This document shows, one piece after another, positions 1-64,000 of a stretch of 64,000 nt of DNA. A model generated the notes under the pieces. The model was not told the DNA's origin. It worked only from the letters and a program-made list of their open reading frames with translations, and did no database searches. Positions within the stretch are counted from its first letter, which is position 1, and each line of letters opens with the position of its first letter. Where the stretch lies: sequence record NC_049850.1. One strand, 5' to 3'. A program made the position numbers and the translations under genes.

Positions 1-393
1 CAGCCCGAAAAGCCGCGTCTTGCCATCGCAGGCCCAGACGTGAAGTACTCGACGCTGGAAGAGGCGCGCGAGCAACTGACCCACTTCTGGGCGCGCGTAG
101 AGGCCCACCCGTGCGTCGTGGGTGGTAGCGTGTTCGCGATGGCCCTCGGCAACGACTTCGACCTCGCACAACTCGACCTGTGGTTCAATGGCAACGTGCC
201 ATGGCACTACCGCGACAAGGTGTGCCTGCGCGCCCTGATCAACACGCACCCGAACTCGGTGGTGTGGGATAGCGAGGACAACTTCGGCAAGGATCGCGAA
301 GACCTGCACACGGCACTCGGTGACGCGAAGGCCCAATCCCGGATGCTCATGCGCATGGTCGCCCGCCATCCCGAAATCTCGCAGGTGGTGTGA
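1..393 (+). CDS. 3'-5' exonuclease/exoribonuclease (DEDDh, Rv2179c-like), 5'-truncated
   Basis: Frame is open from base 1. Motifs GNDFD..L..W...VPWHYRDKVCLRAL and HTALGDA match the C-terminal half of phage DEDDh exonucleases. Confidence 0.55.
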   Translation, partial: QPEKPRLAIAGPDVKYSTLEEAREQLTHFWARVEAHPCVVGGSVFAMALGNDFDLAQLDLWFNGNVPWHYRDKVCLRALINTHPNSVVWDSEDNFGKDREDLHTALGDAKAQSRMLMRMVARHPEISQVV

Positions 394-620
394 TGACGAA
401 GAAACAGAAGGCCCCGGGCCTGCGTCTGCAACTGCTGTCGGACGGCAGCACCGCCCAGTACCTCGAAATCTCGAAGCTGGCGACGCCGCACGTCGAGAAG
501 GAGTTCATCCACTTCGACAAGCTGCCGGACGGCACGTGGCGTTTGCTCATCAACGTGCGTGACGAGAACGGCAAGCAGATTGCGACGCCGGACATCCACA
601 TCATGGAGATCATGCGGTGA
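390..620 (+). CDS. hypothetical protein
   Basis: 76-aa ORF with 4-bp overlaps on both sides and phage-like codon usage. Confidence 0.6.
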   Translation: MMTKKQKAPGLRLQLLSDGSTAQYLEISKLATPHVEKEFIHFDKLPDGTWRLLINVRDENGKQIATPDIHIMEIMR

Positions 621-982
621 GCGAGGACAGCCGTTACTGGGTAGGCGTCGATTTTGATTCGACGCTTGCCTATCTGGACGAGTGGCAAGGAAAGTTTCAC
701 CTTGGCACGCCTATACCGGCCATGGTAGCATTCGTCCGCAGTTTGCTCGAACAGGGCAAGGAAGTACGTGTGATGACGGCCCGGGTATGCCCGGACCCCG
801 ACTACACTGAGGAAGAACTCGAAGAGGTGCACCGCCTGATCGAAGACTGGACAGAAGAGCATATCGGCACTCGTCTGAGCGCCACGTGTATCAAGGACCG
901 GTTCATGATCGCGCTCTTCGACGACAAGGCGTTTCACGTGACCCCGAACACGGGGATCGTTCACATACCGGAGACTGAATGA
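617..982 (+). CDS. HAD-superfamily phosphatase
   Basis: Motif I GVDFDSTL (DxDxT), motif II VMTAR and C-terminal LFDDK. Confidence 0.7.
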   Translation: MSEDSRYWVGVDFDSTLAYLDEWQGKFHLGTPIPAMVAFVRSLLEQGKEVRVMTARVCPDPDYTEEELEEVHRLIEDWTEEHIGTRLSATCIKDRFMIALFDDKAFHVTPNTGIVHIPETE

Positions 983-1224
983 AGTCCATTAAGTTCCAAC
1001 GGCGCTGTAGCAGTGGCACGGAGTTTTACGAAATGCCTCTGGAAGAGGGCAACTACGGCATCGTCTACAACGGTGGCCCCACACTCGGCATCAAGTTCTT
1101 CTCGGACGACGGCACCGAATGCCTGTACGTGGAACTTCCCAAGGAAGCTGCCGACAAGATGGCGCAGTACATCATCGACTCGGACCGCAACCATCAACTC
1201 TACAAAAACCTGAAGGAAATCTGA
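979..1224 (+). CDS. hypothetical protein
   Basis: 81-aa ORF translationally coupled to its neighbours. Confidence 0.6.
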   Translation: MKSIKFQRRCSSGTEFYEMPLEEGNYGIVYNGGPTLGIKFFSDDGTECLYVELPKEAADKMAQYIIDSDRNHQLYKNLKEI

Positions 1225-1928
1225 TGTTCAACGTCGACCCGCATTACGAAGCAAAGCACATCATCCGCGCCGCGTTCGCACCTGACCACGCCGACTACCT
1301 GCTGTCGGCCATGTCGCAGGGCCTGCACACGGCAAACCCGTATCACAACGTGGAGCACCAACTGCACGTCGCGTACTGGGCTCATGTGTGCGCGCTCAAC
1401 GAGAACTCGTTGCTGGCCAAGCCGAGCAATCGCTATCTCGTCGAGAGCGATATCAAGGCGCTCCTGCTGGCCGCCATGTTCCACGACCACAACCATTCTG
1501 GCGGTGTCGAGAACGATCTCGTCAACGTCCAGCGCGCGATCCAACGCGTGATGAGCCGCGATATCGCGCTCATCATGGAGAACGAGGGCATCGACAAGAA
1601 CAAGGTGCGCAACCTGATCCGCGTCACCTGTTTCCACGAAGGCGAATTCCGGCACGTGCCGAAGAATCTGCTGGAAAAGTCGATCCGCGACGCTGACCTC
1701 ATGATGGTCTACACGCAAAGCGGGGCGGACGTGTCGACCGGCCTCATGTACGAGCAAAAGGGTGCACCCACTGGCTGGGTTCAGCGCTCGTACGAATTCC
1801 TGTCGACCGCCAAGATGTTCACGCGTTTCGGCCAGATCGCACAGGCCCAGCACCTGAAAGACGCGTGTGCCGCGTGGAAAGAACAGCATGACCAGATCGT
1901 TGCGTACAACGCAGCCGCTGGAAAGTAA
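1224..1928 (+). CDS. HD-domain phosphohydrolase (class I PDE-like motifs)
   Basis: NPYHNVEH, AAMFHDHNHSG and DADL motifs. ATG at 1224 overlaps the upstream stop. Confidence 0.7.
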   Translation: MFNVDPHYEAKHIIRAAFAPDHADYLLSAMSQGLHTANPYHNVEHQLHVAYWAHVCALNENSLLAKPSNRYLVESDIKALLLAAMFHDHNHSGGVENDLVNVQRAIQRVMSRDIALIMENEGIDKNKVRNLIRVTCFHEGEFRHVPKNLLEKSIRDADLMMVYTQSGADVSTGLMYEQKGAPTGWVQRSYEFLSTAKMFTRFGQIAQAQHLKDACAAWKEQHDQIVAYNAAAGK

Positions 1929-1957
1929 GACAACGCAACAACTACCCTTGAGGTTCT

Positions 1958-4900
1958 ATGCTGGAGAAAGAGTTTACGTTTGACCCGGCACATGACCTGA
2001 TCGACAAGCGCGACCCGTACAATCTGGTGATCCACCAGTGCAACGGGTGGGCGCAGAACAAGCGTCGCATCATGATCGTGTGCCAGTTCGTAGACTCGCG
2101 CGACCTGAAGGCCGGTGAAATGCTTGGTGACCGGGGGACTCGTCTTCCGTTCATCAACGCCATGAAATACGGCAACAAGATCGCGCGGTCGTACGCAGAA
2201 GACAAGAGCATTCCGCAGGCGTCCTATACGGTCATCAACTGGGCCGCCTGCAAACACTTGAACCTCGGCACCGCGCAGAAGCGCGAAATGGAAGTCGCAT
2301 TCGGTGAGCGGATCAAAAAGGCGATCAAGAAGTTCAAGCCCACGCACATCCTGTTCTCTGGCGACGAGGCTATCCATTCGGTGTTCCCGCAGATCAAACA
2401 CCCGCAGTACAAGCGCGGGTGGGTGCATCAGATGCAAGTCGGGGAAGAGAAGATCAAGGTTGTATCGACTCTCGACTTCTTCCGCTTGCTCGACAAGCAG
2501 GGCGAGCATGCAAACCTGTTGGGCTTCTGGTGCCGCCACTTCGCGAACCTAGTGATCGGCCGCAACCCGCACAACATCGCGGACCTGACACCGACACCGA
2601 AGTACATCAAGACGCTGGACGAGTTCACGCTCTTGATGAAGAAGTTGTACAAAGCAAGCGAAGTCGCGTTCGACACGGAAACGCGAAACCTGAGTGTCCT
2701 GTTCAACAAAATCCTGACCATCCAGTTTGCGATGGACACGAACCCAGACCGTGGGTACGTGGTGTCGGTAGATCATCCGCTGGCCCACTGGACGAAGGAA
2801 GAGCGGCTGCATATCAAGCGCGAGTTGAAGAAGTTCTTCAGCGCCAAGAAGGGGCCGATGCTTCTCACCTTCAACGGTATGTTCGATTTGCGGGTCGTGC
2901 GTCAGCAACTGCGCATCCCCATCATCTGGCATCCGGTGTGGGAGATCACGTTCGGTGAGCACGCGCTGGACGAGAACATTTCGTCGCTCAACAAGGTGTG
3001 TAGCATGCCTGACGAGCAATTGAAGGACTCGTCAAAGTTCGGTGGTCTTCGTCCAATCCTGTGCTCGTACGGCAACGACTTCTACTTCCGGGATGACACG
3101 GAGTTCGGTAAGGGTGATCGCGGAAACATCGCGAACATCGATCCGCAGAACCCGGACTTCTTGATGTACGCGGCGATGGACGTTCAGTCGCTGCTGCGCA
3201 TCAAGCAGGAGCAGTTGCGTCGTGCCGACCGGATCATGCTCGCGGGCAAGGTCTGGCGTCCGCATTACGAGCGCCATATGATTCACCAGATGGGGTGGAC
3301 GGCTCACCAGCTTTCGCACCTCAAGCAGGACGGGTCGAAGATCAGCAAGTCGTACCTGCGTACCCTGCTCTCGAAAGAAGGGCCGCTGCGTAAGGAGTTG
3401 CGTCGCGCCATTGCCGAGTTCCGGGTCTACAAGGAAGTGCGTCAGGCAAACTCGGAACTGCTAAAGGAATCGGGCTTCAAGGCCGGATTCCTGTTCGGTG
3501 CGGCAAAGGCAGCAGGCAACTGGATGTTCAAGTTGAGTCGAACGCCTCACAAGGCAAAGCTCTTCTTCGATATCTTGGGGTTGCAGCCGCTGTCGAAGAC
3601 GAAGAGCGGGAACGACGCTATCGACAAGGAGTTCGTGGCCCACTACCGGGACAAGAACAAGATCGTCGGGCTGTACGGGGAGTATCAGGCGCTGACGAAG
3701 CTGTTGAGCACGTACGCGCGTGGCTGGTTCAAGCGTTTGACCACCAACGTGGACGCGGCAAAGGACAACCACCTTCGACCCGATTACTCGGTGTGGGCGG
3801 TGGTGACTGGGCGTCTGGCGTCGATGGGCCCGAACCTCCAGCAGATTCCGAGCCGTGGGAAACTGGCCAAGATCATCAAGAAGATGTTCGTGAGTACTCC
3901 GGGCTATCTCATGATCCGCTACGACTACTCGGCACACGAGGTGCGAATCTGGAGTGTTGCAGCAGGCGACGATGCACTGGCAGAAGCATTCCGTGCAGGT
4001 CAGAAGTTGCGGCAGGCGTACATAGCGGCAACGACCGACGAAGAGCGGGCTGAGATCAAGGCGCAGTTGAAGACGAAGGGCGACATTCACATCCAGAACG
4101 TCTTCCGATTCTTCAAGCAATGGGTGGATAAGGACCATCCGCTGCGACACGCGATTAAGGCGGTTGTGTTCGGTGTGCTGTACGGTAAGTCGGCAAAGAC
4201 TCTGGGCATCGACACGAAGCAGTCTGACCTTGGTGCTATCAAAGGCCAGATCAGTACGCTGTACGAAGAATCGCTGAAGCCTGAGACCGAGAAGAAGCGA
4301 GTGGCCGAGATCAACCGGCTGATCGAAGAACTCGATCTGAAGCTGACGGCCCTGATCGAAGAAGATCGGACGCCGTACGCACAGGACATCATCGATAAGA
4401 TGTTCAAGGCGTTCCCGCAGGGTGCGACGTGGACTGAAGGCATGCAGCGCATGGCAGAAGAAGAGTACTACGTGTACAGCCCGAGTGGCCGTCGCCGGTT
4501 CTTGCCCGCTGCTATGACACAGGATCAGCAGATCGTGGCGCAGCAGGTGCGACGCGGTTCGAACGCCCCGATTCAGGGTTTTGCATCCGAGATCGGCGTG
4601 CGGGCTGGGCGCGAAATTCTGGAGGCGTACTACGATGCGCTGCCGCAATTCCGTGAATGGCTTGGGCTCGAAGGCACAGACTGGGACTGGCGTGTCCTGT
4701 TCAACCGGACGGTGCACGACGCGAACTACTACAGCGTTCCGTACGCTATGGTGATTCCGTTCCTGCACATGATGCAGTATCAGGCGACGTATGGTGTGAC
4801 GGCCGCGTTCAAGCGCGACTTCAACATCAAGTTCACCATCGAGCCCGAGATCGAAGCCGAGATCATGGGTGCGAACGATACGGAAGGCAGTGCTTGGGAC

Positions 4901-5128
4901 TGGAGCCTGAACAACCTGATGGACTCGCTAAAAGCCGCACTCAAGAGTCAGGCTGCGGCTGGTCTCCTGAAAGGAACGGAAAGCGAAGTGTTTGAGCAAA
5001 TCGTCAAACCTTGGCGCTCGAAGAAAATGCGTGGCTGGTTGCAAGAGAACTATCCGATGTTGGACGTTCGTGATCTGGACACGCAGATTCGTGGTGCCCT
5101 GAAACACGCTGACAAGGAGGCTGCATGA
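1958..5128 (+). CDS. polA: DNA polymerase family A with N-terminal UDG-like domain and 3'-5' exonuclease
   Basis: Exo I AFDTET, motif A DYSAHEVR, motif B KAVVFGVLYG, NAPIQG, motif C TVHD; TGRLAS..PNLQQIP. Confidence 0.93.
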   Translation: MLEKEFTFDPAHDLIDKRDPYNLVIHQCNGWAQNKRRIMIVCQFVDSRDLKAGEMLGDRGTRLPFINAMKYGNKIARSYAEDKSIPQASYTVINWAACKHLNLGTAQKREMEVAFGERIKKAIKKFKPTHILFSGDEAIHSVFPQIKHPQYKRGWVHQMQVGEEKIKVVSTLDFFRLLDKQGEHANLLGFWCRHFANLVIGRNPHNIADLTPTPKYIKTLDEFTLLMKKLYKASEVAFDTETRNLSVLFNKILTIQFAMDTNPDRGYVVSVDHPLAHWTKEERLHIKRELKKFFSAKKGPMLLTFNGMFDLRVVRQQLRIPIIWHPVWEITFGEHALDENISSLNKVCSMPDEQLKDSSKFGGLRPILCSYGNDFYFRDDTEFGKGDRGNIANIDPQNPDFLMYAAMDVQSLLRIKQEQLRRADRIMLAGKVWRPHYERHMIHQMGWTAHQLSHLKQDGSKISKSYLRTLLSKEGPLRKELRRAIAEFRVYKEVRQANSELLKESGFKAGFLFGAAKAAGNWMFKLSRTPHKAKLFFDILGLQPLSKTKSGNDAIDKEFVAHYRDKNKIVGLYGEYQALTKLLSTYARGWFKRLTTNVDAAKDNHLRPDYSVWAVVTGRLASMGPNLQQIPSRGKLAKIIKKMFVSTPGYLMIRYDYSAHEVRIWSVAAGDDALAEAFRAGQKLRQAYIAATTDEERAEIKAQLKTKGDIHIQNVFRFFKQWVDKDHPLRHAIKAVVFGVLYGKSAKTLGIDTKQSDLGAIKGQISTLYEESLKPETEKKRVAEINRLIEELDLKLTALIEEDRTPYAQDIIDKMFKAFPQGATWTEGMQRMAEEEYYVYSPSGRRRFLPAAMTQDQQIVAQQVRRGSNAPIQGFASEIGVRAGREILEAYYDALPQFREWLGLEGTDWDWRVLFNRTVHDANYYSVPYAMVIPFLHMMQYQATYGVTAAFKRDFNIKFTIEPEIEAEIMGANDTEGSAWDWSLNNLMDSLKAALKSQAAAGLLKGTESEVFEQIVKPWRSKKMRGWLQENYPMLDVRDLDTQIRGALKHADKEAA

Positions 5129-5541
5129 TCGACAAAACCCTGTCGGCAGAGCGGGTAGGGGAAGAACTGCTATGGCAGATTTACGTGGAGCCGGAAGAAA
5201 TGACGGCAGAGCAGTTGAATGGTGAGGGCGAACAACCCGACTACTACGCTCTCTACCTCACGGAGGCGGCTCACGGACATTTCAACATGCAGGCGGTGTT
5301 GGCGCGCGTGTTGCCCGGGGAGCCTGACCTCGGTGACATATACGTCTACGATCATGAGGTGTACAGCACGTTCGTATACATCGCGCCCGGCCGTCGTGCC
5401 GACGCAGAGGAACTGCTATGCGACATGATCCGCATGCTCAGCGCCGGGAACGTAATCAACCCGATTGAATTGACACACGCGTTCGGTGGGATGGTGCGCG
5501 GTCGCCCGGTGCAGATGGGCACCATGCATCCGACCCACTGA
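5125..5541 (+). CDS. hypothetical protein
   Basis: 138-aa acidic ORF coupled to polA. Confidence 0.6.
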   Translation: MIDKTLSAERVGEELLWQIYVEPEEMTAEQLNGEGEQPDYYALYLTEAAHGHFNMQAVLARVLPGEPDLGDIYVYDHEVYSTFVYIAPGRRADAEELLCDMIRMLSAGNVINPIELTHAFGGMVRGRPVQMGTMHPTH

Positions 5542-6261
5542 GTGCACTTAACGCTAGACGTTCACATGACACACATTTATGGGTCACTAACTATCGACGC
5601 GCAGTCGTCGATGCCAGTGCTGCCCGTGCTAGACGTTGAACACGTCATGCATGGTCAGCACACCAACTCGTGGTACAAGGGCCAGTGGTCTATGGCACAT
5701 GTGCCGGGGACCGCCCACACGGTGGTAGCGCTTCCGCAGCGCGGTAAATTCATGGACGTGTACACGGCGTCCGCTGATCTGGAGCGTACGGAAGCAATCG
5801 GTCAGCACATTGCGGACAGTCTGCGCGATCTCGACTCGAAGCATGCGGGCTCGCGGTGGCTGTACAAGTTGCACATGCTGATGCAAGAAACTGGTGCCGA
5901 CGTTCCGTACACGTCGATCATCAACAACATGAGCGAGCACGCATCCTTCTCGCTCTTGAGCCAAGGGATTGACCTAGGGGTCTACGGTGTATATGATACG
6001 GTTAATCGTAGCGTACAACTCGTGTGGACTACCGACCCCGACTTCGTTCAGAGGACGCGGGCAACGGAGCCCACGCGGTATCTTTTCCACCGCTACCCCG
6101 TAGTCCGTGACCGTCCCTTGTTCATACACACAGAGAACGTGTGTGCCAAGTGGTACGTGTGGAAGCAAGCATTCACGAACGTTGACGGGGTTCTCAAGGC
6201 ATTCAACGTGCTCGAAAACTTTCTCTTCAAGAATCCAGAAGTAGCTGAAATCCGGAGGTGA
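5542..6261 (+). CDS. hypothetical protein
   Basis: 239-aa ORF abutting the upstream stop; alternative ATG at 5566. Confidence 0.6.
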   Translation: MHLTLDVHMTHIYGSLTIDAQSSMPVLPVLDVEHVMHGQHTNSWYKGQWSMAHVPGTAHTVVALPQRGKFMDVYTASADLERTEAIGQHIADSLRDLDSKHAGSRWLYKLHMLMQETGADVPYTSIINNMSEHASFSLLSQGIDLGVYGVYDTVNRSVQLVWTTDPDFVQRTRATEPTRYLFHRYPVVRDRPLFIHTENVCAKWYVWKQAFTNVDGVLKAFNVLENFLFKNPEVAEIRR

Positions 6262-6265
6262 TCTG

Positions 6266-7333
6266 ATGGGCGTATTGTCTCAAGAACGCCTCGAACACAT
6301 CCGGCAGCAACTGGCCATGCTTCCTAACGCAAAGCGTGGTGGCGCAAACCGGATCATGGTCTGCTGCCCATATCATGGGGAGTCAAACCCGAGTGCCGGT
6401 ATCTGGACGGAGGGGCCCTACGCCGGTCTCTTCCGATGCTTCGCGTGTAAGGCACGTGCCAAATGGGACGAGGTGGCTCCGAAGCTGGGGCTGAAGGCGT
6501 TCTATGATGGGCCGCCGCGCGAAGAGAACACGTCGAATCTGTTGATGAGTCGACTGAAGCAAGTCGAGGCCGCAACGAGCGCCGTGGACGCAATGCATGA
6601 GCGGGGTTACCGCGAAGAGAAGCTGAAGTTCTCGCGACTGGCCCCCAACAAGAAGTGGCGCACGATACCGACCAACCTGCTTCTGGAGTTGGGCGGAAAG
6701 ATGTGCGTGAAGTATCTCGACGACTACAACACGTGGTCGACGACGAAGTTCATCTACCTGCCGGTCATGATCCGGGGCGAACAGCGCGGCTATTTCCGGG
6801 CCCGGCTCAAGAAAGACGAGAGCGGCAAGAACCTGCCGTCGTACCTGTTGGCTCCGGGCACACGAGGCTCGAACTGGTCGTCTCAAGACGGCCTGTGGCC
6901 CTACGATCATGCGATAGGCATGATGAAGAAGATGAAATCCAAGACCGTGGTATTGGTCGAAGGGCAGCGCGACGCACTGCGTCTGATCTTGGCTGGAATA
7001 CCAGCCATGTGCATCTTCGGAACTCAGTCGTGGTCAACACAGAAGGCGCGTCACCTCAGCCTCGGAGGCGTGAAGCGCGTTGTACTTTTCATGGACGGTG
7101 ATGCCGCTGGCTTCCACGCAACGGAGCACATCAAGCCGAGCCTGAAGAACGAGGTTGAAGTGCGGGCTCTCTCACTGTGGAAGATGAAGGGCTCCCCGCT
7201 GCTTCCGTATCTCGAAGACCTCGAAATCGACGATGCTACGAAGGCCGCAAAGAAGGACGGCGTGACGCTATGGGACCCGGGTTGCGTCCCGGATCGTATC
7301 ATCAACCGTCTCCGTGAGAAGTATTTCGAGTGA
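6266..7333 (+). CDS. dnaG: DNA primase (Zn-finger plus TOPRIM)
   Basis: CPYHGESNPS...FRCFAC zinc-binding domain; TOPRIM VLVEGQRDAL and FMDGDAAG. Confidence 0.85.
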   Translation: MGVLSQERLEHIRQQLAMLPNAKRGGANRIMVCCPYHGESNPSAGIWTEGPYAGLFRCFACKARAKWDEVAPKLGLKAFYDGPPREENTSNLLMSRLKQVEAATSAVDAMHERGYREEKLKFSRLAPNKKWRTIPTNLLLELGGKMCVKYLDDYNTWSTTKFIYLPVMIRGEQRGYFRARLKKDESGKNLPSYLLAPGTRGSNWSSQDGLWPYDHAIGMMKKMKSKTVVLVEGQRDALRLILAGIPAMCIFGTQSWSTQKARHLSLGGVKRVVLFMDGDAAGFHATEHIKPSLKNEVEVRALSLWKMKGSPLLPYLEDLEIDDATKAAKKDGVTLWDPGCVPDRIINRLREKYFE

Positions 7334-7340
7334 GGACAAG

Positions 7341-7727
7341 ATGCTTTTTCTGAAGAAGTATGCGATTGAAATAGTGCTGCTGATCGCGTTTGCAGCGCTT
7401 TGCGTTATGGTCGGCTACGGCCACGGCTACAAGTCCGGTTGGGCTGCGCAGCAGGTCACCATCGACAAGATGGCGAAGGACGAAAACGCAAAGCGCGACA
7501 GCGACAACGGCCGTCTGAACGCGGCCGAGCAGCAGGCACCGAAAGTCGCTGCGCAGGTCGCAACCACGGTACAGACGAAGGTCGAATATCGCGACCGCAT
7601 CGTTCGCGAGTACTACGAAAAGACTCCCAGTGCTGAAACCTGCAAGTGGGCAGTCCCGACGATCAACCTGATCAACCAAGTCATCGACGGCCCGAGCCCG
7701 GCGTCGGACGCAGCAACGGAGAAGTAA
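7341..7727 (+). CDS. inner-membrane spanin (Rz-like)
   Basis: N-terminal TM helix, then coiled-coil and one Cys; directly upstream of a lipoprotein; GAGGA RBS before ATG 7341. Confidence 0.7.
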   Translation: MLFLKKYAIEIVLLIAFAALCVMVGYGHGYKSGWAAQQVTIDKMAKDENAKRDSDNGRLNAAEQQAPKVAAQVATTVQTKVEYRDRIVREYYEKTPSAETCKWAVPTINLINQVIDGPSPASDAATEK

Positions 7728-7728
7728 C

Positions 7729-8037
7729 ATGCGATTGACAAAGACCGCCGTTTGTGCAATACTCACGGCCGCAGTACTTTCGGGCTGCGGAACCGCGCCG
7801 ACACCCAGCACACCGGTTCTCGTGAGCGAGAAGCAGTCGCTCAACATCGATCCGAAGTCGCTGGATTGCGACGGATTGTCAAAGCTTGATCCGTCCAAGC
7901 CATACGGTGAGAAAGAACAAGTCAAGGCCATCGAGGTATGGGCCAACGAGTTCGACACGTGCCGCCTGAAGTTCCGTGGGTTCGTCACCCTCGTCACCCC
8001 GCTCCTGCGCATCAACCAGCCTGCCGCTAGTAAATAA
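7729..8037 (+). CDS. outer-membrane spanin lipoprotein (Rz1-like)
   Basis: Signal peptide with lipobox LSG-C, Pro-rich linker and two further Cys. Confidence 0.72.
   Translation: MRLTKTAVCAILTAAVLSGCGTAPTPSTPVLVSEKQSLNIDPKSLDCDGLSKLDPSKPYGEKEQVKAIEVWANEFDTCRLKFRGFVTLVTPLLRINQPAASK
8027..8036 (+). promoter_or_regulatory. class A motif CTAGTAAATA
   Basis: CGCTAGTAAATAAG is identical at 8025 and 17524; it lies upstream of ORF 8075. Confidence 0.5.
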
Positions 8038-8074
8038 GAGTGGTAGCTACCCTATAACCCCATAGAGGATCAAC

Positions 8075-9373
8075 ATGTCTGTATCTGAAAACATCGACTT
8101 CCTGACGCCCGGCTCGGTCTGGCTTCGTGAGGCCGATGGCTCCGTAGCGAAGTTCCTGATGCTCACGAACACGAGCCTGAAGAAGAAAACGCAGGAGCAG
8201 CACCCGCCGCAAGTCATCTACGTTGACGCGCAGGGGAACTTCTACAACCGACGCGTCGAGGACTTCTTCAAGGTCTACACGTTCCACAGCGTCGACGGCG
8301 ACCTCGAACGTCGTCTCGAATCCCTGATCCAGTTCAACGAAGCTGATCTGGAGCACGTGCACGATCCGGAAGACGACCCGGTATCCGAAGTCGCTGACGC
8401 ACTGATCAACGAAGTCGTGGACGAAGTCCCGGGCGAGTTGAGCGCCCCTGCATTCGTGGAGCAGTTCGCAACGGACCCTAGCCGGTCCCTCAACGTGTAC
8501 TTCGGTCTGATCAAGAAGGAAGACACGCGGATGCCAGTGCTGTCGGCCGCCGACCTGAACGACGCGCTGGTCCACTACTCGCAGAACCCGAACCAAGAGT
8601 ACGGGGTCACCGAGCACCGCCTCATGTTCTCGCTCGGTGGCCCGGTCACCATCGAGAGCCTGACGGAAGCGTTCCACCCGAGCCTCGAAGTCAGCACGTA
8701 CGACTGGTTCGACGTGCACGCAAACGAGAAGTCGGAAGCCATCGTCTGGGAATCGTGGATCGGTGTCTACCCCGAATACTCGATCCGGGGCCTGTACGCG
8801 ACTGTCATCGTTGGTGTGCCTGACGCAAGCGCCACTGCCGCAGAAACTACCACGATGATGGAGACTCTGGAAGCCGCGAGCCGTGAAGGCAACCCGGTCC
8901 CGCTCGAAATGTGGACAGCAGCCGCAGGTGTCGATAGCGCGGCACTTCTGGCTGAAGTCGATCCTGCTGTGCACACAGCGGGGTACGCGCAGGCAGCGCC
9001 GCTTACGGTCCCGGCCGAGACGACGGAAGCCGAACTGAACGTGATGCAGCAAGCATTCATCGATGCGACGGCGCACGCGCAGCCCGAAGAAGTTTCGATT
9101 CCGGCAGCTACCATGAGCCAGACGGAAGAGATCGCGATGCTCGTCCAGAGCCTCGGTCTGACTACCGACGCCGCAAGCGAACTGGCAGCAGATGCTGAAG
9201 TCATGGCCGCAATCGCTGCGGTTCAGGCAAAACGTCGTGAAGGCACGATCACACTGCGCAACGCAGAGCCGGTATCGGACGTGACCGACGTGGAAGCCAC
9301 TGACATCGTTGTCGAACCTGCGTTCTCTCCTGAGACCGCAGCCGAGATCGGCCTGAACCAACAACAGCAGTAA
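8075..9373 (+). CDS. acidic hypothetical protein
   Basis: 432-aa ORF with GAGGA RBS; Ala/Glu-rich low-complexity C-terminal third. Confidence 0.75.
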   Translation: MSVSENIDFLTPGSVWLREADGSVAKFLMLTNTSLKKKTQEQHPPQVIYVDAQGNFYNRRVEDFFKVYTFHSVDGDLERRLESLIQFNEADLEHVHDPEDDPVSEVADALINEVVDEVPGELSAPAFVEQFATDPSRSLNVYFGLIKKEDTRMPVLSAADLNDALVHYSQNPNQEYGVTEHRLMFSLGGPVTIESLTEAFHPSLEVSTYDWFDVHANEKSEAIVWESWIGVYPEYSIRGLYATVIVGVPDASATAAETTTMMETLEAASREGNPVPLEMWTAAAGVDSAALLAEVDPAVHTAGYAQAAPLTVPAETTEAELNVMQQAFIDATAHAQPEEVSIPAATMSQTEEIAMLVQSLGLTTDAASELAADAEVMAAIAAVQAKRREGTITLRNAEPVSDVTDVEATDIVVEPAFSPETAAEIGLNQQQQ

Positions 9374-9387
9374 GCGGGTAACCGCAG

Positions 9388-9418
9388 TACCCGGGCCTCG
9401 TCCCGGGTATTTTTGTTT
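9388..9418 (+). terminator. intrinsic terminator
   Basis: TACCCGGG-cctcgt-CCCGGGTA followed by TTTTTGTTT. Confidence 0.8.
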
Positions 9419-10370
9419 AAGCCGCGTGCTTGCAGTTGTCGAAGTGGTGGCGCTCCATATTTTTGTTACCCGTGGCCCCACAGTGAGGACACGTCTTCAT
9501 TGGCGCGTCGCGGTGTTGCTGTAGCGACTTCAGGCGAATCTTTTCCTTGCACTCGTCGCTCATGGTTGGGCGCGTTGACGAGGATGCGTCGAAGTCTGGA
9601 TTCTGCTTGCAGTTATCAAAGTGCCACATCTTTGCCACGTTAAGCGCGACTGATTTGTTGCAGTGGGGGCATTCGACCTTTGGTCGACGCAGTGCTGCTG
9701 CTCGGATTTTCTCTGCGTGCTCAGCGCTTTTCGGCCCACGTAGTAGTTCTTTGGTTTCTTCAGAGCGCTTAATGCCAGTCATGCGCTCTCGCCATTCAGT
9801 TGATTTTTTCACACCGCGCCCGGCCGCTGACATCTTCATGCGTGCCTCTTCGGTGTGCTTGTATCCTGACGATCCAGCACCACCGGCACTGGCGTTAGTG
9901 AGTATGCCGCCATCCGCGTATCGACCAATGGATTCGATGATCAGGTCTTCGGCAGCAAAGGCCACGGCCTCGATCAGATCGCTGGACAGGCGCTGCACGA
10001 TCACGTCCAGACCAGCACCTTCTATCTTGCGCACCTTGGTGTGCTTGCGAGTTGGGCGAGTGGCTTTGCGGGATTCGGAGGTGTGCTGCCACATACGAGT
10101 TCCTTTGCCTTTGCCTATGTAAAACGGCTCGAACTCGAATTCGATAGTTTTCCCACGGGCCAGCTTGTAGCTATAGCTGCCCGGCTTACGCGGGTCCAGC
10201 AGTGCGTAGACGTAAAATTCACGCTTCAAGCTGAGTTTTCTGTTGACAGCAGCGTAAAAATCCGTATAGTGCGTGGCTCCCGCTATAAGAGCATCGCGAA
10301 ACGCCTTCGGCTTTACGTGCGCTGTCGTTGCGCTCAGTTCGGTAGCAAATTTCTGCTTGTAGTCTTTCAT
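9417..10370 (-). mobile_element. free-standing GIY-YIG (LEM3-like) homing endonuclease with NUMOD3 repeats and two CPHC zinc knuckles
   Basis: FYVYALLDPR...PFYIGKG motif; KHTEEARMKMS-type repeats; CPHC...HFDNCK twice. GGAG RBS before ATG 10370. It is the only minus-strand gene in this block. Confidence 0.75.
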
Positions 10371-10427
10371 AAGATTCTCCAGAGTTGTTACTGTTTCTAC
10401 TAACCTGACATGAAATTGAGGTTTCGC

Positions 10428-11432
10428 ATGAACGTCCAAAAGGGCGATTATATCATAGGAAAGGTCGACAAAAAGACGCATCTTATCAAGGTCGATTCGA
10501 TCCACAAGGGCATAGCTTCGGGCCTAGAACAAAAGGACGCGCACATACCGCAACTGGCGCGCATGCTTGAGTTCAACGCCGACTCCATCATCGCGAATTT
10601 GGGCCCGGAGCCAAAGCCGGGCCGCGCTTTTGGCTGTGACACCACGCGTCGCTACGTGGGCCGCAAGACACACGAGCATTTTCAACGCCTCTACTGGTTC
10701 TACAAGCCGGAAGGAGACGCAGGTGAACGTGTTGTGCGCGCCTTTGACAAAGCGTACAAAGTCTTGAAGAAGAACGGCTTGGACTTCATCATCCAGCCCG
10801 AGACGTGCGTCTGGGAGATCACGCCCCCGAACGGTGAGCGGTATGCTGGCATGTACAAGCGCTCGTCCAAGCCGGAGAAGAACCCGCACCGCCTGATCAT
10901 CCGTCCGGAGGTCATGGAAGAGAAGGACTGGGCGTACGTGATCTACCACGAACTGGCAGGCCACCACCTGCACTACGAGTTCCTGACGGGCTCGAAGCTG
11001 GAAGGCGCGTGGGTGAAGCTGTACAACCGAAGCGTGAAGGTCAGCGTCGTCAAGAAGGAAGACTGTGCGCGTATCCTCGAAGATTTTCTGGGTCAGGAGA
11101 CCCGGCTCTCGGACTACAAGGGCCAACTCGGTGAGGATGACGCAGAGGCCCTGAAGTGGATTCTCAAGGCCATCAAGACGAACCACAAGATTTCGCTTTC
11201 CGAGATCGATTTGCTGTTTGCTGCCGACTACGCGGACGACATCCGCGCGATCTGGCCGCAGCGGGTGTCGCGCGTCGATCTGGAGCCGCTGGTCACGGAA
11301 TACGCGCTCAAGAACTACAAGGAGTTGATCGCTGAGTCGATTGCGTGGTATCTTTCGGGCCTCCAGCTTCCGAAGGACGTGACGAAGCTCGTGGAGAAGA
11401 CTCTTGCCTACGTGAAGGCGAACCATGAGTAA
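10428..11432 (+). CDS. zincin-like metallopeptidase domain protein
   Basis: YHELAGHHLH (HExxH variant) with downstream ELIAE; GAGGT RBS before ATG 10428. Confidence 0.5.
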   Translation: MNVQKGDYIIGKVDKKTHLIKVDSIHKGIASGLEQKDAHIPQLARMLEFNADSIIANLGPEPKPGRAFGCDTTRRYVGRKTHEHFQRLYWFYKPEGDAGERVVRAFDKAYKVLKKNGLDFIIQPETCVWEITPPNGERYAGMYKRSSKPEKNPHRLIIRPEVMEEKDWAYVIYHELAGHHLHYEFLTGSKLEGAWVKLYNRSVKVSVVKKEDCARILEDFLGQETRLSDYKGQLGEDDAEALKWILKAIKTNHKISLSEIDLLFAADYADDIRAIWPQRVSRVDLEPLVTEYALKNYKELIAESIAWYLSGLQLPKDVTKLVEKTLAYVKANHE

Positions 11433-11766
11433 CATTCGCACCGTCGGCACGGACCTGCGTGTCCTTATCAACTCGTTCTCGTGTCACGTATCGAAGACGC
11501 AGCGGGCCACGATAAATATCAGTGGACAGGTTGAAAGAATTGGGGTATCATGCCACTTCACTTTTCAACTCGGCCCCAAGAAGACGCGTCTGACGTTCAA
11601 GGACGCGTGGATCAGGGACCAGTCTCATCCGCAAGAAGTGGCGTTTGCCGTTAAGTGCGCGCTGGCCGACTTCATTCGCAAGACTGATGTGGTGCCCGAC
11701 GCTTATCGGGAACAGCTAGTTCAATTGGTGCTTCGGCATCACCTACAAGACAAGGAGCAACGATGA
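11425..11766 (+). CDS. hypothetical protein
   Basis: 113-aa ORF overlapping its neighbours. Confidence 0.55.
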   Translation: MSNIRTVGTDLRVLINSFSCHVSKTQRATINISGQVERIGVSCHFTFQLGPKKTRLTFKDAWIRDQSHPQEVAFAVKCALADFIRKTDVVPDAYREQLVQLVLRHHLQDKEQR

Positions 11767-12227
11767 TCGAATACACCAACCGCGAAGACTTCGATGACGG
11801 GCTGGACAGCGAACTTCTCGTCAAGTTCGACTCGCTGTTGGGCGAGACCATCGTCGGCGTCGAAGACGACCCGCAGCGACGCTACATCATCTTCACGACG
11901 ATGAGCGGACGTATGCTCAAGCTGTACCACATGGACAGTTGTTGCGAGGATGTGTACATCGAATCGATCACTGGTGACCTGTTCGATCTGTTGGGCACCC
12001 CGCTTCTGCTGGCCAACGAGTCGACGAGCGACGAGAACCCGAAGGCGCAGCCGCGACCAGACTACCTCGATGAAGAGGACTACTGGGATGGGACGCCGGA
12101 ACATTTCCAGTGGACGTTCTATCGACTGGCTACCGCACGCGGTTTCGTCGACATCCGATTCTACGGTTCGAGCAACGGGCACTACTCGGTGAAGGTACGG
12201 CTCGCAGACATTACGGACAACCAATGA
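11763..12227 (+). CDS. conserved phage protein of unknown function
   Basis: YHxxxCCEDVYIESITGDL...WTFYRLAT..G.V.IRFYGSSNGHYS resembles a widespread phage family. Confidence 0.65.
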   Translation: MIEYTNREDFDDGLDSELLVKFDSLLGETIVGVEDDPQRRYIIFTTMSGRMLKLYHMDSCCEDVYIESITGDLFDLLGTPLLLANESTSDENPKAQPRPDYLDEEDYWDGTPEHFQWTFYRLATARGFVDIRFYGSSNGHYSVKVRLADITDNQ

Positions 12228-12583
12228 CGATCAAGATCGTGGTGCCGCCTTCGGGTGGTATCGAGTGGGTCAAGAAAAAGAAGAACGTGCTCGTATCCGA
12301 TTCTTGGCTACCACTAGCCTTTGCCCGCGAGGCCCACATCGAGGAACGGGAAGAAATGGTGATGGTGCGAAAGCCCACGCTGGTTACTCTCGACTTCGGT
12401 GCCGACTTCGACATGGAGCCGTGGATCGAACTGCTGTATAGGTACGCGCGCAGCAGCATGAGCGGCCGGTCGCCCAAGCGGGATATCGAGGTCGAGGGGT
12501 TGCTGTTGCGCGGCGTGTATCCGATGGACAACGTAGAGGGTAGCACGTGGGTCTGCTCCATCGACATGTGGGAGAAAGCATGA
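12224..12583 (+). CDS. hypothetical protein
   Basis: ATG 12224 with ATGA overlap; within the 12110 ORF frame. Confidence 0.55.
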   Translation: MTIKIVVPPSGGIEWVKKKKNVLVSDSWLPLAFAREAHIEEREEMVMVRKPTLVTLDFGADFDMEPWIELLYRYARSSMSGRSPKRDIEVEGLLLRGVYPMDNVEGSTWVCSIDMWEKA

Positions 12584-13041
12584 AGGTAGTGGACAAAGAC
12601 ATCATGAACGGAGTGCTGGTCGTCGACTTCGAGGACTACGACGTTCAGGGTTGGTTCGAGGAAGTCACGGCTCCCAGCACGGATGTGGCGTTCGGCGCAC
12701 CGTGCATGTACCGACGTGATCTCGTGATCGACGGTACACTATACATCGGCCTGTTCCCGGTCATCCGCCGTGGCACGAGCACCGTGTGGGAGTGTACTGT
12801 CCGGTATACGGACCCGCGCTACACCAATGTCAAGTTCGTTGTATGCGCTGACGACGTGAAGAGCAAGAACGACGGGCAATGGCATTTCGTGTCAGCCCAG
12901 CAGATCGCGCGCCTCCACAATCTGCGGCCCAGTCAATGGGTCACGTTGCAGCAGGCACAGAAAATCGGGCTCTCGCTTGAGGGCCTTACGATCCTGCGCC
13001 CGCGATTCGACGGGGACTACAAGGACTACAGTGGGGCATGA
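12580..13041 (+). CDS. hypothetical protein
   Basis: ATG 12580 with ATGA overlap and GGAGA RBS. Confidence 0.6.
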   Translation: MKVVDKDIMNGVLVVDFEDYDVQGWFEEVTAPSTDVAFGAPCMYRRDLVIDGTLYIGLFPVIRRGTSTVWECTVRYTDPRYTNVKFVVCADDVKSKNDGQWHFVSAQQIARLHNLRPSQWVTLQQAQKIGLSLEGLTILRPRFDGDYKDYSGA

Positions 13042-13433
13042 TGTTTAGCACCACCGCGTACCATTCGTCGAACTTCCTGTTCGATTTCCCCGTACAGGCA
13101 AAGGCTAACGCGAATCGTAAATACACAGATCGGCATGCCAATGGCCTTCTAGGTCTGTGGTGCTCCGTTACCGAGCGCGGGCGCTCCGCATTCGGACGTT
13201 ACCTGTATGAATTCGAGATCGACGCTGACTGGCCTTCGGTCCTGAACATCAAGTTGAGCACTCTGTTCGGGATCAGTGATCCGACAGAGTTGCGTGACTT
13301 GCGTAAGACTTGGCTCGATAATGGGACCAAGGTAGTGCGGCTTAGCGAGTGCGATCAGGTCTTTCAGGCCATTGTGCTCGATTTCCGCGTCATCAAAAAC
13401 TGGCACCTAGTTGCAGAGAAGCCGGTTTCCTGA
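13038..13433 (+). CDS. putative ADP-ribosyltransferase-fold protein
   Basis: AYHSS..FDF...GLWCS...FG.YLYE.EI and LDNG...IVLD..IK resemble ART-PolyVal-type domains. Confidence 0.4.
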   Translation: MMFSTTAYHSSNFLFDFPVQAKANANRKYTDRHANGLLGLWCSVTERGRSAFGRYLYEFEIDADWPSVLNIKLSTLFGISDPTELRDLRKTWLDNGTKVVRLSECDQVFQAIVLDFRVIKNWHLVAEKPVS

Positions 13434-13469
13434 TAGAATCATAAACAGGTTGGGAACTCCATTGGAACC

Positions 13470-13479
13470 CCAATTTTAT
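13470..13479 (+). promoter_or_regulatory. class B motif CCAATTTTAT
   Basis: CCCAATTTTATA is identical at 13469 and 28959; it lies upstream of ORF 13502. Confidence 0.5.
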
Positions 13480-13501
13480 ATTGGATAAAAACGGAGGTCC
13501 T

Positions 13502-14575
13502 ATGAGCTACAAGGGTGACGGTCGCGTAAAGCGCACATACGAGCAAGCAGTACAGGAACTTGCAGCACTTGGGCGCACGCTGATTTCCAGCGAGGCTGAG
13601 TACTATGAGTCACCGCGAACGGTCACGATTGGGTGCCGGTGCGGCGCTGTTCTGAAGCAGAGCGTTTCGGTGGCTGTGCGCGGAAAGGGGTTTTGCGTGG
13701 ATTGCCGCAAAACCTCGGACGCTGCGTCGAAGAGGTCAGTCGTGACCAAGGATGGTGTGTTTGCCACCGTAGCGGAGGCCGCTGCCTTCTACGGAATAGA
13801 CCACAAGACCGTGTATGCTCGTTTGTCAAGCGGATATTCTGACGCAGCGGCCGTGGGCCTTGAACTGCACGCAGCGGCCAACGCAAGTCGCGACCTAGAT
13901 GCTATCGGGTACGTGTACAAAATAACCAACACCGTTAATGGGCTAGTGTACATCGGTCTCACAACGCTGTCTGTAGCCGAACGCTATAAGGGCCACCTTG
14001 CCGCATGCAAAGATGGTATCATGCTGCCTATGTACATTGATATGCGAAAGTATGGGTATGATAAATTCCGTGTGCGTTGCTTGGCTAAGGTTCCTGTACG
14101 GGAACTGCCGGACACGGAACGGCGTCTCATAGAAAAGCACCACGCTACCGATCCGAAGTTTGGATACAACAGCGTGGCTGGCGGTAGTCTCGGTGGGACC
14201 GGGCTCGGCATGGCAGTTGAGTACGAAGGTCGCGTTTTCCACACCCGCAAGGCGTTCGCTAAGCACATAGGGCACGGATACGCAACCGTAACCGAACTCC
14301 TGAAGCTTGGCATGACACCAGTGCAGGTAGCGGAAGAGTGCGAGGCCCGTGCGGCGTCCACAGTGCAGGAAAAGCTGGCCAAGAAGCTGGGCCGAGCCGT
14401 AGTAATCAATGGTGTCGAGTACAACTCAATACGGGCGGCATGCCGCGCGCTCGGGGTAGACAACAACACCGTAACAAGGCGACTTCATCAGGGTTGGTCG
14501 CTTGAGTCCGCGTTTGATACGCGCAAATTCACACGCGGTGATTCACCGCACAACAGGAAAGCAGATGCAAGGTAA
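13502..14575 (+). mobile_element. free-standing GIY-YIG homing endonuclease with Zn ribbon and HTH (NUMOD1/IENR1-like) repeats
   Basis: GYVYKITNTVNGLVYIGLT motif; CRC/CVDC; repeated AEAAAFYGI / RAACRALGV helices. It overlaps the thyX start. Confidence 0.8.
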
Positions 14576-15500
14576 TCCGACGTTCCACGGCGATCAGTGC
14601 GAAGTTCGAGTGATCGAATATTCTAAGTCCAGCAAGACTGGCCACCCGCTCGTGACGTTTCAAACGAAGTATTGGCGCGCGGTTCATGCAGAACTGCTCA
14701 CTCACCGGGCCCTGAGCCGAAACGCGAGCAGCAGCCGCGCTATCCCAACGGCCAAGCTTATCGCCACCATCCGCGACGAGCATCCGTTCCCGGTGCACTG
14801 GGGTGCCAATCAGCCGGGGATGCAGGCTCACGCGGAATGCAGCAATCTGGTTAAGCACCCGCGCACGGGCGAAATGCTGACCCGCGAAGCCGCGTGGTCC
14901 GCAGGTGTGGCTGACGCCTGTGACTGGGCCACGGCGTTTGCGGACGCTGGATACCATAAGCAGATCAGCAATCGATTCGCGGAGAATCTGGGCTGGATCA
15001 ACGTGGTTATCACGACGAGCCAGCTTGACAACTTCTTCGAGTTGCGGGACCACGATGATGCGCAGCCGGACATTCGTGATCTGGCACGCACCATGCGCCG
15101 CGCGATGAACTCTGCCACGCCTCGCATCCTCGATCCGAAGGACCTGACGGACCCGCGTGCATGGCACTTGCCGTACGTGACAATGCAAGAGCGTCAAGCT
15201 CATCCGATCACCGAGTTGCTGGCAATGAGTGCAGCGCGTTGCGCCCGGGTCTCGTACTTGACGCACGACGGCATGAATCCGCTGCTGGCCAAGGACATCG
15301 AGTTGTACCGTCGACTGGTCGAGAGCAAGCCGCTGCACGCGTCACCGCTCGAACATCAGGCGATTGCTACATCCTTTGACTATCCGTCGAAAAACTTGAC
15401 GGGTGGCTGGATGCAGCACCGGACGCTGCTTGAAACTGCTGGCTCCATCGATCAGATGCACGAACGCATGGGCTTTGCCCCGGCACCCGTTACGCAATAA
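14565..15500 (+). CDS. thyX: FAD-dependent thymidylate synthase
   Basis: HAELLTHRALSRNASSSRAIP signature, CARVSY and HASPLEH. Confidence 0.85.
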   Translation: MQGNPTFHGDQCEVRVIEYSKSSKTGHPLVTFQTKYWRAVHAELLTHRALSRNASSSRAIPTAKLIATIRDEHPFPVHWGANQPGMQAHAECSNLVKHPRTGEMLTREAAWSAGVADACDWATAFADAGYHKQISNRFAENLGWINVVITTSQLDNFFELRDHDDAQPDIRDLARTMRRAMNSATPRILDPKDLTDPRAWHLPYVTMQERQAHPITELLAMSAARCARVSYLTHDGMNPLLAKDIELYRRLVESKPLHASPLEHQAIATSFDYPSKNLTGGWMQHRTLLETAGSIDQMHERMGFAPAPVTQ

Positions 15501-15544
15501 GGGCCCGGCGCTACGTAATTTGATTGGGTGAATAAGGAGGGCTT

Positions 15545-16216
15545 ATGCTCACACTACCCCAGATTGCGCAGCGCACGAGTGCACGACGTAAAGAGAGCGC
15601 TAAGTACGTGAAGATCACGTACCAGAAGCGTGGGTGGGATAGCCTCGGACGTGGCTATGTCGCCTGCGCCTCTTACTCGACCAAAATCTGGGACCCGTAT
15701 AAGCGGAAGTACGTTCGCAATACGCGGGGCCCCGGTGGTAAGCCGAGACGGTACGTGACTGTTATTGTTTTTCTTGACCCAAGGCTGCATGTTGCTGTAT
15801 CATGTAGCTGCCCAGACTTCCGCTATCGCTGGGAAGTCGCGTTGAACCGGAAACAAGCCGCCGAGATCGAATACTCGAACGGGGAATTGCCGGTAATACG
15901 AAATCCGCGCATGACCACCTCGTCTTGTAAGCATTTGTTCAAGCTTTACGAGACGATCAAACCTCAGCTTCCGGCCCGTCGCGCAGGCGACGATACGCCG
16001 CCGATTGCACCGCCCCAGATCGGGGTCGCACCGTCTCAGCTACGGAAGGTCGAGGAAGCGCGCCGCGCGGCCCTGAAGAACGCGGTTAAACCCGTGGTGA
16101 TCAAGGCTCCGACAAACGTGCAAAGGTCGGTCAAACCGGGCAAGAAGCAATCCACGCTGCCGCGCTCTGCCGTCGCGCCTATTGCGCAACGCATGAAGCA
16201 GAGAAGGAATAAGTGA
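15545..16216 (+). CDS. SWIM-type zinc finger protein with basic Pro-rich tail
   Basis: CSCPDF...CKH motif; AGGAGG RBS. Confidence 0.6.
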   Translation: MLTLPQIAQRTSARRKESAKYVKITYQKRGWDSLGRGYVACASYSTKIWDPYKRKYVRNTRGPGGKPRRYVTVIVFLDPRLHVAVSCSCPDFRYRWEVALNRKQAAEIEYSNGELPVIRNPRMTTSSCKHLFKLYETIKPQLPARRAGDDTPPIAPPQIGVAPSQLRKVEEARRAALKNAVKPVVIKAPTNVQRSVKPGKKQSTLPRSAVAPIAQRMKQRRNK

Positions 16217-17184
16217 TGAAAAGTTATGAACACTCAGCCTCGTTCTCGAAGCTGAAAAACATCACGGAGAGGATTAGCAAGAACCTGACGACGCTGGAAT
16301 ATCTCCACACGCTCGACATGTTCTTGTGGAAGGCGCTCGCGCCGATCCACGCGGAGTGTCCGTCGCTTTTCCAGAACTACGTGGCAAAGATTGTGGCACG
16401 GCAGACCCGCAAGGCGAGCCGACGCTTCACCTCGGACGACCGGACAAAGCTTCCGATTCACCTGTTCAACATGGTGACTACGAAGGACCCGAAGAAGGCG
16501 CACGAGCACGCACGTGCCATGCACCTGAATCGCGGTCTCATGTTCGGTTTCATCGCCCTGTTCTTCAGGCGCGTTGAACAATACGAGCACCTGCACACTG
16601 CGCTCGATCTCGATCCGATTGTTCGGAATTCGAAGATTTACGAGATCGAGCGCAGTATCGGCCTCCGTCCCGGAGCCGCGCTGTTCACGGCGGTGCAGGA
16701 GGCGCGCTTCTGGTACACGAAAGCCCGCAACTTCAAGAACATGATTCTTGAGAAGTACACGCGACTCGCGCTGATGCATGCGAAGACCACGTATAAGGAC
16801 TTCAACCACCACGTACGTCTGGATGACGTTATCCAGATTTACATGATCGTTGTGTCCCGGGCAATCGACCGCTGCGACGCGCGTCAGGGCGTGCTCACCA
16901 CGTTCATCACGAACTGGTTCAAGAGCGCGCGGTCCGAGGTCGCTGAAATGGCCAAGGATCAGGGTGATCAGTCGTACGAAGCACTGGTCGAGGAAATGGG
17001 GGACGCGAGTTCGGAGATTCTGGGCTCGACGGACGGAGGTCTGGGTGACGACATGCACGACCACATCGCGTATGTTGCCAAGCAGATCGACAAGCAAGGC
17101 TATGTCCGGGCCGCACTCCATATCCCCGAGCGGCTATCGAAAAAACAGCTTCAGATTCTTGAGGCATTCGTTCTGGAGGAATGA
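16213..17184 (+). CDS. phage sigma-70-family factor (region 2 present, region 4 apparently absent)
   Basis: ILEKYTRLALMHAK...DDVIQ...RAIDRCDARQGVLTTFITNWFKSA aligns to sigma region 2.1-2.4. Confidence 0.7.
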   Translation: MMKSYEHSASFSKLKNITERISKNLTTLEYLHTLDMFLWKALAPIHAECPSLFQNYVAKIVARQTRKASRRFTSDDRTKLPIHLFNMVTTKDPKKAHEHARAMHLNRGLMFGFIALFFRRVEQYEHLHTALDLDPIVRNSKIYEIERSIGLRPGAALFTAVQEARFWYTKARNFKNMILEKYTRLALMHAKTTYKDFNHHVRLDDVIQIYMIVVSRAIDRCDARQGVLTTFITNWFKSARSEVAEMAKDQGDQSYEALVEEMGDASSEILGSTDGGLGDDMHDHIAYVAKQIDKQGYVRAALHIPERLSKKQLQILEAFVLEE

Positions 17185-17185
17185 T

Positions 17186-17536
17186 TTGAGCAATCCGCTC
17201 GAACTGTCGGTGACGGCAATGAAATCGTTGCTTGCCGACTACGCGCTCCGTGCGAAGCAAGCTGAGGAAACCGCAGGACTGCTAATGGCCAAGACGCTGG
17301 ATGAGGTCGGCCGCCTGCACCTGTTCCAGTTGCTTCAGCAGCACATCGAGGCACGGGCCCACGACAGAGCAGTTCACCAGCAGGCCGTGATTCAAACCAC
17401 GTGCTTAGCACTCGCAACTGCGCTGTCGCAGGACGACGAATCCCTGCGTGACGCAGTGATACGCATCCACAAGAACCTGTCGCTCGCGGCTGATGCTGCG
17501 ATGCAAGTACCCATATCGGCCGACGCTAGTAAATAA
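17186..17536 (+). CDS. hypothetical helical protein
   Basis: TTG start after GGAGGA; this is the 3' part of ORF 16850. Confidence 0.5.
   Translation: MSNPLELSVTAMKSLLADYALRAKQAEETAGLLMAKTLDEVGRLHLFQLLQQHIEARAHDRAVHQQAVIQTTCLALATALSQDDESLRDAVIRIHKNLSLAADAAMQVPISADASK
17526..17535 (+). promoter_or_regulatory. class A motif CTAGTAAATA
   Basis: Upstream of ssb. Confidence 0.5.
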
Positions 17537-17583
17537 GGTCAGCAGTAGCAACAGCAACCAACCAATCGCAAGAAGGAAGAAGT

Positions 17584-19122
17584 ATGGCACGCCAAAAGGG
17601 CACCGATTTCGACAACATCAACACCAACGGCAACAAACGTGACAAAGTGAAGGTCACGGACGTGGTGACCCTGTTCAAGTTCCCGGAAAAGAAGTGGGTG
17701 ACTCTGCGCCTGTACGGTGACATCCACTCGTACGCAACCGCGTGGGTGAAGACGAAGACGAAGGACGGCAAGTCCACGAAGTTCCCGATCGATCTTCCGT
17801 CGTACGACCCGACGACCCAGACGTTCGACAGCACGAAGTACGACCCGTGGTACGAGTTCTCGCAACAAGAGCGCGACAACAACGTCGAGCGTGACGACCA
17901 GATGATTCAGGTCGGCCGCAAGTTCTACATGAACGCGCTGCTGCGTCACCTCCAGAAGCAACAACCGAGCACGAAGATTCGTCCGACGAGCACCGAGAAG
18001 GAAACGGGCTTCAAGGACAAGGACAGCGACACGTGGACGCCGTGGCAAGTTCTGGCGCTGAGCCCGGGCCTGATCGGCAAGATTCGCGAACTGAAGGGTC
18101 TCAACACCGTGACCTCGAAGAAGACGGGTGCCACGAAGACGTACAACGTGTCGGACGAGAAGTTCGGTCGCGACATCCGTATCCTGTACGATTCGACGAA
18201 ATCGCCGGGTGACCAGTACCAAGTGGTGCCGGGTGATTCGCGCACTCCGATGACGGAAGAAGAACTCTCGTTCCTGCGCTGGGACACGTCGGCTCTCGCA
18301 TCGGAACCGCCGAGCGACGAGGAAACGAAGAAGGAATTCGAGTCGTGGGCCAAGCGCAACGGCATCAAGCTGAAGTCGGGCAAGCGCCGTGACGAAGAGG
18401 ACATCGACGAGGACGAAGACGAGTCCCCGAAGAAGGGCAAGTCGAAGAAGACGACGACCTCGAAGAAGAAGCAAGTCGAAGAAGACGACGAGGACGATGA
18501 AGACCTCGACGGTGACGACGATGGCCTCGACGAGGACGAAGACGACGAACCGGCTCCGAAGAAGGGCAAGAAGGCCCCGGCCAAGGGCAAGAAGGTCGTC
18601 GAAGAAGACGACGATGACGACCTCGACGAAGACGAGGACGAAGACGAAGACGAGGATGACGAACCGGCCCCGAAGAAGGGCAAGAAGGCGGCTCCTGCCA
18701 AGGGCAAGAAGAAGCAGGTCGACGAAGACGACGAGGACGAAGACGACGAAGACCTCGATGACGACGAAGACGACGAACCTGCACCCAAGAAAGGCAAGGC
18801 AGTGAAGGGCAAGAAGAAGCCGGTCGAAGAAGACGACGAAGACGAGGACGATGACGACCTCGACGAAGACGAGGACGAAGACGACGAGCCCGCGCCGAAG
18901 AAGAGCAAGAAGGCTGCACCGAAGGGCAAGAAGAAGAAGCCTGTCGAGGACGACGAAGACGAGGATGAAGACGAAGACCTCGACGACGATGAAGACGACG
19001 AGGACGAAGAACCGGCCCCGAAGAAGAGCAAGAAGCCTGCTGCGAAGAAGGTGGCAAAGAAGACCAGCAAGAAGAAGCCGGTCGAAGAAGACGAGGACGA
19101 CGAAGACGACCTCGACGACTAA
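17584..19122 (+). CDS. ssb: single-stranded DNA-binding protein (gp32-like) with long acid/base block tail
   Basis: N-terminal domain with VTLRLYG, RKFYMNAL and DEKFGRDIRI is typical of gp32-like SSBs; acidic C-terminus; adjacent to recA. Confidence 0.6.
   Translation: MARQKGTDFDNINTNGNKRDKVKVTDVVTLFKFPEKKWVTLRLYGDIHSYATAWVKTKTKDGKSTKFPIDLPSYDPTTQTFDSTKYDPWYEFSQQERDNNVERDDQMIQVGRKFYMNALLRHLQKQQPSTKIRPTSTEKETGFKDKDSDTWTPWQVLALSPGLIGKIRELKGLNTVTSKKTGATKTYNVSDEKFGRDIRILYDSTKSPGDQYQVVPGDSRTPMTEEELSFLRWDTSALASEPPSDEETKKEFESWAKRNGIKLKSGKRRDEEDIDEDEDESPKKGKSKKTTTSKKKQVEEDDEDDEDLDGDDDGLDEDEDDEPAPKKGKKAPAKGKKVVEEDDDDDLDEDEDEDEDEDDEPAPKKGKKAAPAKGKKKQVDEDDEDEDDEDLDDDEDDEPAPKKGKAVKGKKKPVEEDDEDEDDDDLDEDEDEDDEPAPKKSKKAAPKGKKKKPVEDDEDEDEDEDLDDDEDDEDEEPAPKKSKKPAAKKVAKKTSKKKPVEEDEDDEDDLDD
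18388..19119 (+). repeat. coding tandem repeat: 7 Asp/Glu blocks alternating with 6 Lys-rich PAPKK..KK blocks
   Basis: Directly visible GACGAA/GAAGAC runs and repeated GAACCGGCCCCGAAGAAG. Confidence 0.95.
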
Positions 19123-19134
19123 GCCAGCGTCGAC

Positions 19135-19144
19135 GTAGTAAATA
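19135..19144 (+). promoter_or_regulatory. class A motif GTAGTAAATA
   Basis: Between ssb and recA, immediately before a terminator hairpin. Confidence 0.4.
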
Positions 19145-19153
19145 AAGTAGGAC

Positions 19154-19189
19154 AGAGCCCGGTAGGCAGAAGTCTATCGGGCTCTTTTT
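19154..19189 (+). terminator. intrinsic terminator
   Basis: AGAGCCCGGTAGGC-agaa-GTCTATCGGGCTCT (with GU pairs) followed by TTTT. Confidence 0.75.
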
Positions 19190-19216
19190 GTTTCCTAATA
19201 ACCGGAACATAGCTAC

Positions 19217-20713
19217 ATGGCAACGAAAAAGGCAGCAGCACCGGCAGCAAAGAAGGCGGCACCCAAGAAGGCACCGGCCGCTAAAAAGACGGCCGTGAAA
19301 GACGAAGTACTCGCGGAAATCGAAGCCGCGACCAAGACACCGAAGTTCGACGTGCGTTCGTTCTATCGTGGAACCATTGACGACGTGAGCCGTCGTCAGG
19401 GCGTTGAGGCCGATCCCATGGAGGACATCAAGCCGCTGAGCACTGGCCTGCTGATGCTGGACCTGCTGTACGGCGGTGGTATCCGACCAGCGATGTACAC
19501 GCACGCTGGCGACGAACAGACGGCAAAGACGACGCTGGCACTGATGGTCATGGTCAACGCAGTCAACAAGAACGTGCCGCTGATCGCGTTCTGGGACTAC
19601 GAGGGCTCGACGAAGAACTCGAAACCGTATCTCGCATCGATCCTGCGTTCGATGGGTGCCAAGGTCGGCATTCGAGACGTGTTCGGCAAGAAAGACAAGG
19701 AAACGGGCCAGTGGCTCGTGCATCCGGTCGTTCAGTACTACCCAGAAACCATTGGCGAGAAGTTCTTCTCGTGGATGGCCGCAATCCAAAAGCAGTACCC
19801 GGACAAGCGTCTGGTGGCCGGTAAGTGGTGGCTGATTTACGACGACAACAAAGCCAACAAGGCCATGATCGGTGACGCACACGATCCGAAGATGGCCAAG
19901 AAATACGGAAAGGGCCTGTGGGTCGAAGCCCCGGACGGCAACCTTCAGGGTGTGGTCATCGTCGACTCGTACCCGGCAATGAACCCGGAGTCGAACGACG
20001 ACGAGGACGCAGACAACTCGTTGGGCGTCCACGCGCGATTCTTCGCCAAGCACCTTCCGCGCGTGAAGGGCCGCATGGGCAAGAAGATGATTGCACTGCT
20101 CGGCATGAACCAGCTTTCGGATATTCCGATGGCCATGTACGGGCCGAAGCAACAAGAGTCGTGCGGCAAGAAGCTGCGCTACTACTCGGATGTCCGAATC
20201 TGGAACACGAAGCGTGGCTCCGGCATGCCGTTCAACGCAGTCTTCGACAAGGAAGAAGGCACCGAACTCGAAAAGAGCGTGACGGGCAAGGGCAACGACT
20301 CGTATCGGTATATCCAGACGAAGACGGTCAAGAACAAGCTGTGGACGCCGGGCCGGAAAGCGTGGTTCCGCATCTGGGTTGCAGACGCCGAAGGCAACGG
20401 CTGCGGTCTCGACCCGTTCTTCGACACGATCATGTATCTGAAGGAGACGGGACAGCTTGTCGGTAACGACCGCAAGCGCCTGACCCTGAAGCTTGACGGC
20501 CTCGATCCGATCCACAAGCCCACGTGGATGGAACTCAAGACGTGGGTGCTCGGGACCAAGGAACAGAAGGTCGAAATCTGCAAGAAGTTCAAGATCGCGA
20601 AGCCGTTCTGTCTGCGTGCATGGTGCTTCAAGCAGAGCGAATCGGGTAAGGGCGAAACGCTCTACGTCGAGCAGAAGGGTGAGAAGAAGGTCAGCGAGGA
20701 ATCGGAGGACTAA
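19217..20713 (+). CDS. recA: RecA/UvsX-like recombinase
   Basis: LSTGLLMLDLLYGGG, Walker A variant GDEQTAKTT, Walker B VIVDS, LLGMNQL, CGKKLRYYSDVRI and KTVKNK. Confidence 0.8.
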   Translation: MATKKAAAPAAKKAAPKKAPAAKKTAVKDEVLAEIEAATKTPKFDVRSFYRGTIDDVSRRQGVEADPMEDIKPLSTGLLMLDLLYGGGIRPAMYTHAGDEQTAKTTLALMVMVNAVNKNVPLIAFWDYEGSTKNSKPYLASILRSMGAKVGIRDVFGKKDKETGQWLVHPVVQYYPETIGEKFFSWMAAIQKQYPDKRLVAGKWWLIYDDNKANKAMIGDAHDPKMAKKYGKGLWVEAPDGNLQGVVIVDSYPAMNPESNDDEDADNSLGVHARFFAKHLPRVKGRMGKKMIALLGMNQLSDIPMAMYGPKQQESCGKKLRYYSDVRIWNTKRGSGMPFNAVFDKEEGTELEKSVTGKGNDSYRYIQTKTVKNKLWTPGRKAWFRIWVADAEGNGCGLDPFFDTIMYLKETGQLVGNDRKRLTLKLDGLDPIHKPTWMELKTWVLGTKEQKVEICKKFKIAKPFCLRAWCFKQSESGKGETLYVEQKGEKKVSEESED

Positions 20714-21411
20714 TGGGATACAATCCGCTCGTGCTCTCCACACGTGAAGAGCAAGAACAGGCGGATGACTTCCTGATGTCCCTGACGCAATTGGCACGGA
20801 CTACTACCAATCCGCAAGGTAGTTCTCCTATGCAAGAGATTGAGCGGAGACTAGCCGAGGCGCAGGCCCCGGAACAAAACGCGAGCGCTCCGGCCCCCCA
20901 GCGGGTACGACGTTCGCGTTTTTTCTATTCTCCGACCAAGAGCTTCAAGGAGGCCGTAGACGATGCTAAGGGGATTTCTGAACCGAAGTCATTGCCTGTT
21001 GAAAATGGTGAGATAAACGACCGGGCCGAGGCGTACGCGCGTGAACTCCCTGTCGCGCTCTCGGACAAGATCGCGGTTATACGCGAGTACCTGTTGAACG
21101 AGTGGGCACCGTCTGCGTTTGCGACGAGCGCGGCCACCGCACAGTTCATGGATGTTGCGCAACGTACACTTGGGACTGCCATCGACACGCAGCCCATGAT
21201 GAAGCTGCAACTCATGGTCGACAAGGCACTCACCGTCAAGATGGCTGAGTTCGTAGCCAAGTTCATGAATCTGGACCCTTCTCAGGCACCGGCACTAGCA
21301 GATCACGTGGCCCCCAAGAAGGAGGCCATCATCATCCATCCACATGACGACGAGCGCCGTCAGCGGCAGCGTCCAGCACCACGCAGAGAACGAGAAGATG
21401 AAGAAGATTGA
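20713..21411 (+). CDS. hypothetical protein
   Basis: 232-aa ORF between recA and terL, overlapping both. Confidence 0.6.
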   Translation: MGYNPLVLSTREEQEQADDFLMSLTQLARTTTNPQGSSPMQEIERRLAEAQAPEQNASAPAPQRVRRSRFFYSPTKSFKEAVDDAKGISEPKSLPVENGEINDRAEAYARELPVALSDKIAVIREYLLNEWAPSAFATSAATAQFMDVAQRTLGTAIDTQPMMKLQLMVDKALTVKMAEFVAKFMNLDPSQAPALADHVAPKKEAIIIHPHDDERRQRQRPAPRREREDEED

Positions 21412-23602
21412 CTATTCGAGGGTGACCGGCGTAGCTGATCATCTTGCGGAACTTGCCGAGTCGGGTGATTACAATCTGTTTCCCGGCCTCCTTTCGGACT
21501 CCGAAATGGAAGAGATTCAGCGTCGACGCGTGAAGGCAAAGCCGAAGGGCAAAGTCGCCACCGTGCGCGAAGACGAGTACATCATCAAGGGTGGCGGTGT
21601 CAGCGACGATGGTGAGGTCGTCGACGACTTTGACATCGCACGCTACATGGCAGAGGCCGAGGACAAGGAAACGGGCGTCCTGCACGATCTGAAGATCGAT
21701 ACGCGCGACATGCGCGCTGCCAAGAACTTCTACGACTACGCATTCAACATGCAGTCGGCAAAGGCAAACCCTCCGTGGTCGCGCCAGATGTGGGTTGGCC
21801 TGATGCTATTCGGTGAGGTGTGTCCACGCTGTTCGGATCACGACTGGCTAGACATTCACAACGTTCCGGTCGACTTCAAGGCCAAGGACATGCCGGATCG
21901 CCTACAGTTGCTGGAGTTCGGAAAGTGCCCGCGTTGCGGCTCCGACAAGTGGGACCTGATTCAAAACCACGGACTCCGAAACTACATGCAGTACGTGGGC
22001 GTGATCGGGCAGCGGGGCTCGAAGTCGTCGCTCACCGCACTCCTGTCCTCGTACTCGCTGCATCGGTTTGTCAAGTTCCCGAACTACGCATCGCTGTCGA
22101 AGTCGATGCAGGCGTCGACCGAGTTGACCGGCACGTTCGTATCGCTGACGTTTGCCAAGGCCGTTGGTGTTCTGTGGACTCCGTTCAAGAAGATCATCGA
22201 AGAGAGCGACTGGTGGAAGGGATTGTTCGATATCCTGAAGCATCACGGTAACCAGATGGGCACCGAGTTGTACACGATGTCGAGCCTGTACCTGACGCTA
22301 GGCTACAAGAACATACGATTCTACCCAAGCGGCCCGAAGTCGAGCACGCTGCGGGGGGACACGCGGATTCTTGCGGCACTGGACGAATTGGGTCTGTTCC
22401 CGCTTCCGACAGGAGATAGTGAGGAAGACGAAACAAGTGAACGTGCAAACTCGGACGAGGCGCACAAGTCGCTGTACAACAGTCTCGGTACTGTTTCGGT
22501 CACCTACGAAAACCTGCTGAAGGAAGGCGTATCCAGCGCACCGCCACCTCTGCTCTTCAACGTGTCGTCGCCGTACTCGCAGCGCGACAAGATGATGCGG
22601 CTGCTTCGGGAGGCGCGGACGCCGGACGGTGAGAAGGTGATGCTTGGCGTCAACCTCGCGACGTGGGAAATGAACCCGTTCTACACGCGAAACTCCCAGA
22701 TCATCGCACAGGCGTACGCAGCCAACCCCGAAAAGGCGGCTCGTGACTGGGGTGCAAGTCCTCCGGCCGTACACTCGCGATTCATCCATCCGGATACTGT
22801 GGGCGAAGGTGTGTTTGTTGGCGGTCCTAACGCTCACAACTTCATCTACCAATTCGACAAGCCGGGTGAGGTGTATGGGCGCATCGAGCGGGTACGCGGT
22901 AACCAGTGGCCGAGCATCATCGCTATCGACGCAGGTTCCTCGAACAACTCGTTCTGTATCGCGGCCGTGCACTACAACTTCGAGACCGGGAAGACGGTGG
23001 TCGGAACCGCACTCGAATGTATTCCGATGAACGGGAAGAAGGTAAACTTCAACCTGCTGTACCTGAACGTGATCCTGAAACTGGCGCGCGAAACGAATGC
23101 GGTTGGCATGGTGGCCGACCAATGGCAGTCGATTGATCTGTTGCAGCGTATCCGCGAGGACATGGGCCTGAATCCGCTCGGGAAACCCCGGTGCTTGCCT
23201 CGTCAGTACTCGCCACGTCGTAAGGACTTCGATGCATGTCGCGCGATGCTCACGTCGAAGAACCTGATTCTTCCGACAATCACCGAGTCTGATCGGGATC
23301 GGATTGTGGCGGGCGGTATCGACGATTACCGCTCTGAATTCATGAACCGTCCGGTTCCCCACATTCTGCACCAGATGATCACGGTGCGCGATGTGGGCCC
23401 CGAAAAGTGCCCGGAAAAGGGCGAAGGCTACACCGACGACATGTTCCGGGCCATCGTTTTGGGCTCTACCATCGTCCACCATCCGAGAGTGATGGAGCGT
23501 CTGGCAGAAGCGCGGAACTTCAACTACGGCGGCGACAACGGAAACCGTATGCCGGAACCCGGATTTGCTGGTCGCTCGGGTGGCTTCGGGGCACGTCGAT
23601 AA
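21398..23602 (+). CDS. terL: terminase large subunit
   Basis: Walker A GQRGSKS, Walker B AALDE, coupling motif VSSP, nuclease IAIDAG and TDDM. Confidence 0.8.
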   Translation: MKKIDYSRVTGVADHLAELAESGDYNLFPGLLSDSEMEEIQRRRVKAKPKGKVATVREDEYIIKGGGVSDDGEVVDDFDIARYMAEAEDKETGVLHDLKIDTRDMRAAKNFYDYAFNMQSAKANPPWSRQMWVGLMLFGEVCPRCSDHDWLDIHNVPVDFKAKDMPDRLQLLEFGKCPRCGSDKWDLIQNHGLRNYMQYVGVIGQRGSKSSLTALLSSYSLHRFVKFPNYASLSKSMQASTELTGTFVSLTFAKAVGVLWTPFKKIIEESDWWKGLFDILKHHGNQMGTELYTMSSLYLTLGYKNIRFYPSGPKSSTLRGDTRILAALDELGLFPLPTGDSEEDETSERANSDEAHKSLYNSLGTVSVTYENLLKEGVSSAPPPLLFNVSSPYSQRDKMMRLLREARTPDGEKVMLGVNLATWEMNPFYTRNSQIIAQAYAANPEKAARDWGASPPAVHSRFIHPDTVGEGVFVGGPNAHNFIYQFDKPGEVYGRIERVRGNQWPSIIAIDAGSSNNSFCIAAVHYNFETGKTVVGTALECIPMNGKKVNFNLLYLNVILKLARETNAVGMVADQWQSIDLLQRIREDMGLNPLGKPRCLPRQYSPRRKDFDACRAMLTSKNLILPTITESDRDRIVAGGIDDYRSEFMNRPVPHILHQMITVRDVGPEKCPEKGEGYTDDMFRAIVLGSTIVHHPRVMERLAEARNFNYGGDNGNRMPEPGFAGRSGGFGARR

Positions 23603-23614
23603 GCGGTTAAATCC

Positions 23615-23624
23615 TCAATTTTAG
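23615..23624 (+). promoter_or_regulatory. class B motif TCAATTTTAG inside a 9-bp inverted repeat covering the ruvC RBS
   Basis: ATCCTCAAT (23611-19) pairs with ATTGAGGAT (23635-43). Confidence 0.55.
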
Positions 23625-23648
23625 TGTACCAATTATTGAGGATTGCGT

Positions 23649-24275
23649 ATGGCTAAAAAGAAAGTGAAAAAGCCGCGCGAAGCCTACGTTTTGCCCGAGA
23701 CCTCGGGTCTGGCACCTGACACCAAGCGTGTTTTGGCGCTGGACCCGGGGTCTAGCAACACGGGTATCGCGCTAGTTGCCGTAAATTCGGCAGGGCGGGT
23801 GAAAGTCATGGCCAACGCGGTACTGGAAAAGCCCGTAGCAGACCTAACCAAGTTCGGAGAATCGCGGACCGCATTTTTGGCAGAGATTAAACGGTGGGTC
23901 GACCTGTACCAACCGCAGGGTTTCATTGCCGAGCGGTTCATGACGCGCGGACAGCAATCGATGGGTACTACTATCGAATGCGTGTCCGTCATGATCGGGC
24001 TGATGGCCGGAACCTATCCGGAAATTCCGATGCTCACGATCCCGGCAGCGCAGTGGAAGAACGCATGGCACCACAGGCACAAGGGTGCCACGCTCGAAGA
24101 GACGTACAAGATTTCGCGCACAACCCCTCACCAAGTAGATGCCGCGTTCATTGGCATCTACGCACTGGAGCGTGGGTTGGGCAAGACGTTCGAATACGAC
24201 CCGATGCGTATCGTTCACCAAGCAGAGATCACAAGCTGTACCAGACTTGTAAATCGTAGACCAAAGAAGAGGTGA
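23649..24275 (+). CDS. ruvC: RuvC-like Holliday junction resolvase
   Basis: VLALDPGSSNTG, IAER and HQVDA motifs. Confidence 0.8.
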   Translation: MAKKKVKKPREAYVLPETSGLAPDTKRVLALDPGSSNTGIALVAVNSAGRVKVMANAVLEKPVADLTKFGESRTAFLAEIKRWVDLYQPQGFIAERFMTRGQQSMGTTIECVSVMIGLMAGTYPEIPMLTIPAAQWKNAWHHRHKGATLEETYKISRTTPHQVDAAFIGIYALERGLGKTFEYDPMRIVHQAEITSCTRLVNRRPKKR

Positions 24276-24279
24276 GGAC

Positions 24280-24519
24280 ATGAAAGCACAACTTCCTCAA
24301 GCATTCACGAGTGCGGGCGTTACCCGCACCCAGATCGCAGCCGCAATCGCGCCCGCAAACAAGATCGAAGCGCGCATCAACATGAGCGCTGAAGTGGCGG
24401 GTGCCGGGCTCTGCCCCGAGTGTAAGAAGCCAATGGAACGCAGCAACGCCAACGGCTTCCCAGTCCTGATCTGTGAGGCGCACCGTATCGCTATACCGAT
24501 GCCCAACGGAACCGTGTGA
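24280..24519 (+). CDS. small zinc-ribbon protein
   Basis: CPEC...CEAH; GAGGA RBS. Confidence 0.55.
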   Translation: MKAQLPQAFTSAGVTRTQIAAAIAPANKIEARINMSAEVAGAGLCPECKKPMERSNANGFPVLICEAHRIAIPMPNGTV

Positions 24520-24526
24520 GGCTCCT

Positions 24527-25393
24527 ATGGCTGAGAAAAAGAAACCCGCGCTGACCATCGAAGAAATGATGGGCTTTGATCTGCGGGACAAAACCGATGC
24601 GATGCCCAAGAAGGTGAAGAAGGACAAGACGAAGGTAAAACGGGCTCCGGCTCTGGATATCGAAGACGTGGAAGCGGTCGAGATTCCGGTGCCGAAGAAA
24701 AAGAAGCGAGGGCGTCCACCGGAACCGCGCAACGACGAAATGACCCGTCGCGAGCGTGACCGGGACGCACCAGCCCCGTCTACGGCTCTCGAAGTCATTG
24801 GGCGCGATCCGCTCGAAGACGACGAAGACGACATGGCGCTTACTGTGGTCAAGAAAAAGAAACGTAAGGAGTCCGACGAAGATTCCGGAAACCGAATCTC
24901 TCGACTGAAGTCTAGCGGCCTGAACTCCATTCTTGGTGACGATGCCGAAAAGCTGCAACAGCTTCTCGAAGACGGTGACGCCGATTCAGCGGCCAACGCT
25001 CTTCAGAAGCGGATGCTTCAGACCTGTATTGACCTGATTGCAGAGGTTGAAAACGGGGTTCGCGAATCGAAGGGGCGCTACGGTGTCCACTCGTTCAACA
25101 ACCTCATCATGTCGATTCGTGAACTCATGACCGACATGCAACAAACGAAGGATCGGGGCGCTATAGGGCTGACTATCAGTGAGACGGTGTTGCGACCGCT
25201 CTTGCTCGACATTGCGATGATGATCATGAACGAAACAGCGGCTATTACGGCTGCTGTGAAGCCTTTAGTATCCCTTGACGACTTCAAAGAGTTTCGTAAA
25301 GAGATAGATGAGGTTCGCGCGCGTACCGGCGCGTTCATGCAGTCGTCGTATGAGGGGGCACGAGATCGCATCATCGAGTTCATGCAACGTTAA
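24527..25393 (+). CDS. hypothetical protein (charged disordered N-terminus, helical C-terminus)
   Basis: ATG 24527 with GAGG RBS. Confidence 0.65.
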   Translation: MAEKKKPALTIEEMMGFDLRDKTDAMPKKVKKDKTKVKRAPALDIEDVEAVEIPVPKKKKRGRPPEPRNDEMTRRERDRDAPAPSTALEVIGRDPLEDDEDDMALTVVKKKKRKESDEDSGNRISRLKSSGLNSILGDDAEKLQQLLEDGDADSAANALQKRMLQTCIDLIAEVENGVRESKGRYGVHSFNNLIMSIRELMTDMQQTKDRGAIGLTISETVLRPLLLDIAMMIMNETAAITAAVKPLVSLDDFKEFRKEIDEVRARTGAFMQSSYEGARDRIIEFMQR

Positions 25394-25407
25394 CGAAGGT
25401 GGTGATC

Positions 25408-25545
25408 ATGATCTTGTCGACTTATGCTTCTGCGGTGCACCTCGGTGCATTCATTCTTTCGGTGTACGGAGTGTCGGAATTCGCGCACGAGGTAACGCTG
25501 CATCTGGCAGCAAAGGATATGTGGTGGCAAAGAAATCGACAATGA
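25408..25545 (+). CDS. small 45-aa hydrophobic protein (absent from the ORF track)
   Basis: MILSTYASAVHLGAFILSVYGVSEF...; it fills the gap and its stop overlaps the next ATG (ATGA). Confidence 0.5.
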   Translation: MILSTYASAVHLGAFILSVYGVSEFAHEVTLHLAAKDMWWQRNRQ

Positions 25546-26018
25546 CGCGGGCCGAGATTGCTACAACAATCAAGGCCAAGATCGCGGACTATTGGCGAGA
25601 GAAGATGTATGCCGTTAGCGCAGAGGTCGGCCTGAATAAGGGCGGTTCTCTGCGCGCTGACGTTTTAGCGGTCCACATGAAGAACGAGATCGTGATGATC
25701 GAGGTGAAATCGTGTGTGGCTGACTTCCGAAACGACAAGAAGTGGCCGCAGTATCTGAAGTACTGCAATCGACTGTTCTTCGCAGTCGGTGCCGCGACAT
25801 ACGAGAAAATCAAAGCTGATATTCCGCCTGAAGTTGGGGTGTTCGTCATTCGCTCCTATCTAAACAAGAAGTATTCGTACAAGCGTACAGCCATACGAAT
25901 GGTCAGGTCTGCGAAGCATCGTGAGATCGACCCGAGCATTATGGCCAACGTGGCTATTCGCATGGCATACCGTGGGGCCGACATGACGCGGTTCCGGGTA
26001 AACAACAGAATCAAATAA
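25542..26018 (+). CDS. MmcB-like PD-(D/E)XK nuclease
   Basis: EV.L....RADVLA...IEVKSCVADFRNDKKW..YL.YC.RLFFAV. Confidence 0.7.
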   Translation: MTRAEIATTIKAKIADYWREKMYAVSAEVGLNKGGSLRADVLAVHMKNEIVMIEVKSCVADFRNDKKWPQYLKYCNRLFFAVGAATYEKIKADIPPEVGVFVIRSYLNKKYSYKRTAIRMVRSAKHREIDPSIMANVAIRMAYRGADMTRFRVNNRIK

Positions 26019-26028
26019 GGAGTAGTCA

Positions 26029-27984
26029 ATGTACACGCGCAATCGCATTCTCGGGGTCCATGGTGGCTCCATCAACGTAGACCCGGTTGGTGACAGTAAC
26101 GTGGTTGCTGCCCGGGCAGTGCGCGCGAACATGATGCCTGTGACCGCGAACATGGGTTACGGTGGTCTGGGCCTTGGCGGCGGTTCCGGTGCCTCCACAA
26201 ACGTCAACAGTTTCTGGGCATCGAACTATCAGTACATGATGACGGGCATTCTGCCCGCAGACCCGGGGCTCACCGACACTGCCAACCTGAAGCTGTTCTA
26301 TCGGGACATCTACCTGTTCGACAGCACTGCGGGTTCCGCAATCGATATTCAGTCGCACTTCCCATTCTCGGACTGGGAATTGCGCGGCCTCACGGAGAAG
26401 GAACTTGCTCCGTTCAACGAGACGCTGATGCGCCTCAACATCCGCCAGATGCTGCCGTTGATCAGCACTGCTTATCTGGTAGACGGATTCTTCTGCGGGT
26501 CCATGGTGTTCGATCCGCGTTCGCGCCAGTTCATGGACACGCTCATCCATGACGCGCTTTCCTGCAACGTGCTTCCGTCGTCGTTCTTCTGCATCGATCC
26601 CGAGATCAGTGTGACTACGAGTCAGGCAACGCAGCAGATGTTGCATTCTGCCTCAGAGTACACGCGTCGCTATCTCGATTCGATGCCGCAGTCGTTTGTG
26701 AACCAGCTTCGCGACGGCGCGTTCACGCTGGACCCAGTGACCATGCTGTATGTGGCGCGTCGCTCCACCACGGACCGTGCGTCGACCTCGTACCTGCACC
26801 GTATCCTCCCGATGTACCTGATCGAGAAGACGCTGTTCCGTGGCACGCTCACCGAGGCGCAACGACGCCAACGTGCAATGACCCACCTGACGGCAGGCGA
26901 CGACAAGTGGACGCCGACTGGCGAAGAACTGAACGCGCTGGTCCGCACGTTCCAGCAGGCCGAATACGATCCGCTCGGCGGCTGGGTGTCGACTCGTAAC
27001 GCGGTTCAGGCGGTCGACATTCGACCCGGTGGTGACTTCTGGCGCTGGTACGATACGGCCGACGTTCTGGTGCCGTACAAGCTGCGTGCCATGGGCATCA
27101 GCGAGGCGTTCATGGAAGGCGACACTTCGTACGCGGCAGCAGAGTCTGCGTACTCGTCGTTCCTTGAGACCCAGAACTCGTACCGACAGTACCTGACGGA
27201 CTCGATCTTCTACTCGAAGATTTTCCCGCTCGTCGCCGTCATCAACGACCTGTACAAGGACCCGAAGAAGCGTGCGCAGACCGGTCACGTCGTCGACTTC
27301 CTGTTCAACAAGGGCAACCGCCAGAACCTCAAGATGCCGCAGCTTCACTGGCACAAGAAGCTTGAGGTGAAGGGCGAAGAGAACATGATGGAAATGCTCG
27401 AACTCGCATCCGAGAAGGGCGTTCCAGTTCCGCTCAAGATGTGGATGGCAGCAGCCCAGATCGATCCAGAAGCGCTCGACCGCGACCTCAAGGAAGATCG
27501 TGCGTATCGCGCGATGCTCCAGAAGTACACGGGCAAGGACACCAGCTTCCAAGCCGAGACCGAGAACATCAACAGCCCTTGGGTGGGCAAAGAGGGTGGA
27601 TGGGGTCATGGTGGCCCGCGCAGTGATCGTGATGAAATGGAAGACCGTGGTATCGAGCGAGCCGAGGAACCCGAGTTGCGCGCCCTGTTCGAACGCACGG
27701 CCGCTGGTAACCGCACCAGCGAATCCTTCAACCTCAATAGCCGGGGCTACCGTCAGCCGCTGCTGGCACGTGAATTCGAAGGCGACTCGTGGACGTTGAC
27801 GAAGACTGGCAAAATCAAGCACAACCCGAATCCGGTGAACGCTCGACGCCAGATGAACGACAACATCTACAAGATCGCGAAGCGCGCGACACGCGATCCG
27901 AACTACCGTGCGGAGTTGAAGAAACGCAATATCGAAAAACGGGGAAGCGCGGTCCTGCGCCACAACCCCGCACTCAAGGACTGA
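26029..27984 (+). CDS. probable portal protein
   Basis: 651 aa downstream of terL; YRDIY..D...GSAIDI, helical content and GDTSYAAA pattern resemble myovirus portals. Confidence 0.55.
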   Translation: MYTRNRILGVHGGSINVDPVGDSNVVAARAVRANMMPVTANMGYGGLGLGGGSGASTNVNSFWASNYQYMMTGILPADPGLTDTANLKLFYRDIYLFDSTAGSAIDIQSHFPFSDWELRGLTEKELAPFNETLMRLNIRQMLPLISTAYLVDGFFCGSMVFDPRSRQFMDTLIHDALSCNVLPSSFFCIDPEISVTTSQATQQMLHSASEYTRRYLDSMPQSFVNQLRDGAFTLDPVTMLYVARRSTTDRASTSYLHRILPMYLIEKTLFRGTLTEAQRRQRAMTHLTAGDDKWTPTGEELNALVRTFQQAEYDPLGGWVSTRNAVQAVDIRPGGDFWRWYDTADVLVPYKLRAMGISEAFMEGDTSYAAAESAYSSFLETQNSYRQYLTDSIFYSKIFPLVAVINDLYKDPKKRAQTGHVVDFLFNKGNRQNLKMPQLHWHKKLEVKGEENMMEMLELASEKGVPVPLKMWMAAAQIDPEALDRDLKEDRAYRAMLQKYTGKDTSFQAETENINSPWVGKEGGWGHGGPRSDRDEMEDRGIERAEEPELRALFERTAAGNRTSESFNLNSRGYRQPLLAREFEGDSWTLTKTGKIKHNPNPVNARRQMNDNIYKIAKRATRDPNYRAELKKRNIEKRGSAVLRHNPALKD

Positions 27985-27990
27985 CAAATT

Positions 27991-28233
27991 ATGTACTCCT
28001 TTCTTGTGAACTCTAGCCGACCGGACCCCAACGATTTCAGTTGGCACGTTTACTCGAAAGCTACACCCACGGCAGTCAGCGCGAACCTCACGCTCGAAAA
28101 AGGCGTCAAGTTTGGGGTTCGCGCGCACCCGGTGTCGCAACACTCTGTTCAGGTGGTAGTCGCTGGTGCGTCGCGCGTCTATAGCGTGAGTGCCCACCGA
28201 CTTCCCCGCCTCTCCAAAGGAGCACGAAAATGA
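27991..28233 (+). CDS. hypothetical protein
   Basis: 80-aa ORF in the operon. Confidence 0.5.
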   Translation: MYSFLVNSSRPDPNDFSWHVYSKATPTAVSANLTLEKGVKFGVRAHPVSQHSVQVVVAGASRVYSVSAHRLPRLSKGARK

Positions 28234-28676
28234 AGCCGAACATTCTGCACTGGGGAATCGTGTACGACAGGTACACCCCGGCCGTCGAAGGGCAGATCGT
28301 TCGCGATCTGATCCTCGTCATCAATAAGGCACGTAGTGAGTACTCCGACGTAATCGTCGTGTGCGAATCCGATGAGCCGCGTCGCGCGGTCGAAGCTCTT
28401 GGCATAGACCTCGATAACACGGTTGAACTCGCGAAATACTGGGTGCAGTACAAGACAGGAGAGCGCTGGCCCCCGGTCCCCGGCAACGCCCGAGCCATCG
28501 TTCAGCGTGACCTGTATCAGAAGCCCGCAAAGGTACGTATGGACCCGAGCGGTCGTGACAAGGGCTTCTTCCTGCCAGAACAGGGGAAGCCAAACAACAA
28601 CTACCTGACGCTAAACCGGCCAGCGCCTAACGGCTATGCGCCGGTTGACCCGATTCTGGTGTCGTTGTGGACCTAA
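28230..28676 (+). CDS. hypothetical protein
   Basis: 148-aa ORF with AGGAG RBS. Confidence 0.6.
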   Translation: MKPNILHWGIVYDRYTPAVEGQIVRDLILVINKARSEYSDVIVVCESDEPRRAVEALGIDLDNTVELAKYWVQYKTGERWPPVPGNARAIVQRDLYQKPAKVRMDPSGRDKGFFLPEQGKPNNNYLTLNRPAPNGYAPVDPILVSLWT

Positions 28677-28685
28677 AGGACGATC

Positions 28686-28955
28686 ATGGAGATCAATGCA
28701 GCAACTCGTTTGGTGGCAACCGAGAAATGGAGCCACGATGTGCACACGAAAAAGCATCCGCCTGAGCACAAGTTCAGCGACGGCTCTGCCGAGTCGATTG
28801 CGGAATGGGCGCGCAAGTCGCACGGTGGCGACACCAAGAAGGCGATGGATTCGCTCAACTTCTACATCAACCGGGCCGGTCACAACCTGAGCGAAGAGCA
28901 GCGGTCGAAGGTCGAGCACGCCAAGAAGCTGTTGGGCGGCGGGGACAAAAAGTAA
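28686..28955 (+). CDS. DUF3175-like protein
   Basis: KWS..V...FS..SAESIA...AMDSLNFYINRAGHNL....LE.AK pattern. Confidence 0.65.
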   Translation: MEINAATRLVATEKWSHDVHTKKHPPEHKFSDGSAESIAEWARKSHGGDTKKAMDSLNFYINRAGHNLSEEQRSKVEHAKKLLGGGDKK

Positions 28956-28959
28956 GTTC

Positions 28960-28969
28960 CCAATTTTAT
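28960..28969 (+). promoter_or_regulatory. class B motif CCAATTTTAT
   Basis: Start of the intergenic region upstream of the tail operon. Confidence 0.5.
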
Positions 28970-28977
28970 AGCGGTAA

Positions 28978-29157
28978 TCCCGTGAGCGTATGGGACGTTT
29001 TTCTTCAGGCGAGTGTTGGTTTTGGGCCTGTACGCTGTTGTAGGAGAGGTCGTGCTTCGGCAGGCTGGTTCGCGGGAACCAGTTTAGACCTCTCCTTTCT
29101 TTTTGCCCCGGTGCTGGCAATCACCGTGAGGATCGCATATCTGCCAGCACAAAGGGC
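28978..29157 (+). ncRNA. candidate structured RNA or leader
   Basis: Four helical elements, including a 10-bp-closed three-way junction with a cUUCGg hairpin followed by a U tract. Confidence 0.45.
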
Positions 29158-29178
29158 CTCAGTATAAGCGAGCGCCAA

Positions 29179-30327
29179 ATGTCATATCTCTCCGACGCAG
29201 TATCAAGAGCTACCCAGCAGATTAAGACTGGCGTGAACTCACAAATTAGCAGACAGGTTCAAGGTATCAAGGGCGCAGTGTCCAGTGCCGAGAACGCTGT
29301 AGTAAACGCAGCGGCAGGTGTCGTAAATAATACGGTACGCACTGCTGTTGGCACCGCCATTGGCGCAGCCGCAGACCTATTGTCCGGTAACCCGGGAGGT
29401 GCGCTGACGACTCTGGCCAATGCGCCAGAAAAGATTTTGGGCTCTGCACTAGGCGGCCTAGGCGGCTTTGCCGGGCCTTCGTCACTGGACCTAACGGGCC
29501 CGGGGACGCTATCGGAAATGTCGAGTTCGGGTGGTATCAACCCGGGCGACAACTTGTTCGGTGCCCTAAACCGCACGGACCCGATGATGAACTACAGTTG
29601 GTACTGCCAACTTCCGGTGATCAGTCCGGGCTCCACGCAATCGGAATCTCCCACATCTGGTTCGATTCTCGGGAACTTGGCAGGTAGCCTAGGCAACATC
29701 CTGAAGTCGAGTATCGCAGGTTCCGTCAGCACGAGCGGAAGCGCGCAGCTTCCATGGTACTTCGTGGAGGGCGCTACGTGCCCGTTCCGTCAGTACGACA
29801 CGGTGACGATCTTCCGTGAGGGCCGAGACCGCAAGTACCCGTCGAAGTATTCGGTGGACAACCTGCAACTTACGATGTACGCGGACTCCGCAAACCAAAC
29901 CTTCCAGTACCTGCAAGCGTGGAACAACGCGATCCTGACGCCCTTCGGCGCGACGGCCGCTGCAACCATGGGCGGGGGCTGGGGACGCCCGAGCGACTAC
30001 AAGAAGCCGATCTTCATCTACCTGCTGGACGTTACGAATCAGGTAGTAGCCCTAATCGAATACGTGGAATGCTGGCCCGTGTCCGTCGAGCAGTACACAT
30101 TGGAGTCCGGCTCTAGCCAGCGTGTTGTCAACCGCGTGAACTTCTCGGTCGGTGACGTGTTCATCAACCTGATGGAAGTGTCGAGCGATCTGATCGGTGA
30201 GGTGCTGTACAACGCAGGTGCAAGTGCAGTGAACGCAGGTGTGAGCGCCGTGGGCGGTTTGGCCCAGCAAGGCTTGAACACCGCAATCAATTCCATGAGC
30301 GGCGCGCTCGATGGAATTTTCTCATAA
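29179..30327 (+). CDS. tail tube-fold baseplate protein (T4 gp19/gp54-like)
   Basis: DPMMNYSWYC, LQLTMY, YLQAW, DYKK.I, CWPVSV and VNFSV; Gly/Ala-rich termini. Confidence 0.6.
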   Translation: MSYLSDAVSRATQQIKTGVNSQISRQVQGIKGAVSSAENAVVNAAAGVVNNTVRTAVGTAIGAAADLLSGNPGGALTTLANAPEKILGSALGGLGGFAGPSSLDLTGPGTLSEMSSSGGINPGDNLFGALNRTDPMMNYSWYCQLPVISPGSTQSESPTSGSILGNLAGSLGNILKSSIAGSVSTSGSAQLPWYFVEGATCPFRQYDTVTIFREGRDRKYPSKYSVDNLQLTMYADSANQTFQYLQAWNNAILTPFGATAAATMGGGWGRPSDYKKPIFIYLLDVTNQVVALIEYVECWPVSVEQYTLESGSSQRVVNRVNFSVGDVFINLMEVSSDLIGEVLYNAGASAVNAGVSAVGGLAQQGLNTAINSMSGALDGIFS

Positions 30328-30341
30328 GTAGGTAGACCTAA

Positions 30342-31772
30342 ATGTCCGAACAAAACTACGTACCGCAATCCCAGACGACTAGCTTCTCTGCGTTTCCAGC
30401 AGACAGGCAAGCCGAACTGGCTCGCATTCAGGCCAACAAGATGCAGAGCCTAGCGCATCTGCCTATGCCCGTGAAGATGCCGGACGGCACGGAACATCCG
30501 GGTCACCCGGGCGGCCCACGCGGCCCGCAGCACGTAGGCGCAGCAGCCCGACAGGCCGCGCGTCCCACGCACATGCCACAGGGGCCAGTGCTTGCGACCA
30601 TCGACCCTAACCTCCAGATGCCTGCCTCTGCGCCTCCTGCCGTTCGACCGGGTGTAGCAGTCCATCGACAAGCAGAGCAGCAAGCGGATGCCATGTTCGC
30701 AGCCGCAGCCGGGGGCTTTACGTCGCCCGTACCGCAGCCTCTTCCGGTGCCGGTCCCTAACACGCCTCCGGTGGCACACGCGATGGTTCCGCAGCATCAG
30801 TTCCATGCAGCGCCGATCCCGACTCCGCAGCCTATGGCACCTGCACCCGTAGCCCCGAACTTGGTTCAGGCGTACGTGAATCAGGTGGCGACGCAGCATC
30901 CCGGCGTCATTAACCCGGTGGCGGATTCCGAGTACATGTCGGTCGAGCTTCCCTCGCGTTTCTCCTATTACGGATTTACCGACCTGTACGTGTGTCCGTT
31001 CCGGGCGAAGCATCTGAGCAAGCTTCAGAAGGCGCATCGTGAGCAGTCGTTGCTTGCCATGGTCGAAGCCGTATCGGCAGTGTGCTATACGACAAGCCCT
31101 GAATACGCGGGTCGTCCGATGGCGTTCGAACTCACGCTCCCTGACTTCTTCTTCGTCCTGTACTGGCTGCGCCTGAACTCGTTCACGAAGAGCAACTACG
31201 TGCACAACACGGTGTGCGAAGACAAGGGCCACGTAAAGCGCGTGTCATACACGCTGAACGCGCGCGAGTTCGATGAGCAGGTGGCTCGTGGTGATATGAC
31301 GGCAGAGGAACGGGCACAGATCGCGGCACTTGCGCTGCCCCCGGAATCGCTGAAGCTGTCGCAGATCATCACGCAGACCAACATGAAGGTTCGCGAACTG
31401 GAGACAAAGCCGGACCCGGCAGTCTACTGTCTGGCCGACGCGCCGGAACTGATCATGCGGCCCCCGACCATGCGCGATGTTCTGGAGTTTGCAGAGTCCC
31501 CAGAAATGAAGGACCCCGAACAACGTTCGGAATTCTCGTTCTTGGCGCAACTCGCGACTCATATCCAGCACACTGCTGGCTACCTGACGCTGCGTCAACG
31601 CCTCGACATCGTTGGCGAGTGCTCGGCTGATCAGGTATCGCTGATCAAGGACTTCGAGAACCAGTTGAAAGACTACGGTGTCGAAGAGCGTGTACGTATC
31701 CAGTGCAAGGAGTGTGGTGCGGTCTCGGAGACGAAGTTGTCTCTGGCCGCCCACAGCTTCTTTCCCTCTTAA
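30342..31772 (+). CDS. baseplate hub/tail assembly chaperone (T4 gp26-like) with Pro-rich N-terminus
   Basis: VELPSR..Y, PFRAKH, LTLPDF..VLYWLR, RPPT and C-terminal CKEC. Confidence 0.55.
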   Translation: MSEQNYVPQSQTTSFSAFPADRQAELARIQANKMQSLAHLPMPVKMPDGTEHPGHPGGPRGPQHVGAAARQAARPTHMPQGPVLATIDPNLQMPASAPPAVRPGVAVHRQAEQQADAMFAAAAGGFTSPVPQPLPVPVPNTPPVAHAMVPQHQFHAAPIPTPQPMAPAPVAPNLVQAYVNQVATQHPGVINPVADSEYMSVELPSRFSYYGFTDLYVCPFRAKHLSKLQKAHREQSLLAMVEAVSAVCYTTSPEYAGRPMAFELTLPDFFFVLYWLRLNSFTKSNYVHNTVCEDKGHVKRVSYTLNAREFDEQVARGDMTAEERAQIAALALPPESLKLSQIITQTNMKVRELETKPDPAVYCLADAPELIMRPPTMRDVLEFAESPEMKDPEQRSEFSFLAQLATHIQHTAGYLTLRQRLDIVGECSADQVSLIKDFENQLKDYGVEERVRIQCKECGAVSETKLSLAAHSFFPS

Positions 31773-31788
31773 TAGCAGCAAGGACACG

Positions 31789-31941
31789 ATGGAACGGTAC
31801 AACCTGATCGTTTCGGAGTACGGTGTATATCCTCCGGACGACATGCCGATCTATCGCTTCCAGCAACTCAGTGAGTCGGCGCAGGCGCGTCGCGACAAGC
31901 GGATCGAGGCTGCTGAGAAGGGACACACTTTCGTAGGCTAA
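31789..31941 (+). CDS. small tail chaperone-like protein (gp51/GT-like position)
   Basis: 50 aa with AAGGA RBS, between the chaperone and the tape-measure-like gene. Confidence 0.5.
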   Translation: MERYNLIVSEYGVYPPDDMPIYRFQQLSESAQARRDKRIEAAEKGHTFVG

Positions 31942-31953
31942 CAGAGGTGAGCC

Positions 31954-33837
31954 ATGCCACAATTCAGTAGTGATTACGAAAGGCGCAAGTGGCAGTCGTT
32001 GCAGAATTCAGCGGGCGCGTCGCTCACGCATATCGTTCAGGGCCGTGCGTCCATGGCCGACGTGCAAAAGGTGACGACCGCGCTGAATGGTCTCAACAAG
32101 CTGGCGGCCGACGTGTTCTCACGTGCCGTCAGCACTGCCGAAGTTCAGGCCAAGAAGTTCGAGGCTCAGTACGAGCAGGTCCGAATGGATCAAGCTATCG
32201 ACACGCTGACCTCGTTCGAAATGGCGCTGAACGAAGCGCTTAAACCGCTGGTGCCTGAGTTGATGTCGAATATTCAAGAGGCCCTTGCCCTTGAGTTGTA
32301 CGAAGCAACCGACGCACTGCAAAACAATCTGGGTCGAAAGTTCGATCATCTGCGCGAACTGATGCCCCCGAAGGACTTGCCAACCGTCAACGACGTGCTG
32401 GCGGCCAATGAACTGCTGGTCGAAGAGATCGGCCGTGTTGACGATGATAAGTGGGGACGACGCGAGCCCGTTCTTATCGACAAGATTGCCGACGTATTCC
32501 GTGGAACACTGCGTGATCTGGCTGACCAGATCAATCGTGAGCGCGCGGCCCAGCGTCAGGCTCAGGGTGGTTCGCGTCACCTCAGTCTGGAAGGGCCGAA
32601 GGGCCATGCCACGGTCGAAGTGCCGATGGTCGAGGAATCACCTATCATGTCGCGGGTCTCGGGGCTTCTGGGCGCACCTTCTGGTGCCACAGCAGCTTCG
32701 GGGCCTGTTGGCGCATCTGGTTCCCACCAAACTGCGTCGACTTCCATAGCGAGCGGTGCACTCGCCGCAGCCAATGGCCAGCGCACCAGCATCACGCTAA
32801 GCCACTCTGCCGAGAACGCAATCGAGAACGCTGCCAATCACCAGACGGAGTTGTACAAGCGATTGTTCGACTTCCTAAGTGGTCGCAAGGGATCGCAGGG
32901 TTCGGGTGATCACGATGGTGTGCAAGGTGCACTGGACGAGGAAGAAAAGGCTGACATCTGGTGGCGCTCATTCCGGAACTGGATGGGTCGCGACCTTGGT
33001 AAATCGCGCAAGAAGAGTGAGAAAGACGACGGTCCGTTCAAATGGCTCAAATGGCTGAAGGGACTGGGGCCCGTACTGCTATCTATGGTCACGAACCCAG
33101 AACTCTATCGGGCTATGGGAGAGTTGATCGAGAAGTACGTGACGTGGGATAACGTCAAGACCGCATTCAGCGCTGCGTGGGACTTTGTGGCCAAGGAAGC
33201 ATCAGACACCATCGACTGGGTTATGGACAAGCTGCACCTGAAGGAAGTGGGTGAGTGGCTTGCCAAGCAAGGCAAGGGGATGGCTGAGAAGGTCGGGAAG
33301 TTCTTCGGCATCAATGAGAACACCGGCAAGATCGGTAACGACATGAGTGGAGGCGGTGGTGAGAACCCCGATTTCGACAAGTCGCGAACGGGCGATCCGT
33401 ACAAGAACGGCGGCCCTCCGGGTGCCGCAGCCGGTGTCTCGATGCCGGTGCCAGTTGGTAAGGACGGCCAACCGCTTCCGAATGCGCGCTCCGAGAAGGG
33501 CGACACGTACGTAAGCAAGTTGATGCAGAGCATAGGCTTGAACGCGGGTGATTCGTCGACCTATCAACAGGCGCTGATCAACAATCGCTCGACGCTGGTC
33601 ACGCCTGCGGGCCTCACGGGCATGCGTGGAACGTACTCGGTCCCGCAAAACCCTGCGATGATGAAGCCCGGCGTCTCGATTGATCCCAATGCAGTGGGCG
33701 TCATAGCAGAGTCCTCGGAGTTCACGCTCCCGGGTGCTGCAAAGGGCACAACGCAGGTTGGCATTGACACGTTCGGCTTCCAAGCAGCCTCGTCCGATTC
33801 GCTGCTGATGATGAACACGCACTTCTTCACATCATGA
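31954..33837 (+). CDS. tape measure-like protein
   Basis: Long helical N-terminus, Trp-rich amphipathic repeats, canonical position. Confidence 0.45.
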   Translation: MPQFSSDYERRKWQSLQNSAGASLTHIVQGRASMADVQKVTTALNGLNKLAADVFSRAVSTAEVQAKKFEAQYEQVRMDQAIDTLTSFEMALNEALKPLVPELMSNIQEALALELYEATDALQNNLGRKFDHLRELMPPKDLPTVNDVLAANELLVEEIGRVDDDKWGRREPVLIDKIADVFRGTLRDLADQINRERAAQRQAQGGSRHLSLEGPKGHATVEVPMVEESPIMSRVSGLLGAPSGATAASGPVGASGSHQTASTSIASGALAAANGQRTSITLSHSAENAIENAANHQTELYKRLFDFLSGRKGSQGSGDHDGVQGALDEEEKADIWWRSFRNWMGRDLGKSRKKSEKDDGPFKWLKWLKGLGPVLLSMVTNPELYRAMGELIEKYVTWDNVKTAFSAAWDFVAKEASDTIDWVMDKLHLKEVGEWLAKQGKGMAEKVGKFFGINENTGKIGNDMSGGGGENPDFDKSRTGDPYKNGGPPGAAAGVSMPVPVGKDGQPLPNARSEKGDTYVSKLMQSIGLNAGDSSTYQQALINNRSTLVTPAGLTGMRGTYSVPQNPAMMKPGVSIDPNAVGVIAESSEFTLPGAAKGTTQVGIDTFGFQAASSDSLLMMNTHFFTS

Positions 33838-35312
33838 ACCTGACCGACGCCCTAGCGTGGACGGGGCCTAGCCCCTCCACCGTTAATTCGCATGACGCGG
33901 AACCGCTTAGCACTCGTCTGGACTACCTATCCGAGTCGATGGACCTTGAAACGTTCATAGACCATACGATGTATCCAAATGAGCAGCGCGTATCCGAAAT
34001 GGAGTGGACGCTTTCTGGTCTAGCGAACTGGGGGGCGTCCGGACACAACAGCAGCGGTGATGGGGTTGAGCATCTAATCTCGTGGCCGCTGTTCAATTAC
34101 CTGAAGCAATCAGGATACCTTGATAATGGCGAGAGTCGTGATGGCTTCATGGCCAACGTCAGGTTGCGTCTCGACAAGATTCTCAAGCGCTTTGTGAAGA
34201 AGCGGCTCAAGAAGTGGTTCTGGCGATTCCTGCGTAAGGTCCTGAAGAAGGCCGTGCGTATTCTGTGGAATGCAGCACGTTGGATCATCGAGAACACGTT
34301 CCGCGCGATTATCCGGCTACTGGTACGCCCGCTCATCGTTGGCGTGCTTGAGTTGATCGGGCTGAACCCGGAACTGTGGCCATTCATTGCAGTGGCTGGC
34401 GGTATAGCGGTAGGCGGCTGGTGGGCTTGGAACAAGTTCTTCGGAGACAAGGCCCATGACACCACAGGCACTATCGTTGACACCGCAATGACCGTCGTCG
34501 GGCCGTCAGGCGCAGAGGCCCCTATAGGCGCAGGTGCTCCGATGGCGGCAAACGCGCCCGGAACCCGCTATGCTCCGGCCACCGAATTGAGCGGCCTGAT
34601 CGCACGTGGTGAAGGTGACTACAACGTGGTCAACTACGGCACGCGCGTCAAGGACAAGAAAAAGCGCAAGAGGGCAGGCACCGAAGACCTTGAGAACATG
34701 ACCGTCAACGAGGTCATGCAGCATCAGCAGGCCGGTGACTTCAACGCTGCTGGTCGCTACCAGATCATCACGGACACAATGCCTGAGATTGTCCGTGGAA
34801 TGGGCCTTACTGGTAATGAGAAGTTCGACAGGACTACTCAGGACCGCATGTTCAACTACCTGATCACGGTGAAGCGCCGACCCATTGGTGACTACATCAG
34901 TGGTCGCTCAAATGATTTGAACGCCGCTATCTACGCAGCGTCCATGGAGTGGGCTTCGGTGGCAGCACCCGCTGGTATGCCGCTGTTCAAGAAGAAAAAG
35001 ACCGACGTTACGCGTTATGGCGACGGAGAAACTTCGTACTACTCAGGAGTTCAGGGTAATCGGGCTTCGATACCTGCGATTGAAATGGGTGAAATGCTGG
35101 AGCGCGAGCGTATACGCGCGGCTGGCGGCCAGACCCAGACGCAGCAGTCGACGGTTCAAACACGTGACGGTACGACCATGGCGCAGGCGGATGCAGTGAA
35201 GGCCCGGCAGCGACAGGCACAGCCACGTGGTGCACCACCGCCACAGCAGCAACAAAAAGACAAGGAAATCATACTCGGAAAGAACGGTGAACTAATCAAC
35301 GTAACTTCGTAG
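33834..35312 (+). CDS. tail-associated lysozyme-fold protein with TM segment
   Basis: LIARGEGDYN...AAGRYQI...FDRTTQD...EWAS muramidase-like domain. Confidence 0.6.
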   Translation: MNLTDALAWTGPSPSTVNSHDAEPLSTRLDYLSESMDLETFIDHTMYPNEQRVSEMEWTLSGLANWGASGHNSSGDGVEHLISWPLFNYLKQSGYLDNGESRDGFMANVRLRLDKILKRFVKKRLKKWFWRFLRKVLKKAVRILWNAARWIIENTFRAIIRLLVRPLIVGVLELIGLNPELWPFIAVAGGIAVGGWWAWNKFFGDKAHDTTGTIVDTAMTVVGPSGAEAPIGAGAPMAANAPGTRYAPATELSGLIARGEGDYNVVNYGTRVKDKKKRKRAGTEDLENMTVNEVMQHQQAGDFNAAGRYQIITDTMPEIVRGMGLTGNEKFDRTTQDRMFNYLITVKRRPIGDYISGRSNDLNAAIYAASMEWASVAAPAGMPLFKKKKTDVTRYGDGETSYYSGVQGNRASIPAIEMGEMLERERIRAAGGQTQTQQSTVQTRDGTTMAQADAVKARQRQAQPRGAPPPQQQQKDKEIILGKNGELINVTS

Positions 35313-35320
35313 GATTCATT

Positions 35321-36262
35321 ATGGCATCCTCTCCATACACAGTACTCATTCAGCGCTCCATGTCAGCGGACCCGATTTCGGTTCAGGCTCCGATGCCAGA
35401 AACGTTCTCGATGGACGCGGGTGCCTCATACGAGCAGCCGTTGCCGCAGGGCTTCACGAGCAGCGGCACAATTAACGCAGCGTTTGCCGCATTCGGTGTT
35501 CGTCTGGCGGTTCAGGCCATGAGCGCCCAGCTATGGTCTGGCAACACAGAAACGAACCTGAGTCTCGAACTCCAGTTCCATACGGAGACCGATCCAGTTC
35601 AGGACGTGCGCACACCAATCGTGAACCTGCTGAAGCTGACAATGCCTAGCACCAGCAGCACCACCGGCCTGCTGGAAAGTCCGGGGCCCTCTATCGACTT
35701 CTCGAATCAGGCTGCTGCAATAGGTAGCGACGCATTCTCGGCATTTGGAACTTCCATAGGCTCGGTTCTGGGGTCTGTCGGCACTACGGTACGCAACGCG
35801 TTCAACCGTGGGGGCCCGACGCCGCAACCCGGATCGATAACAGAAACCAGCAAACGGTCCAACGACAGTTCGAACGGAACGGTTCCACAGGCAGTGATCC
35901 AAAACCCAAGCCTCGGGACCGCAGCCTACTGGAACACGAAGCTCAAGAACAAGATTTCGATCAAGCTCGGGAACTACATGTTCTTCGAGTCCGTGGTGAT
36001 CACACGAGTGTCTATCACGGCGGCTTCGAATTTCGATGCGCAAACTGGACTACCTCATCACTGTCGCGTGCTCGTTGAGTTCAAGCCTCTGTTCATGCTC
36101 ACACAGCAAGACCTCGACACACTGTTCGTTAATCCGGGCGGTGGTTCGGGTGGGACTCCGGGTAACAACTCGTACGGCTTCTCGTTGCCCATGGAATCTA
36201 TCAACGGCGTGGCCAAGAACGTGTTCAATAGCGTTCAGTCGACACTCGGTAACCTATTCTAG
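35321..36262 (+). CDS. baseplate tail-tube cap (gp48-like)
   Basis: PETFS, LELQF and ISIKLGNY..FESVVIT.V tube-fold pattern. Confidence 0.5.
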   Translation: MASSPYTVLIQRSMSADPISVQAPMPETFSMDAGASYEQPLPQGFTSSGTINAAFAAFGVRLAVQAMSAQLWSGNTETNLSLELQFHTETDPVQDVRTPIVNLLKLTMPSTSSTTGLLESPGPSIDFSNQAAAIGSDAFSAFGTSIGSVLGSVGTTVRNAFNRGGPTPQPGSITETSKRSNDSSNGTVPQAVIQNPSLGTAAYWNTKLKNKISIKLGNYMFFESVVITRVSITAASNFDAQTGLPHHCRVLVEFKPLFMLTQQDLDTLFVNPGGGSGGTPGNNSYGFSLPMESINGVAKNVFNSVQSTLGNLF

Positions 36263-36270
36263 GAGTTAGC

Positions 36271-36621
36271 ATGGACGGATACTCTGGCGACATGAATTGG
36301 TCGCGATACACGCCGGTCGATAGCACGACCACGAACTATGACTTGTTTCGATCGGCATTCCGAAATGTTCGGTTCAACGTGGAATCCCAAACGCGCTACC
36401 AGATCACGAGTCTAGACATGGCTAACCTGCCGGGACTCGCGTACAAGTTCTTCGGGGACACCAGCCTATGGCGCGCGCTCATGGCCTATAACGGCATCAC
36501 AGACCCGCTTTCTGGGGTTTGCGTAGGACTCACGATCAAGGTTCCTACTAAGGCCGCACTTCAGAACTATGTGACTGGTCAGGTCAAGAGCCAACAGCAG
36601 CGCCAGTCGATCATTATCTAA
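36271..36621 (+). CDS. LysM-like baseplate wedge protein (gp53-like)
   Basis: LPGLAYKFFGDTSLWRALMAYNGITDP. Confidence 0.65.
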   Translation: MDGYSGDMNWSRYTPVDSTTTNYDLFRSAFRNVRFNVESQTRYQITSLDMANLPGLAYKFFGDTSLWRALMAYNGITDPLSGVCVGLTIKVPTKAALQNYVTGQVKSQQQRQSIII

Positions 36622-36630
36622 GGAATTCAG

Positions 36631-37752
36631 ATGGGTTTCGCAGTCAACGACCGGCTGGAGGTCAGTCTGTTCATCAACGATCAGGAGTTCCCTCTTGATT
36701 CATTGAACGTGCTTCACTTCCTGCACATAGCGTGGGGGACGCGTGGTCTAGTCCCTACCATCCACCTGTCCGTGTTTGATGCGCAGCACACGCTGGATGC
36801 CGTTCCGCTTCAGGACGGCATACCTATTCGAGTGGCGATCCGCGCGTATCAGGGCCAGACGCAGACCTACAACTTCCGGAAATACGACCACAAAAAGACG
36901 AACACCGGCAACGGCTTCACGTATAGGCTGGACGGCTATCTGGACGTTCCAAAGTACTGGCTAGGGACATCCGTTGTTGGGATACGTGGCACTTCTAACG
37001 AAGTGCTGAATCAGATAGCAACCTCGTGCGGCATGAAGTATGAAGGCGTATCCACGGCCGACAGTCAGTTGTGGCTACCGCGTAACCGTACGTACGCAGA
37101 ATTTGCACGCCACGTAGCCGATGCTGGCTACGCCACTGACTCGTCGTACATGGAAATGGCGGTCACGAGCTACGGAGCAATACGCTATCTGGATGTGAAC
37201 GCACTACCGCAGACCACCACGAAGGTTACGCTCGGCCAGTTTGTGCAGGGGTCACTTACCGCTGCCGATTACAAGCCTCATGCCCGATCCGGTATGAACA
37301 ACAAGATGACGGGCTACCAGAACACAAAGCACTCCCAATCGTTGTCCGGTGACGTGCTAAATAGTGCGGCCTCGACCCTTGTGTTCAATCCGGATTCGAG
37401 TGCTCCGCTCTTCAACGCAAAGGTGCGCGAGGACGCGGCACGCGGCTACCAGACGTTTGGTGGTATCGACGTTGGGAACACACACGCTAACTACGACAAG
37501 GCCCTGTATCAGAACCTCCGGTACTCGAACCTGTTCTCGCTCGACGTGGAGTTCCTGATGGCGTCACCTACCACATTCGAGCCCATGGACACGTTCTCGT
37601 TCATCGTGGATCAGGAAACGAATTTGGTCGACCGCGCATACGCCGGGACCTATACGGTGGTGGCACGCGCCATCTTCATCACGGGTGCTACGTACGCCGA
37701 AAAGATTCTGGGCACGCGCAGCGGCATGGACACGACATACACGAGTGGTTGA
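36631..37752 (+). CDS. baseplate hub protein (gp27/gpD-like)
   Basis: Position between the LysM and spike genes; beta-rich. Confidence 0.5.
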   Translation: MGFAVNDRLEVSLFINDQEFPLDSLNVLHFLHIAWGTRGLVPTIHLSVFDAQHTLDAVPLQDGIPIRVAIRAYQGQTQTYNFRKYDHKKTNTGNGFTYRLDGYLDVPKYWLGTSVVGIRGTSNEVLNQIATSCGMKYEGVSTADSQLWLPRNRTYAEFARHVADAGYATDSSYMEMAVTSYGAIRYLDVNALPQTTTKVTLGQFVQGSLTAADYKPHARSGMNNKMTGYQNTKHSQSLSGDVLNSAASTLVFNPDSSAPLFNAKVREDAARGYQTFGGIDVGNTHANYDKALYQNLRYSNLFSLDVEFLMASPTTFEPMDTFSFIVDQETNLVDRAYAGTYTVVARAIFITGATYAEKILGTRSGMDTTYTSG

Positions 37753-37754
37753 TC

Positions 37755-38555
37755 ATGGGATTCAAAACACAGAATGCAAGCGTTAGGCAGACCGAAGATT
37801 ATGGCAGCAGCTATTACGTCGGCGTCGTAACCGCAAACAACGATCCACTTGGCCTCAGCCGAGTGCAGGCCAACGTGCCGGGCCTCATGGATACTGCGGC
37901 CGGTGAGGTTCCTTGGATCGGGAGCCTGCGAGACAGTCCGTTTGGCTACGGAACAGGACCCAAGGGCCCTTATGGCTGGTACGGGAGCCCGCAGGTAGGC
38001 TCCAAGATCAAGGCAGAGGCGCAGGGTGGGGACATCCTGCGCTGCCTCTACACGAGCCTTCTGACGAAGCCGGATATGCACCCGTGGTTCACGAACCCGC
38101 AGCGCTGGGGTTATGTCGATCCGTCTGGCAACAGCCTGCAAGTCGACATGGCGGCCGGTACGTGGGTGTGGACGCACGTTTCGGGTGACCAGATATCCTA
38201 CGATGGCAGTGGCAATCGTGTGAACGTGATCAAGGCCAACGAGACAACGAATGTGCAGGGCAGCGAGACCCACAACATTCAGGGCAGTCTCCAGTTCAAC
38301 GTGAGTGGCAATGCGACGGTGCAGTGTTCGTCGTTCAATCTCCAGTGCAGCGGCAACGCTTCGTACTCGGCGTCCACGCACCAATTCAACGGGCCCGTGA
38401 CGATGAGCAGCACTCTTGCCACAGGCGGTGACATAACGGATCAGACAGCAAGCGGCAACAGCACGACAGTGGGTCAGTTCCGCACGGCTTACCGCAATCA
38501 CTACCACCACGTGCCGGACAATCCAGACACCAGTACTCCGATCCCGCAGTTCTAA
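37755..38555 (+). CDS. baseplate spike (gp5/gpV-like)
   Basis: OB-fold GVV..NNDP..L.RVQ, beta-helix repeats and C-terminal HYH metal-binding tip. Confidence 0.75.
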   Translation: MGFKTQNASVRQTEDYGSSYYVGVVTANNDPLGLSRVQANVPGLMDTAAGEVPWIGSLRDSPFGYGTGPKGPYGWYGSPQVGSKIKAEAQGGDILRCLYTSLLTKPDMHPWFTNPQRWGYVDPSGNSLQVDMAAGTWVWTHVSGDQISYDGSGNRVNVIKANETTNVQGSETHNIQGSLQFNVSGNATVQCSSFNLQCSGNASYSASTHQFNGPVTMSSTLATGGDITDQTASGNSTTVGQFRTAYRNHYHHVPDNPDTSTPIPQF

Positions 38556-38576
38556 ATTTAATAGAAAGGAGTGCTT

Positions 38577-39005
38577 ATGAGTACACCAACCGCATACCAG
38601 CTTAGCACCGTCGACGCGGTGTGGGTAGATGCGAGTTCGAAGTTCACGATGGACGGCAACCCGGACCTGCTGCCGGATGTGCTGGCTGTAAATAACTCGC
38701 TCTACAACCTGTTCTCATGTCAGATCGGGGCGCGGGCTCGTATCTTCCAACCGGAGTATGGAGCCGCGTTGCTGACGTTCCTTCAGGAACCACTGGATCA
38801 GGGAACAGCAGACAAAATTCAGGTGGCTTTCATTCAGGCAATTGCTCGATGGGAGCCGCGCATCAAACTCGACTTCAGCAACACGTGGGTCCGTCCGGAC
38901 TACACGCTGCCCGGCTACCAGATTCGAATAGCGTACGCGCTGAACCTGAACCTGAGCACGCAGGGCGTTGCTGGTTTCACGATCAAGACTTCATCCACCC
39001 AGTAA
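38577..39005 (+). CDS. baseplate wedge protein (gp25-like)
   Basis: NLF....GAR.R.FQPEYG..L..FL.EP and AIARWEPRI. Confidence 0.8.
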   Translation: MSTPTAYQLSTVDAVWVDASSKFTMDGNPDLLPDVLAVNNSLYNLFSCQIGARARIFQPEYGAALLTFLQEPLDQGTADKIQVAFIQAIARWEPRIKLDFSNTWVRPDYTLPGYQIRIAYALNLNLSTQGVAGFTIKTSSTQ

Positions 39006-39014
39006 GGTTCAACG

Positions 39015-40844
39015 ATGGCCACCTCAACTCGTCCCAACACACTAGAACTGTCGGACATGACTGCTGACGTTGATCAGTTCGTTCAGCAGTTTCAAGCGTT
39101 TCTGCAAGGCCGTCCAACGTGGGTTGGCAACCTGACGACCGCTACCTCTGAGACACTGATCGAACTCGCGGCCTCGGTGGGCGCGTTCGCTCAAGGTCGT
39201 ATCATTCGTGCTGCTGAGGATTGCTTTGCGGAGACCGCGCAATCGGACTCGTCGATCCTCAGCATCACTCAGATGCAGGGCTTGCGCATATCGCGCTATC
39301 TGCCTGCCGGGCTCCCGACACAACTCTCGTCTCCGGTTCCGCTGACCGTGCCCCCGCTCACGCAGTTTCAGTGTGCGGGGCAATTCTTTTTCAACCGAGA
39401 GCAGATAACATTCACTGACACAAATCCGGTGAGCGTCACGCTGTTCGAGGGGCAAGTCTACGCCTACGTCATGAATGGTAAGGGCTCCGAACGGCAAACG
39501 TTTGTAGGGGCCCAAGACGCGTTCGCAGTGTCTGACCGGGACGTTCAGGTGACGCTCAACGGCATGATCTTGCCCAAAGCGTACGGTGGCCTGTGGAACT
39601 TCGACGGGTTGCCCGGCTATTCGGACCAGACGATGAGCGACGGTCGACTGCTCATCCAGTTCGGTAACTACGGCGGCCTGAATGGCTTCTTCGGCACGAT
39701 CCCGGGCATCAACGATCAGATTATCGTCAGCTACCCCATCACTCAGGGTATTTCGGGCAATAGCTTCACGACCATCAACAAGCAGGTGACGGTCGCGGGG
39801 TTCCCAGAAATCGGGGGCGTCGCAACCGCAAACCCCACGGGCGGCTCGAACGCGAATCCTATCGTGTCCTACAAGAACGTGGCGTCTGGAGGCTTCGGCA
39901 CCTATCAGTCTGGTGTAACGAAATCGCAGTACCAGTCGATCATTGCTACGTATCCGGGCATCGTTGACGTGATGACGCAGGCCCAGCGCGAGATCGATCC
40001 TTCGGACCTCAAGTGGATGAACGTGGTGCGTGTTGCGGCTCTCACATCGAGTCCGTGGACGCAGGCGCAGATTCAGGACTTCTTGAAGTACTGCCAATCG
40101 GTGACCATGTACAGCACGTACTTCCATTGGCAGGATGCGATCCCGATTGACCGCGATGTCGAGGTCGATGTTTACATCTTCAACTCGGCAACTATCGAGG
40201 CGGTGCGAGAAGCTGTGGTGTCCGAGATAAATGGCCTGTTCGCACCGCGCCCCGGTATCTTGACCACCAACTTCTACGTCTCGGATTTGGAACGCGCGAT
40301 CTTCCGTGCTGGTAAAGGTGCGGTGTCCTACATTATCCCGCGTAGTCCCACCGGTTCCATGATCGTCGGTGCGCCGCCGTCTCCGGTTGCTACGTACACA
40401 ATCAATCCGAATCAGGCACAGGGCCTTCCGCAGCTTGTGTACGCGTACGGTATCTCGACGGACATGCAGAACGGTGACGTTGGCTATCCGAGTTCGTGGG
40501 TGTACCCGCAGGTTACGCAGGCCGATGGCACGTCGACGATCACGCTGACGTGGCCCGAGGTTTACGGGGCAAGTAAATACCATGTTTGGGGGCGTGATTC
40601 GGCGCAAGGCTTCGGTCTGCTCGCCACGATCAATGCGGGCGATCCGCTGACGTTCACGGATAACGGGACGATCACACCTGTAGGCCCTCTTCCGCCTTCT
40701 GGCAATTGGCCGATCAGGTACAACCGGCTGCGTCCGGTTGACCCGAACGATCCTACGAAGGGCACGACACTCAAGGTGAACGTGTTCTACGCAGAGCGTC
40801 AGCAGCGCTTCGACACGAATCCTACCCGCATGCAACTTGGGTGA
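39015..40844 (+). CDS. baseplate wedge protein (gp6/J-like)
   Basis: ETAQ.DSS, IQFG...G.IP and TGGS motifs; position after gp25. Confidence 0.7.
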   Translation: MATSTRPNTLELSDMTADVDQFVQQFQAFLQGRPTWVGNLTTATSETLIELAASVGAFAQGRIIRAAEDCFAETAQSDSSILSITQMQGLRISRYLPAGLPTQLSSPVPLTVPPLTQFQCAGQFFFNREQITFTDTNPVSVTLFEGQVYAYVMNGKGSERQTFVGAQDAFAVSDRDVQVTLNGMILPKAYGGLWNFDGLPGYSDQTMSDGRLLIQFGNYGGLNGFFGTIPGINDQIIVSYPITQGISGNSFTTINKQVTVAGFPEIGGVATANPTGGSNANPIVSYKNVASGGFGTYQSGVTKSQYQSIIATYPGIVDVMTQAQREIDPSDLKWMNVVRVAALTSSPWTQAQIQDFLKYCQSVTMYSTYFHWQDAIPIDRDVEVDVYIFNSATIEAVREAVVSEINGLFAPRPGILTTNFYVSDLERAIFRAGKGAVSYIIPRSPTGSMIVGAPPSPVATYTINPNQAQGLPQLVYAYGISTDMQNGDVGYPSSWVYPQVTQADGTSTITLTWPEVYGASKYHVWGRDSAQGFGLLATINAGDPLTFTDNGTITPVGPLPPSGNWPIRYNRLRPVDPNDPTKGTTLKVNVFYAERQQRFDTNPTRMQLG

Positions 40845-40846
40845 TC

Positions 40847-41665
40847 ATGACTTACTTCAATTACCAAATCGATTGGCCAAGCACGGACTATCGAGAGAAC
40901 CTGCGGCTCGGTTACCGGACGCCACGTTCTATCTTGTGCCCTCCGTACTTGGCAATCAATCCGTACTACGTAGATTACGTGAACGCGATTGACAACGTGT
41001 TTGATGAGCAGGTTGACCTGAAGACCGAGACGCTTCTGAACCTTCGCAACATGTGGGTCACAAACCCGACCATGGAGCAGGAAATCGTGGATCAGGTCCC
41101 GGGTGCAGACCCAAGCAATCCCGGAGGCCACATCGTTGAGTTCGATGACTGGTCGCAGCCGGAGCGCGATCTTCTCGTCAAGCAGGTGAACGCGCTAGGC
41201 ATGAAGCTCGCGAACGCGGGCATCATCAGCAACAACTCGTATCAGGCAATCGCCCGATGGGTCGGTATGTACTGGTACGGGAAGGGCACGCGAGCGTTCA
41301 TCGACTTCATCAATTACAGCCTGTCCTCGTTCCTCGATGTAAAGCCTCTGTGGACGCAGGACTACGTGCACTTCTATAAACCGGACGATCCCGCCATCGG
41401 CGCAAAAATCTGGGAAGGCGGCACGTGGTATCCGACGACGCACGTGCAGATCATCGCGAAGGGCGGCCTTGGCGACCTAGATATCAACACGCTGGTGGCG
41501 TTCTTCTACGAGATCGCGAACTACAACCTCGTGCTCTACTCGGTCGACGAAGAGTTCGACATGCCAATCACAGACGATCCGACGCTGGTGCGCACGGACG
41601 CACAGATCGTGGCTCTCGGGCTCTGGGAGCACCAGAACATTTTCATTCAACCCAATACGAACTAA
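40847..41665 (+). CDS. baseplate wedge protein (gp7/I-like)
   Basis: Follows the J-like gene; YWYGKGT..FI motif. Confidence 0.5.
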   Translation: MTYFNYQIDWPSTDYRENLRLGYRTPRSILCPPYLAINPYYVDYVNAIDNVFDEQVDLKTETLLNLRNMWVTNPTMEQEIVDQVPGADPSNPGGHIVEFDDWSQPERDLLVKQVNALGMKLANAGIISNNSYQAIARWVGMYWYGKGTRAFIDFINYSLSSFLDVKPLWTQDYVHFYKPDDPAIGAKIWEGGTWYPTTHVQIIAKGGLGDLDINTLVAFFYEIANYNLVLYSVDEEFDMPITDDPTLVRTDAQIVALGLWEHQNIFIQPNTN

Positions 41666-41677
41666 GGACTACGCATC

Positions 41678-43414
41678 ATGGCAGACCCTATCGTACCAAA
41701 CAGTGCGTCGTTCCTGATCACGGATGTTGGCTTGGCCGCCGCATCCGTCGCAAAACCTGACGGCCCGTACATCGAGATCGTAGAGTTCCGCATAGGCGAT
41801 GGCTACGGCTATACGCCGAGCGCTAGTGACGTTGGCCTGAACGGCAATACCGTGTACACAGGCATCCCGACTTCCTACCAGTTCGTGGCTCCGGACACGC
41901 TGGACATCCTGTGTGAGTTGCCGCCTGAAGCGGGCTATTTCGAGTTCGGTGAAGTTGGTCTCTACCTTCCGGGTGGCGTGCTGTTTGCGAAGGCCGTGTT
42001 CCAGAAGCCGCAGCAGAAGTTTCCGAAGATGACGAGCGCGACCGTCAACACGTACTCTCTTCACTGCTTGCTGAAGCTCAAGCAAGCACTGGCGCTGATC
42101 AACGTGACGGTGCAGCAAAACCCAGCAGTCCTGAACGTTTATTGCTGGTCGGATGTGCGGCCTGTGTCCAAGATGGTGAACCCGTACATCCCGGAATTGC
42201 TGGTGCACGAACTGGACAGCGCGGGCTCGTCCACACTTCTACAGCAGTCGGCTGGAGACCTGTGGACAGTTGGCACCACGCACTATCCGTACATTAACAG
42301 CCAGCCGGACCAGCGCTCATTCCCAGTGGTGGCGGCCTCAACAACGTGGATCGAAGTCTCGGCCGCGCTAATGCACCCACGCGACCTGAGCGTGGCCGGG
42401 CGGCAGATACTGGTGCGCACGGCCGACGGTTACTTCCGGTCCGTGCAGTCGGTTACGGTTAACGGTTCGAACTACCGATTGAACCTTAATTGTACTAACG
42501 ACGGCACGTACAACAATTTTCCGCTCCCATCAGTACCGTCCGGCCATATCAACATATTCCAGAACGACATCGCGCCGGGCCACGTGTTCTATTCGCAGAT
42601 CATCGACCCCCCGTCGATCCCGCTGGCCACGCTTGGCAATCCGGGTCTCGCGTACGGCCGCTACGGCACATACATGCCGGGCCCCGGCGTCATCGAGACG
42701 TACGGCATGTTGCAGAACCCGAGCCTCGGCGTGAACCAGATCGTCGGTGCCGGTGAGGACCTGAACAAGACATCGTGGACATCTGGCCTATACACCATCG
42801 ATCCGGGTGGCCACGGGTTCCCTGCCAACATGCCAGTGTCAGCGTCTGGTCACCTGTGGGTGCATTCGGAATTCGCGCTGGCCGTGCAGCAGGGCATCAA
42901 CAGCAACAACATCACCCAGATTTTCTATCCGGCAGGTAATGGCGGTGGTGATAACCGTGGACGCGGTGGCTATCCTCCGTACTGGCGTGAATGGAACGCG
43001 CTCAGTGACCAGAACAACGGTCAGGGTGGCTGGACCGACTGGTTCGCGTTGAACGTCATCGGAAAGCAGGGTGGCGGCACCGGTAGCGTAGTATCCGCGA
43101 TGAGTCCCAACTCGAACGTCGAAATCGACAAGATTGTCACGCTGACGATTCCATCGGCAGGCAACTGGACCATCATGGGCTGGGCACACGGTATGGTGAG
43201 TGTGTACCATGGTGCGGTTCTGTACATCGACGCAGCGGCCGTGGACTCCACTGGCGCTTACGGTGATACCGAGGGTATCGGGTTCAACACGCTGTGGGGC
43301 ACGGTCAGCCAAGGCTACAGCGCCGGGCAGCAGGTGCAGGTGCGTATGCACACCAACTCGACTACTGACAACTACGGCGATTTCCGCGTGATGGCTCTCG
43401 CACTGAAACTTTAA
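41678..43414 (+). CDS. baseplate-attached tail fibre
   Basis: N-terminal ITDVGLAA...FRIGDG collar-fibre domain; knob-like TQIFY...YWREW...WTDW. Confidence 0.7.
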   Translation: MADPIVPNSASFLITDVGLAAASVAKPDGPYIEIVEFRIGDGYGYTPSASDVGLNGNTVYTGIPTSYQFVAPDTLDILCELPPEAGYFEFGEVGLYLPGGVLFAKAVFQKPQQKFPKMTSATVNTYSLHCLLKLKQALALINVTVQQNPAVLNVYCWSDVRPVSKMVNPYIPELLVHELDSAGSSTLLQQSAGDLWTVGTTHYPYINSQPDQRSFPVVAASTTWIEVSAALMHPRDLSVAGRQILVRTADGYFRSVQSVTVNGSNYRLNLNCTNDGTYNNFPLPSVPSGHINIFQNDIAPGHVFYSQIIDPPSIPLATLGNPGLAYGRYGTYMPGPGVIETYGMLQNPSLGVNQIVGAGEDLNKTSWTSGLYTIDPGGHGFPANMPVSASGHLWVHSEFALAVQQGINSNNITQIFYPAGNGGGDNRGRGGYPPYWREWNALSDQNNGQGGWTDWFALNVIGKQGGGTGSVVSAMSPNSNVEIDKIVTLTIPSAGNWTIMGWAHGMVSVYHGAVLYIDAAAVDSTGAYGDTEGIGFNTLWGTVSQGYSAGQQVQVRMHTNSTTDNYGDFRVMALALKL

Positions 43415-43426
43415 AGAGGTGTACTG

Positions 43427-44071
43427 ATGAATACAGAGGTTGAAGAAGTGAGCACCGTGCCGGAGCAGGAACCACAACCGATCCTGCGCACGTATTACCA
43501 GTACACTCCAGTAGAAGTGGCGGGCATCAAACTGTTCCAGTACAACGGGACCAATATTCAGGCTCATGAGGACGAGCAGCCTGCCAACTCCACGGAACTT
43601 GAACCGCCCCTCAGCATAGGGCCCACCCTGTGCTACTACTGGGACCAAGATCGCTATCGGTGGTTCTGGTCACCGGACCTCACGAAGCTGGACGGCGCTG
43701 GTGCGGTCGCGCGTGCAACTGCGGCGGCCGACGCCGCGTTCTCGAAGGTTATGGCCGCGCTCAACCGAGAGTATCCGGAGGCCGAACGCGCTACGTGGGC
43801 GCAGCAACGAGCCGCAGCCGAGGCCGTGCTTGCAGGCGGCACCTCGAAGTTGCTGGCCTCGATGCTGTGTGCTGGAGAAACGGCTGAAGAGCTTGCGCTG
43901 AAGATCGCGACAAAGGCAGATGCGTACGATGCCGCGCTTGGTGCCGCGCTGTTCGATCTTCGGAAGGCCCGGGCAGAGGCGGCTGCTGCCACGCTCGATT
44001 CGGCGCTGGCTTCGTGCAAGACCGTGGAAGACCTAGTGAACTATGCGTGGGCTTCCGAGGACATCAAATGA
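43427..44071 (+). CDS. tail fibre assembly chaperone-like protein
   Basis: YPEAERATW.QQ..AA and LA.KI..KA.AY helical pattern; follows the fibre. Confidence 0.55.
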   Translation: MNTEVEEVSTVPEQEPQPILRTYYQYTPVEVAGIKLFQYNGTNIQAHEDEQPANSTELEPPLSIGPTLCYYWDQDRYRWFWSPDLTKLDGAGAVARATAAADAAFSKVMAALNREYPEAERATWAQQRAAAEAVLAGGTSKLLASMLCAGETAEELALKIATKADAYDAALGAALFDLRKARAEAAAATLDSALASCKTVEDLVNYAWASEDIK

Positions 44072-44580
44072 GCCAAGCTATCTACGCGCGAATCCTGTAC
44101 GACGAGATTCGCATGATGGACCCGAAGTCTGGTCTCTATGTCTGGTGTGATCCGGACGAGGCTGGAGTTCTGGAGGTTCAGCGCATACTGCACGGCGCTC
44201 CGTTTAAAGTGGAAAACAGTACGGAGTACCACGTAACGGTTCTGTATCACGAGGGCAAGATGCCTGAGCGCATACAGATTCCGGTAGACCGGCCGACAAG
44301 CGCGCGGCTTGCCGGATTCGAGGTGTGGCCGACTGAAAAAGGCAATGTCATGGTCCTGCGTCTGGACAGCCCGGAGCTACAGGAACTCCACGCTGAGTTG
44401 CTGCGTACCGGTCTGACCCATTCGTTTCCGGATTTCAAAGCACACCTAACGGTTGCCAAGAACGTGGACATGAACGATAGGAAAACGCTCGGCTGGTATA
44501 TGTCTCGTAATCATTACCTGAAGTACTGCCCTACCCATATCACGCTCGATGAACGTGTGAAAGCGTCGTCGCTCGCGTGA
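44068..44580 (+). CDS. acb1: anti-CBASS nuclease Acb1-like 2H phosphoesterase
   Basis: Two HxT motifs (YHVTVLY, AHLTV); GLYV, EVWPT..G..VLRLDS and G.TH.F collinear with T4 57B as I recall it. Confidence 0.75.
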   Translation: MSQAIYARILYDEIRMMDPKSGLYVWCDPDEAGVLEVQRILHGAPFKVENSTEYHVTVLYHEGKMPERIQIPVDRPTSARLAGFEVWPTEKGNVMVLRLDSPELQELHAELLRTGLTHSFPDFKAHLTVAKNVDMNDRKTLGWYMSRNHYLKYCPTHITLDERVKASSLA

Positions 44581-44586
44581 CGCATG

Positions 44587-44625
44587 AAAAAGCCCCGTAC
44601 ACCTAACAAGTGTACGGGGCTTTTT
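44587..44625. terminator. bidirectional intrinsic terminator
   Basis: 16-bp stem AAAAAGCCCCGTACAC / GTGTACGGGGCTTTTT. Confidence 0.85.
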
Positions 44626-44644
44626 GTTACATCTTCTTACATCC

Positions 44645-44654
44645 TCAATTTTAT
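44645..44654 (+). promoter_or_regulatory. class B motif TCAATTTTAT
   Basis: ATCCTCAATTTTA is shared with 23611; upstream of ORF 44737. Confidence 0.45.
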
Positions 44655-44736
44655 CGTGCAGAGCCAATTCGGACCTGTCTTCGTGCGAAAGTGACCAGTC
44701 GCACGTTGTTAGCAATACTGAAAGGATCAGAAGATC

Positions 44737-44955
44737 ATGCACTACGAAGAAAAAGGCCAAAAGCTGCAACGGGAAGAAAAGCTGCTGAACATTTCGGCAG
44801 CAGTACAGAGGAAATCGAACCGAACCCTACTGTACTCTGGATTCTGCTATTACTGCTATGAGCGAGTGCATTCGCCGCATATCTTCTGCGACAATGCTTG
44901 CCGTGAGGACTACGAAAAGGAAATGCGCATCAAGAACGCCACGACATCCCGGTAA
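44737..44955 (+). CDS. small C4 zinc-finger protein (TraR/DksA-like finger)
   Basis: CYYC...FCDNAC preceded by a helix. Confidence 0.5.
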   Translation: MHYEEKGQKLQREEKLLNISAAVQRKSNRTLLYSGFCYYCYERVHSPHIFCDNACREDYEKEMRIKNATTSR

Positions 44956-44957
44956 GC

Positions 44958-44996
44958 AAAAGCCCCACAAGGAACTCAGTCCTTGTGGGGCTTTTT
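44958..44996. terminator. bidirectional terminator between convergent genes
   Basis: 16-bp stem AAAAGCCCCACAAGGA / TCCTTGTGGGGCTTTT. Confidence 0.85.
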
Positions 44997-44998
44997 GT

Positions 44999-45388
44999 TT
45001 ATGCGCTGTTCTGCGCGTAGTACACCGACAGAAACGCAGACTCCGTAGCGGTCGACGGGTTCTGAATTGTCACCGTGTCATACGTGTCATCGATCACCAG
45101 CACCTTGTTCACGTTGATGGTCGTCATCAACGTGCTGATGCCAAGGGTGACTTGCACTGGTGCACTGGTCCCTAGGCAGAACGCCGTGACCTTCTTCAGG
45201 GTGATAGAGGAACCGGGGGAAAGACCGACGGACTGTGCCGCCATGTCGTCGGTTCCGTAAATCCCATCAACTTCACCGAGTTGCTTCAGGATCAGCCTGT
45301 TGCCGCCAGTCACGTTGAGCCGGAAGCGCAGTGTCCGGGGCTTGACCGGCGGCAGGTTCGTGATGCCGCACACTTGATTAGTAGCCAT
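44999..45388 (-). CDS. small virion protein, paralogous to the N-terminus of the 668-aa fibre
   Basis: L.PG...T..PV.V...T...V...L.IDD..D...I.N.S shared with ORF 50571. Confidence 0.5.
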   Translation of the reverse strand: MATNQVCGITNLPPVKPRTLRFRLNVTGGNRLILKQLGEVDGIYGTDDMAAQSVGLSPGSSITLKKVTAFCLGTSAPVQVTLGISTLMTTINVNKVLVIDDTYDTVTIQNPSTATESAFLSVYYAQNSA

Positions 45389-45397
45389 TAGCTTCTC

Positions 45398-47287
45398 CTA
45401 GATTACCGGAATAGGGTTGCTGACGCGCTGTGCCAAAGACGTGTAGCTGATCTCCATGTTTGCTACCTCTATGGAAAGTGGCACAGAGTCTGTTGCACGC
45501 GCGATGCCGTAAGACAGAGTTGCGGCACCCGATCCCATGGCTCCCGAGTAGTTCACCACGGGCTTGGAGTCGCGCCACACCTGAAGAGTGCCCTGCGAGC
45601 CCAGCACTACGTGCATCACGTAGTTCACCCAAACGCCTCGTTGTAGAAGCGCATCGGAGTACTGAATGATTGGTATGACATCGGTGGACGCTTGGGTCCG
45701 TATAGAAAGCGTATCCTGCGCCACGTCCATGGTCAGCGTCTTGGTCGAGGCATCGCGGTCCAGCCCGAATACAGAGCACTGGGACGCTGTGCCTATGGTT
45801 CCCGAATCGATCCTGAGCGCGAAGCTGAACCAAATGTCGGTGCCCGTGTTGAGCGTGGCCGTATCGACAAGATCGGCGCGATCAATCGTTGTGGGGTCCG
45901 AAACATCACGGTCACCCGGATTCACCAAGAACTGCTGGGCCGACTGCCTGTTACGGGCCTCCGTGTAGCCACCCAGTACACCGCGCACCGCCATTTGCCG
46001 CCCCGATACTGTACGCACAGTGGTGGGGCCGAACGTCAGCGTGTAGTTGATCGGCCATACGGCTTCCGCGAATCGCGTTGCGTACGCGCTATCGACGTTC
46101 GGTGCGAGTACAACCACCGATTCGATGGCCAGCGATCCATACTGGGGCACCGGAATCGTATAGCCGTCTGGTGTGGCAACCACTTGTCGAGACCACACAC
46201 CACCGTCACGCCCCTGAATCGCGAGCGTGTAGCCGCCATTCGGAATGAACAGTTTGGTCGTGGATGCGGCGCGCGTTGTCGCCACAAACGCTGTGTTGTC
46301 CGAAGCATTTGCCCCGTCCTCGATCTGCGGCTTCGAAATTTCGACGGTTATGGAGAACGGGTCCGTGTCGTTGGTTGTGGCAATCACAAGGGCTACGGAC
46401 ATCTGATCGCCTGCGATAGCCGAGTTCCAGATGCTGACGCGGCGACGCCCGTATGCGGGAAGCACCGTGTACGATGCGGCTCGCGCATTGCCCGTTTTGA
46501 GCACAACGCCGGTAGCCACGCCCCCAACGTTCAGCACGTTCACGGTCGCTGCGGTTGTGAGGCCGCCACGAGTCAGCGTGGGTGCCGTGCCTGAGCCGCT
46601 GTTGAAGCTGAGCGGAACGCCCGCTGGGCTTGCCCCAGTACGCGTGAACCTGATCTGAAGTTTCGGGCCGACCTGCAAGACCTCCCACAGAAGTGTAGGA
46701 TCGCTAACTGTCCAGCCAGTTGGTAGTGAGCCGCCGTTTGCGGACGTGCCGATCACAGCCCCTGCGAAAGTGGGGTTGGTGATCAGGTTGCTTGTACCGC
46801 GCTGGACCATCAACCGGCCATCATCGTCGCGATCATCAACTGTCTGGTTGAATGTCTCGAACGGGTATGCCAGATCACGATAGCGCCAAAAGCGCCCAGC
46901 CATAAAGTCTGCTTTGTACAGTGATGTGCGCGCCGTATTCTGGTGCGCTGTGCTAACAAACATCGGATCGATGAAGAGGTTACCCTTCGTATCGATCTTC
47001 AGTTCTTGTCGTGGGACCACGGTGCCGAGTGTGCTATCCGTAGCCACGTCTGAGCCACGCAATTCCCAGACGGGGGCTTTGTACAGCACGCCATCGCGAT
47101 ACAGGGGAACGGTGTCGTCGGCTTGTAGCGGGATCGAGGCTTGCGCCATGGAGCCAGTGTAGAGCGTGTCTAGCGCAGAACCTACCGTACCCGATTCGTG
47201 TCCGATCAGCGTAGAGCCGTTCGGCGCGCGCAGCCACGCGGCAATGCGCTGCCGGAAACTCTCGTACAGTGCTGGTATGGAGTACAT
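45398..47287 (-). CDS. fibre/spike protein with C-terminal polysaccharide-lyase-like jelly roll
   Basis: GRLMVQ..TSNL and CBM-like middle; DIWFSF...WVNYVMHV...GTLQVWRD. Confidence 0.5.
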   Translation of the reverse strand: MYSIPALYESFRQRIAAWLRAPNGSTLIGHESGTVGSALDTLYTGSMAQASIPLQADDTVPLYRDGVLYKAPVWELRGSDVATDSTLGTVVPRQELKIDTKGNLFIDPMFVSTAHQNTARTSLYKADFMAGRFWRYRDLAYPFETFNQTVDDRDDDGRLMVQRGTSNLITNPTFAGAVIGTSANGGSLPTGWTVSDPTLLWEVLQVGPKLQIRFTRTGASPAGVPLSFNSGSGTAPTLTRGGLTTAATVNVLNVGGVATGVVLKTGNARAASYTVLPAYGRRRVSIWNSAIAGDQMSVALVIATTNDTDPFSITVEISKPQIEDGANASDNTAFVATTRAASTTKLFIPNGGYTLAIQGRDGGVWSRQVVATPDGYTIPVPQYGSLAIESVVVLAPNVDSAYATRFAEAVWPINYTLTFGPTTVRTVSGRQMAVRGVLGGYTEARNRQSAQQFLVNPGDRDVSDPTTIDRADLVDTATLNTGTDIWFSFALRIDSGTIGTASQCSVFGLDRDASTKTLTMDVAQDTLSIRTQASTDVIPIIQYSDALLQRGVWVNYVMHVVLGSQGTLQVWRDSKPVVNYSGAMGSGAATLSYGIARATDSVPLSIEVANMEISYTSLAQRVSNPIPVI

Positions 47288-47296
47288 AGGAATCCT

Positions 47297-47515
47297 TTAA
47301 GTGCAAATACAAATTACAGGTACTTTGGGGGCAACCACGGCTTCCGTGATGACTTCTACCCACTGCTTACGCACCCGTGTGGATGCTGGGTAAGTAGTGA
47401 GTGAGTCGGTCACAACCTCCACATAACTCTTACGGACTCCAGTGGAAGCCGCAAGTGTAGAATTCGTAACCACCTCACCGTACACCTTACTTACTTGTGT
47501 GGTAGGCGTAGCCAT
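47297..47515 (-). CDS. 72-aa protein of three tandem beta repeats
   Basis: VSKVYGEVVT / VRKSYVEVVT / VRKQWVEVIT. Confidence 0.6.
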   Translation of the reverse strand: MATPTTQVSKVYGEVVTNSTLAASTGVRKSYVEVVTDSLTTYPASTRVRKQWVEVITEAVVAPKVPVICICT

Positions 47516-47517
47516 GA

Positions 47518-48555
47518 TTAGTCACCCATACCGACCTGTGCCGCGTTGACGCTGGTAACAGTCCATGCGCTACCTGCGCTGTCCCGCGTGAACACATCGG
47601 AGTACACAACGTTCGTGCCCACCAGCGAGCGCACTGCACCCGGGACCACGGTTCCGTTCGACTTTATCTGGGCCGTAACCGAGTGTTGAGCGTCGGCCCC
47701 GGGGTTCGAGGCACAGGTGTTGACGACAACGGCGTTTACGTTTTGGGCTGCATATGGAAGCGCGCTCATCGTGTACAGATCAGACTTACCTGTCGTCGCG
47801 TCTGTCAACGTCGCAGTCCCGGTCCACGGCTGCGATGCCACCTGCCAGTTGGCCCCGGCGCTGGGCGCGAATTGAGTGCTATCACCAGCACCAGCAGGGT
47901 TCATTAGGCCGATACGACGCGCGCCCACCGGAAACGTGTTGAAATCGGTGCCTGTGGTGTCCCAGATCAGGAAGTCGTCCAGATACGACAGGTTGTTGCT
48001 CGTCGTGTAGTCGGTGCCGATAAACAGCGTCGGTATCACCTGTGCAGGATGGTTGCTCAGGTTGTACGTACCACTGAATTGCTGAACACCATCCACGTAG
48101 GCCGTCACCTGAGAGTTGGCCCCGTTCAGCGTGAACGAGACTTCGATCCAGTGATAGCCATCACCCAAATACGTGGTGCCAGTTGCTACAGGTGTCGTCG
48201 TGTTGTTGTGCAACGTCAAATAGCTGCCGTTGTACGACAATAGCGTGGCATTGGGGAGGCTGACCAAGCAGTACTTTGGGAGGTTGCTGCCGCCACCGCC
48301 ATTCAAGCGCAGCCTCCACCAGCCTGCCACATAAAACGTGGAGCCAGATGCAATACCAGAGCCGGGCAGATCGCAGCGTAGCGAGGCCGCGTATCCAGCT
48401 GTGTTGTTGCAGAAGGCACGGCCGCCGAAGCGGCCATTTGTTGGGTCTATACCAGCAGTACCAGCAGGCGTCGCGACCTGCTTGTACTTGCCGCTGTTCG
48501 TAACGTCGGTGATCGTCGTGTACGAATCCCAGCCTTCAGAAAATAGGAGTGCCAT
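47518..48555 (-). CDS. ConA/laminin-G-like lectin protein
   Basis: N-terminal FSEGWD, HWIEV..., YVDG..Q and YLDDFLIWD; C-terminal P.GAGDSTQF.P domain. Confidence 0.6.
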   Translation of the reverse strand: MALLFSEGWDSYTTITDVTNSGKYKQVATPAGTAGIDPTNGRFGGRAFCNNTAGYAASLRCDLPGSGIASGSTFYVAGWWRLRLNGGGGSNLPKYCLVSLPNATLLSYNGSYLTLHNNTTTPVATGTTYLGDGYHWIEVSFTLNGANSQVTAYVDGVQQFSGTYNLSNHPAQVIPTLFIGTDYTTSNNLSYLDDFLIWDTTGTDFNTFPVGARRIGLMNPAGAGDSTQFAPSAGANWQVASQPWTGTATLTDATTGKSDLYTMSALPYAAQNVNAVVVNTCASNPGADAQHSVTAQIKSNGTVVPGAVRSLVGTNVVYSDVFTRDSAGSAWTVTSVNAAQVGMGD

Positions 48556-48564
48556 ATTCTTTCC

Positions 48565-50571
48565 TTATCGCGTGCCGTTGAGCGTGATCGATACGCCGCT
48601 AAAAGTCGTGTCCGTGACGCCCGCAGCGAACGTCATCACGTCGCCTGCTGCAAACGTGACCGGGTTCGATATGTTCACGGTGCCAGTCGACGAGCCCGCA
48701 GGATACGTGATGTCCCCCACCATTACACCGTTCTTGTAGATGCCTATGATCACGATGCCGGTCGTAGCCACCATCGAACTCGACAAGTTTCCGGTGATGC
48801 CGGAGAGTCCAGCAGCGAACGCCACGCTACGCGCGAATATCGTTCGGTAGAACGTAGCACCAGCTACCGGAGTTCCCGGGTAGAACGTCATGATGTCGTA
48901 CGGCTGCGGCGGTATGGTTGCTGTGGGCGGCGCTGTCCATGTGCCGTCTTCACGCAGATACCTAGTGGTGCCAGCCGTCGAACCCGGGCTCGGAACAAGA
49001 CCGTTTTTGGCGTTGACGCCGGACGGCCCGAACGTCGGAACGTTCATCTGGATCGACACGTTGTCGTTGCCATCGGCCCCGACTATGATGTTGCTGTCGT
49101 ATGCCACGATCTTGCGGAAACGAGTCTTGCCCGAGCCGTCGTTTGCGGCCGACATAACCGACGTGCCTGACGGTGCCGTGTTGTCGTAGGGTACAAGGTT
49201 CACGTTGCCGTTGCCGTCTGGCGACGCCCCGTTGACGGTCTTGACAGTTCCCGACGCCGTGATGTTGACCGTACCGTCTGCCGCCATCGACATGCCGGTC
49301 CCTAGCTTGATGCCGCCTAGGACCGTACTCGATGCTTGTGGCAGCGTGTACGGGGCCGGTATAGTAGGCAGTCCTAGCAAGTCTGAGTAGTTGCCAGTCT
49401 TAGCCACGGTGGCCAGATTCTGAACGTCGCTGGCTCGAATGGTCAACACATAGTTGCCTGTGTTGTCTGGGGCCGTCCCATTGATGCTAAGCACACCCAA
49501 GTTTGTGATCGTACTGTTCGTATAGTCGATCCCACGGCCTGCCGTGATGCCTTGACCCAAGTTCGAGCGTATATCGTCGAGCACCGCCTGAAGGTTCTTG
49601 CCGTAAGTAGTGCCAACGAGTGCTGCGCCACCTGCGCTACCCAGATCGGATTCAGCCACCACGTCAGCGATCCGGAGTGCGTTGATCTCGACCGTGACGA
49701 GCGGCGCTCCGGCCACGACCATGGCCGCGACTTCGGGGGCGAGCACGATCTGAACGCCGCCCGTGCCGTCATAGGCCAGTCGTTCGAGATATGCACCCAT
49801 CAAATAAACGTCAACGACGTTCGGGGTAAAGCCGCCGGGTATCACGAACGTGCCCTGACCATCGGCGGTCGCGTACACGATCTTGATGGTGCGTCGGTTC
49901 AGGTCCCCACTCACTATCAGGTTATCGTTAGGATCACGATCGATTGTGATGTTGGCACCCGCTACCAGTGTTCGGAACTTCATGCGCGCGTCATGCGCGC
50001 CAGAGTCCGAGATCAACGAGTTGCCGGTTCCGGGGTGTGCATCGACAGCCTCGATGGTGAGACTGCCGTCCCCCATTGGGTACATGTCGTTGATACGAAG
50101 GACGCCTGTGTTATTGACCCTGATGGTGCTGCCCGTGTTGTCGATGCCGATGCCGGGGCCGCCCTCGATCACCACCTCGCCTGTCTTGTTGTTGACACTG
50201 GTGACAATACCCTTGATGGGCATTGGATCAGTAGTCGAGTGCACGACGAACGTGATCTGCACTACTGCGGTGTCAGTGTCCGAGCGGTTGGTGATGAAGA
50301 ACTGATCTACCGGATCGTCAATGGACAGTTGCTGATCGACCGCTACTGCTGTTGGGGTTCCGGTCCCTACCACAGTCGACACAAACACAGGCTTGTCCGT
50401 GCTGATCGTGAGCGCCGAGAACCCAACATCCGCATCCCATTGCTGCCCCGGCTTCAGGACAATAGTCTGGTTGATGGTCTGATTGGCGTAGTACTTTGCC
50501 ACCAGATTCTCGTTGATGACTGGAACACCGGAGCCGCGAGTGCCTGTCTTGATTACGAAGCTGTCGCCCAT
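48565..50571 (-). CDS. 668-aa accessory fibre protein
   Basis: VTSVN..TG, LATVAKTGNYSDL and TLPQAS..LGGIK fibre repeats; C-terminal PYDI tip domain. Confidence 0.7.
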   Translation of the reverse strand: MGDSFVIKTGTRGSGVPVINENLVAKYYANQTINQTIVLKPGQQWDADVGFSALTISTDKPVFVSTVVGTGTPTAVAVDQQLSIDDPVDQFFITNRSDTDTAVVQITFVVHSTTDPMPIKGIVTSVNNKTGEVVIEGGPGIGIDNTGSTIRVNNTGVLRINDMYPMGDGSLTIEAVDAHPGTGNSLISDSGAHDARMKFRTLVAGANITIDRDPNDNLIVSGDLNRRTIKIVYATADGQGTFVIPGGFTPNVVDVYLMGAYLERLAYDGTGGVQIVLAPEVAAMVVAGAPLVTVEINALRIADVVAESDLGSAGGAALVGTTYGKNLQAVLDDIRSNLGQGITAGRGIDYTNSTITNLGVLSINGTAPDNTGNYVLTIRASDVQNLATVAKTGNYSDLLGLPTIPAPYTLPQASSTVLGGIKLGTGMSMAADGTVNITASGTVKTVNGASPDGNGNVNLVPYDNTAPSGTSVMSAANDGSGKTRFRKIVAYDSNIIVGADGNDNVSIQMNVPTFGPSGVNAKNGLVPSPGSTAGTTRYLREDGTWTAPPTATIPPQPYDIMTFYPGTPVAGATFYRTIFARSVAFAAGLSGITGNLSSSMVATTGIVIIGIYKNGVMVGDITYPAGSSTGTVNISNPVTFAAGDVMTFAAGVTDTTFSGVSITLNGTR

Positions 50572-50599
50572 AATTATCTCCGTTATGATGCTCTACTAA

Positions 50600-50609
50600 C
50601 TAAAATTAC
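50600..50609 (-). promoter_or_regulatory. class B motif GTAATTTTAG
   Basis: About 30 nt upstream of minus-strand ORF 50571; a second copy CCAATTTTAG at 50686-50695. Confidence 0.4.
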
Positions 50610-50614
50610 ACACC

Positions 50615-50643
50615 AAAAGAAAAACCCGGCTCGGGGCCGGGTT
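50615..50643 (-). terminator. intrinsic terminator
   Basis: AACCCGGC / GCCGGGTT stem with a U-rich tail on the minus strand. Confidence 0.7.
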
Positions 50644-50729
50644 CTTCTGCGTGCCGCCTATTAATGTACCCATTGCATAGATACACTAAAATTGGCTGTT
50701 CGGTTATTGCCAATACAGGGCCCTATTCG

Positions 50730-51848
50730 CTACGCGGTTGGCAATTCTGCGTTTACGGTCATGCCAAAACTACAGGTTCCGAAGCCTCCTAGTAGTTGGT
50801 TACCGGCAGGCAAGTTCAGGCGCACTGCGTTGTTCGTCTGTGAGGCCACGGTCGGATTGCCTGAGCTAAGGTTGGATACAGACACACCGCTGAACGCAAG
50901 CGTCGGGTTGCTGATACGCTTGTACTCGTACTGCGCCGTCATCTGCGGAACCTGTCCGTTGCCTACCTGTCCGGACCACGCGAAAGGTGTTCCAGAGAAC
51001 GCTTCGTAGTAGAACAGACAGTCGTTGAGCATGGACGCTAGGTCGCGAAACTCGTAGCCCGTAAATTGCGGCCCGAACTCAAGCTGAACTTCAGACAGCA
51101 GCGCCGTGAACGTGCCGGGAGACGCAGCAGTAGCAATCTGCAATCTCAGGTAGTGGTTGGTCCCCAGAGTTTTGCCCACAACCGAGGGCAGCGCAAACGT
51201 CTGCTGACACCGCGTCCACGTGTTGGCGGCCACCGCTATAGCCGAGCCCGCAAGCGCCACCGTCGACGAGCCGCCACTCCCGAAGTTCTGGAATAGCGAA
51301 GGCGTAAACGACATGGCCTTAGTCGTGTTCACGTAGAACGACACGGTTACGTTCTGGCCCGCTAGTGTTGACACGTCATTTATGGACTGCGAAACATACG
51401 GAGTGCCGGTGCCAGATGTTTCTTGCCACGACAGATAGCTGATCTCGTTATTCGAGGTTCCTGTGGCCATGCTGACCGTAGCCCCGTTGCTGAACATGTA
51501 CCAACGATCAGCCACAAACCCGGCAATGGCACCGGACGCCGGATTGCCGTACTGGTTGAGCCGGAAGCGCCCGTTGATGACACGGTTCTTTATAGAGCCA
51601 AGCGCGAAGTTGCCTGTGCTATCTGGACTCACCCCGTTGATCGTTTTCACCAACTGGTTGGTCGTATTGGTCGACGTATAGGCGGTGGCCGTGACCGCAG
51701 CACTTGCCAGCAACCGAACTGCGCCAGACGAATCCAGCGTATAGAGGTTGGCGTCGGCGGTGTTGATGGCCAGTTGCCCGGCCACCAAGTTGTCGACAGC
51801 GGGCGGCAAACCCGCTGTCGAGTTACGAAGGTGTTTTACGACGGTCAT
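50730..51848 (-). CDS. distal fibre subunit: gp37-like N-domain plus carbohydrate-binding jelly-roll tip
   Basis: GQLAINTAD; NRVINGRF...ADRW...VQLE.G. Confidence 0.7.
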   Translation of the reverse strand: MTVVKHLRNSTAGLPPAVDNLVAGQLAINTADANLYTLDSSGAVRLLASAAVTATAYTSTNTTNQLVKTINGVSPDSTGNFALGSIKNRVINGRFRLNQYGNPASGAIAGFVADRWYMFSNGATVSMATGTSNNEISYLSWQETSGTGTPYVSQSINDVSTLAGQNVTVSFYVNTTKAMSFTPSLFQNFGSGGSSTVALAGSAIAVAANTWTRCQQTFALPSVVGKTLGTNHYLRLQIATAASPGTFTALLSEVQLEFGPQFTGYEFRDLASMLNDCLFYYEAFSGTPFAWSGQVGNGQVPQMTAQYEYKRISNPTLAFSGVSVSNLSSGNPTVASQTNNAVRLNLPAGNQLLGGFGTCSFGMTVNAELPTA

Positions 51849-51861
51849 CAGTACACCTCAA

Positions 51862-52977
51862 TTAAGTCCCGGAGTAGGTGCCCTCGTCGAGCGTCAGGAC
51901 CGAAGTGTTGACCGAAAACACACCGCCCGCAACGGAAAGGCCCGAGCCCGCCTGTGCCAGACCGAGCGCCGCTGCCGATCCTACCGGCAGATTCGCTGTG
52001 GGCACTGTGGTTACCCACGTTGGCACATTGGACGCGTTGGTGGTCAGCACCGAGTTAGCTGCGGCACCCGCACCTTCCTGCGCGGCGCTGAGCGTCGATA
52101 CCCATGTCGGGGCACCGCTACCGTTCGTGGTCAACACATCGCCGTTACCAGCACCCGAGCCGAGTTGCGCAGCCGCAAAGGTTCCGGTCGTGATGTCTGC
52201 GGCACCAAGAACAACGGTGCCCGTCTTGCCGTTGACCGACGAGACCAGCGCGGAACTCTCGACGGTTCCCCACACGGTGCCGTTCGAGATAAGCCAGTCG
52301 CCCGTGCTGAACGTGAGTGCCGGTTGGCCTGTGCCCGGAGGCGAGTACGTGCCTGCCGCAGTTGCTATGTAGTACCAACCTTGGTTGCCCGAGGCCGCAG
52401 CCGGTAGCGTACTCGTGCCCGGTACGAAAGTCCCTTGGTACTGCACGGCACCCACAATAGAAGCCGGTAGATAGGACACGGGAATCTTGCTGCCCGAATC
52501 CAGAGGTGCCACACCGTTTGCGGCACCAACGCTAGAGGTAGCGACACCGCCAAGCGTAGTGAGCGCGGCCGAGGCCGAGGCCGCCGTCAGCAGCGCGGAG
52601 CCCGTTGCCGTAGCCCCGATTGCGGTCTGCACTGCTGCGGTTGTTGCGGCCGTGAACACGCCGATACCGACTGACGTACCACCCAGCGTGTTGAGGGCCG
52701 CGCTCTGGTTGGCGGCCGTGAACAAGGCGTTACCGACCGTCGTGGCTCCCAAGTTCGTGGGAGTCAATGCCACGTTCCCCGACGACGGCGATACTCCGTT
52801 GACCGAAGTAACCGTCCCGTTCGCGCCGGAATAGAATGTGGCAATCGAGTTGTCTGCGCCAAGAATGAAGATTTTCTTGTCGGCTGCGTTGATTGCGATT
52901 TGGCCGACCACCAGTTCTGTGGTGCTCGGTACTAGACCTGCGGTGCTGTTATGCAGATGTATTAGCTTTGCTGCCAT
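51862..52977 (-). CDS. middle fibre subunit: gp37-like N-domain, Ala/Gly/Thr shaft, C-terminal LDEGTY
   Basis: GQIAINAADKK; VTSVNG; YQGTF..GQGWYY. Confidence 0.7.
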   Translation of the reverse strand: MAAKLIHLHNSTAGLVPSTTELVVGQIAINAADKKIFILGADNSIATFYSGANGTVTSVNGVSPSSGNVALTPTNLGATTVGNALFTAANQSAALNTLGGTSVGIGVFTAATTAAVQTAIGATATGSALLTAASASAALTTLGGVATSSVGAANGVAPLDSGSKIPVSYLPASIVGAVQYQGTFVPGTSTLPAAASGNQGWYYIATAAGTYSPPGTGQPALTFSTGDWLISNGTVWGTVESSALVSSVNGKTGTVVLGAADITTGTFAAAQLGSGAGNGDVLTTNGSGAPTWVSTLSAAQEGAGAAANSVLTTNASNVPTWVTTVPTANLPVGSAAALGLAQAGSGLSVAGGVFSVNTSVLTLDEGTYSGT

Positions 52978-52988
52978 TTTTGGTTCTC

Positions 52989-53543
52989 TCAGTGCCCTAC
53001 GAATGCACCCTCATTGAGGGAAGATTGGATATCCTGCCAAGCGGCATTACTTCGTACGTATACCTTACTGTCTACAGGCGCGTCTCCTATTCCGCTGATA
53101 GCGGATGTTGGTGTTATTGGGGACACGCGACTGACCAAATACATGTCCCCGTTGGTAGCAGGTTGGTTCAGAGAGATTCCAGCAGCAGTAGACGAGAACG
53201 CAGTTGTCTTGTAGCCGTTCTTGTACACAGAGAGCAGTGCAGCACCACTGTTCCCTATGGGAATGAGGTTGTCGCCGGGATTGGCAACATACAAGAAGGC
53301 GTCAGATAGCGCGAATAGCTGCTGGCATATTAGTTGGTAGTCCAGAATAAACTGCCATCTGGACTTGGTGTCCGACCACTGGTAGGCCCCGGGGCTAAAG
53401 ACGCCGACGCTTTGGGTCAGTATCAGATTGAGGCCCCTCGTATCTGGGTACGCGGGCAGCGTGTCAACCAGTGGGGCAAACGCATTTGTGATGCCACCAT
53501 TGGATCGGACTATCGAATACGGGAAAAACAGAGCGACTGACAT
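52989..53543 (-). CDS. short fibre anchor protein with foldon-like motif
   Basis: N-domain paralogous to ORF 61884; GIGDAPVDSKVYVRSNAAW; ends LNEGAF. Confidence 0.6.
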   Translation of the reverse strand: MSVALFFPYSIVRSNGGITNAFAPLVDTLPAYPDTRGLNLILTQSVGVFSPGAYQWSDTKSRWQFILDYQLICQQLFALSDAFLYVANPGDNLIPIGNSGAALLSVYKNGYKTTAFSSTAAGISLNQPATNGDMYLVSRVSPITPTSAISGIGDAPVDSKVYVRSNAAWQDIQSSLNEGAFVGH

Positions 53544-53614
53544 GATTGTTTTTAGTTCTAAGTTTGCACTTCAGTGGTGGTCTCCACGTGTACTACTGGG
53601 GCCCCCGCCCCGAT

Positions 53615-54100
53615 TTACTGCGCTGTTGCTACAAGCCGTGCAGCGGCCCCCAGCCCACTGTCAAGCGCCGGTTGATCCTGCGGAATCTCGGTACTGTTCG
53701 TGAACAGGGACCAGTTTGCATCGGCCGCTGTCTCGGTCTTGTTTGCGTCTTTGTTCTGTTCTTCAGGCGTCTTGCCGTCACGCACACCATACGCGTCGTC
53801 GAGCGCTTTCTTGGCATCGTAGAGCCGCGATTTATCCGCGCCTTGCAGATTGCGGCCCTTGCGATTGATGAACCCATTCAACTTCGAACTGGCTTCGCCT
53901 CGATCTTCTGAGTGCTGCTTGAGTTGGCGCGCGATCTCGCTGGGGCTCTCGGTGAACGTGCCCTTCGGCAATTCTGATCCTGCGCGTCGGCCCTTGCCTC
54001 GGTACTGCTGGTCCATGCGCTGCTGCCACGTCTTGTCCTGATCCTGCTTAGGCGGGTCCGTGATTTGGCGCTCAGCCAGCAGCCTATAGGCTGCTTTCAT
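53615..54100 (-). CDS. second DUF3175-like protein
   Basis: LPKGTFTESPSEIA...LNGFINRKGRNL...L.DAK; GGAGAAGG RBS before ATG 54100. Confidence 0.6.
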   Translation of the reverse strand: MKAAYRLLAERQITDPPKQDQDKTWQQRMDQQYRGKGRRAGSELPKGTFTESPSEIARQLKQHSEDRGEASSKLNGFINRKGRNLQGADKSRLYDAKKALDDAYGVRDGKTPEEQNKDANKTETAADANWSLFTNSTEIPQDQPALDSGLGAAARLVATAQ

Positions 54101-54124
54101 AACCTTCTCCATGTTCTCTGGCTG

Positions 54125-54157
54125 CAATAAAATTGGGACGCCTCAGCGTCCCAATTT
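54125..54157 (-). terminator. intrinsic terminator overlapping class B motif (54127-54136)
   Basis: 12-bp perfect stem AAATTGGGACGC / GCGTCCCAATTT right after the stop of ORF 54446. Confidence 0.7.
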
Positions 54158-54158
54158 G

Positions 54159-54446
54159 TTAAGTCGCCGATGTATCGCTTGGCGGTACAGGCAATAGCTG
54201 TAGTATGTAGGCCGTGTACGGCCGCACAATTGTCGTGTTGCCTATGTGCTCGGTCTCGTAGTACGTACGCTCATCGTAGTGCAGTTCACGACTCGTACCA
54301 AGTGCCGCTGGATCGAGTATCAGGACCCCATAGTTGAACTCGATTAGGTAGTCGTCCGGAACACTTGCGAGTACGTCAGGCCACTCTGTTTCGTCCCACG
54401 TCGCTACGTAGAACGTTTTGCTTATATCATCCTTGTAGGTGTCCAT
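54159..54446 (-). CDS. hypothetical protein
   Basis: 95-aa acidic ORF with AAGGA RBS. Confidence 0.55.
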   Translation of the reverse strand: MDTYKDDISKTFYVATWDETEWPDVLASVPDDYLIEFNYGVLILDPAALGTSRELHYDERTYYETEHIGNTTIVRPYTAYILQLLPVPPSDTSAT

Positions 54447-54455
54447 ATGTTCCTT

Positions 54456-54821
54456 TTAACTCGGTGTGAACCAAGTAATAGTGGTCATTGGTTTAGCTGG
54501 GTCCAAGGTTGTCTGCGCTATGACCTCCAGCGTAACACCACTGTCTTGTGTGGTATACGGAAGGCCCGCTATGACTTCCATGGATACACCATAATCGTTT
54601 GCCGGAATTAGGCCGGACGCCAACACCTCCATTTGAACCGCATAGTCATTCGCATTGAGCGGGGGTATGATCAGGACTTGTCGTGCTACAGCCTGACTCT
54701 TAACCGCCGATGACTGCGACAGTAGAACCTGCCGCGCTACTGCCCTAGCAGTAGACGCGGGAGATTGAACCGTGAGTAGCTGTCTGGCTAGGGCTTGGGC
54801 CTTTACTGGGTTACCTGCCAT
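54456..54821 (-). CDS. 121-aa protein of six tandem beta repeats
   Basis: AQALARQLL / AVARQVLL / AVARQVLI, then NDYAVQMEVLA / NDYGVSMEVIA / QDSGVTLEVIA. Confidence 0.6.
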   Translation of the reverse strand: MAGNPVKAQALARQLLTVQSPASTARAVARQVLLSQSSAVKSQAVARQVLIIPPLNANDYAVQMEVLASGLIPANDYGVSMEVIAGLPYTTQDSGVTLEVIAQTTLDPAKPMTTITWFTPS

Positions 54822-54835
54822 GGGCTACTCCGTGA

Positions 54836-57088
54836 TTACGTTATGTGGTTCAAAGCAAACTGCGAGGCTTTGATCGAGTTGGTGGTCCACGCCTTGTTGC
54901 CGTTCGGATCGATATCAGACAGAACCGACACGTATGTAGGAGTCGTACCTGACACCGTGACTTGCGAACTGTCCGTTTCAGCACCGCTACTCCGCAACCC
55001 GACGCTAACAACCGGGGCCGTGGTCGAGGTTTTGGTGAAATACGTCTCCACCAACTGTGCCCGAGCCGTATAGCCTGCCGGAATCGTGTCTGCCGAAGAG
55101 TACACGTCAACGTCTCCGGAGTTCGAGGACGCTACGTTCTTCGAACTCAGGCTCGATAGTGCAGCCTGATTCACTGCGCTGGCGTTAGTGCCCGAGCCAC
55201 CGGTCGGGACCCATTGGGCCTGAACATCGGCATTGGGACGCTGAACCGCGATGTTGATTTGACCGAGGTTACCGCTAAGGCCGGTGCCGTCTTCGAGCGT
55301 CACGTAGATATCGTCGATTGCGGTAAAGCACCCCGAACGTTGGAAGCCGATCAGGAACAGGCCCGTCGTGTCGATGTTGCGTGTGAACTGATAGGTGAAC
55401 TTCGAGCCGATCTGCACACCGTCAATGTACATGTACACATCGAACTGGTTGACTGACGCGCTGTTCTTGACATACCGCATTTCGAAGTAGTGATACAGGT
55501 TCGACGTTGCAGACAGCGATCCTGTCAGATACGTTGTGCTGTTTCCTACCGAATCCAGAATACCCCACTGACGATTGCCACCAGAGGCCCCCGCCACGAA
55601 TAGGTGCAAGAATCCACCGTACGTGTTGAAGACCGTAAACTGGCCGTTCGCGGCGGGCGCTCCGGATGCAGATACCACCAGACCGCTGCCAACACCACCT
55701 GTCAATCCAGTTGCTGTGGCGTCGAGCGCCTCGTATACGTTCAGCGCCTGCCAATTGGTCACCATGTCTGGGGTGGTGGCGATAATACCGGTAACGGAGC
55801 TTGAGAACAGTACGTATTTGCTACCGTCATACAGATAATTTGTATAGCCGCCGGTCGCGACGTTCGTGAGTGGAGTGCCCACCAGAGTCCATGTAACACC
55901 ATCTAGTGTGCTGTATACCGACCCACCGTTTGTCACCGCATAGAGCGTGCTGCCGACCAGTATAAGCTGGGTCGGCAGTACTGGCAAACTCAGACCCAGC
56001 GTCATCGTCACTGTTCCGGACAGCGGACTAGGCGTTCCGGGAGTGCCGCCCGGATTGGCCGCGTACATAAGGCCCATGTTCGTGGCAAACACATAGCGAT
56101 TCGCAGCGGGCAAGAACGCCATATCCGTAATGTAGTTACCACTTGGACCCGGTGCCGTCCAACCCGTGGCGGTCACCGTGAAGCTGGTCCACGCGCCCGA
56201 TGTGTTCAGCGCTGAGTTTGCGGCAACTGCCATCAGCCCGTAACCGGAGTAGAAAAGAGCAACAACACCACTGCTACCGCCCAACAAACGACTTACGGTA
56301 GAAACCGCGTTAATGGCTTGAGTTGCACCGCCCCCGCTCGACGCTAGGGTAAAGTTGCCAGCGCCCTTCTTGGCGTCCCCCACCATTGCATACATGATGC
56401 CCTGAAATCCTGAACTGGTATTGGATATCACTGGAACAACATGAGGAAACGCCGAGTTGCCGGTGTCCACTGGACACATTGGGCTGGAAACCGACGCACT
56501 CGGAGTGACTGGTAGTGCTACGTTAGTCCAAGACGAACCGTTATTCGTTGAGTAGTTTATAGCCGTCGTATTAGTGCTTGTGTTGGAGACAACCAGCGGC
56601 ACGCTAGACGTTTGGGAGTACGTCATAGCTAGGGCACCAGATATCTGTGCTGGCGTGTCCGTCCAGTTGATCAGGTCTGGCGACGTGCTGATGTTCGTGC
56701 CTGTTGCCCGACGGAACCCCCAGTAACGGGTTCCGTCAAAACCGCACCCTTGGCCCAGTGCTGCGCTAACGTAATACCCAGCGTTGCTGTTGAGTTTGGC
56801 ACCAAAACCGAGTGTGATACCGCCCGCGTTCCAAGCCTGTTGAACTGTGTAGCCCGTATTGTAGTATCCCCACGTCTGGTCAGCAGCAGCGCCCCACAGA
56901 GCCGACGATGCAGCAGACGACTGAAACGCACCCACGGGACGCAGTGACGTTCCCGGGACGTTAGTAACGCTAGGCGCAAACGTCACCTTCTTGGTTGTGG
57001 GAGCCTGTGGGGAAACGCTCCAGTTTTGCAGCCGCAGGTCGCTGTCGTCGCGGGTCGTTTCAAAACCCTGCATGTATTTGAGACTCAT
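54836..57088 (-). CDS. LamG-like lectin with inserted Asp-box beta-propeller
   Basis: N-terminal MQGFE; YHYFEM...YIDG..IDDIYV; Asp-box-like STNNGSSW and STLDGVTW. Confidence 0.55.
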   Translation of the reverse strand: MSLKYMQGFETTRDDSDLRLQNWSVSPQAPTTKKVTFAPSVTNVPGTSLRPVGAFQSSAASSALWGAAADQTWGYYNTGYTVQQAWNAGGITLGFGAKLNSNAGYYVSAALGQGCGFDGTRYWGFRRATGTNISTSPDLINWTDTPAQISGALAMTYSQTSSVPLVVSNTSTNTTAINYSTNNGSSWTNVALPVTPSASVSSPMCPVDTGNSAFPHVVPVISNTSSGFQGIMYAMVGDAKKGAGNFTLASSGGGATQAINAVSTVSRLLGGSSGVVALFYSGYGLMAVAANSALNTSGAWTSFTVTATGWTAPGPSGNYITDMAFLPAANRYVFATNMGLMYAANPGGTPGTPSPLSGTVTMTLGLSLPVLPTQLILVGSTLYAVTNGGSVYSTLDGVTWTLVGTPLTNVATGGYTNYLYDGSKYVLFSSSVTGIIATTPDMVTNWQALNVYEALDATATGLTGGVGSGLVVSASGAPAANGQFTVFNTYGGFLHLFVAGASGGNRQWGILDSVGNSTTYLTGSLSATSNLYHYFEMRYVKNSASVNQFDVYMYIDGVQIGSKFTYQFTRNIDTTGLFLIGFQRSGCFTAIDDIYVTLEDGTGLSGNLGQINIAVQRPNADVQAQWVPTGGSGTNASAVNQAALSSLSSKNVASSNSGDVDVYSSADTIPAGYTARAQLVETYFTKTSTTAPVVSVGLRSSGAETDSSQVTVSGTTPTYVSVLSDIDPNGNKAWTTNSIKASQFALNHIT

Positions 57089-57097
57089 ACGTATTCC

Positions 57098-58240
57098 TTA
57101 ACGAGAAGTCTGGCCGAACTCTCCGGCATTCAGACTGGCTGTTGTCCAAGGGTTCGTGCCGTCTGTTTCCGCCACCGATAGATAGCGCGACGGGCCGTTC
57201 GATGTTGTCATTTGCGTCACACCGGACGAGCTTGATGTTTTGAAAGACCCCTGAATGTTCTGATACCGATTCGAGTTGCCACGCATCACGACCGCACGCA
57301 CATCGGATACCGCTGGCACGTTCCACTTGTAAGTGTCCGTCTGACCGGTAGCCGTTGCCGTGACGTAGTTAGCACCCGTGGTATCAGTTGCCGACTGCCA
57401 GTTGGGCTCTGCACCAGATGGAGTCCACTGGGTGACCGATCCGTTGCCAGTTGCCGAGACCGCGTAAATACGGCGTGCCGTGATAGCGGGTTCCGTTTCC
57501 GGGGTCGGCCACACACCAGCACCGAGAGGCCACGCGGCGTCCGCACCCGAAACGTTCTGAACCACGAGGTCATCAACGAAGTAGCTGATGAAGTTCGAGG
57601 CGAAGAACTTGAGGCGGTTCGCGATCTGCCCTGCCGTGAAGTTGTCTGCACTCCACGTCACCGGAATATCCTGCTGCAACGTCGTGCCGTTGATAGTGTA
57701 CGTGGCAGTCAGGACAGCCGACGATGCAGTCGATGTCGTGCTGTAGTACGAGAACTGAAGCTGTACCCAGTAGTACGTGTTCAACTGGATGTTGAAGTTG
57801 TACGGAGAACTGGTCGGGCTGTTGATGTTGGTTACGAACTGGAGGTTCGTGCCGCCCGACGACGAATTGCTGATGTTAAGGAGCGGATACCACGAGCCCG
57901 GAACGCCTGCGGTGCCGAGCGCGAGCAGCGTGCCCGAGCCCGGGTTCATGGTGCCCACGTTCAGCCAGAAGTTGAACGCGAACGCGGCCTTACCGCTGGT
58001 GGCAGTGTTCCCGCGAATCATCTGCATGGTCGACGGGAACTGGTACTCAAAGCCCGAGGTCAGGGACGCCGGAGCGCCCGACACCGGGAACGTAAGCGCC
58101 GCACCGCCAAATGCACCAGCCGACAAGTTCACCTGTCCGGCTATCGAGCTATTCGTCACGAACCATGGGTAGTTTGCGGCAAGCGTGCCCGAAGGGTAGA
58201 TGTCAAACCCCTCGGCCGCTGCAATAAATTGTGCTGCCAT
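57098..58240 (-). CDS. ConA/laminin-G-like lectin protein
   Basis: N-terminal AEGFD; YYWVQ...FVDDLVV; C-terminal GNGSVTQWTP..PNW domain paralogous to ORF 48555. Confidence 0.6.
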   Translation of the reverse strand: MAAQFIAAAEGFDIYPSGTLAANYPWFVTNSSIAGQVNLSAGAFGGAALTFPVSGAPASLTSGFEYQFPSTMQMIRGNTATSGKAAFAFNFWLNVGTMNPGSGTLLALGTAGVPGSWYPLLNISNSSSGGTNLQFVTNINSPTSSPYNFNIQLNTYYWVQLQFSYYSTTSTASSAVLTATYTINGTTLQQDIPVTWSADNFTAGQIANRLKFFASNFISYFVDDLVVQNVSGADAAWPLGAGVWPTPETEPAITARRIYAVSATGNGSVTQWTPSGAEPNWQSATDTTGANYVTATATGQTDTYKWNVPAVSDVRAVVMRGNSNRYQNIQGSFKTSSSSGVTQMTTSNGPSRYLSVAETDGTNPWTTASLNAGEFGQTSR

Positions 58241-58250
58241 TTGTTACTCC

Positions 58251-59546
58251 TTATTGCCACGTGCCACGGATGGTGATGGTGATGAGCGAAACGTTCGTCG
58301 TCGCAAACTGATAGGACAACTGATCGCCTGCCGCGTAATTGGTTGTGCTACCCGTGCTCGTAAACGAGTTGCCGTTTACCGTGTCGATGTTGAGCGTGCC
58401 GACCTGCGTACCCGTATTCGGAGTGGCCGCCGGGTACTTCATGATGCGTATGGTTGCGGTCGTGCCACTGAGTAGCCGCACGTTTGCCACCGAATTCGCC
58501 CAGTTCTGCGGGAACTGGCACGGGTCCGTGAACATGTAGAACACTTCGTTCACGATGTTCGGGTTGCCCTGAACGTTGACGGGCAGACGCGCGATGCTCG
58601 GGTTGGGCGGTTGGTTCAGCAGGTCCGTGTAGGAGCCAGTGAGCGCCACCGTCGACAGCGTACCCGACGCGAGGTTACCTGCGGTCGCTGCGGTGTTCGT
58701 GAACTGCACGCCACCCAGCGTCGCGGTCGTTGCCTTGGGCAGCGAATACGGCGTAGGCTTGTTCGACAGGTCGTTGTAGTTGCCGGACGTGGCGACGGTC
58801 GCAAAGCCCGCGATGTCGGTAGCCGTCAGCGTGACCGTGCCAGTCTTACCGTTCACGGACGTGACGTTGGAGCCCGAGTTAGCGATCTTCGTCCACACGT
58901 TGTTCGACACCAGCGCCAAGTCACCGACAGCCCACGTGCTGATGCCGTCGATTGACGTAGAGCCCGCAACCGATACCACGTAGTACGAACCGTTTGCCTG
59001 CGCAGTGCCACCAGCAACACCACCGTTCGCGAGAACCGGGTTGTTCGCGTTAGCGTCCCAGTTCCCCTTATACGATAGGCCGCCCGTGATAGACGAGGGC
59101 AGGTATTTCGATGCGACAGTACCAGACGGGCCCGAAAGCAAGTCGGTAGGCAGACCAACGTCTGCGGCCGTAAGCGTCACGGTGCCCGAGCGCGAGTTGA
59201 CGGATACGACACCTGCGTTGGTAATGTTGCCGTTCGAGTCCACAGCCAGACCGCCGCTGGCCGGAACCATCACACCCCCGAGCACCGCTGCCGACGCTTT
59301 CGGGAGTACGTAATTGCCAGCCGACGGTTTGTTGGTCAGGTCGTTGTAGTTGCCGGTGAACGCCACCGTAGACAGATCACCCGGACCCAGACCGATCTCC
59401 TGAATAGCACCCGTGTTGTCGAGTGTGTACAGTTTTCGGTCTGGGAAGTTGATGGCCAACTGGCCGGTGAGTATCTGCGCCGTGGTGGGGCGAGCACCAG
59501 CGGTCAGCAGCCGTGGGTGCTGAACCGGGATGTTAAGAGCAGTCAT
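58251..59546 (-). CDS. fibre subunit: gp37-like N-domain, shaft repeats, tip domain
   Basis: AGARPT...GQLAINFPDRKLYT; TGNYNDL repeats; tip paralogous to the C-terminus of ORF 50571. Confidence 0.7.
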   Translation of the reverse strand: MTALNIPVQHPRLLTAGARPTTAQILTGQLAINFPDRKLYTLDNTGAIQEIGLGPGDLSTVAFTGNYNDLTNKPSAGNYVLPKASAAVLGGVMVPASGGLAVDSNGNITNAGVVSVNSRSGTVTLTAADVGLPTDLLSGPSGTVASKYLPSSITGGLSYKGNWDANANNPVLANGGVAGGTAQANGSYYVVSVAGSTSIDGISTWAVGDLALVSNNVWTKIANSGSNVTSVNGKTGTVTLTATDIAGFATVATSGNYNDLSNKPTPYSLPKATTATLGGVQFTNTAATAGNLASGTLSTVALTGSYTDLLNQPPNPSIARLPVNVQGNPNIVNEVFYMFTDPCQFPQNWANSVANVRLLSGTTATIRIMKYPAATPNTGTQVGTLNIDTVNGNSFTSTGSTTNYAAGDQLSYQFATTNVSLITITIRGTWQ

Positions 59547-59559
59547 TGTGTATTCCTAA

Positions 59560-61884
59560 TTAGCCGATGACGCCGCCATCGATAGTCAAGTTCTGCAAGA
59601 ACGAAAGCGGAACTGCCGCGTCGCCTGTTGTCGGTGTGGTCAGCCCGTTCAGGACTTGACTACCCATGCTTAGCGGGCCCGTCATGGTCACGTTACCTGA
59701 AACAGGCACAGCGTTCACGTTTGCCGCCGTAAGCGAGACGTTGCCGCTACCGTTCGGGCTGATGCCGTTGACCGTCGACACGGTGCCTGCTGGAATCGCA
59801 GCGGTAACCGTGACCAACCCGTTAGCTTCGGAGAGCGTAACGTTTTGGCCTGCAACCAGCGACTTGATGATCGCGGAGTTTGCAGGCGGGCTGGATTCGA
59901 CGAGCAGTACAGCGCCTGTACCGGCTTGACCCGTGACCGACGTTATCGCGTTGGCGATGGATGGGACAACGGACCATCCCAAGTTCTGGCGCATGTAGCC
60001 GTTACCATCGTTCGGGGCCTCCGGAACGCCAGTCCCCGAAATCTGAATCGAGTTGCCTGTGTTCGACAGCGAAATCGCGGGGCCAGCCGTGAACGTGATA
60101 GCGCCAGTCAGCGCGCCAGACGTTCCTGCTGTGATGGACGAAACGCCGCCCGAAGCAGTCGACGCGATGGAAAGGTTCCCGTTCGCGTCAGGAGTGATAG
60201 TCACGCCAGAACCCGCAACCAGCGTCTTCAACTTGATGTTGCCGGTCGTCGAGCCGCTGTCGGAAATCAGCGAAGTGCCGGTTGCCCCGTTGTTGTTCGT
60301 GGCCTGCACAACGACCACACCGGTTTGTCCGGACACCGAAGCAACAGCACCGGTTGCCGAGATCGTGCCGTCGGCCGCGATGCTGATACCAGAGCCCGCC
60401 TTGACACCGCCTAGGTTCACACCGGTCGGTGCCGCAAGCGACAGGTTACCGGTTCCGTCCACAGTCAGACCGGCCTTGACGATAACACCACCGATGGTGC
60501 TGGTCGTAGCCGGGTTCAGCACTTGGTTCGCAGCAATCGTCAGCGTCTTGTTGTCGCCAGACGGCGTGATCGTGACGTTGGAGCCTGCGGCCAGCGACTT
60601 GATCGTCGCGATACCGCCCGCAGTCCCGTTGTTGTCCACCAGACCCGTGCCCGTGCCTTCGTTGTTCACTGCCGTCAGTGCGCCCGAGGTTGCTGTCGAA
60701 CTGATGGTGATGTTGCCGTTAGCGTCCGTGCCAAGCTGAATCAGGTTACCAGCAACCAGCGTCTTCAGTTTTGCGTTGCCGGTAGTCGACCCGTTATTGC
60801 TGATGAGCGACGTGCCTGTTGCAGCGTTGTTGTCCGTGGTCTGAATGACCACGACTCCGGTCTGGCCAGATACGGACTGGACATTACCCTGCGCATTGAT
60901 TTGCAGGTTGCCGTTCGGATCGGAGGCCAGCGTAACGTTGGAGCCAGCGACCAGCGTCTTCAACTTGATGTTGCCGGTCGTCGCCCCACTATCCGTAATC
61001 AGCGACGTGCCGGTTGACCCGTTGTTATTCGTAGCCTGAATGACAACGGCACCAGTTTGTGCGGACACCGAAGAAACCGGAGCCGGAACTGGTGCCGGGA
61101 CTGAGATCGTGCCGTCAGCCGTCACGTTGATGTTGGCACCGATCTTGACTGCGCCAAGAACTGTGCTCGATGCCACGGCCGACACGATCTTGCCGTCGGC
61201 ACTCAACTGAATGCCCTGATCTTGCGGGACATACACACCGCCTAGATGGGCCGCGTCCTGCCCCGCTGCCGGAAGAACGTACTGGTTTGCGCCCGTCAGG
61301 ACGAGGTTGCCTGATCCGTCTGGCGCGATGGTGATGCCAGAGCCCGCGACAAGCATCGCTAGACTCAAATTACCGGTTGTGGACCCATCGTTCTTGATGA
61401 GCGACACGCCGTTGGGAGCATTGTTGTCGACAAGCTTCACTACGACGTTGCCCTGCGGGTCCGGCGTCTGGTTGTTGACCGACCGAACGTCACCGGCAGT
61501 GTAGTTGGCCGTCGTCGTAGCCCCGTACACGGACCCATCGTTTGCGATGAACGTGGGGCCGCCCGGGTACTCGACACCGTTACGCCACACCTTCGAGCGC
61601 GTCGGGAGGCCCGAGTTGGGGTCCGTTACTTCGTAGAACAGATCGATTGCAGCACCGTCGATGATGCCTTGGCAGATCGCGGTGTACGGAAGGGCAAAGC
61701 GCCACCGGCTCTGGCCGATGTCATAGATGTACGCGCCCTTGTCACGACCCGGGCCCTCCGTGGACGCAAGGATAACCGCCTCGGCCGTAGGGTCGATCGG
61801 CAGCGTGTCCACAGTAGGTGCCACCACCGTGTTCGCCACCCCGTTTCGGTGTAGCGTCAGGGAGTAGTAAAAAGTGCTGTCCAT
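59560..61884 (-). CDS. long proximal fibre/anchor protein with internal repeats and foldon-like motif
   Basis: Repeated GTSLI.D.G.TTGNIKLKTLVAG; GVPEAPNDGNGYMRQNLGW; ends TIDGGVIG. Confidence 0.7.
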   Translation of the reverse strand: MDSTFYYSLTLHRNGVANTVVAPTVDTLPIDPTAEAVILASTEGPGRDKGAYIYDIGQSRWRFALPYTAICQGIIDGAAIDLFYEVTDPNSGLPTRSKVWRNGVEYPGGPTFIANDGSVYGATTTANYTAGDVRSVNNQTPDPQGNVVVKLVDNNAPNGVSLIKNDGSTTGNLSLAMLVAGSGITIAPDGSGNLVLTGANQYVLPAAGQDAAHLGGVYVPQDQGIQLSADGKIVSAVASSTVLGAVKIGANINVTADGTISVPAPVPAPVSSVSAQTGAVVIQATNNNGSTGTSLITDSGATTGNIKLKTLVAGSNVTLASDPNGNLQINAQGNVQSVSGQTGVVVIQTTDNNAATGTSLISNNGSTTGNAKLKTLVAGNLIQLGTDANGNITISSTATSGALTAVNNEGTGTGLVDNNGTAGGIATIKSLAAGSNVTITPSGDNKTLTIAANQVLNPATTSTIGGVIVKAGLTVDGTGNLSLAAPTGVNLGGVKAGSGISIAADGTISATGAVASVSGQTGVVVVQATNNNGATGTSLISDSGSTTGNIKLKTLVAGSGVTITPDANGNLSIASTASGGVSSITAGTSGALTGAITFTAGPAISLSNTGNSIQISGTGVPEAPNDGNGYMRQNLGWSVVPSIANAITSVTGQAGTGAVLLVESSPPANSAIIKSLVAGQNVTLSEANGLVTVTAAIPAGTVSTVNGISPNGSGNVSLTAANVNAVPVSGNVTMTGPLSMGSQVLNGLTTPTTGDAAVPLSFLQNLTIDGGVIG

Positions 61885-61889
61885 AGTTC

Positions 61890-62561
61890 TCACCACGTGA
61901 ATGCGGCGTTAGCCGAGTTGAGGCTTGGCATGCGTTGTTGAACAAGCTGTGTCAACGCTTCGCCCTGAGCCCCGTTTATTTTTTGTGTAACCGCCGTGTA
62001 TGCGTCCTGATCTGCGAGTGCGCTCAGCCCGTTCTGGCTCCAGTACCAACCGGCACTCATGAACAGATCGGCAGCTTGCGTCACAAGGTCAGGATTGCTG
62101 ACGACGCGCGTGTCCCCGTAGATGGCTTGGCTGTATGCCGTGTAGTTCGAGCGCCCCGTCAGGTGGAATGCACCTCGCCCGCGAAACAGCCAGCCATCAC
62201 CAGAAGCCACGTTGCCGTTGCCCATGCGCGAGGCATAGACCAGATTCGCAAGCTTCTGCGGGTTGCCAACATAGCTCGGCGCATACGCCTTGCTGGTATC
62301 GGCTTGGTTCATGGTGAACCGCGAAGGCCACACGGCGACCAGCCGTTCCGGCGTCGTGTAGTTCAAGTTCTCCACGAGCTTCGAGAAGCCCGCAGTCTCG
62401 TACGCGGCTTGCGCCATGAAATAACGCACACGGCGCGGACTCGCGTCGATACCGAATTTTGCCATCGCCGTGTTTGCTGCGTCTGCCATCCCCTGAAGCT
62501 GTGCGGCCGGAATTTGTGGCGCAAATTTTGCGAGTTGCGCGCTCGTGATTGCGTATGCCAT
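61890..62561 (-). CDS. glycoside hydrolase family 19 endolysin
   Basis: FMAQAAYET..F..L.ENLNY, GDGW.FRGRG..LTGRSNY and SAGWYW. Confidence 0.88.
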   Translation of the reverse strand: MAYAITSAQLAKFAPQIPAAQLQGMADAANTAMAKFGIDASPRRVRYFMAQAAYETAGFSKLVENLNYTTPERLVAVWPSRFTMNQADTSKAYAPSYVGNPQKLANLVYASRMGNGNVASGDGWLFRGRGAFHLTGRSNYTAYSQAIYGDTRVVSNPDLVTQAADLFMSAGWYWSQNGLSALADQDAYTAVTQKINGAQGEALTQLVQQRMPSLNSANAAFTW

Positions 62562-63025
62562 TAGTTCACCTCAAGAAATCCGATACGTGCGTCAACGACA
62601 CCGTTCTTGAAAGGATTGAATTTGTAGATCATCTGAACGTGCGCCGTGTACGTGCCGGGGCGCAGGTTAGGAACTACCAGATCGATCTTCTCAAAAGCGA
62701 AACCTTTGACCTCCACGTTCATGTGTTGCGGATACGTGTAGACGACGTTGCCTGCGGCGTCCGTCAAGAACACGTTGTAGACTGCACGTCGTTCGGTCTT
62801 GCTTTCGACGATGAGTGGTGGGTGGATAGAAACTTCGGACCCCGCACTAACTTGGTAGGTGTCCCTGATTGACACCGTTGTCTCTGGCGCGGGTTCGACG
62901 ATCCAGACACAGGCCAAGATCATGAGCACGACCATCACCCATGGCGATAGTCGTGTGATCCATTGATCGACCCATAGTCCGAAACCAAAAAGTGCGTGGT
63001 GGCCGTTTCCTGCGAGCGTCTTCAC
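62561..63025 (-). CDS. single-TM protein with periplasmic beta-sandwich, in the lysis cassette
   Basis: TM WVMVVLMILACVWIV; lies between holin and endolysin. Confidence 0.55.
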   Translation of the reverse strand: MKTLAGNGHHALFGFGLWVDQWITRLSPWVMVVLMILACVWIVEPAPETTVSIRDTYQVSAGSEVSIHPPLIVESKTERRAVYNVFLTDAAGNVVYTYPQHMNVEVKGFAFEKIDLVVPNLRPGTYTAHVQMIYKFNPFKNGVVDARIGFLEVN

Positions 63026-63026
63026 G

Positions 63027-63386
63027 TCATTCTCCTTTGTTTCCCTCAGTCGCCGGAGACTGGGCCGCGTCGTCCACCTTGAACCCCAGACTCTCCAAAC
63101 GTTTCGTGTAAAAGCTTTCGAACAGCGCGATTGCGCGTGTCCCCATGAGACCGGCCGTCGCGATCAGGATTGCTGCAATCGGCCCGTCGATGTTGAACCA
63201 CTCGCAAGCCCAGAACGTCATGAGACCCGCGAATCCCGCCGTGATCAGGTCGCGCACCAGCGTGACGAACCTGAAATCTTGCCCGTTGTTGAGGTACTTG
63301 ACTGCGCCTCCGAAAATCGCGAGTCCGAAAACCCACGCGTACGTGCTCAGTCCGTAGCCGAACGGGTCCTTGTCACCCTGAAACAT
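63027..63386 (-). CDS. holin (LydA-like)
   Basis: Two to three TM helices, LAIFGGAVKYL...AGFAGL...AGLMG; charged C-terminus. Confidence 0.78.
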   Translation of the reverse strand: MFQGDKDPFGYGLSTYAWVFGLAIFGGAVKYLNNGQDFRFVTLVRDLITAGFAGLMTFWACEWFNIDGPIAAILIATAGLMGTRAIALFESFYTKRLESLGFKVDDAAQSPATEGNKGE

Positions 63387-63425
63387 GATCGTGCTCCATG
63401 TCAGTCACTCCTAGATTAACCCGTT

Positions 63426-63464
63426 ATAAAATTGGCGAATCCCATAAAATTGGGCTAGTAAATA
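63426..63464. promoter_or_regulatory. divergent control region: two class B motifs (minus strand, 63426-35 and 63444-53) and one class A motif (plus strand, 63455-64)
   Basis: ATAAAATTGG twice and CTAGTAAATA, each pointing toward its flanking gene. Confidence 0.55.
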
Positions 63465-63485
63465 GACCGGCAACAGGAGAAAACT

Positions 63486-63788
63486 ATGAAATACGGCGTC
63501 ACTTTCTACTCGAACCTCAACGTCCTCAACCACGTGGACAACAGTCGAGAGGTTGGCATGTTTGTCAAATCTGTGTTAGAATCTGAGGATGCCCGAAACC
63601 CGCTTGAGAACATTGAACTTTTTCGCGCGGCACGTGATCGCCTGAATGTCGAGATCGAAAAGCGGTTCGGTTCGGGCATGGAAGTTGTGTTGTTGGACGC
63701 CGAGGATTTCGACTTCGAAGCCGACGAGTTCAGCGACGCGATCTGTGTCAGCGTCCGCTCAAAGGAGAAGGGATACACCGTGCAATGA
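63486..63788 (+). CDS. hypothetical protein
   Basis: 100 aa with AGGAGA RBS. Confidence 0.6.
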   Translation: MKYGVTFYSNLNVLNHVDNSREVGMFVKSVLESEDARNPLENIELFRAARDRLNVEIEKRFGSGMEVVLLDAEDFDFEADEFSDAICVSVRSKEKGYTVQ

Positions 63789-64000
63789 AGAAGGGAAAGA
63801 AAGGAAAAATCTATGTGGCAGATGGGAACTGGCTGCTGCATCGCGTGTTCTTCACGTTGCGCACGCACCGACCCATAGAAGAGGCTCTGCCGTACGCGTT
63901 TCTGTCGTTGGTATGCAAGGACGCGATTGCGACGCGTGCCGATAGAATGCTCATCGCGTTCGACGGCCCCAAGGTGTTCCGGTACGCGCTTTATCCGGAG
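63785..64000 (+). CDS. 5'-3' exonuclease / RNase H (FEN family), 3'-truncated
   Basis: MKKGKKGKIYVADGNWLLHRVFF...IAFDGPKVFRYALYP; runs off the window end. Confidence 0.75.
   Translation, partial: MKKGKKGKIYVADGNWLLHRVFFTLRTHRPIEEALPYAFLSLVCKDAIATRADRMLIAFDGPKVFRYALYPE

Follow-up and report, generated by a model that had tools for sequence, protein, structure and literature searches.

Receptor specificity in T2/S16-type phages is set by gp38, a separately encoded adhesin that sits on the trimeric fibre tip and whose gene lies beside the fibre gene. Such gp38-type distal adhesins are mentioned in 10.1101/2021.03.08.434494. The long tail fibre of Agrobacterium phage 7-7-1, gp015 (PDB 9RKV), is a trimer ending in a triple jelly roll, and the 'garland' protein gp014, a small accessory protein with an adjacent gene number, binds its distal domains (PMC12796354). 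Branched receptor-binding complexes are typical of large phages: the CBA120 tailspikes, G7C gp63.1/gp66 and the hyperbranched fibres of phiKp24 join several receptor-binding proteins of differing specificity through docking modules (PMC9700779, references in PMC12796354). In Alteromonas phages A5, V22 and P24, a fibre gene and a small downstream gene move between myo-, sipho- and podovirus-type phages (PMC10579305). The siphovirus Achromobacter phage AchV4 (Casjensviridae) has genes 0024-0028, whose products are annotated only as 'virion structural protein' (PMC7996906).

The window analysed here, a 64,000-nt stretch of NC_049850.1, comes from Burkholderia phage BcepSaruman, a jumbo myovirus. 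It carries two modules, A and B, of a cassette that consists of a fibre with a jelly-roll knob, one to four LamG paralogues, and a protein of 17-21-residue repeats with a hydrophobic C-terminal strand. AchV4 genes 0024-0028 are the same cassette (tip fibre, LamG proteins, repeat-bearing protein), although the repeats there sit in a 578-aa protein whereas BcepSaruman has a mini protein. Structurally, the gp280 tip matches the 7-7-1 fibre best, but their sequences are only 15-17% identical. The 7-7-1 garland proteins are small homodimers for which a LamG-family partner is not described (PMC12796354), and sequence searches of PDB chains found no homology between them and orf72 or gp277. In contrast to the cassette, gp38 has another fold and is a single small adhesin lacking tandem paralogues and a repeat protein; no sequence or fold match to the cassette proteins was seen. 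The branched complexes use trimeric tailspikes docked by N-terminal globular domains, whereas BcepSaruman has two-domain ConA-like proteins as its putative branches and a short linear repeat as the candidate docking element. The downstream protein of the Alteromonas phages is transient, resembles intramolecular chaperone domains, and has neither a ConA-like fold nor repeats (PMC10579305). The N-terminal domain of gp270 has the fold of the ConA-like lectin/glucanase superfamily (the clan of Laminin_G_3, PF13385), but it is joined to a second, family-specific sandwich and its Pfam score is under threshold.

Fibres and gene layout of the two modules

A preliminary description reported the same gene order twice in this region. 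All seven ORFs of the two modules were confirmed, on the minus strand and with the starts it gave. Intergenic gaps inside the modules are 2-14 nt. The features are as follows.

44958..44995, no strand assigned: bidirectional terminator-like hairpin just past gp268, 16 pairs flanked by A-runs and T-runs
45398..47287, minus strand: gp269, 629 aa, next gene in module A
47297..47515, minus strand: orf72, 72-aa repeat protein of module A, without annotation
47518..48555, minus strand: gp270, 345-aa two-domain beta-sandwich protein of module A
48565..50571, minus strand: gp271, 668-aa tail fibre of module A (ORF, BLASTP, phrog_7049)
48568..48924, minus strand: gp271 tip domain, about residues 550-668
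50618..50648, minus strand: terminator-like hairpin between gp272 and gp271, 13 pairs and a T-run (consensus scan only)
54456..54821, minus strand: gp277, 121-aa repeat protein of module B
54836..57088, minus strand: gp278, 750 aa, module B, with its LamG-family part at 54854-55651
57098..58240, minus strand: gp279, 380-aa LamG-family paralogue of module B
58251..59546, minus strand: gp280, 431-aa fibre of module B, annotated 'putative long tail fiber'
58254..58598, minus strand: gp280 tip domain, residues 317-431
59560..61896, minus strand: gp281, fibre protein of ~775 aa directly upstream of gp280

The hairpin at 50618..50648 would set gp271 to gp268 apart as their own transcription unit. 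Membership of gp269 in the cassette is uncertain; a generic LamG/ConA-like domain lies around its residues 450-595, with a weak LamG HMM match at 477-595, and Pfam Polysacc_lyase reaches 26.8 bits, under the cutoff. The fibres share parts with neighbouring proteins. Repeat-rich shaft segments of gp271 are common to gp281 and gp280 (BLASTP), the N-terminal domain of gp280 is common to gp272 and gp273, and the equivalents of gp281 and gp280 in phiRSL1 are a single 1586-aa protein. The phrog_7049 'tail fiber protein' profile matches gp271 residues 548-662.

The tips of gp271 and gp280 do not align by BLASTP. Reciprocal, non-circular profile searches against the 514 window ORFs linked them. An HMM of gp280-type tips (20 sequences) matched gp271 residues 565-668 (E 1.8e-7), and an HMM of gp271-type tips (11 sequences) matched gp280 residues 322-426 (E 1.3e-5), each as the sole other match in the window. 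The tips are therefore paralogous, as had been proposed, with a length of about 105-115 aa instead of the ~95 aa first given. The gp271 tip is 41% identical to that of a 237-aa fibre in locus L003 (BLASTP 9e-21), and the gp280 tip has 22 relatives in 1.8 billion representative proteins. The AF2 model of the gp280 tip (mean pLDDT 94.2) is a 10-strand beta-sandwich. Its best-matching chains are M, N and O of 9rkv, with 9rkv_N as the best PDB fold match (TM 0.69, E 1.7e-6, rmsd 2.7 A). Both module fibres end C-terminally in a ~110-residue jelly-roll knob of the 7-7-1 long-tail-fibre 'triple jelly roll' kind. A third fibre, gp287, shares this tip, yet no LamG gene adjoins it.

LamG-family proteins and mini repeat proteins

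Full-length gp270 and gp279 align by BLASTP (E 5e-8, 26% identity). A LamG HMM built without gp279 and gp278 matched gp279 residues 1-377 (5e-14) and gp278 residues 480-745 (9e-10), with no further matches, and phrog_2448 spans full-length gp270 (E 2e-17) and gp278 residues 521-744 (5e-18). By these comparisons, gp270, gp279 and the C-terminal region of gp278 form one two-domain ConA/LamG-like family, phrog_2448, and the shared C-terminal domain of the preliminary description is borne out by the HMM coverage. The motif [EQ]G[FW][DE], said to start the lectins, occurs within the first 15 residues of exactly these three ORFs (of 164 with at least 100 aa), but at residues 7-13 and not at the extreme N-terminus.

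The AF2 model of gp270 has a mean pLDDT of 90.8. The protein folds as a ConA/LamG-like jelly roll (residues 1-205) and a second sandwich (residues 215-345); across the family the C-terminal sandwich is better conserved than the jelly roll. Pfam Laminin_G_3 gives 24.1 bits on gp270, under the gathering score, and no match in gp279 or gp278. Foldseek searches with gp270 returned PDB matches to ConA-like lectins, lyases and CBMs (TM 0.3-0.58). In BFVD, gp270 matched uncharacterised proteins from many phages over its full length (TM up to 0.86), and one of them (TM 0.77) is an AchV4 'virion structural protein'. In sequence searches of PDB chains, neither the LamG family nor the repeat proteins had a relative of solved structure. 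The family invariants (H135, W136, E138, Y153, D155 and G156 in gp270 numbering) lie in what we take, from our reading of that Pfam family, to be the strand pattern typical of LamG folds generally. The word 'lectin' for gp270, gp279 and gp278 is a fold assignment only, and glycan binding is putative. In gp278, the family N-terminal motif and the C-terminal two thirds of the LamG family (residues 480-745) flank a ~400-aa insert with one Asp-box-like motif. The protein matches phrog_30887 over its full length (3.7e-110) and Sortilin-Vps10 weakly, and phiRSL1 ORF183 and ORF184 are 32-35% identical to it, also full-length.

The product of orf72, whose start lies 2 nt past the gp270 stop and which has no annotation in public records, contains three 12-residue repeats at 19-21 aa spacing (x-V-x-K-x-[YW]-x-E-V-[VI]-T) and a hydrophobic C-terminal strand containing Cys. 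A repeat-unit HMM made from foreign sequences only found three units in it (E 2.2e-9), the sole match among the 514 window ORFs. BcepSauron has an orf72 of equal length with two synonymous changes and one non-synonymous change. It is a real gene of a repeat-protein family. Six repeats in an exact 17-residue register make up gp277, three of one flavour and then three of another, followed by a hydrophobic C-terminal strand. Its orthologues are a 120-aa protein in BCSR5, phiRSL1 ORF185 (41% identity, E 4.5e-9) and two proteins of 92-93 aa in L037. In module B, gp277 is a repeat protein at the position equivalent to orf72. The earlier pairing of the mini proteins holds for repeats and position, but profile comparison, which linked the tips and the LamG proteins, left gp277 unmatched by the orf72-type repeat HMM, and sequence homology of gp277 and orf72 is not demonstrable.

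The mini proteins had been described as small adaptors. In L003 (212 aa) the same repeats stand C-terminal to an F5/F8 discoidin domain, and in L028 (245 aa) to a CBM-like domain; they also form the N-terminus of proteins of 375-883 aa (L014, L016, L017, L019, L021 and AchV4_0028). Given these occurrences, the motif seems less a dedicated tip-to-lectin adaptor than a docking element of general use for further binding proteins.

Distribution and ancestry of the cassette

The synteny anticipated in relatives was found. The same order, one to four LamG genes and then the repeat motif, occurs in ~25 independent loci in myophage, siphophage and prophage contexts (L003, L004, BCSR5, L006, AchV4 and L010-L029). 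BCSR5, phiRSL1 and metagenomic relatives retain module B, with synteny in phiRSL1, L031, L032 and L037; orthologues of gp279 follow gp280-like fibres in L031, L032 and L037 (56-72% identity) and in BCSR5 (55% identity by alignment). Both loci seeded with mini proteins (L035 and L036) have a LamG gene directly upstream. Among 3131 locus ORFs, every significant repeat-HMM match shares the strand of the cassette and lies either at the LamG genes or downstream of them. Most start right past the last LamG gene, the L014/L018 pair lies further downstream, and the match in L029 is in a frame overlapping the LamG gene itself. Repeat units come mostly in threes, and their number has no fixed ratio to that of LamG genes across loci. 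Only 12 of the ~24 LamG-seeded loci have a recognisable tip gene directly upstream; all module-B relatives have one there. One siphophage context places the LamG gene within the baseplate block, right past the tape measure region and before the large baseplate genes.

Tip and LamG identities are correlated over 13 cassettes (r 0.76, Mantel 0/5000), which shows that a fibre tip and its adjacent LamG protein have been inherited together. Module A shares 41% (tip) and 37% (LamG) identity with Burkholderiales prophage and siphophage cassettes, and 16% and 26% with module B. Since module A is closer to those cassettes than to module B, the two modules are old, separate lineages of a mobile cassette and not a recent duplication, and the term 'duplicated' first applied to them is misleading. 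Recurrence of one gene order in ~25 loci supports the view that the three gene types form a functional unit. The multi-gene adhesin unit of the preliminary description is favoured by the gene order, the correlation and the LamG genes upstream of the mini seeds, and weakened by gp287 and by the roughly half of LamG arrays that have no recognisable tip gene upstream.

Virion presence and mode of attachment

No BcepSaruman virion data were found. In AchV4, the tip HMM matched AchV4_0024 (1.6e-6), a 240-aa short fibre, and the LamG HMM matched AchV4_0025 (1e-23) and AchV4_0026 (5e-21). LC-MS/MS of purified virions detected all three, with 13-22 peptides (PMC7996906 Table 1); AchV4_0025 gave 22 peptides (75% coverage) and AchV4_0026 gave 14 (35% coverage). 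Two others are absent from the MS-detected proteins (PMC7996906): AchV4_0027, a third LamG-like protein that has the family N-terminal motif and matches more weakly by fold in BFVD (TM 0.37), and AchV4_0028, a repeat-rich 578-aa protein that begins with a series of similar short repeats. Two LamG-family proteins of this homologous cassette are thus present in virions, as the earlier proposal of lectin-bearing fibres implied. By analogy, the AchV4 tip fibre and two LamG homologues support a role of the LamG proteins as virion-borne accessory adhesins.

We lean, with modest confidence, towards a receptor-recognition cassette that is widespread and exchanged horizontally, of which the modules are two diverged copies and in which the LamG proteins are virion-borne adhesins docked via their C-terminal domain and the repeats. 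The variable ConA-like domain would bind a surface polysaccharide or glycosylated structure of Burkholderia. The conserved C-terminal domain would attach to the adsorption apparatus, most likely on or beside the knob of the fibre encoded just upstream, and the LamG proteins may reach the tip via the mini protein. The short repeats would be docking strands that tie LamG subunits together, and in other phages the same repeats would tether extra binding domains or whole receptor-binding proteins.

It is conceivable, if rather doubtful, that the LamG proteins attach to the baseplate or tail tip independently of the neighbouring knob, that their clustering is the usual grouping of host-range genes, and that the repeat proteins serve as baseplate anchors for themselves or for other receptor-binding proteins. 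The solitary gp287, the LamG arrays lacking a recognisable upstream tip gene and the homologue between tape measure and baseplate genes fit such an arrangement, as do the repeats at the N-terminus of large proteins, the usual virion-anchor position of receptor-binding proteins. Strong tip/LamG co-variation argues against it, together with the tip gene as immediate upstream neighbour in the 12 seeded loci and all module-B relatives. The tip, LamG and mini proteins of module A are, moreover, all nearer to the prophage cassettes than to module B, as expected of parts needing mutual fit.

We consider it quite improbable that the LamG or mini proteins are fibre assembly chaperones or caps (Tfa, T4 gp38 or IMC-like) that aid knob trimerisation and are absent from, or partly retained in, the mature particle. 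A position directly downstream of a fibre gene is classic for such proteins, fibre-plus-chaperone modules are swapped between phage families (PMC10579305), the mini proteins are suitably small, and AchV4_0027 and AchV4_0028 were not detected. However, AchV4_0025 and AchV4_0026 are well represented in virions, and up to four diverged tandem paralogues, the remodelled 750-aa gp278 and repeats fused to discoidin or CBM-like domains suit diversified binders better. It is possible that the mini proteins alone are fibre chaperones.

The LamG proteins are also unlikely to be ConA-like jelly-roll polysaccharide lyases or glycanases that degrade capsule or exopolysaccharide instead of passive lectins: the top PDB fold matches include PL14, other jelly-roll alginate/glucuronan lyases and Cip1, the family member P0025 has a precomputed Polysacc_lyase Pfam match and gp269 a weak one, but the TM values are modest, non-enzymatic lectins, CBMs and toxin receptor-binding subdomains match equally well, and no catalytic constellation was identified. 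An enzyme could also be mounted on the virion, so this reading overlaps with the adhesin one.

The cassette is common to many unrelated phages and has had no earlier characterisation. If the LamG proteins are indeed virion-borne adhesins docked through their C-terminal domains and the repeats, one phage would display several binding specificities on two fibre sets.

Layout of the fibre region

The window is 100% identical to bases 124001-188000 of BcepSaruman (NC_049850/MK552140), a 263.7-kb jumbo myovirus of B. cenocepacia. From ~45 to 63.4 kb of the window every gene lies on the minus strand, with lysis genes (holin, antiholin and GH19 endolysin) followed by a long series of fibre-type genes. 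The seven ORFs named in the preliminary description are all present and start where it placed them. They make up two modules. Module A consists of the tip-bearing fibre gp271, the LamG-family protein gp270 and the 72-residue mini repeat protein orf72. Module B consists of the tip-bearing fibre gp280, the LamG-family proteins gp279 and gp278, and the 121-residue mini repeat protein gp277.

Gene order and hairpins of the fibre region
Minus strand, gene order: gp281, gp280, gp279, gp278, gp277, gp276, gp275, gp274, gp273, gp272, gp271, gp270, orf72, gp269, gp268
50618-50648, minus strand: strong terminator-like hairpin, on one side of gp271-gp268
44958-44995: strong terminator-like hairpin, on the other side of gp271-gp268

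Since gp271-gp268 is bracketed by these hairpins, module A may be a separate transcription unit.

Two kinds of N-terminal domain recur among five minus-strand fibre genes. gp274 (52989-53543) and gp281 (59560-61896) have similar N-termini (E 4e-11), and gp272 (50730-51848), gp273 (51862-52977) and gp280 (58251-59546) have in common a domain of ~80-100 aa, the phrog_1699 N-terminus. Both kinds are probably common attachment domains. In BcepSauron gp273 and gp274 are missing and gp272 is a 149-aa C-terminal remnant (locus L002, 7434-7883, against window 50730-53543), a single deletion that touches three fibre genes; elsewhere in the region the two phages are 97-100% identical. The gene adjoining orf72, gp269 (629 aa; 45398-47287, minus strand), has a weak ConA-like/Polysacc_lyase-type domain at about residues 450-595, and the equivalent position in BCSR5, a relative with module B, holds a collagen-like fibre with a tip domain. 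Just ahead of the fibre block, the annotations of gp264-gp266 (41678-44580, plus strand) include 'tail collar protein' and 'RNA ligase'. A 512-aa protein (17584-19122, plus strand) has a tail of ~250 residues in which acidic (D/E) runs alternate with PAPKKGKK-like basic repeats, and this repetitive tail accounts for the AT-skew peak at 18-20 kb.

Kinship of the tips, LamG-family proteins and repeat proteins

The fibre tips were proposed to be paralogous. BLASTP gave no alignment between the gp271 and gp280 tips, and a three-sequence tip profile was too shallow to recover gp280. A gp280-type profile of 20 sequences, drawn from 1.8 billion representative proteins, matches gp271 residues 565-668 (E 1.8e-7), and a gp271-type profile of 11 sequences, none of them gp280-like, matches gp280 residues 322-426 (E 1.3e-5). 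The opposite tip is the single other match of each profile among the 514 window ORFs. The paralogy is confirmed in both directions without circularity. A third tip domain (E 3e-12 with the gp280-type HMM) ends gp287, an 811-aa protein encoded just beyond the window (record 188743-191178; 23447-24247 in locus L001 and 744-3179 in locus L030, both BcepSaruman). The domain is C-terminal in these three proteins and in nearly all of 22 relatives; the exceptions are a partial protein of 83 aa (P0046) and two weaker matches in which the tip is internal (P0050 and P0051).

An AF2 model of the gp280 tip is a 10-strand sandwich (pLDDT 94.2) that matches the knob of gp015, the fibre of Agrobacterium phage 7-7-1 (9rkv_N; TM 0.69, E 1.7e-6). 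The likeness is one of fold: identity in the structural alignment is 15-17%, and the tip profile matches no PDB chain, gp015 included, at E<=1. Its authors describe the matched structure as the triple jelly roll in which a trimeric fibre ends distally (PDB 9RKV; PMC12796354). In 7-7-1, small 'garland' proteins (gp014, next in number to the fibre) bind the distal fibre domains (PMC12796354). The RcGTA tail fibre Rcc00171 was rejected as a homologue of the short tip fibres because the published account gives it a knob and foot of the pyocin type and the PDB yielded no match.

The three lectin-like proteins of the two modules are related, as had been supposed. gp270 is a full-length member of phrog_2448 (E 2.3e-17, residues 3-343), and gp279, which has no PHROGs match, aligns with it over its full length by BLASTP (E 5e-8, 26% identity). 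A family HMM built without gp279 and gp278 matches gp279 residues 1-377 (5e-14), gp278 residues 480-745 (9e-10) and no other window ORF. The N-terminal motif [EQ]G[FW][DE] occurs within the first 15 residues of exactly these three among 164 ORFs of at least 100 aa. Within the family gp278 has been remodelled: it has the N-terminal motif, an insert of ~400 residues and then the C-terminal two thirds. Its residues 480-745 correspond to profile positions ~89-345, short of full-length membership; residues 521-744 match phrog_2448, and the whole protein is phrog_30887. The C-terminal domain, the part kept in gp278, is also the most conserved part of the family.

The Pfam family Laminin_G_3 (PF13385) scores 24.1 bits on gp270, below the gathering cutoff of 27.6, and matches neither gp279 nor gp278; the LamG homologues P0010 and P0012 have precomputed PF13385 matches. 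An AF2 model of gp270, made on a 29-sequence alignment (pLDDT 90.8), has a ConA/LamG-like jelly roll at ~1-205 and a second beta-sandwich at 215-345. This model has 324 PDB matches at E<=0.001 (TM 0.3-0.58). Those listed include ConA-like lectins, Teredinibacter domains of unknown function, jelly-roll lyases, Cip1, CBMs, calreticulin and the lectin-like (Hc-N) subdomain of clostridial toxin binding domains, and they are generic for the ConA-like superfamily. 'Lectin' is here a predicted fold assignment for the LamG family, and carbohydrate binding is putative. In a viral structure library gp270 matches uncharacterised proteins from many phages along its full length (TM up to 0.86), and several of these phages have multiple copies. 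One match is a protein annotated 'virion structural protein' in the Achromobacter siphovirus vB_AchrS_AchV4 (AchV4). A candidate for a characterised relative is ICP2 Gp23. PDB sequence searches with gp270, gp271, gp277, gp278, gp280, the LamG, tip and mini profiles and two repeat-bearing large proteins gave no meaningful relatives.

Between BcepSaruman and BcepSauron, codons 13-115 of gp270 (48211-48519) hold 9 of the 10 amino-acid changes and 31 of the 45 synonymous changes. Diversifying or positive selection on this first third of the protein, in the ConA-like domain, was rejected in favour of a recombination patch because the synonymous changes cluster in the same stretch.

The mini protein of module A, orf72 (47297-47515, minus strand), consists of three repeats and a hydrophobic, Cys-containing C-terminal strand. 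An HMM of the 12-residue repeat, built from foreign sequences only, finds three units in orf72 (E 2.2e-9) as its sole significant match in the window. The ORF starts 2 nt past the gp270 stop and is kept in BcepSauron with two synonymous changes and one non-synonymous change. These three observations establish orf72 as a real gene that is absent from both RefSeq records; it is unannotated in RefSeq and GenBank for BcepSaruman and BcepSauron alike. It has at least three units of the motif and lies immediately behind a LamG gene, which places it clearly in a conserved family of repeat proteins. orf72 itself has no PHROGs match; a 67-aa mini protein at another locus, L004, matches phrog_13560 (8e-6).

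The preliminary description placed a mini repeat protein in both modules, and this holds as far as repeat character and position go: gp277 occupies in module B the position of orf72 in module A and has six repeats in an exact 17-residue register, in two sets of three that differ in flavour. Homology between the two is plausible but unproven, because the original and iterated repeat HMMs give gp277 an E of 14 or worse and likewise miss its BCSR5 orthologue. BLASTP of orf72 against gp277 gave nothing useful, and gp277 has in common with the repeat family only size, position, the 17-aa period and an x-[EQ]-[VL]-[LI] core. A set of 5.8 billion proteins yielded five matches for gp277 and four for the mini profile, probably because such small ORFs are rarely called. 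Three gp277 relatives with 62-82% identity (P0052, P0053 and P0055) are labelled 'partial' proteins of Enterococcus faecalis or Staphylococcus aureus on contigs of <1.3 kb, and are probably contaminant phage reads in those assemblies. Two numerical rules were rejected. Repeat number is not three times LamG gene number (L004 has two genes and three repeats, L006 three genes and six), and type-a repeats are not paired with gp279-type proteins, since phiRSL1 has type-a-like repeats without gp279.

Distribution and history of the cassette

Synteny in relatives, proposed at the outset as a check, bears the arrangement out: the order tip, LamG, repeat recurs in many loci. RcGTA/phiJL001-like tail modules of siphophages contain distant homologues of gp270, encoded directly after the large central fibre protein. 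Locus L003 encodes a 237-aa fibre (tip 41% identical to that of gp271), a 351-aa LamG protein and a discoidin-domain protein whose C-terminus carries three orf72-type repeats and the same C-terminal strand. L004 encodes a 249-aa tip fibre, a LamG protein, the 67-aa three-repeat mini protein and a second LamG protein.

In a further census of loci from viral contigs and genomes, each locus has one to four LamG paralogues in tandem. In 12 loci the gene directly upstream of the LamG genes encodes a recognisable tip, and the repeat motif lies directly downstream in most. It forms a mini protein of 67-149 aa, ends CBM-like proteins or begins proteins of 375-883 aa. Among 3131 locus ORFs all significant repeat matches share the strand of the cassette and coincide with the LamG genes or lie downstream of them, and most start right after the last one. 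The two loci found through the mini-profile search both have a LamG gene directly upstream. Tip identity correlates with adjacent LamG identity across 13 cassettes (r 0.76, reached in 0 of 5000 permutations). The cassette is widespread and moves as a unit; its settings include Burkholderia and Ralstonia jumbo phages, Casjensviridae, RcGTA-like siphophage tails and prophages.

The two BcepSaruman modules were described as a duplication. Their tips and lectins are indeed paralogous, but a recent duplication does not fit, as module A is closer to other loci than to module B. Its tip is 39-41% identical to those of L003 and L010 versus 16% to the module B tip, and gp270 is 37% identical to their LamG proteins versus 26% to gp279. 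To judge from these sequences, modules A and B did not duplicate recently. Relatives of module A are found in a Caballeronia prophage and Burkholderiales MAGs. The order of module B is kept in BCSR5, in the metagenomic relatives L031, L032 and L037, and in Ralstonia phage phiRSL1; L037 has two gp278-like genes, each followed by its own three-repeat mini gene. phiRSL1 (AB366653, 111450-122343; loci L033 and L034) has the same lysis-then-fibre layout as BcepSaruman, starting with GH19 ORF181. ORF182, of 1586 aa, joins the counterparts of gp281 and gp280 in a single protein; next come two gp278-like genes, ORF183 and ORF184, then the gp277 orthologue ORF185 and the gp275-like ORF186. All ORFs of this block are annotated as hypothetical.

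Virion presence, proposed attachment and significance

AchV4_0024 is a tip fibre by family HMM (1.6e-6), and AchV4_0025 and AchV4_0026 are LamG-family proteins (1e-23 and 5e-21). LC-MS/MS of purified virions detected each of them, with 13, 22 and 14 peptides, respectively (PMC7996906, Table 1). AchV4 0027, which has the family N-terminal motif and a weaker fold match, and 0028, which begins with a run of related repeats, were not among the virion proteins detected (PMC7996906). The literature searched held no virion proteomics for BcepSaruman, BcepSauron or phiRSL1 ORF182-185. The gene set is conserved and co-inherited, and homologues of its tip fibre and LamG proteins are present in virions.

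We infer that the LamG proteins would be accessory adhesins. The conserved C-terminal domain would anchor them to the adsorption apparatus, with the knob of the upstream-encoded fibre as the likeliest site, and the ConA-like domain, which varies more, would be the part in contact with a surface glycan. In other phages the repeats, which come mostly in threes, are fused to extra binding domains or whole large proteins. They look like a linear docking element that would tie these parts together. Taken whole, this picture of a conserved cassette, virion-borne adhesins, tip attachment and a repeat adaptor is slightly on the probable side; its cassette and virion-protein components stand on much firmer ground than attachment to the tip or the role of adaptor.

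A serious rival, though an unlikely one, is that the LamG proteins attach independently to the baseplate. Three observations make it serious: gp287 carries a tip and stands alone between replication genes of opposite orientation with no adjoining LamG or mini gene; half of the LamG arrays have no recognisable tip gene upstream (in three of these a different short protein of 200-228 aa precedes); and one LamG homologue sits within a baseplate block. A chaperone role has little probability. The AchV4 LamG proteins were found in virions, which makes it unlikely for that family and leaves the mini proteins as its candidates; Tfa/gp38/IMC-like chaperone families in Pfam and PHROG matched none of gp270, gp279, gp278, orf72 and gp277. 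That the LamG proteins are enzymes (lyases) is similarly improbable and is suggested by generic fold matches only.

Returning to accessory adhesins on fibre tips, a more speculative and doubtful extension concerns the repeat itself. The 17-21-residue repeat (core x-[KQ]-x-[YWV]-x-E-V-[VIL], mostly in threes) could be a previously unrecognised portable docking code, in which each chain offers three strands to a three-fold partner (the knob or three LamG C-terminal domains) and so plugs cargo onto LamG-decorated fibres. The cargo may be a mini protein on its own, a domain of the discoidin or CBM type, or an entire receptor-binding protein. If this is true, the host-range modules of myo- and siphoviruses, and possibly of podoviruses, would have a plug-and-socket system in common.

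The arrangement would work like other forms of multi-component receptor binding, such as fibres that carry a separate adhesin at the tip, tailspikes in branched complexes, and the garland-bound fibre of 7-7-1. The cassette has no sequence match to any of these families, and its proposed docking element is different.

Phage host range is set by receptor-binding assemblies, and the multi-component or branched ones known so far come, to our knowledge, from just a few model systems. The cassette consists of three uncharacterised protein families that travel together between phage groups; neither PHROGs nor Pfam assigns a function to the tip-knob, phrog_2448 or phrog_13560-like family. With orf72, two reference genomes gain a gene that their annotation had missed. 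Should the LamG proteins prove to be accessory adhesins on a short-repeat docking element, a large block of 'hypothetical' fibre-adjacent genes would be explained, and receptor-binding proteins would be better predicted from sequence.

What the first reader, a model, noticed from the sequence alone, without database searches (positions are those of the whole stretch)
50730..61884. Plug-and-socket daisy-chain code for multi-subunit fibres
Seen: three minus-strand genes (59546, 52977, 51848) begin with the same ~45-aa domain (H..TAG..P....GQ[LI]AIN..D.K[LI][YF]). Each of the three is immediately preceded in the operon by a gene whose product ends in a matching short motif: TIDGGVIG (ORF 61884), LNEGAFVGH (ORF 53543) and LDEGTYSGT (ORF 52977). 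ORF 52977 has both the socket and the plug, so it would be an extender. Known: this N-domain resembles the T4 gp37 N-terminus (as I recall, KRSKIAGTRP...EGELAINLKDRTIF), which joins gp37 to the preceding fibre subunit. Inference: a generic connector lets the phage build two jointed fibres (61884>59546 and 53543>52977>51848), with gene order mirroring assembly order. New receptor-binding tips could be swapped in by adding any gene with the socket.
Basis: partly seen in the sequence, partly recalled or inferred. Interest (0 to 1): 0.85.

Follow-up and report, generated by a model that had tools for sequence, protein, structure and literature searches.

The report
Reused end-to-end joint in phage fibres
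A jumbo Burkholderia phage seems to build two segmented tail fibres with the joint phage T4 uses between fibre proteins gp36 and gp37, and the joint's two halves (a short C-terminal tail motif, then a 50-residue N-terminal domain in the next gene) recur as neighbours in many uncultured phages.

Summary
The window is Burkholderia phage BcepSaruman. Exactly three ORFs carry the roughly 50-residue N-terminal domain (the socket): gp280, gp273 and gp272. Exactly three ORFs of 100 aa or more end in the short motif (the plug): gp281, gp274 and gp273. Each plug gene lies 11-13 nt upstream of a socket gene.

The socket is homologous to the N-terminus of the T4-type gp37 distal long-tail-fibre subunit (PHROG 1699; BLASTP 9e-11; 849 phage records). 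In four Straboviridae genera, gp36 ends in the same kind of motif directly before gp37.

In 77 of 144 dereplicated socket genes the upstream ORF ends in the plug. Only 35 of 2451 other ORF ends do (Fisher p about 3e-79).

The two first genes, gp281 and gp274, share a roughly 140-residue N-terminal domain, probably the virion anchor. A strong terminator-like hairpin follows gp272. The sister phage BcepSauron lacks the three-gene fibre through one deletion.

Physical contact between plug and socket is not shown. No multimer tool was available, no solved structure covers the joint, and the monomer models were weak.

Verdict: a real feature, and a new variant of the known T4 gp36-gp37 joint. The motif rule and the proteins carrying both ends (extenders) appear undescribed in the literature I could search. 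Interest is moderate to high.

The parts
59560..61884 (-). gp281 (774 aa): proposed proximal segment of fibre A. It has the anchor domain, a long repeat shaft and a C-terminal plug.
   Evidence: ORF and termini; annotated CDS H1O16_gp281; PHROG 9625 repeats; orthologues in BCSR5, Motura and L131 keep both the plug and the following socket gene.
61471..61884 (-). Anchor domain of gp281 (about residues 1-138), shared with gp274.
   Evidence: Pairwise alignment; the HMM hits only gp281 and gp274 in the window, E 6.9e-55 and 6e-47.
59563..59586 (-). Plug of gp281 (last 8 residues, TIDGGVIG).
   Evidence: one of only three plug-pattern ORF ends in the window.
58251..59546 (-). gp280 (431 aa): proposed distal segment (tip) of fibre A. 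It starts 13 nt after the gp281 stop codon.
   Evidence: annotated 'putative long tail fiber protein'; PHROG 1699 on residues 12-68, E 1.3e-7; BLASTP 9e-11 against Tequatrovirus gp37.
59376..59546 (-). Socket (N-terminal domain, about residues 1-57) of gp280.
   Evidence: Alignment A1; HMM E 3.7e-15; tblastn of this piece alone finds 849 phage records, mostly gp37 N-termini.
52989..53543 (-). gp274 (184 aa): proposed short proximal adaptor of fibre B, consisting of the anchor domain plus a plug.
   Evidence: seven homologues in which the columns of the end motif are invariant.
53115..53543 (-). Anchor domain of gp274 (about residues 1-143).
52992..53018 (-). Plug of gp274 (last 9 residues, LNEGAFVGH).
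51862..52977 (-). gp273 (371 aa): proposed middle segment (extender) of fibre B, with a socket at the N-end and a plug at the C-end.
   Evidence: more than 40 full-length homologues keep both ends; the same three-gene chain occurs in L147 and L148.
52807..52977 (-). Socket of gp273 (about residues 1-57).
   Evidence: in the AF2 monomer model this is a four-strand region with pLDDT 78-84.
51865..51891 (-). Plug of gp273 (last 9 residues, LDEGTYSGT).
50730..51848 (-). gp272 (372 aa): proposed distal tip of fibre B.
   Evidence: PHROG 4492 'tail fiber protein' E 8.5e-39 on residues 31-353, and PHROG 1699 on residues 8-44.
51678..51848 (-). Socket of gp272 (about residues 1-57).
50618..50648 (-). 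Terminator-like hairpin (13 pairs followed by a T run) directly downstream of gp272.
   Evidence: This is a consensus scan only. Terminator-like sites overall were not enriched over shuffles, but this is by far the longest stem found.

Best explanation
BcepSaruman encodes two segmented tail fibres whose segments join end to end through the same kind of joint that links gp36 to gp37 in the T4 long tail fibre. Fibre A is gp281 followed by gp280. Fibre B is gp274, then gp273, then gp272.

Each fibre starts with the same N-terminal domain of about 140 residues (in gp281 and gp274), which most likely fixes it to the baseplate or to another virion part. Every later segment starts with a gp37-type N-terminal domain of about 50 residues. 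The segment before it ends in a short motif: hydrophobic, Asp/Asn, x, Gly, x, aromatic/hydrophobic, at or within 3 residues of the C-terminus.

I infer that the trimeric C-terminal end of one segment docks onto or into the trimeric N-terminal domain of the next. Gene order would then equal assembly order, and the short gaps between the genes would favour equal amounts of the partners. The two tips (gp280 and gp272) have unrelated bodies, so the two fibres probably recognise different surface structures.

Shown: the homology of the N-domain to gp37, the conservation of both halves, and their strongly non-random adjacency in many lineages.
Inferred: direct contact of the motif with the domain, trimeric state, serial order, the attachment role of the shared first domain, and the receptor-binding role of the tips.
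For: Identity and anatomy of the locus.

Socket and gp37:
- PHROG 1699 'long tail fiber protein distal subunit' matches profile positions 11-69 with E 1.3e-7.
- BLASTP of gp280 against Tequatrovirus gp37 gives 9e-11 over the N-terminus.
- The 56-aa socket alone finds 849 phage records, almost all annotated gp37 or long tail fibre distal subunit, including phage T2 gene 37.
- In T4, trimeric gp36 binds the N-terminal region of gp37 (PMC3004832).
- gp36 of Tequatrovirus, Dhakavirus, Lazarusvirus and Slopekvirus ends with Asp, x, Gly, x, Tyr/Phe at the very C-terminus, directly before gp37.

Relatives keep the pairs: BCSR5, Motura (two loci), RsoM2USA, L131, L147, L148 and L129.

Large test:
- All 177 socket ORFs have the domain within the first 60 or so codons.
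- The upstream ORF ends in the plug in 77 of 144 dereplicated pairs, against 35 of 2451 other ORF ends; p 3e-79.
- In the reverse direction, 83 of 117 plug ORFs are followed by a socket, against 81 of 2323 others.
- A further 23 socket genes have a plug ORF within 3 kb upstream.
- 3784 cluster representatives carry the domain, at residue 1 in about 145 of the best 150.

Extenders: 22 of 131 complete socket ORFs, after removing one false pattern match; the gp273 family.

Covariation: Asp at plug position -4 goes with Arg/Lys at socket column 9 in 47 of 51 pairs, while non-Asp plugs go with a non-basic residue in 32 of 40. The association also holds inside two socket sub-classes, p 4e-4 and 4e-3.

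Shared anchor domain. Terminator-like hairpin after gp272. Different tip bodies.
Against: - No direct evidence of contact. The PDB holds no chain matching the socket profile. AF2 monomer models were poor to middling, with pLDDT 55 and 67, and Foldseek found nothing at E below 0.88.
- No virion proteomics for this phage was found, so even virion membership is inferred from homology.
- The bodies of gp274 and gp281 are not gp36 homologues: there is no PF03903 hit (compared) and no BLASTP similarity.
- About 30-45% of socket genes have no plug gene directly upstream, and 34 plug ORFs are not directly followed by a socket. Adjacency is therefore frequent but not obligatory.
- Motura gp152 has a socket but ends in a coiled-coil-like tail without a plug, and is still followed by another socket gene.
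- The covariation is not corrected for phylogeny and has exceptions, for example Asn with Lys in L148 and Asp with Gly in Motura gp119/gp120.
- The three BcepSaruman plugs are atypical in carrying 1-3 residues after the aromatic or hydrophobic position.
Confidence: 0.7

Rival explanations
1. The genes are fibre genes and the N-domain is the joint, but the short C-terminal motif is not the contact surface. It would be only the conserved end-cap or trimer-closing element of a common fibre module. The N-domain of the next protein would bind elsewhere on its partner, or the two would be held together through a third protein.
For: 34 plug-ending ORFs in the sampled loci are not directly followed by a socket gene. 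The motif is short and Gly-rich, as many fibre repeat ends are. The upstream proteins fall into only 12 BLAST groups, one of them holding 48 of 73 members, so part of the enrichment could reflect a shared module. No structural evidence exists for contact.
Against: The motif is kept at the extreme C-terminus in proteins whose bodies are unrelated: gp36 at 215-237 aa, gp274 at 184 aa, gp281 at 774 aa, and metagenomic proteins up to 3412 aa. 65 of 77 plugs end exactly at the aromatic residue. One plug position co-varies with one socket column, also within sub-classes.
Confidence: 0.17
2. The socket proteins are not chained in series. Each attaches separately, either as alternative or branched tips on one adaptor or directly on the baseplate. 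Fibre B would then be a branch point rather than a three-segment rod.
For: Motura has one plug gene (gp151) followed by two socket genes, and the first of these (gp152) lacks a plug. RsoM2USA_418 has a socket with no plug gene before it. Branched receptor-binding complexes are known in other phages, for example CBA120 (cited in PMC12143355).
Against: In BcepSaruman the numbers match one to one, three plugs and three sockets, each adjacent. gp273 itself carries a conserved plug in more than 40 homologues, which has no use if nothing is attached to it. The same three-gene order is kept in L147 and L148.
Confidence: 0.1
3. The similarity and adjacency are chance or compositional effects of Gly/Thr-rich fibre sequences.
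For: The motifs are short, and fibre proteins are compositionally biased.
Against: HMM E-values reach 1e-15, and hits are restricted to three ORFs in the window. Only three plug ends occur among 216 ORFs. The enrichment has p about 1e-79 against ORFs from the same loci, which share their composition.
Confidence: 0.01

Closest known systems
T4-type long tail fibre, distal half: the gp36-gp37 joint (Straboviridae)
   Same: The N-terminal domain of the downstream subunit is homologous. The upstream subunit ends in Asp, x, Gly, x, aromatic at the C-terminus. The genes are adjacent and in assembly order. In T4, trimeric gp36 binds the N-terminal region of gp37 (PMC3004832).
   Different: The upstream proteins here are not gp36 homologues, with no PF03903 hit and no BLASTP similarity. 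No gp34- or gp35-like proteins were seen among the nine neighbours. The joint is used three times in one phage, once in a protein that carries both halves. The BcepSaruman plugs carry 1-3 extra residues.
Fibre loci of RSL1-like jumbo phages: Burkholderia phage BCSR5, Achromobacter phage Motura, Ralstonia phage RsoM2USA
   Same: Orthologous gene pairs have the same anchor domain, plug and socket, and the same neighbouring genes: endolysin and holin on one side, ConA-like paralogues on the other.
   Different: BCSR5 shows only the fibre-A pair in the stretch read. Motura places the second chain elsewhere in the genome, with two socket genes after the plug gene. phiRSL1 itself showed no socket gene in the stretch read.
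Branched or adaptor-mediated receptor-binding complexes (CBA120 tailspikes, G7C gp63.1/gp66, KP32-type anchor-branch systems)
   Same: Several receptor-binding proteins are assembled on one another through conserved N-terminal attachment modules while the distal parts vary. This comparison rests on my own knowledge, and CBA120 is cited in PMC12143355.
   Different: Those systems use T4 gp10-like or other side-on docking domains and form branches. No such domain was detected here. The anatomy here points to end-to-end joints.

Membership tests
T4-type gp36-gp37 fibre joint | The downstream subunit begins with the gp37-type N-terminal domain | tested here: met
   PHROG 1699 gives E 1.3e-7 for gp280 and 3.8e-3 for gp272. 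BLASTP against Tequatrovirus gp37 gives 9e-11. tblastn of the 56-aa piece hits 849 records, mostly gp37. gp273 joins the family through the HMM with E 6.1e-12.
T4-type gp36-gp37 fibre joint | The gene immediately upstream ends in the Asp/Asn, x, Gly, x, aromatic motif seen at the C-terminus of gp36 | tested here: met
   gp36 ends in four Straboviridae genera. The ends of gp281, gp274 and gp273. Here 1-3 extra residues follow the motif, and gp281 has Ile at the aromatic position.
T4-type gp36-gp37 fibre joint | The upstream subunit belongs to the gp36 family (Pfam PF03903) | tested here: not met
   Tequatrovirus gp36 hits PF03903 with E 9e-26. gp281 and gp274 have no Pfam hit, and BLASTP against gp36 gives E 0.043 or worse.
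T4-type gp36-gp37 fibre joint | The trimeric C-end of the upstream subunit physically binds the N-region of the downstream subunit | not testable with these tools
   No multimer prediction is available. No PDB chain matches the socket profile. The monomer models were uninformative.
Complete T4-type long tail fibre (gp34-gp35-gp36-gp37) | A gp34-like proximal half-fibre and a monomeric gp35-like hinge are encoded alongside | tested here: not met
   None of the nine proteins between 47518 and 61884 hits a gp34 or gp35 family in Pfam or PHROGs. The rest of the genome was not searched.
Branched receptor-binding complexes with gp10-like docking domains | A T4 gp10-like (XD) branching domain in the anchor protein | tested here: not met
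   No such Pfam or PHROG hit in gp281, gp274 or their neighbours.

The most novel reading that the evidence does not exclude
The two-part joint would be a widely shared, portable assembly code. A C-terminal motif of 6-8 residues, usually ending the protein at Phe or Tyr, would pair with an N-terminal domain of about 50 residues. Pair-specific residues, for example Asp at plug position -4 facing Arg/Lys at socket column 9, would decide which segments join. One virion could then assemble several different multi-segment fibres without mis-pairing, and fibre architecture (number, order and partners of segments) could be read directly from genome sequence in thousands of phage lineages.
Probability: 0.3. 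Interest if true: 0.75.

Novelty: new variant of a known kind. Interest (0 to 1): 0.6.

Why it matters
Multi-subunit fibres are hard to annotate. Most of these genes are labelled 'hypothetical', and neither half of the joint is covered by a Pfam or NCBIfam model.

A sequence rule may say which gene product sits on which. A protein end with Gly fixed two residues before a terminal aromatic residue, followed by a gene that opens with the gp37-type domain, would mark a joint. That rule would let fibre composition and segment order be read from genomes and metagenomes. It would also mark where structural work on the still unsolved gp36-gp37 junction should look.

The rule also gives a concrete picture of how distal fibre parts come to be combined with different proximal parts in nature. 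In the sample, one conserved socket is joined to at least 18 unrelated distal bodies.

Tried and rejected
- The search for related loci with the 10-sequence socket alignment failed because no stretch was conserved enough. The first DNA pattern had too few plain bases. I replaced it with two narrower patterns, so the sample is biased towards sockets carrying the exact core Gly, Gln/Glu, Leu, Ala, Ile, Asn.
- Single-sequence and profile searches of the PDB found nothing for the socket.
- The AF2 model of gp274 from 7 sequences had pLDDT 55 and was not used for fold search. The AF2 model of gp273 from 32 sequences had pLDDT 67, and Foldseek against the PDB gave nothing below E 0.88. I discarded a weak resemblance of the helical repeat region to the phi29 head fibre (E 3.4).
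- I looked for natural fusions with a plug directly followed by a socket inside one chain, as Rosetta-stone evidence. None turned up: all 177 sockets are N-terminal. The few internal or tandem copies (P0121, P0131, P0253) are not preceded by a plug, and P0124 is a spurious propeller-repeat hit.
- The PHROG 9625 hits of both gp281 and gp280 first suggested a fused relative. They map to repeats and to a C-terminal domain, not across the joint.
- I tested whether gp274 or gp281 are gp36 homologues and rejected the idea.
- Searches for the motif strings in the paper library returned no phage paper.
- No host-range or virion proteome data for BcepSaruman or BcepSauron were found.
Full report
WHAT THE WINDOW IS. 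The region 50730-61896 is 100% identical to Burkholderia phage BcepSaruman (NC_049850, 263.7 kb, genus Sarumanvirus, a jumbo myovirus of B. cenocepacia). The window corresponds to about 124001-188000 of that record. The minus-strand genes of interest are:
- gp281, 59560-61884, 774 aa
- gp280, 58251-59546, 431 aa
- gp274, 52989-53543, 184 aa
- gp273, 51862-52977, 371 aa
- gp272, 50730-51848, 372 aa

The lysis genes (GH19 endolysin, antiholin, holin) lie just upstream of gp281. [quoted passage not shown]

OBSERVATION, PART 1: THE SHARED N-DOMAIN (SOCKET). gp280, gp273 and gp272 begin with an alignable stretch of about 50 residues with 14 invariant columns. I built a profile from this domain in many phages. 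It hits exactly these three ORFs among all six-frame ORFs of the window, with E 3.7e-15, 7.1e-15 and 6.1e-12. It hits none in the extra 4 kb of the phage that I fetched, which includes the annotated tail fibre gp287.

OBSERVATION, PART 2: THE C-TERMINAL MOTIFS (PLUG). Of 216 stop-to-stop ORFs of 100 aa or more in the window, exactly three end in the plug pattern. They are gp281, gp274 and gp273. Each lies 11-13 nt upstream of a socket gene. By my arithmetic the chance of that arrangement for three randomly placed ORFs is about 1 in 1.66 million.

RELATIVES KEEP THE PAIRS.
- BCSR5: a 611-aa orthologue of gp281 ends ...VIDNGTF and is followed by a socket gene.
- Motura: gp119 ends ...TFDRGTF and is followed by the socket gene gp120. 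Elsewhere in the genome, gp151 (socket, end ...LLDEGTY) is followed by two socket genes.
- RsoM2USA: a 571-aa protein ending ...VIDGGTY precedes a 1257-aa socket protein.
- Uncultured contigs L147 and L148 carry the same three-gene chain as gp274-gp273-gp272. L131 carries the gp281-gp280 pair.
- In the seven known members of the gp274 family, the Asn, Glu, Gly, Phe and Gly columns of the end are invariant.
- More than 40 full-length homologues of gp273, many on contigs of 230-284 kb, keep both the socket and the end motif.

LINK TO T4. PHROG 1699 ('long tail fiber protein distal subunit') matches residues 12-68 of gp280 to profile positions 11-69, with E 1.3e-7. It also matches gp272. BLASTP of gp280 against gp37 of a Tequatrovirus gives 9e-11 over the N-terminus. 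The 56-aa socket alone finds 849 phage records by tblastn. Nearly all are Straboviridae, at the start of genes annotated gp37 or long tail fibre distal subunit, and they include phage T2 gene 37.

In Tequatrovirus, Dhakavirus, Lazarusvirus and Slopekvirus the gene before gp37 is gp36. It ends with Asp, x, Gly, x, Tyr/Phe as its very last residues. The T4 literature states that trimeric gp36 binds the N-terminal region of gp37 (PMC3004832). The bodies of gp274 and gp281, however, are not gp36 homologues.

Two exact-pattern scans of IMG/VR for the socket core gave 139 loci.
- Position of the socket: all 177 socket ORFs found there by the profile have the domain within the first 60 or so codons after the preceding in-frame stop.
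- Dereplicated comparison: after dereplication at 70% identity, the upstream ORF ends in the plug in 77 of 144 pairs. Among other ORF ends of the same loci the figure is 35 of 2451. The odds ratio is 79 and Fisher p is 3e-79.
- Without dereplication: 72 of 121 against 38 of 1808.
- Reverse direction: 83 of 117 plug ORFs are followed by a socket within 300 nt, against 81 of 2323 other ORFs.
- Non-adjacent plugs: a further 23 socket genes have a plug ORF within 3 kb upstream, often one small gene away.

Column shares of the 77 plugs, counted back from the aromatic residue:

| Position | Share |
|---|---|
| -5 | Ile 44 |
| -4 | Asp 48, Ser 15 |
| -3 | Gly 62 |
| -2 | Gly 77 |
| -1 | Thr 54 |
| 0 | Phe 52, Tyr 22, Ile 3 |

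65 of the 77 proteins end exactly at position 0. Many pairs overlap by one base or are a few bases apart, as expected for coupled translation.

A search of 1.84 billion cluster representatives with the three window sockets found 3784 proteins at E of 1e-3 or better. The domain starts at residue 1 in about 145 of the best 150.

FURTHER ANATOMY.
- Shared first domain: gp281 and gp274 share an N-terminal domain of about 140 residues. In the window it is found only in these two proteins. It also occurs in their orthologues and in Motura gp128. I read it as the virion-attachment end, which is an inference.
- Transcription unit: a 13-pair hairpin with a T run lies at 50618-50648 on the minus strand, just after gp272. 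It fits the end of a transcription unit (a consensus scan only).
- Tips: the two tips differ. The gp280 C-terminal region matches PHROG 9625. gp272 matches PHROG 4492, 'tail fiber protein', with E 8.5e-39.
- Natural variant: the sister phage BcepSauron is 96.6% identical across the locus. It has a single deletion of about 2.4 kb that removes gp274 and gp273 entirely and truncates gp272, leaving a 3' remnant ORF. The gp281-gp280 pair is intact. Fibre B is therefore absent from a phage that has been isolated and propagated.

MODULARITY. Once one false pattern match is set aside, 22 of 131 complete socket ORFs also end in a plug. The parts that follow the socket fall into 18 BLAST groups, and the proteins that carry the plug fall into 12. 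Their lengths run from 157 to 3412 aa.

COVARIATION. Among 77 dereplicated pairs, the strongest plug-socket column pair is plug position -4 with socket column 9, with z 8.4 against shuffles. Over 91 unique pairs, Asp goes with Arg/Lys in 47 of 51, and non-Asp goes with a non-basic residue in 32 of 40 (p 8e-13). The association holds inside two socket sub-classes, p 4e-4 and 4e-3.

In BcepSaruman the pairs are Asp/Arg (gp281-gp280), Asn/His (gp274-gp273) and Asp/Arg (gp273-gp272). The shuffles do not correct for shared descent, and exceptions exist. I treat this as a hint of contact and of some pair specificity, not as proof.

STRUCTURE. No PDB chain matches the socket, by sequence or by profile. 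The 2026 T4 cryo-EM preprint modelled the distal rod from predictions at low resolution. The AF2 monomer model of gp274 was poor, with pLDDT 55. The model of gp273 reached pLDDT 67. Its socket is a four-strand region with pLDDT 78-84, followed by seven short helices and a small beta domain, and the C-terminal third is unreliable. Foldseek found nothing significant.

MECHANISM. The best-supported reading is two segmented fibres joined end to end by a gp36-gp37-type joint, with gene order equal to assembly order. There are two main rivals. In the first, the motif is an end-cap rather than the contact surface. In the second, the socket proteins are alternative or branched tips rather than serial segments. 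The Motura locus, with two sockets after one plug, shows that non-serial arrangements may exist. In BcepSaruman the one-to-one match of three plugs and three sockets, together with the conserved plug on gp273, favours a serial chain.

NOVELTY. The T4 joint and the T4 principle that gene order equals assembly order are long known. Four things appear not to be described in the literature I could search:
- the short C-terminal motif as the conserved partner of the gp37-type N-domain
- the spread of this pairing far beyond Straboviridae
- proteins that carry both halves
- the use of the joint three times in one jumbo phage

Neither half of the joint is covered by Pfam or NCBIfam. The library lacks most subscription journals, so prior description cannot be excluded.

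CAVEATS.
It is not a census.
- ORFs were called mechanically.
- The plug patterns were defined after seeing the first examples, though the background was scored with the same patterns.

Noticed in passing
window 17584-19122 (+): A 512-aa ORF whose last 250 or so residues alternate runs of Asp/Glu with short Lys-rich blocks (Asp 96, Lys 82 and Glu 63 of 512 residues). It accounts for the AT-skew spike of 0.425 at 18001-20000.
   Followed up: no
window 54456-54821 (-), gp277: A 121-aa protein made of two kinds of short internal repeats. It is conserved directly after the 750-aa protein in BCSR5, Motura, RSL1 (ORF185) and contig L148. Its function is unknown.
   Followed up: partly
window 57098-58240, 54836-57088, 47518-48555 (all -): Three paralogues (gp279, gp278, gp270) share N- and C-terminal motifs. 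They give a weak Laminin_G_3 (ConA-like) hit and match PHROGs 30887 and 2448. RSL1 ORF183/184, BCSR5 and Motura have the same set between the fibre genes.
   Followed up: partly
L002 (BcepSauron), region matching window 50730-53543: The sister phage carries one deletion of about 2.4 kb. It removes gp274 and gp273 and truncates gp272, leaving a 3' remnant ORF. The gp281-gp280 pair is intact.
   Followed up: yes
window 48565-50571 (-), gp271, and 58251-59546 (-), gp280: The two proteins share a fibre repeat of about 60 residues (BLASTP 3e-10). The repeat also weakly matches a crAss-like phage head-fibre chain (7qof, E 0.001). gp271 has no socket.
   Followed up: partly
protein P0121 (metagenomic, 1101 aa): The core of the socket occurs here as nine tandem repeats inside one protein, so the fold can also serve as a repeating shaft unit. 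P0131 and P0253 carry two or three copies.
   Followed up: partly
L005 (Motura), 5992-11144: One protein with both socket and plug (gp151) is followed by two socket genes. The first of them (gp152) ends in a coiled-coil-like tail without a plug and overlaps the second (gp153). This may be an alternative-tip or branched arrangement.
   Followed up: no
window 50618-50648 (-): A 13-pair GC-rich hairpin followed by a T run lies between gp272 and gp271. It is the longest terminator-like stem in 47000-63500.
   Followed up: no

Follow-up and report, generated by a model that had tools for sequence, protein, structure and literature searches.

Why would a phage encode two proteins of very different length that begin with the same domain and carry a similar short motif? 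The question arises in the window analysed here, a stretch of 64,000 nucleotides (NC_049850.1) from the 263.7-kb genome of the Burkholderia jumbo phage BcepSaruman. We consider it fairly likely that the two proteins, gp281 and gp274, each form the virion-proximal subunit of a different receptor-binding fibre of this jumbo myovirus, the fibres being trimerised by a foldon and chained head to tail. Both open reading frames lie where the original prediction had placed them, on the minus strand, and the features that we assign to them and their partners are as follows.

59560-61884, minus strand: gp281 (BcepSaruman_281), putative long fibre anchor, 774 amino acids (aa; 775 codons including the stop); in order, N-terminal domain, six shaft repeats of ~60 aa, foldon-like motif, C-terminal part of ~130 aa and plug tail
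61435-61884, minus strand: long-type N-terminal anchor domain of gp281, aa 1 to ~150
59953-60033, minus strand: foldon-like module of gp281, aa 618-644, internal, ~150 aa ahead of the C-terminus
59563-59586, minus strand: C-terminal plug tail of gp281 (..IDGGVIG), kept in orthologues
58251-59546, minus strand: gp280, 431 aa, putative subunit that follows gp281 in the long-anchored fibre; in phiRSL1 ORF182 it is joined to a gp281-like protein
59379-59525, minus strand: N-terminus of gp280 (aa 8-56), similar to T4 gp37 and read as a socket
52989-53543, minus strand: gp274 (BcepSaruman_274), putative short fibre anchor, 184 aa, consisting solely of N-terminal domain, foldon-like motif and plug tail
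53103-53543, minus strand: short-type N-terminal anchor domain of gp274, aa 1-147, two beta-rich lobes in the model
53019-53096, minus strand: foldon-like module of gp274, aa 150-175, with a predicted beta-hairpin
52992-53018, minus strand: C-terminal plug tail of gp274 (..LNEGAFVGH)
51862-52977, minus strand: gp273, 371 aa, putative middle part of the short-anchored fibre; gp37-like socket at the N-terminus and plug tail (..LDEGTYSGT) at the C-terminus
50730-51848, minus strand: gp272, 372 aa, putative distal part of the short-anchored fibre; it begins with a socket, includes a tail-fibre tip (phrog_4492) and has no plug

These anchor and fibre genes adjoin baseplate wedge genes. The assignments give candidate roles to seven genes that had been called 'hypothetical' or named only vaguely in this phage of the Burkholderia cepacia complex; a search of the available literature returned neither virion proteomics nor a description of fibres for BcepSaruman, its sister phage BcepSauron or phiRSL1 ORF182, and no expression data for the BcepSaruman anchor and fibre genes.

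A shared N-terminal domain

We found that the N-termini of gp281 and gp274 align significantly (E = 6e-12, 38% identity over 90 aa, by BLASTP), so that the two are true paralogues through this domain, as had been supposed. The shared domain itself is real, but the length of about 75 aa first assigned to it was too short; once relatives are added to the alignment the common region reaches aa 135-150 or so, giving a domain of ~140 aa. The BcepSaruman genome holds only these two copies. Beyond it, the family comprises at least 161 protein clusters (E <= 1e-3) with protein lengths of 96 to 2287 aa, and in all of them the domain starts at residue 1. No Pfam model matches it and its profile retrieved only chance matches among PDB sequences; this is a newly defined, widespread family of N-terminal fibre anchors without a Pfam model or a solved structure.

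Long-type and short-type N-domains form two well-separated clades (100/100 support, ~27% identity), which marks an old split, and the two types could have different docking partners. They are found together in BcepSaruman and in the contigs L013 and L021; in L021 the two paralogues lie between sheath and tube genes. Orthologues of gp281 are present in L010 and L013 with identical neighbours (holin, antiholin, endolysin, anchor).

For structural comparison we used an AF2 model of gp274 from a 77-sequence alignment (pLDDT 91.7), a first model from seven sequences (pLDDT 55) having been discarded. Searches against the PDB gave no clear relative of the N-domain, the best values being Z = 5.5 by VIA-align with the kept model and E = 0.045 by Foldseek (a VIA-align Z of 6.8 came from the discarded model), and the domain is therefore left without assignment to a solved fold. 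Matches in BFVD include the N-termini of tailspikes and tail fibres. The N-domain does not belong with the T7 gp17-type fibre N-terminal domain (PF03906) either, as the Pfam search gave no match on it and 7boz reaches just Z = 3.7. A hairpin within the N-domain (aa 52-67, containing the top-conserved residues of the family, G52, Y54 and W63) was considered as a second foldon-like element and rejected, as hhalign gave it a probability of only 2.8%.

Plug tails, sockets and a natural deletion

Three BcepSaruman proteins (gp281, gp274 and gp273) end in a plug tail of the form (L/I)(D/N)(E/G)G-x-(F/Y/I), and exactly three (gp280, gp273 and gp272) begin with a sequence similar to the N-terminus of T4 gp37. 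Every plug gene stands directly upstream of a socket gene, a pattern that is kept in four related contigs (L006, L009, L010 and L013). The N-termini of the partner proteins match phrog_1699, which is of the T4 gp37 type as judged by the first ~55 residues of gp37: aa 8-56 of gp280 align with aa 7-55 of T4 gp37 (E = 2.5e-8), the N-terminus of gp272 also matches T4 gp37 (E = 3e-5), and that of gp273 matches that of gp272 (E = 4e-9). Natural fusions join the same parts. The metagenomic protein P0015 consists of aa 1-174 of gp274 (E = 9e-41) followed by aa 118-357 of gp273 (E = 8e-63), and phiRSL1 ORF182, a protein of 1586 aa annotated as 'tail fiber protein', covers gp281 and gp280 in one chain; no gp37-like socket was found in the phiRSL1 genome. 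These fusions show that each anchor begins one multi-gene fibre, and this part of the original prediction gains further support from the conserved plug and socket pattern.

We propose that an anchor trimer would offer its three plug tails to the product of the following gene, at the end that resembles the N-terminus of T4 gp37, and that head-to-tail fibres would thus be built from separate gene products. The long-anchored fibre would run from gp281 to gp280, and the short-anchored one from gp274 through gp273 to gp272.

The second of these represents an accessory set, since BcepSauron, a viable sister phage, has lost it through a deletion flanked by short repeats.

51215-53591: segment absent from BcepSauron, with a 9-bp direct repeat, TCCACGTGT, at 51215-51223 and 53583-53591

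The copies of TCCACGTGT bracket 2,359 bp and BcepSauron retains one of them, so that the deletion amounts to 2,368 bp; it takes out aa 1-223 of gp272 and the whole of gp273 and gp274. BcepSauron gp275 (149 aa) had been a candidate for a divergent anchor and proved to be the C-terminal remnant of gp272. Nature thus supplies two phages of which one has the short-anchored fibre and the other does not, and in this pair the docking site of that fibre and its contribution to host range are directly testable.

The short anchor might instead branch off another fibre, sitting on gp281 or on a different receptor-binding protein as in CBA120 or phiKp24. Long-type and short-type domains do co-occur in BcepSaruman, L013 and L021, no additional baseplate gene sets BcepSaruman apart from BcepSauron, and the N-terminal branching domains of CBA120 TSP4 are among the structures that the second lobe matches best (Z = 5.2, rmsd 1.8 A over 62 aa). 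These Z scores are, however, within the range of noise, and homologous domain types fit equivalent docking sites more simply; we consider branching improbable.

Foldon-like motifs

The predicted foldon-like motifs are present in both proteins, at aa 619-637 of gp281 (59974-60030) and aa 151-169 of gp274 (53037-53093), although the lower coordinate first given for each was ~10 bases too low. When the window is translated in all six frames, a regular expression for the motif finds two matches, against none in 200 codon-block shuffles, and each motif is conserved among relatives. Comparison at the profile level agrees with the foldon assignment. The gp274-family profile matched 566 PDB sequences, including fibritin 1ox3 (E = 8.6e-4), and each of the 60 matches listed is either a fibritin or a trimeric construct in which the alignment falls on the tag; the profile also matched the C-terminus of T4 wac (94.8%, E = 5.5e-8, by hhalign). 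The gp281-family profile, built from three sequences only, gave 49 PDB matches, nearly all of them foldon-bearing (1v1h, E = 4e-4), and a weaker match to T4 wac (57.6%, E = 1e-4, by hhalign). The Pfam model Fibritin_C (PF07921) matches six of seven members of the gp274 family (best E = 1.8e-4); its sole match in the six-frame translation of the BcepSaruman genome is the gp281 motif (E = 0.022), which at 12.7 bits stays below the curated cut-off of 21 bits, as does gp274 with no match. Judged by sequence, the two motifs are statistically foldon-like.

Key positions of the foldon are an acidic residue at 5, A6, P7, D9, G10, Y13, R15, W20 and a hydrophobic residue at 23. All of these are found in gp281; gp274 shows the same set apart from D5, S10 and I23. 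Six of them (acidic 5, A6, P7, Y13, R15 and W20) we take, from published foldon structures, to form the trimer interface in T4. We tabulated 27 distinct family segments with a search pattern that fixed these six positions; positions left free by the pattern follow T4, with I or V at 3 (27 of 27), D or N at 9 (26 of 27), G at 10 (19 of 27) and L, I or V at 23 (25 of 27). In the AF2 monomer model of gp274 a beta-hairpin is predicted from strands at aa 162-165 and 168-171, with local pLDDT of 84-87. The module, which we regard as homologous to the foldon of T4 fibritin, lies directly behind the anchor domain in gp274 and behind the repeat shaft in gp281; in each protein it may nucleate the homotrimer and set its register.

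It seems improbable that the stretch is instead a conserved hairpin within the fibre joint that cannot nucleate trimers by itself, its likeness to T4 being due to a short motif that has been shuffled widely and does something else locally. Several observations fit such a role: the BcepSaruman proteins themselves score below threshold, the motif is internal rather than C-terminal, its turn residues are N-L/A-G/A where T4 has D-G, and in some fibritins of the T4 type a foldon-like motif does not suffice for folding (PMC3797505). The six presumed interface residues nonetheless keep identical spacing in the 27 segments (as the pattern required), and gp274 contains nothing else able to trimerise its chain. 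Fibritins of the JS98 type contain an internal second foldon motif (PMC3797505).

The foldon is not essential to the anchor, given that phiRSL1 ORF182, a member of the anchor family, has none; gp273 has a plug tail and no foldon. For a module heavily used as an engineering tag, the BcepSaruman proteins point to a natural occurrence in tail fibres at internal and N-proximal positions. A bolder suggestion, which we regard as unlikely, is that the short protein, with its anchor domain, foldon and plug tail, acts as a free-standing universal adaptor that bolts extra receptor-binding fibres onto existing docking sites of jumbo myoviruses; the polarity of the foldon would then be opposite to that in T4, with the trimer nucleated N-proximally, and virions with mixed fibre sets would result, the same sites being shared or contested by the two kinds of anchor.

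Docking site and comparison with known systems

The collar, capsid or sheath had been proposed as the docking site; the gene context and the partners similar to gp37 of the T4 long tail fibre make these less likely, and we favour the baseplate or tail, where the two-lobed anchor domain would dock each fibre. That gp281 and gp274 form head fibres, or whiskers of the neck or collar like T4 fibritin, with the N-domain on neck or capsid proteins, is hardly probable. Fibritin, a neck whisker protein, is the best-known carrier of a foldon, P74-26, DT57C and phage 812 have neck proteins that weakly match the second lobe of the N-domain (Z = 3.8-5.5), and related long anchors show a faint Phage_head_fibr match; but these fold matches are within the range of noise, there is no coiled coil, the partner proteins begin like gp37 of the T4 long tail fibre, gp272 matches tail-fibre tips, and the genes adjoin the baseplate cluster or, in L021, lie between those for sheath and tube.

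The baseplate or tail fibres that we prefer can be set beside several known systems. Likeness to the T4 fibritin (wac) foldon (PF07921) extends over a module of ~27 residues that agrees in spacing and in key residues (acidic-A-P, D-G, Y-x-R and W), and includes profile-level similarity and the predicted hairpin; it is a likeness known from sequence and a monomer model, for sequences that fall under the Pfam cut-off. The T4 foldon is C-terminal on a coiled-coil whisker, whereas in gp274 and its fused relatives (P0013, P0015 and P0021) the module follows a globular N-terminal anchor and in gp281 it is internal, behind a beta-rich repeat shaft; a helical shaft was found in neither gp274 nor gp281.

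Small N-terminal beta-sandwiches of receptor-binding proteins, as in the CBA120 TSP4 branching domains and the T7 gp17 N-terminus, give weak structural matches (Z <= 5.5, Foldseek E >= 0.045) with the second lobe alone and without sequence similarity. Ralstonia phage phiRSL1 ORF182 (phrog_9625) has the N-domain in common (E = 1.1e-10 and 2.2e-18), follows holin and endolysin genes, and combines shaft repeats like those of gp281 with a C-terminal tip like that of gp280; it differs in being one polypeptide that lacks a foldon, in a genome without a socket, i.e. without a joint.

As a fibre made of successive gene products, the proposed arrangement resembles the T4 long tail fibre (gp34-gp35-gp36-gp37) and especially its gp36/gp37 joint. 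The N-terminal motif of gp37 is carried by gp280, gp273 and gp272, and the 184-aa gp274 stands ahead of the distal subunits much like the short connector gp36 (221 aa) in T4. The anchors have no similarity to T4 gp34, gp35 or gp36, the plug tail motif is a different one, and the N-domain family is unrelated to the T4 baseplate-binding ends. Taken as a whole, the BcepSaruman anchors illustrate the modular make-up of phage fibres in a genuine and tidy way, though as a fairly ordinary case.

The anchor pair and its N-terminal domain

The window matches Burkholderia phage BcepSaruman (MK552140.1; a 263.7-kb genome, genus Sarumanvirus) at 100% identity and corresponds to bases 124001-188000 of the record; the sister phage BcepSauron aligns with it at 96.4% identity from query base 595 on. 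The fibre genes are all on the minus strand; they follow genes for holin, antiholin and a GH19 endolysin, and converge on a plus-strand baseplate wedge cluster. Among them are the two open reading frames in which the original prediction had noted a common N-terminal domain and foldon-like motifs, an observation that we confirm:

59560-61884, minus strand: gp281, the long fibre anchor, 774 aa, annotated as hypothetical
52989-53543, minus strand: gp274, the short fibre anchor, 184 aa, annotated as hypothetical

Their proposed paralogy is largely right, as the two N-terminal domains (N-domains) align with 38% identity over 90 residues (E 6e-12, BLASTP). The shared domain is real, and larger than the 75 or so residues first assigned to it: with relatives added, the alignment reaches approximately residue 140 via a conserved V-(Y/W)-(R/K)-N-G block. 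By six-frame search, BcepSaruman has exactly two copies and BcepSauron has one. There are six metagenomic homologues of gp274, of equal length and about 50% identity, while gp281 orthologues of 900 and 675 aa occur in contigs with identical gene order, and one related contig (L013) carries both anchors arranged as in BcepSaruman. In a phylogenetic tree, long-type and short-type N-domains are separated with 100/100 support, which indicates that the duplication predates the divergence of these phages.

A profile built from nine N-domains and scored against 1.84 billion cluster representatives matched 161 proteins at E<=1e-3 (66 at E<=1e-10); these range from 96 to 2287 aa, almost always with the domain beginning at residue 1. 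A Pfam search of the N-domain gave no family match, and phrog_9625 (unknown function) is the only PHROG that covers it. The same profile, at positions 20-75, matches a 97-aa open frame in Ralstonia phage phiRSL1 (NC_010811.2, 86897-87058; E 2.3e-6), which may be a stand-alone fragment or a remnant.

The AF2 model of gp274, built from a 77-sequence alignment (mean pLDDT 91.7, pTM 0.77), has one beta-rich lobe at aa 6-75, a second at aa 80-140, and a hairpin at the C-terminus. Searched with this model, solved structures yielded nothing clear (best Foldseek E 0.045, best VIA-align Z 5.5), and we therefore regard the N-domain as an anchor domain not described before; such weak matches as there are come from small beta-sandwiches in tailspike and fibre N-termini (CBA120 TSP4, T7-like gp17) and in neck proteins. 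Predicted viral structures gave two clear relatives besides BcepSaruman's own protein and the BcepSauron gp282 orthologue: one from Achromobacter phage Motura (911 aa, E 8.7e-8) and one of 611 aa (E 3.7e-7). Weaker matches are tailspike N-termini.

A second foldon-like hairpin, within the N-domain itself (53343-53390, gp274 aa 52-67), was rejected: hhalign selects this stretch at only 2.8% probability. G52, Y54 and W63, the three residues best conserved across the family, lie in this hairpin and in its gp281 equivalent, and in some family members the G52-W63 hairpin looks foldon-like (e.g. ..YVRDNGGW..).

Relationship of the motifs to the fibritin foldon

Six-frame translation of the window yields two occurrences of the motif pattern, against none in 200 shuffles. 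Both motifs are kept in relatives, several of which are nearer to T4 than are the BcepSaruman copies. Against all PDB sequences, the gp274-family profile matched 566 distinct sequences, and the 60 listed are all either fibritins or trimeric constructs such as spike, HA and F, in which the match falls on the C-terminal tag; fibritin itself was matched at E 8.6e-4 (1ox3) and 1.8e-3 (1avy). Of seven gp274-family members, six match Pfam Fibritin_C (best E 1.8e-4), the exception being BcepSaruman's own gp274. The gp281-family profile, which rests on three sequences, gave 49 PDB matches, nearly all of them foldon-bearing (best 1v1h, E 4e-4; fibritin alone, E 0.08-0.2), and the gp281 motif is the sole Fibritin_C match genome-wide, scoring 12.7 bits where the cut-off is 21. 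Aligned by hhalign with the C-terminal 80 residues of T4 fibritin (wac, from the T4 record), the gp274 family scored 94.8% probability (E 5.5e-8, 30 columns) and the three-sequence gp281 family 57.6% (E 1e-4). Thus, the foldon relationship claimed for both motifs is largely upheld.

The inter-chain salt bridge of the foldon runs between acidic residue 5 and R15, and its core is made up of A6, P7, Y13 and W20. All six positions (5, 6, 7, 13, 15 and 20) are kept in 27 of 27 distinct N-domain-family segments, as the search pattern required; positions 3, 9, 10 and 23, which the pattern left free, also follow T4 in most or all of these segments. In the AF2 monomer model of gp274, a hairpin (aa 162-165 and 168-171) coincides with the aligned position of the T4 hairpin. 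The 668-aa protein gp271 has a third foldon-like stretch, a looser one (..RYLREDGTW..), at about 48950-49000 (aa ~525-545); this protein has neither an N-domain nor a gp37-like N-terminus.

Fibre chains and a natural deletion

The C-terminal tails of gp281 (..IDGGVIG), gp274 (..LNEGAFVGH) and gp273 (..LDEGTYSGT) are related, and the genes directly 3' of these three encode gp280, gp273 and gp272, respectively, each of which starts with a motif like that of T4 gp37, the distal subunit of the long tail fibre (gp280, E 2.5e-8; gp272, E 3e-5). We refer to these elements as plug and socket. Such N-termini number exactly three genome-wide, and gp280 and gp272, the terminal proteins, have no plug. The pattern recurs in four related contigs (L006, L009, L010 and L013), and a plug-type tail is present in 19 of 149 N-domain proteins, mostly short ones.

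Two natural fusions confirm the order and partnership of the subunits. The metagenomic protein P0015 (865 aa) joins a counterpart of gp274 aa 1-174 (39% identity, E 9e-41) directly to one of gp273 aa 118-357 (48% identity, E 8e-63), lacking exactly the plug and the socket. In phiRSL1, ORF182 (1586 aa, annotated 'tail fiber protein') follows the endolysin, as gp281 does, and spans a gp281-like shaft and a gp280-like tip; no socket motif was found anywhere in phiRSL1. Together with the plug and socket gene pattern, these fusions largely bear out the proposal that each anchor starts one multi-gene fibre. In L013 (11716-12189), the gp273 homologue is followed by a distal subunit of only 157 aa, which keeps the gp37-like N-terminus and has a different tip, the last residues of which resemble the C-terminus of P0013, another N-domain protein. 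This looks like a tip-cassette exchange.

BcepSauron lacks 2,359 bp and one copy of the direct repeat TCCACGTGT:

window 51215-53591; L002 12001-12009: BcepSauron deletion, 2,368 bp between two copies of a 9-bp repeat
window 51215-51223 and 53583-53591: the 9-bp direct repeat

Lost with it are gp274, gp273 and residues 1-223 of gp272. Sauron gp275 (149 aa, GTG start) is 100% identical to the C-terminal 149 aa of gp272, and we reject it as an independent gene in favour of a truncated remnant. BcepSauron has been isolated and propagates, so on its host the phage can do without the short-anchored fibre.

Docking site, foldon placement and known systems

The original prediction placed both anchors on the collar, capsid or sheath; we favour the baseplate or tail. 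P0015 is encoded between sheath and tube genes in a myovirus contig (L021, at least 142 kb), adjoining a second N-domain paralogue that bears a pectate-lyase-like (Pel9A-like) beta-helix. The pairing of a long-type with a short-type anchor on receptor-binding proteins is thus an old arrangement, and its context is the tail. The two adjacent paralogues of this distant myovirus (L021 5923-10598) both end in an ..IRARRI-like sequence.

Foldons occur in three settings among N-domain proteins: in short proteins of about 160-190 aa with the order anchor, foldon, tail, such as gp274; in long proteins, straight after the anchor (aa ~150-175) and followed by a fibre of 600-900 aa (P0013, P0015 and P0021); and, in the gp281 type, always about 150 aa ahead of the C-terminus. 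Many family members, including phiRSL1 ORF182, have no foldon. A tblastn search of 50,697 phage records with one foldon segment matched 972 at E<=1, mostly T4-type fibritins; among the others are a minor tail protein of a Stenotrophomonas phage, a tail fibre of BcepNazgul and a BcepF1 protein. The module is thus widely shuffled and not unique to BcepSaruman.

The foldon itself and modular multi-subunit fibres are already known. What this analysis adds is an uncatalogued family of anchor domains, foldon relatives that sit internally and N-proximally in tail fibres, and the natural knockout formed by BcepSaruman and BcepSauron, with and without the short-anchored fibre. Six copies of a ~60-aa repeat run along gp281 (59560-61884; marker L-(V/A)-A-G at aa 178, 311, 376, 431, 555 and 676), the sixth lying after the foldon. 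Just ahead of the foldon, 60034-60110 (aa ~592-617) aligns with the part of 1v1h, an engineered shaft-foldon chimera, that comes from the shaft repeat of the adenovirus fibre; the natural order in gp281, shaft repeat and then foldon, mirrors that construct.
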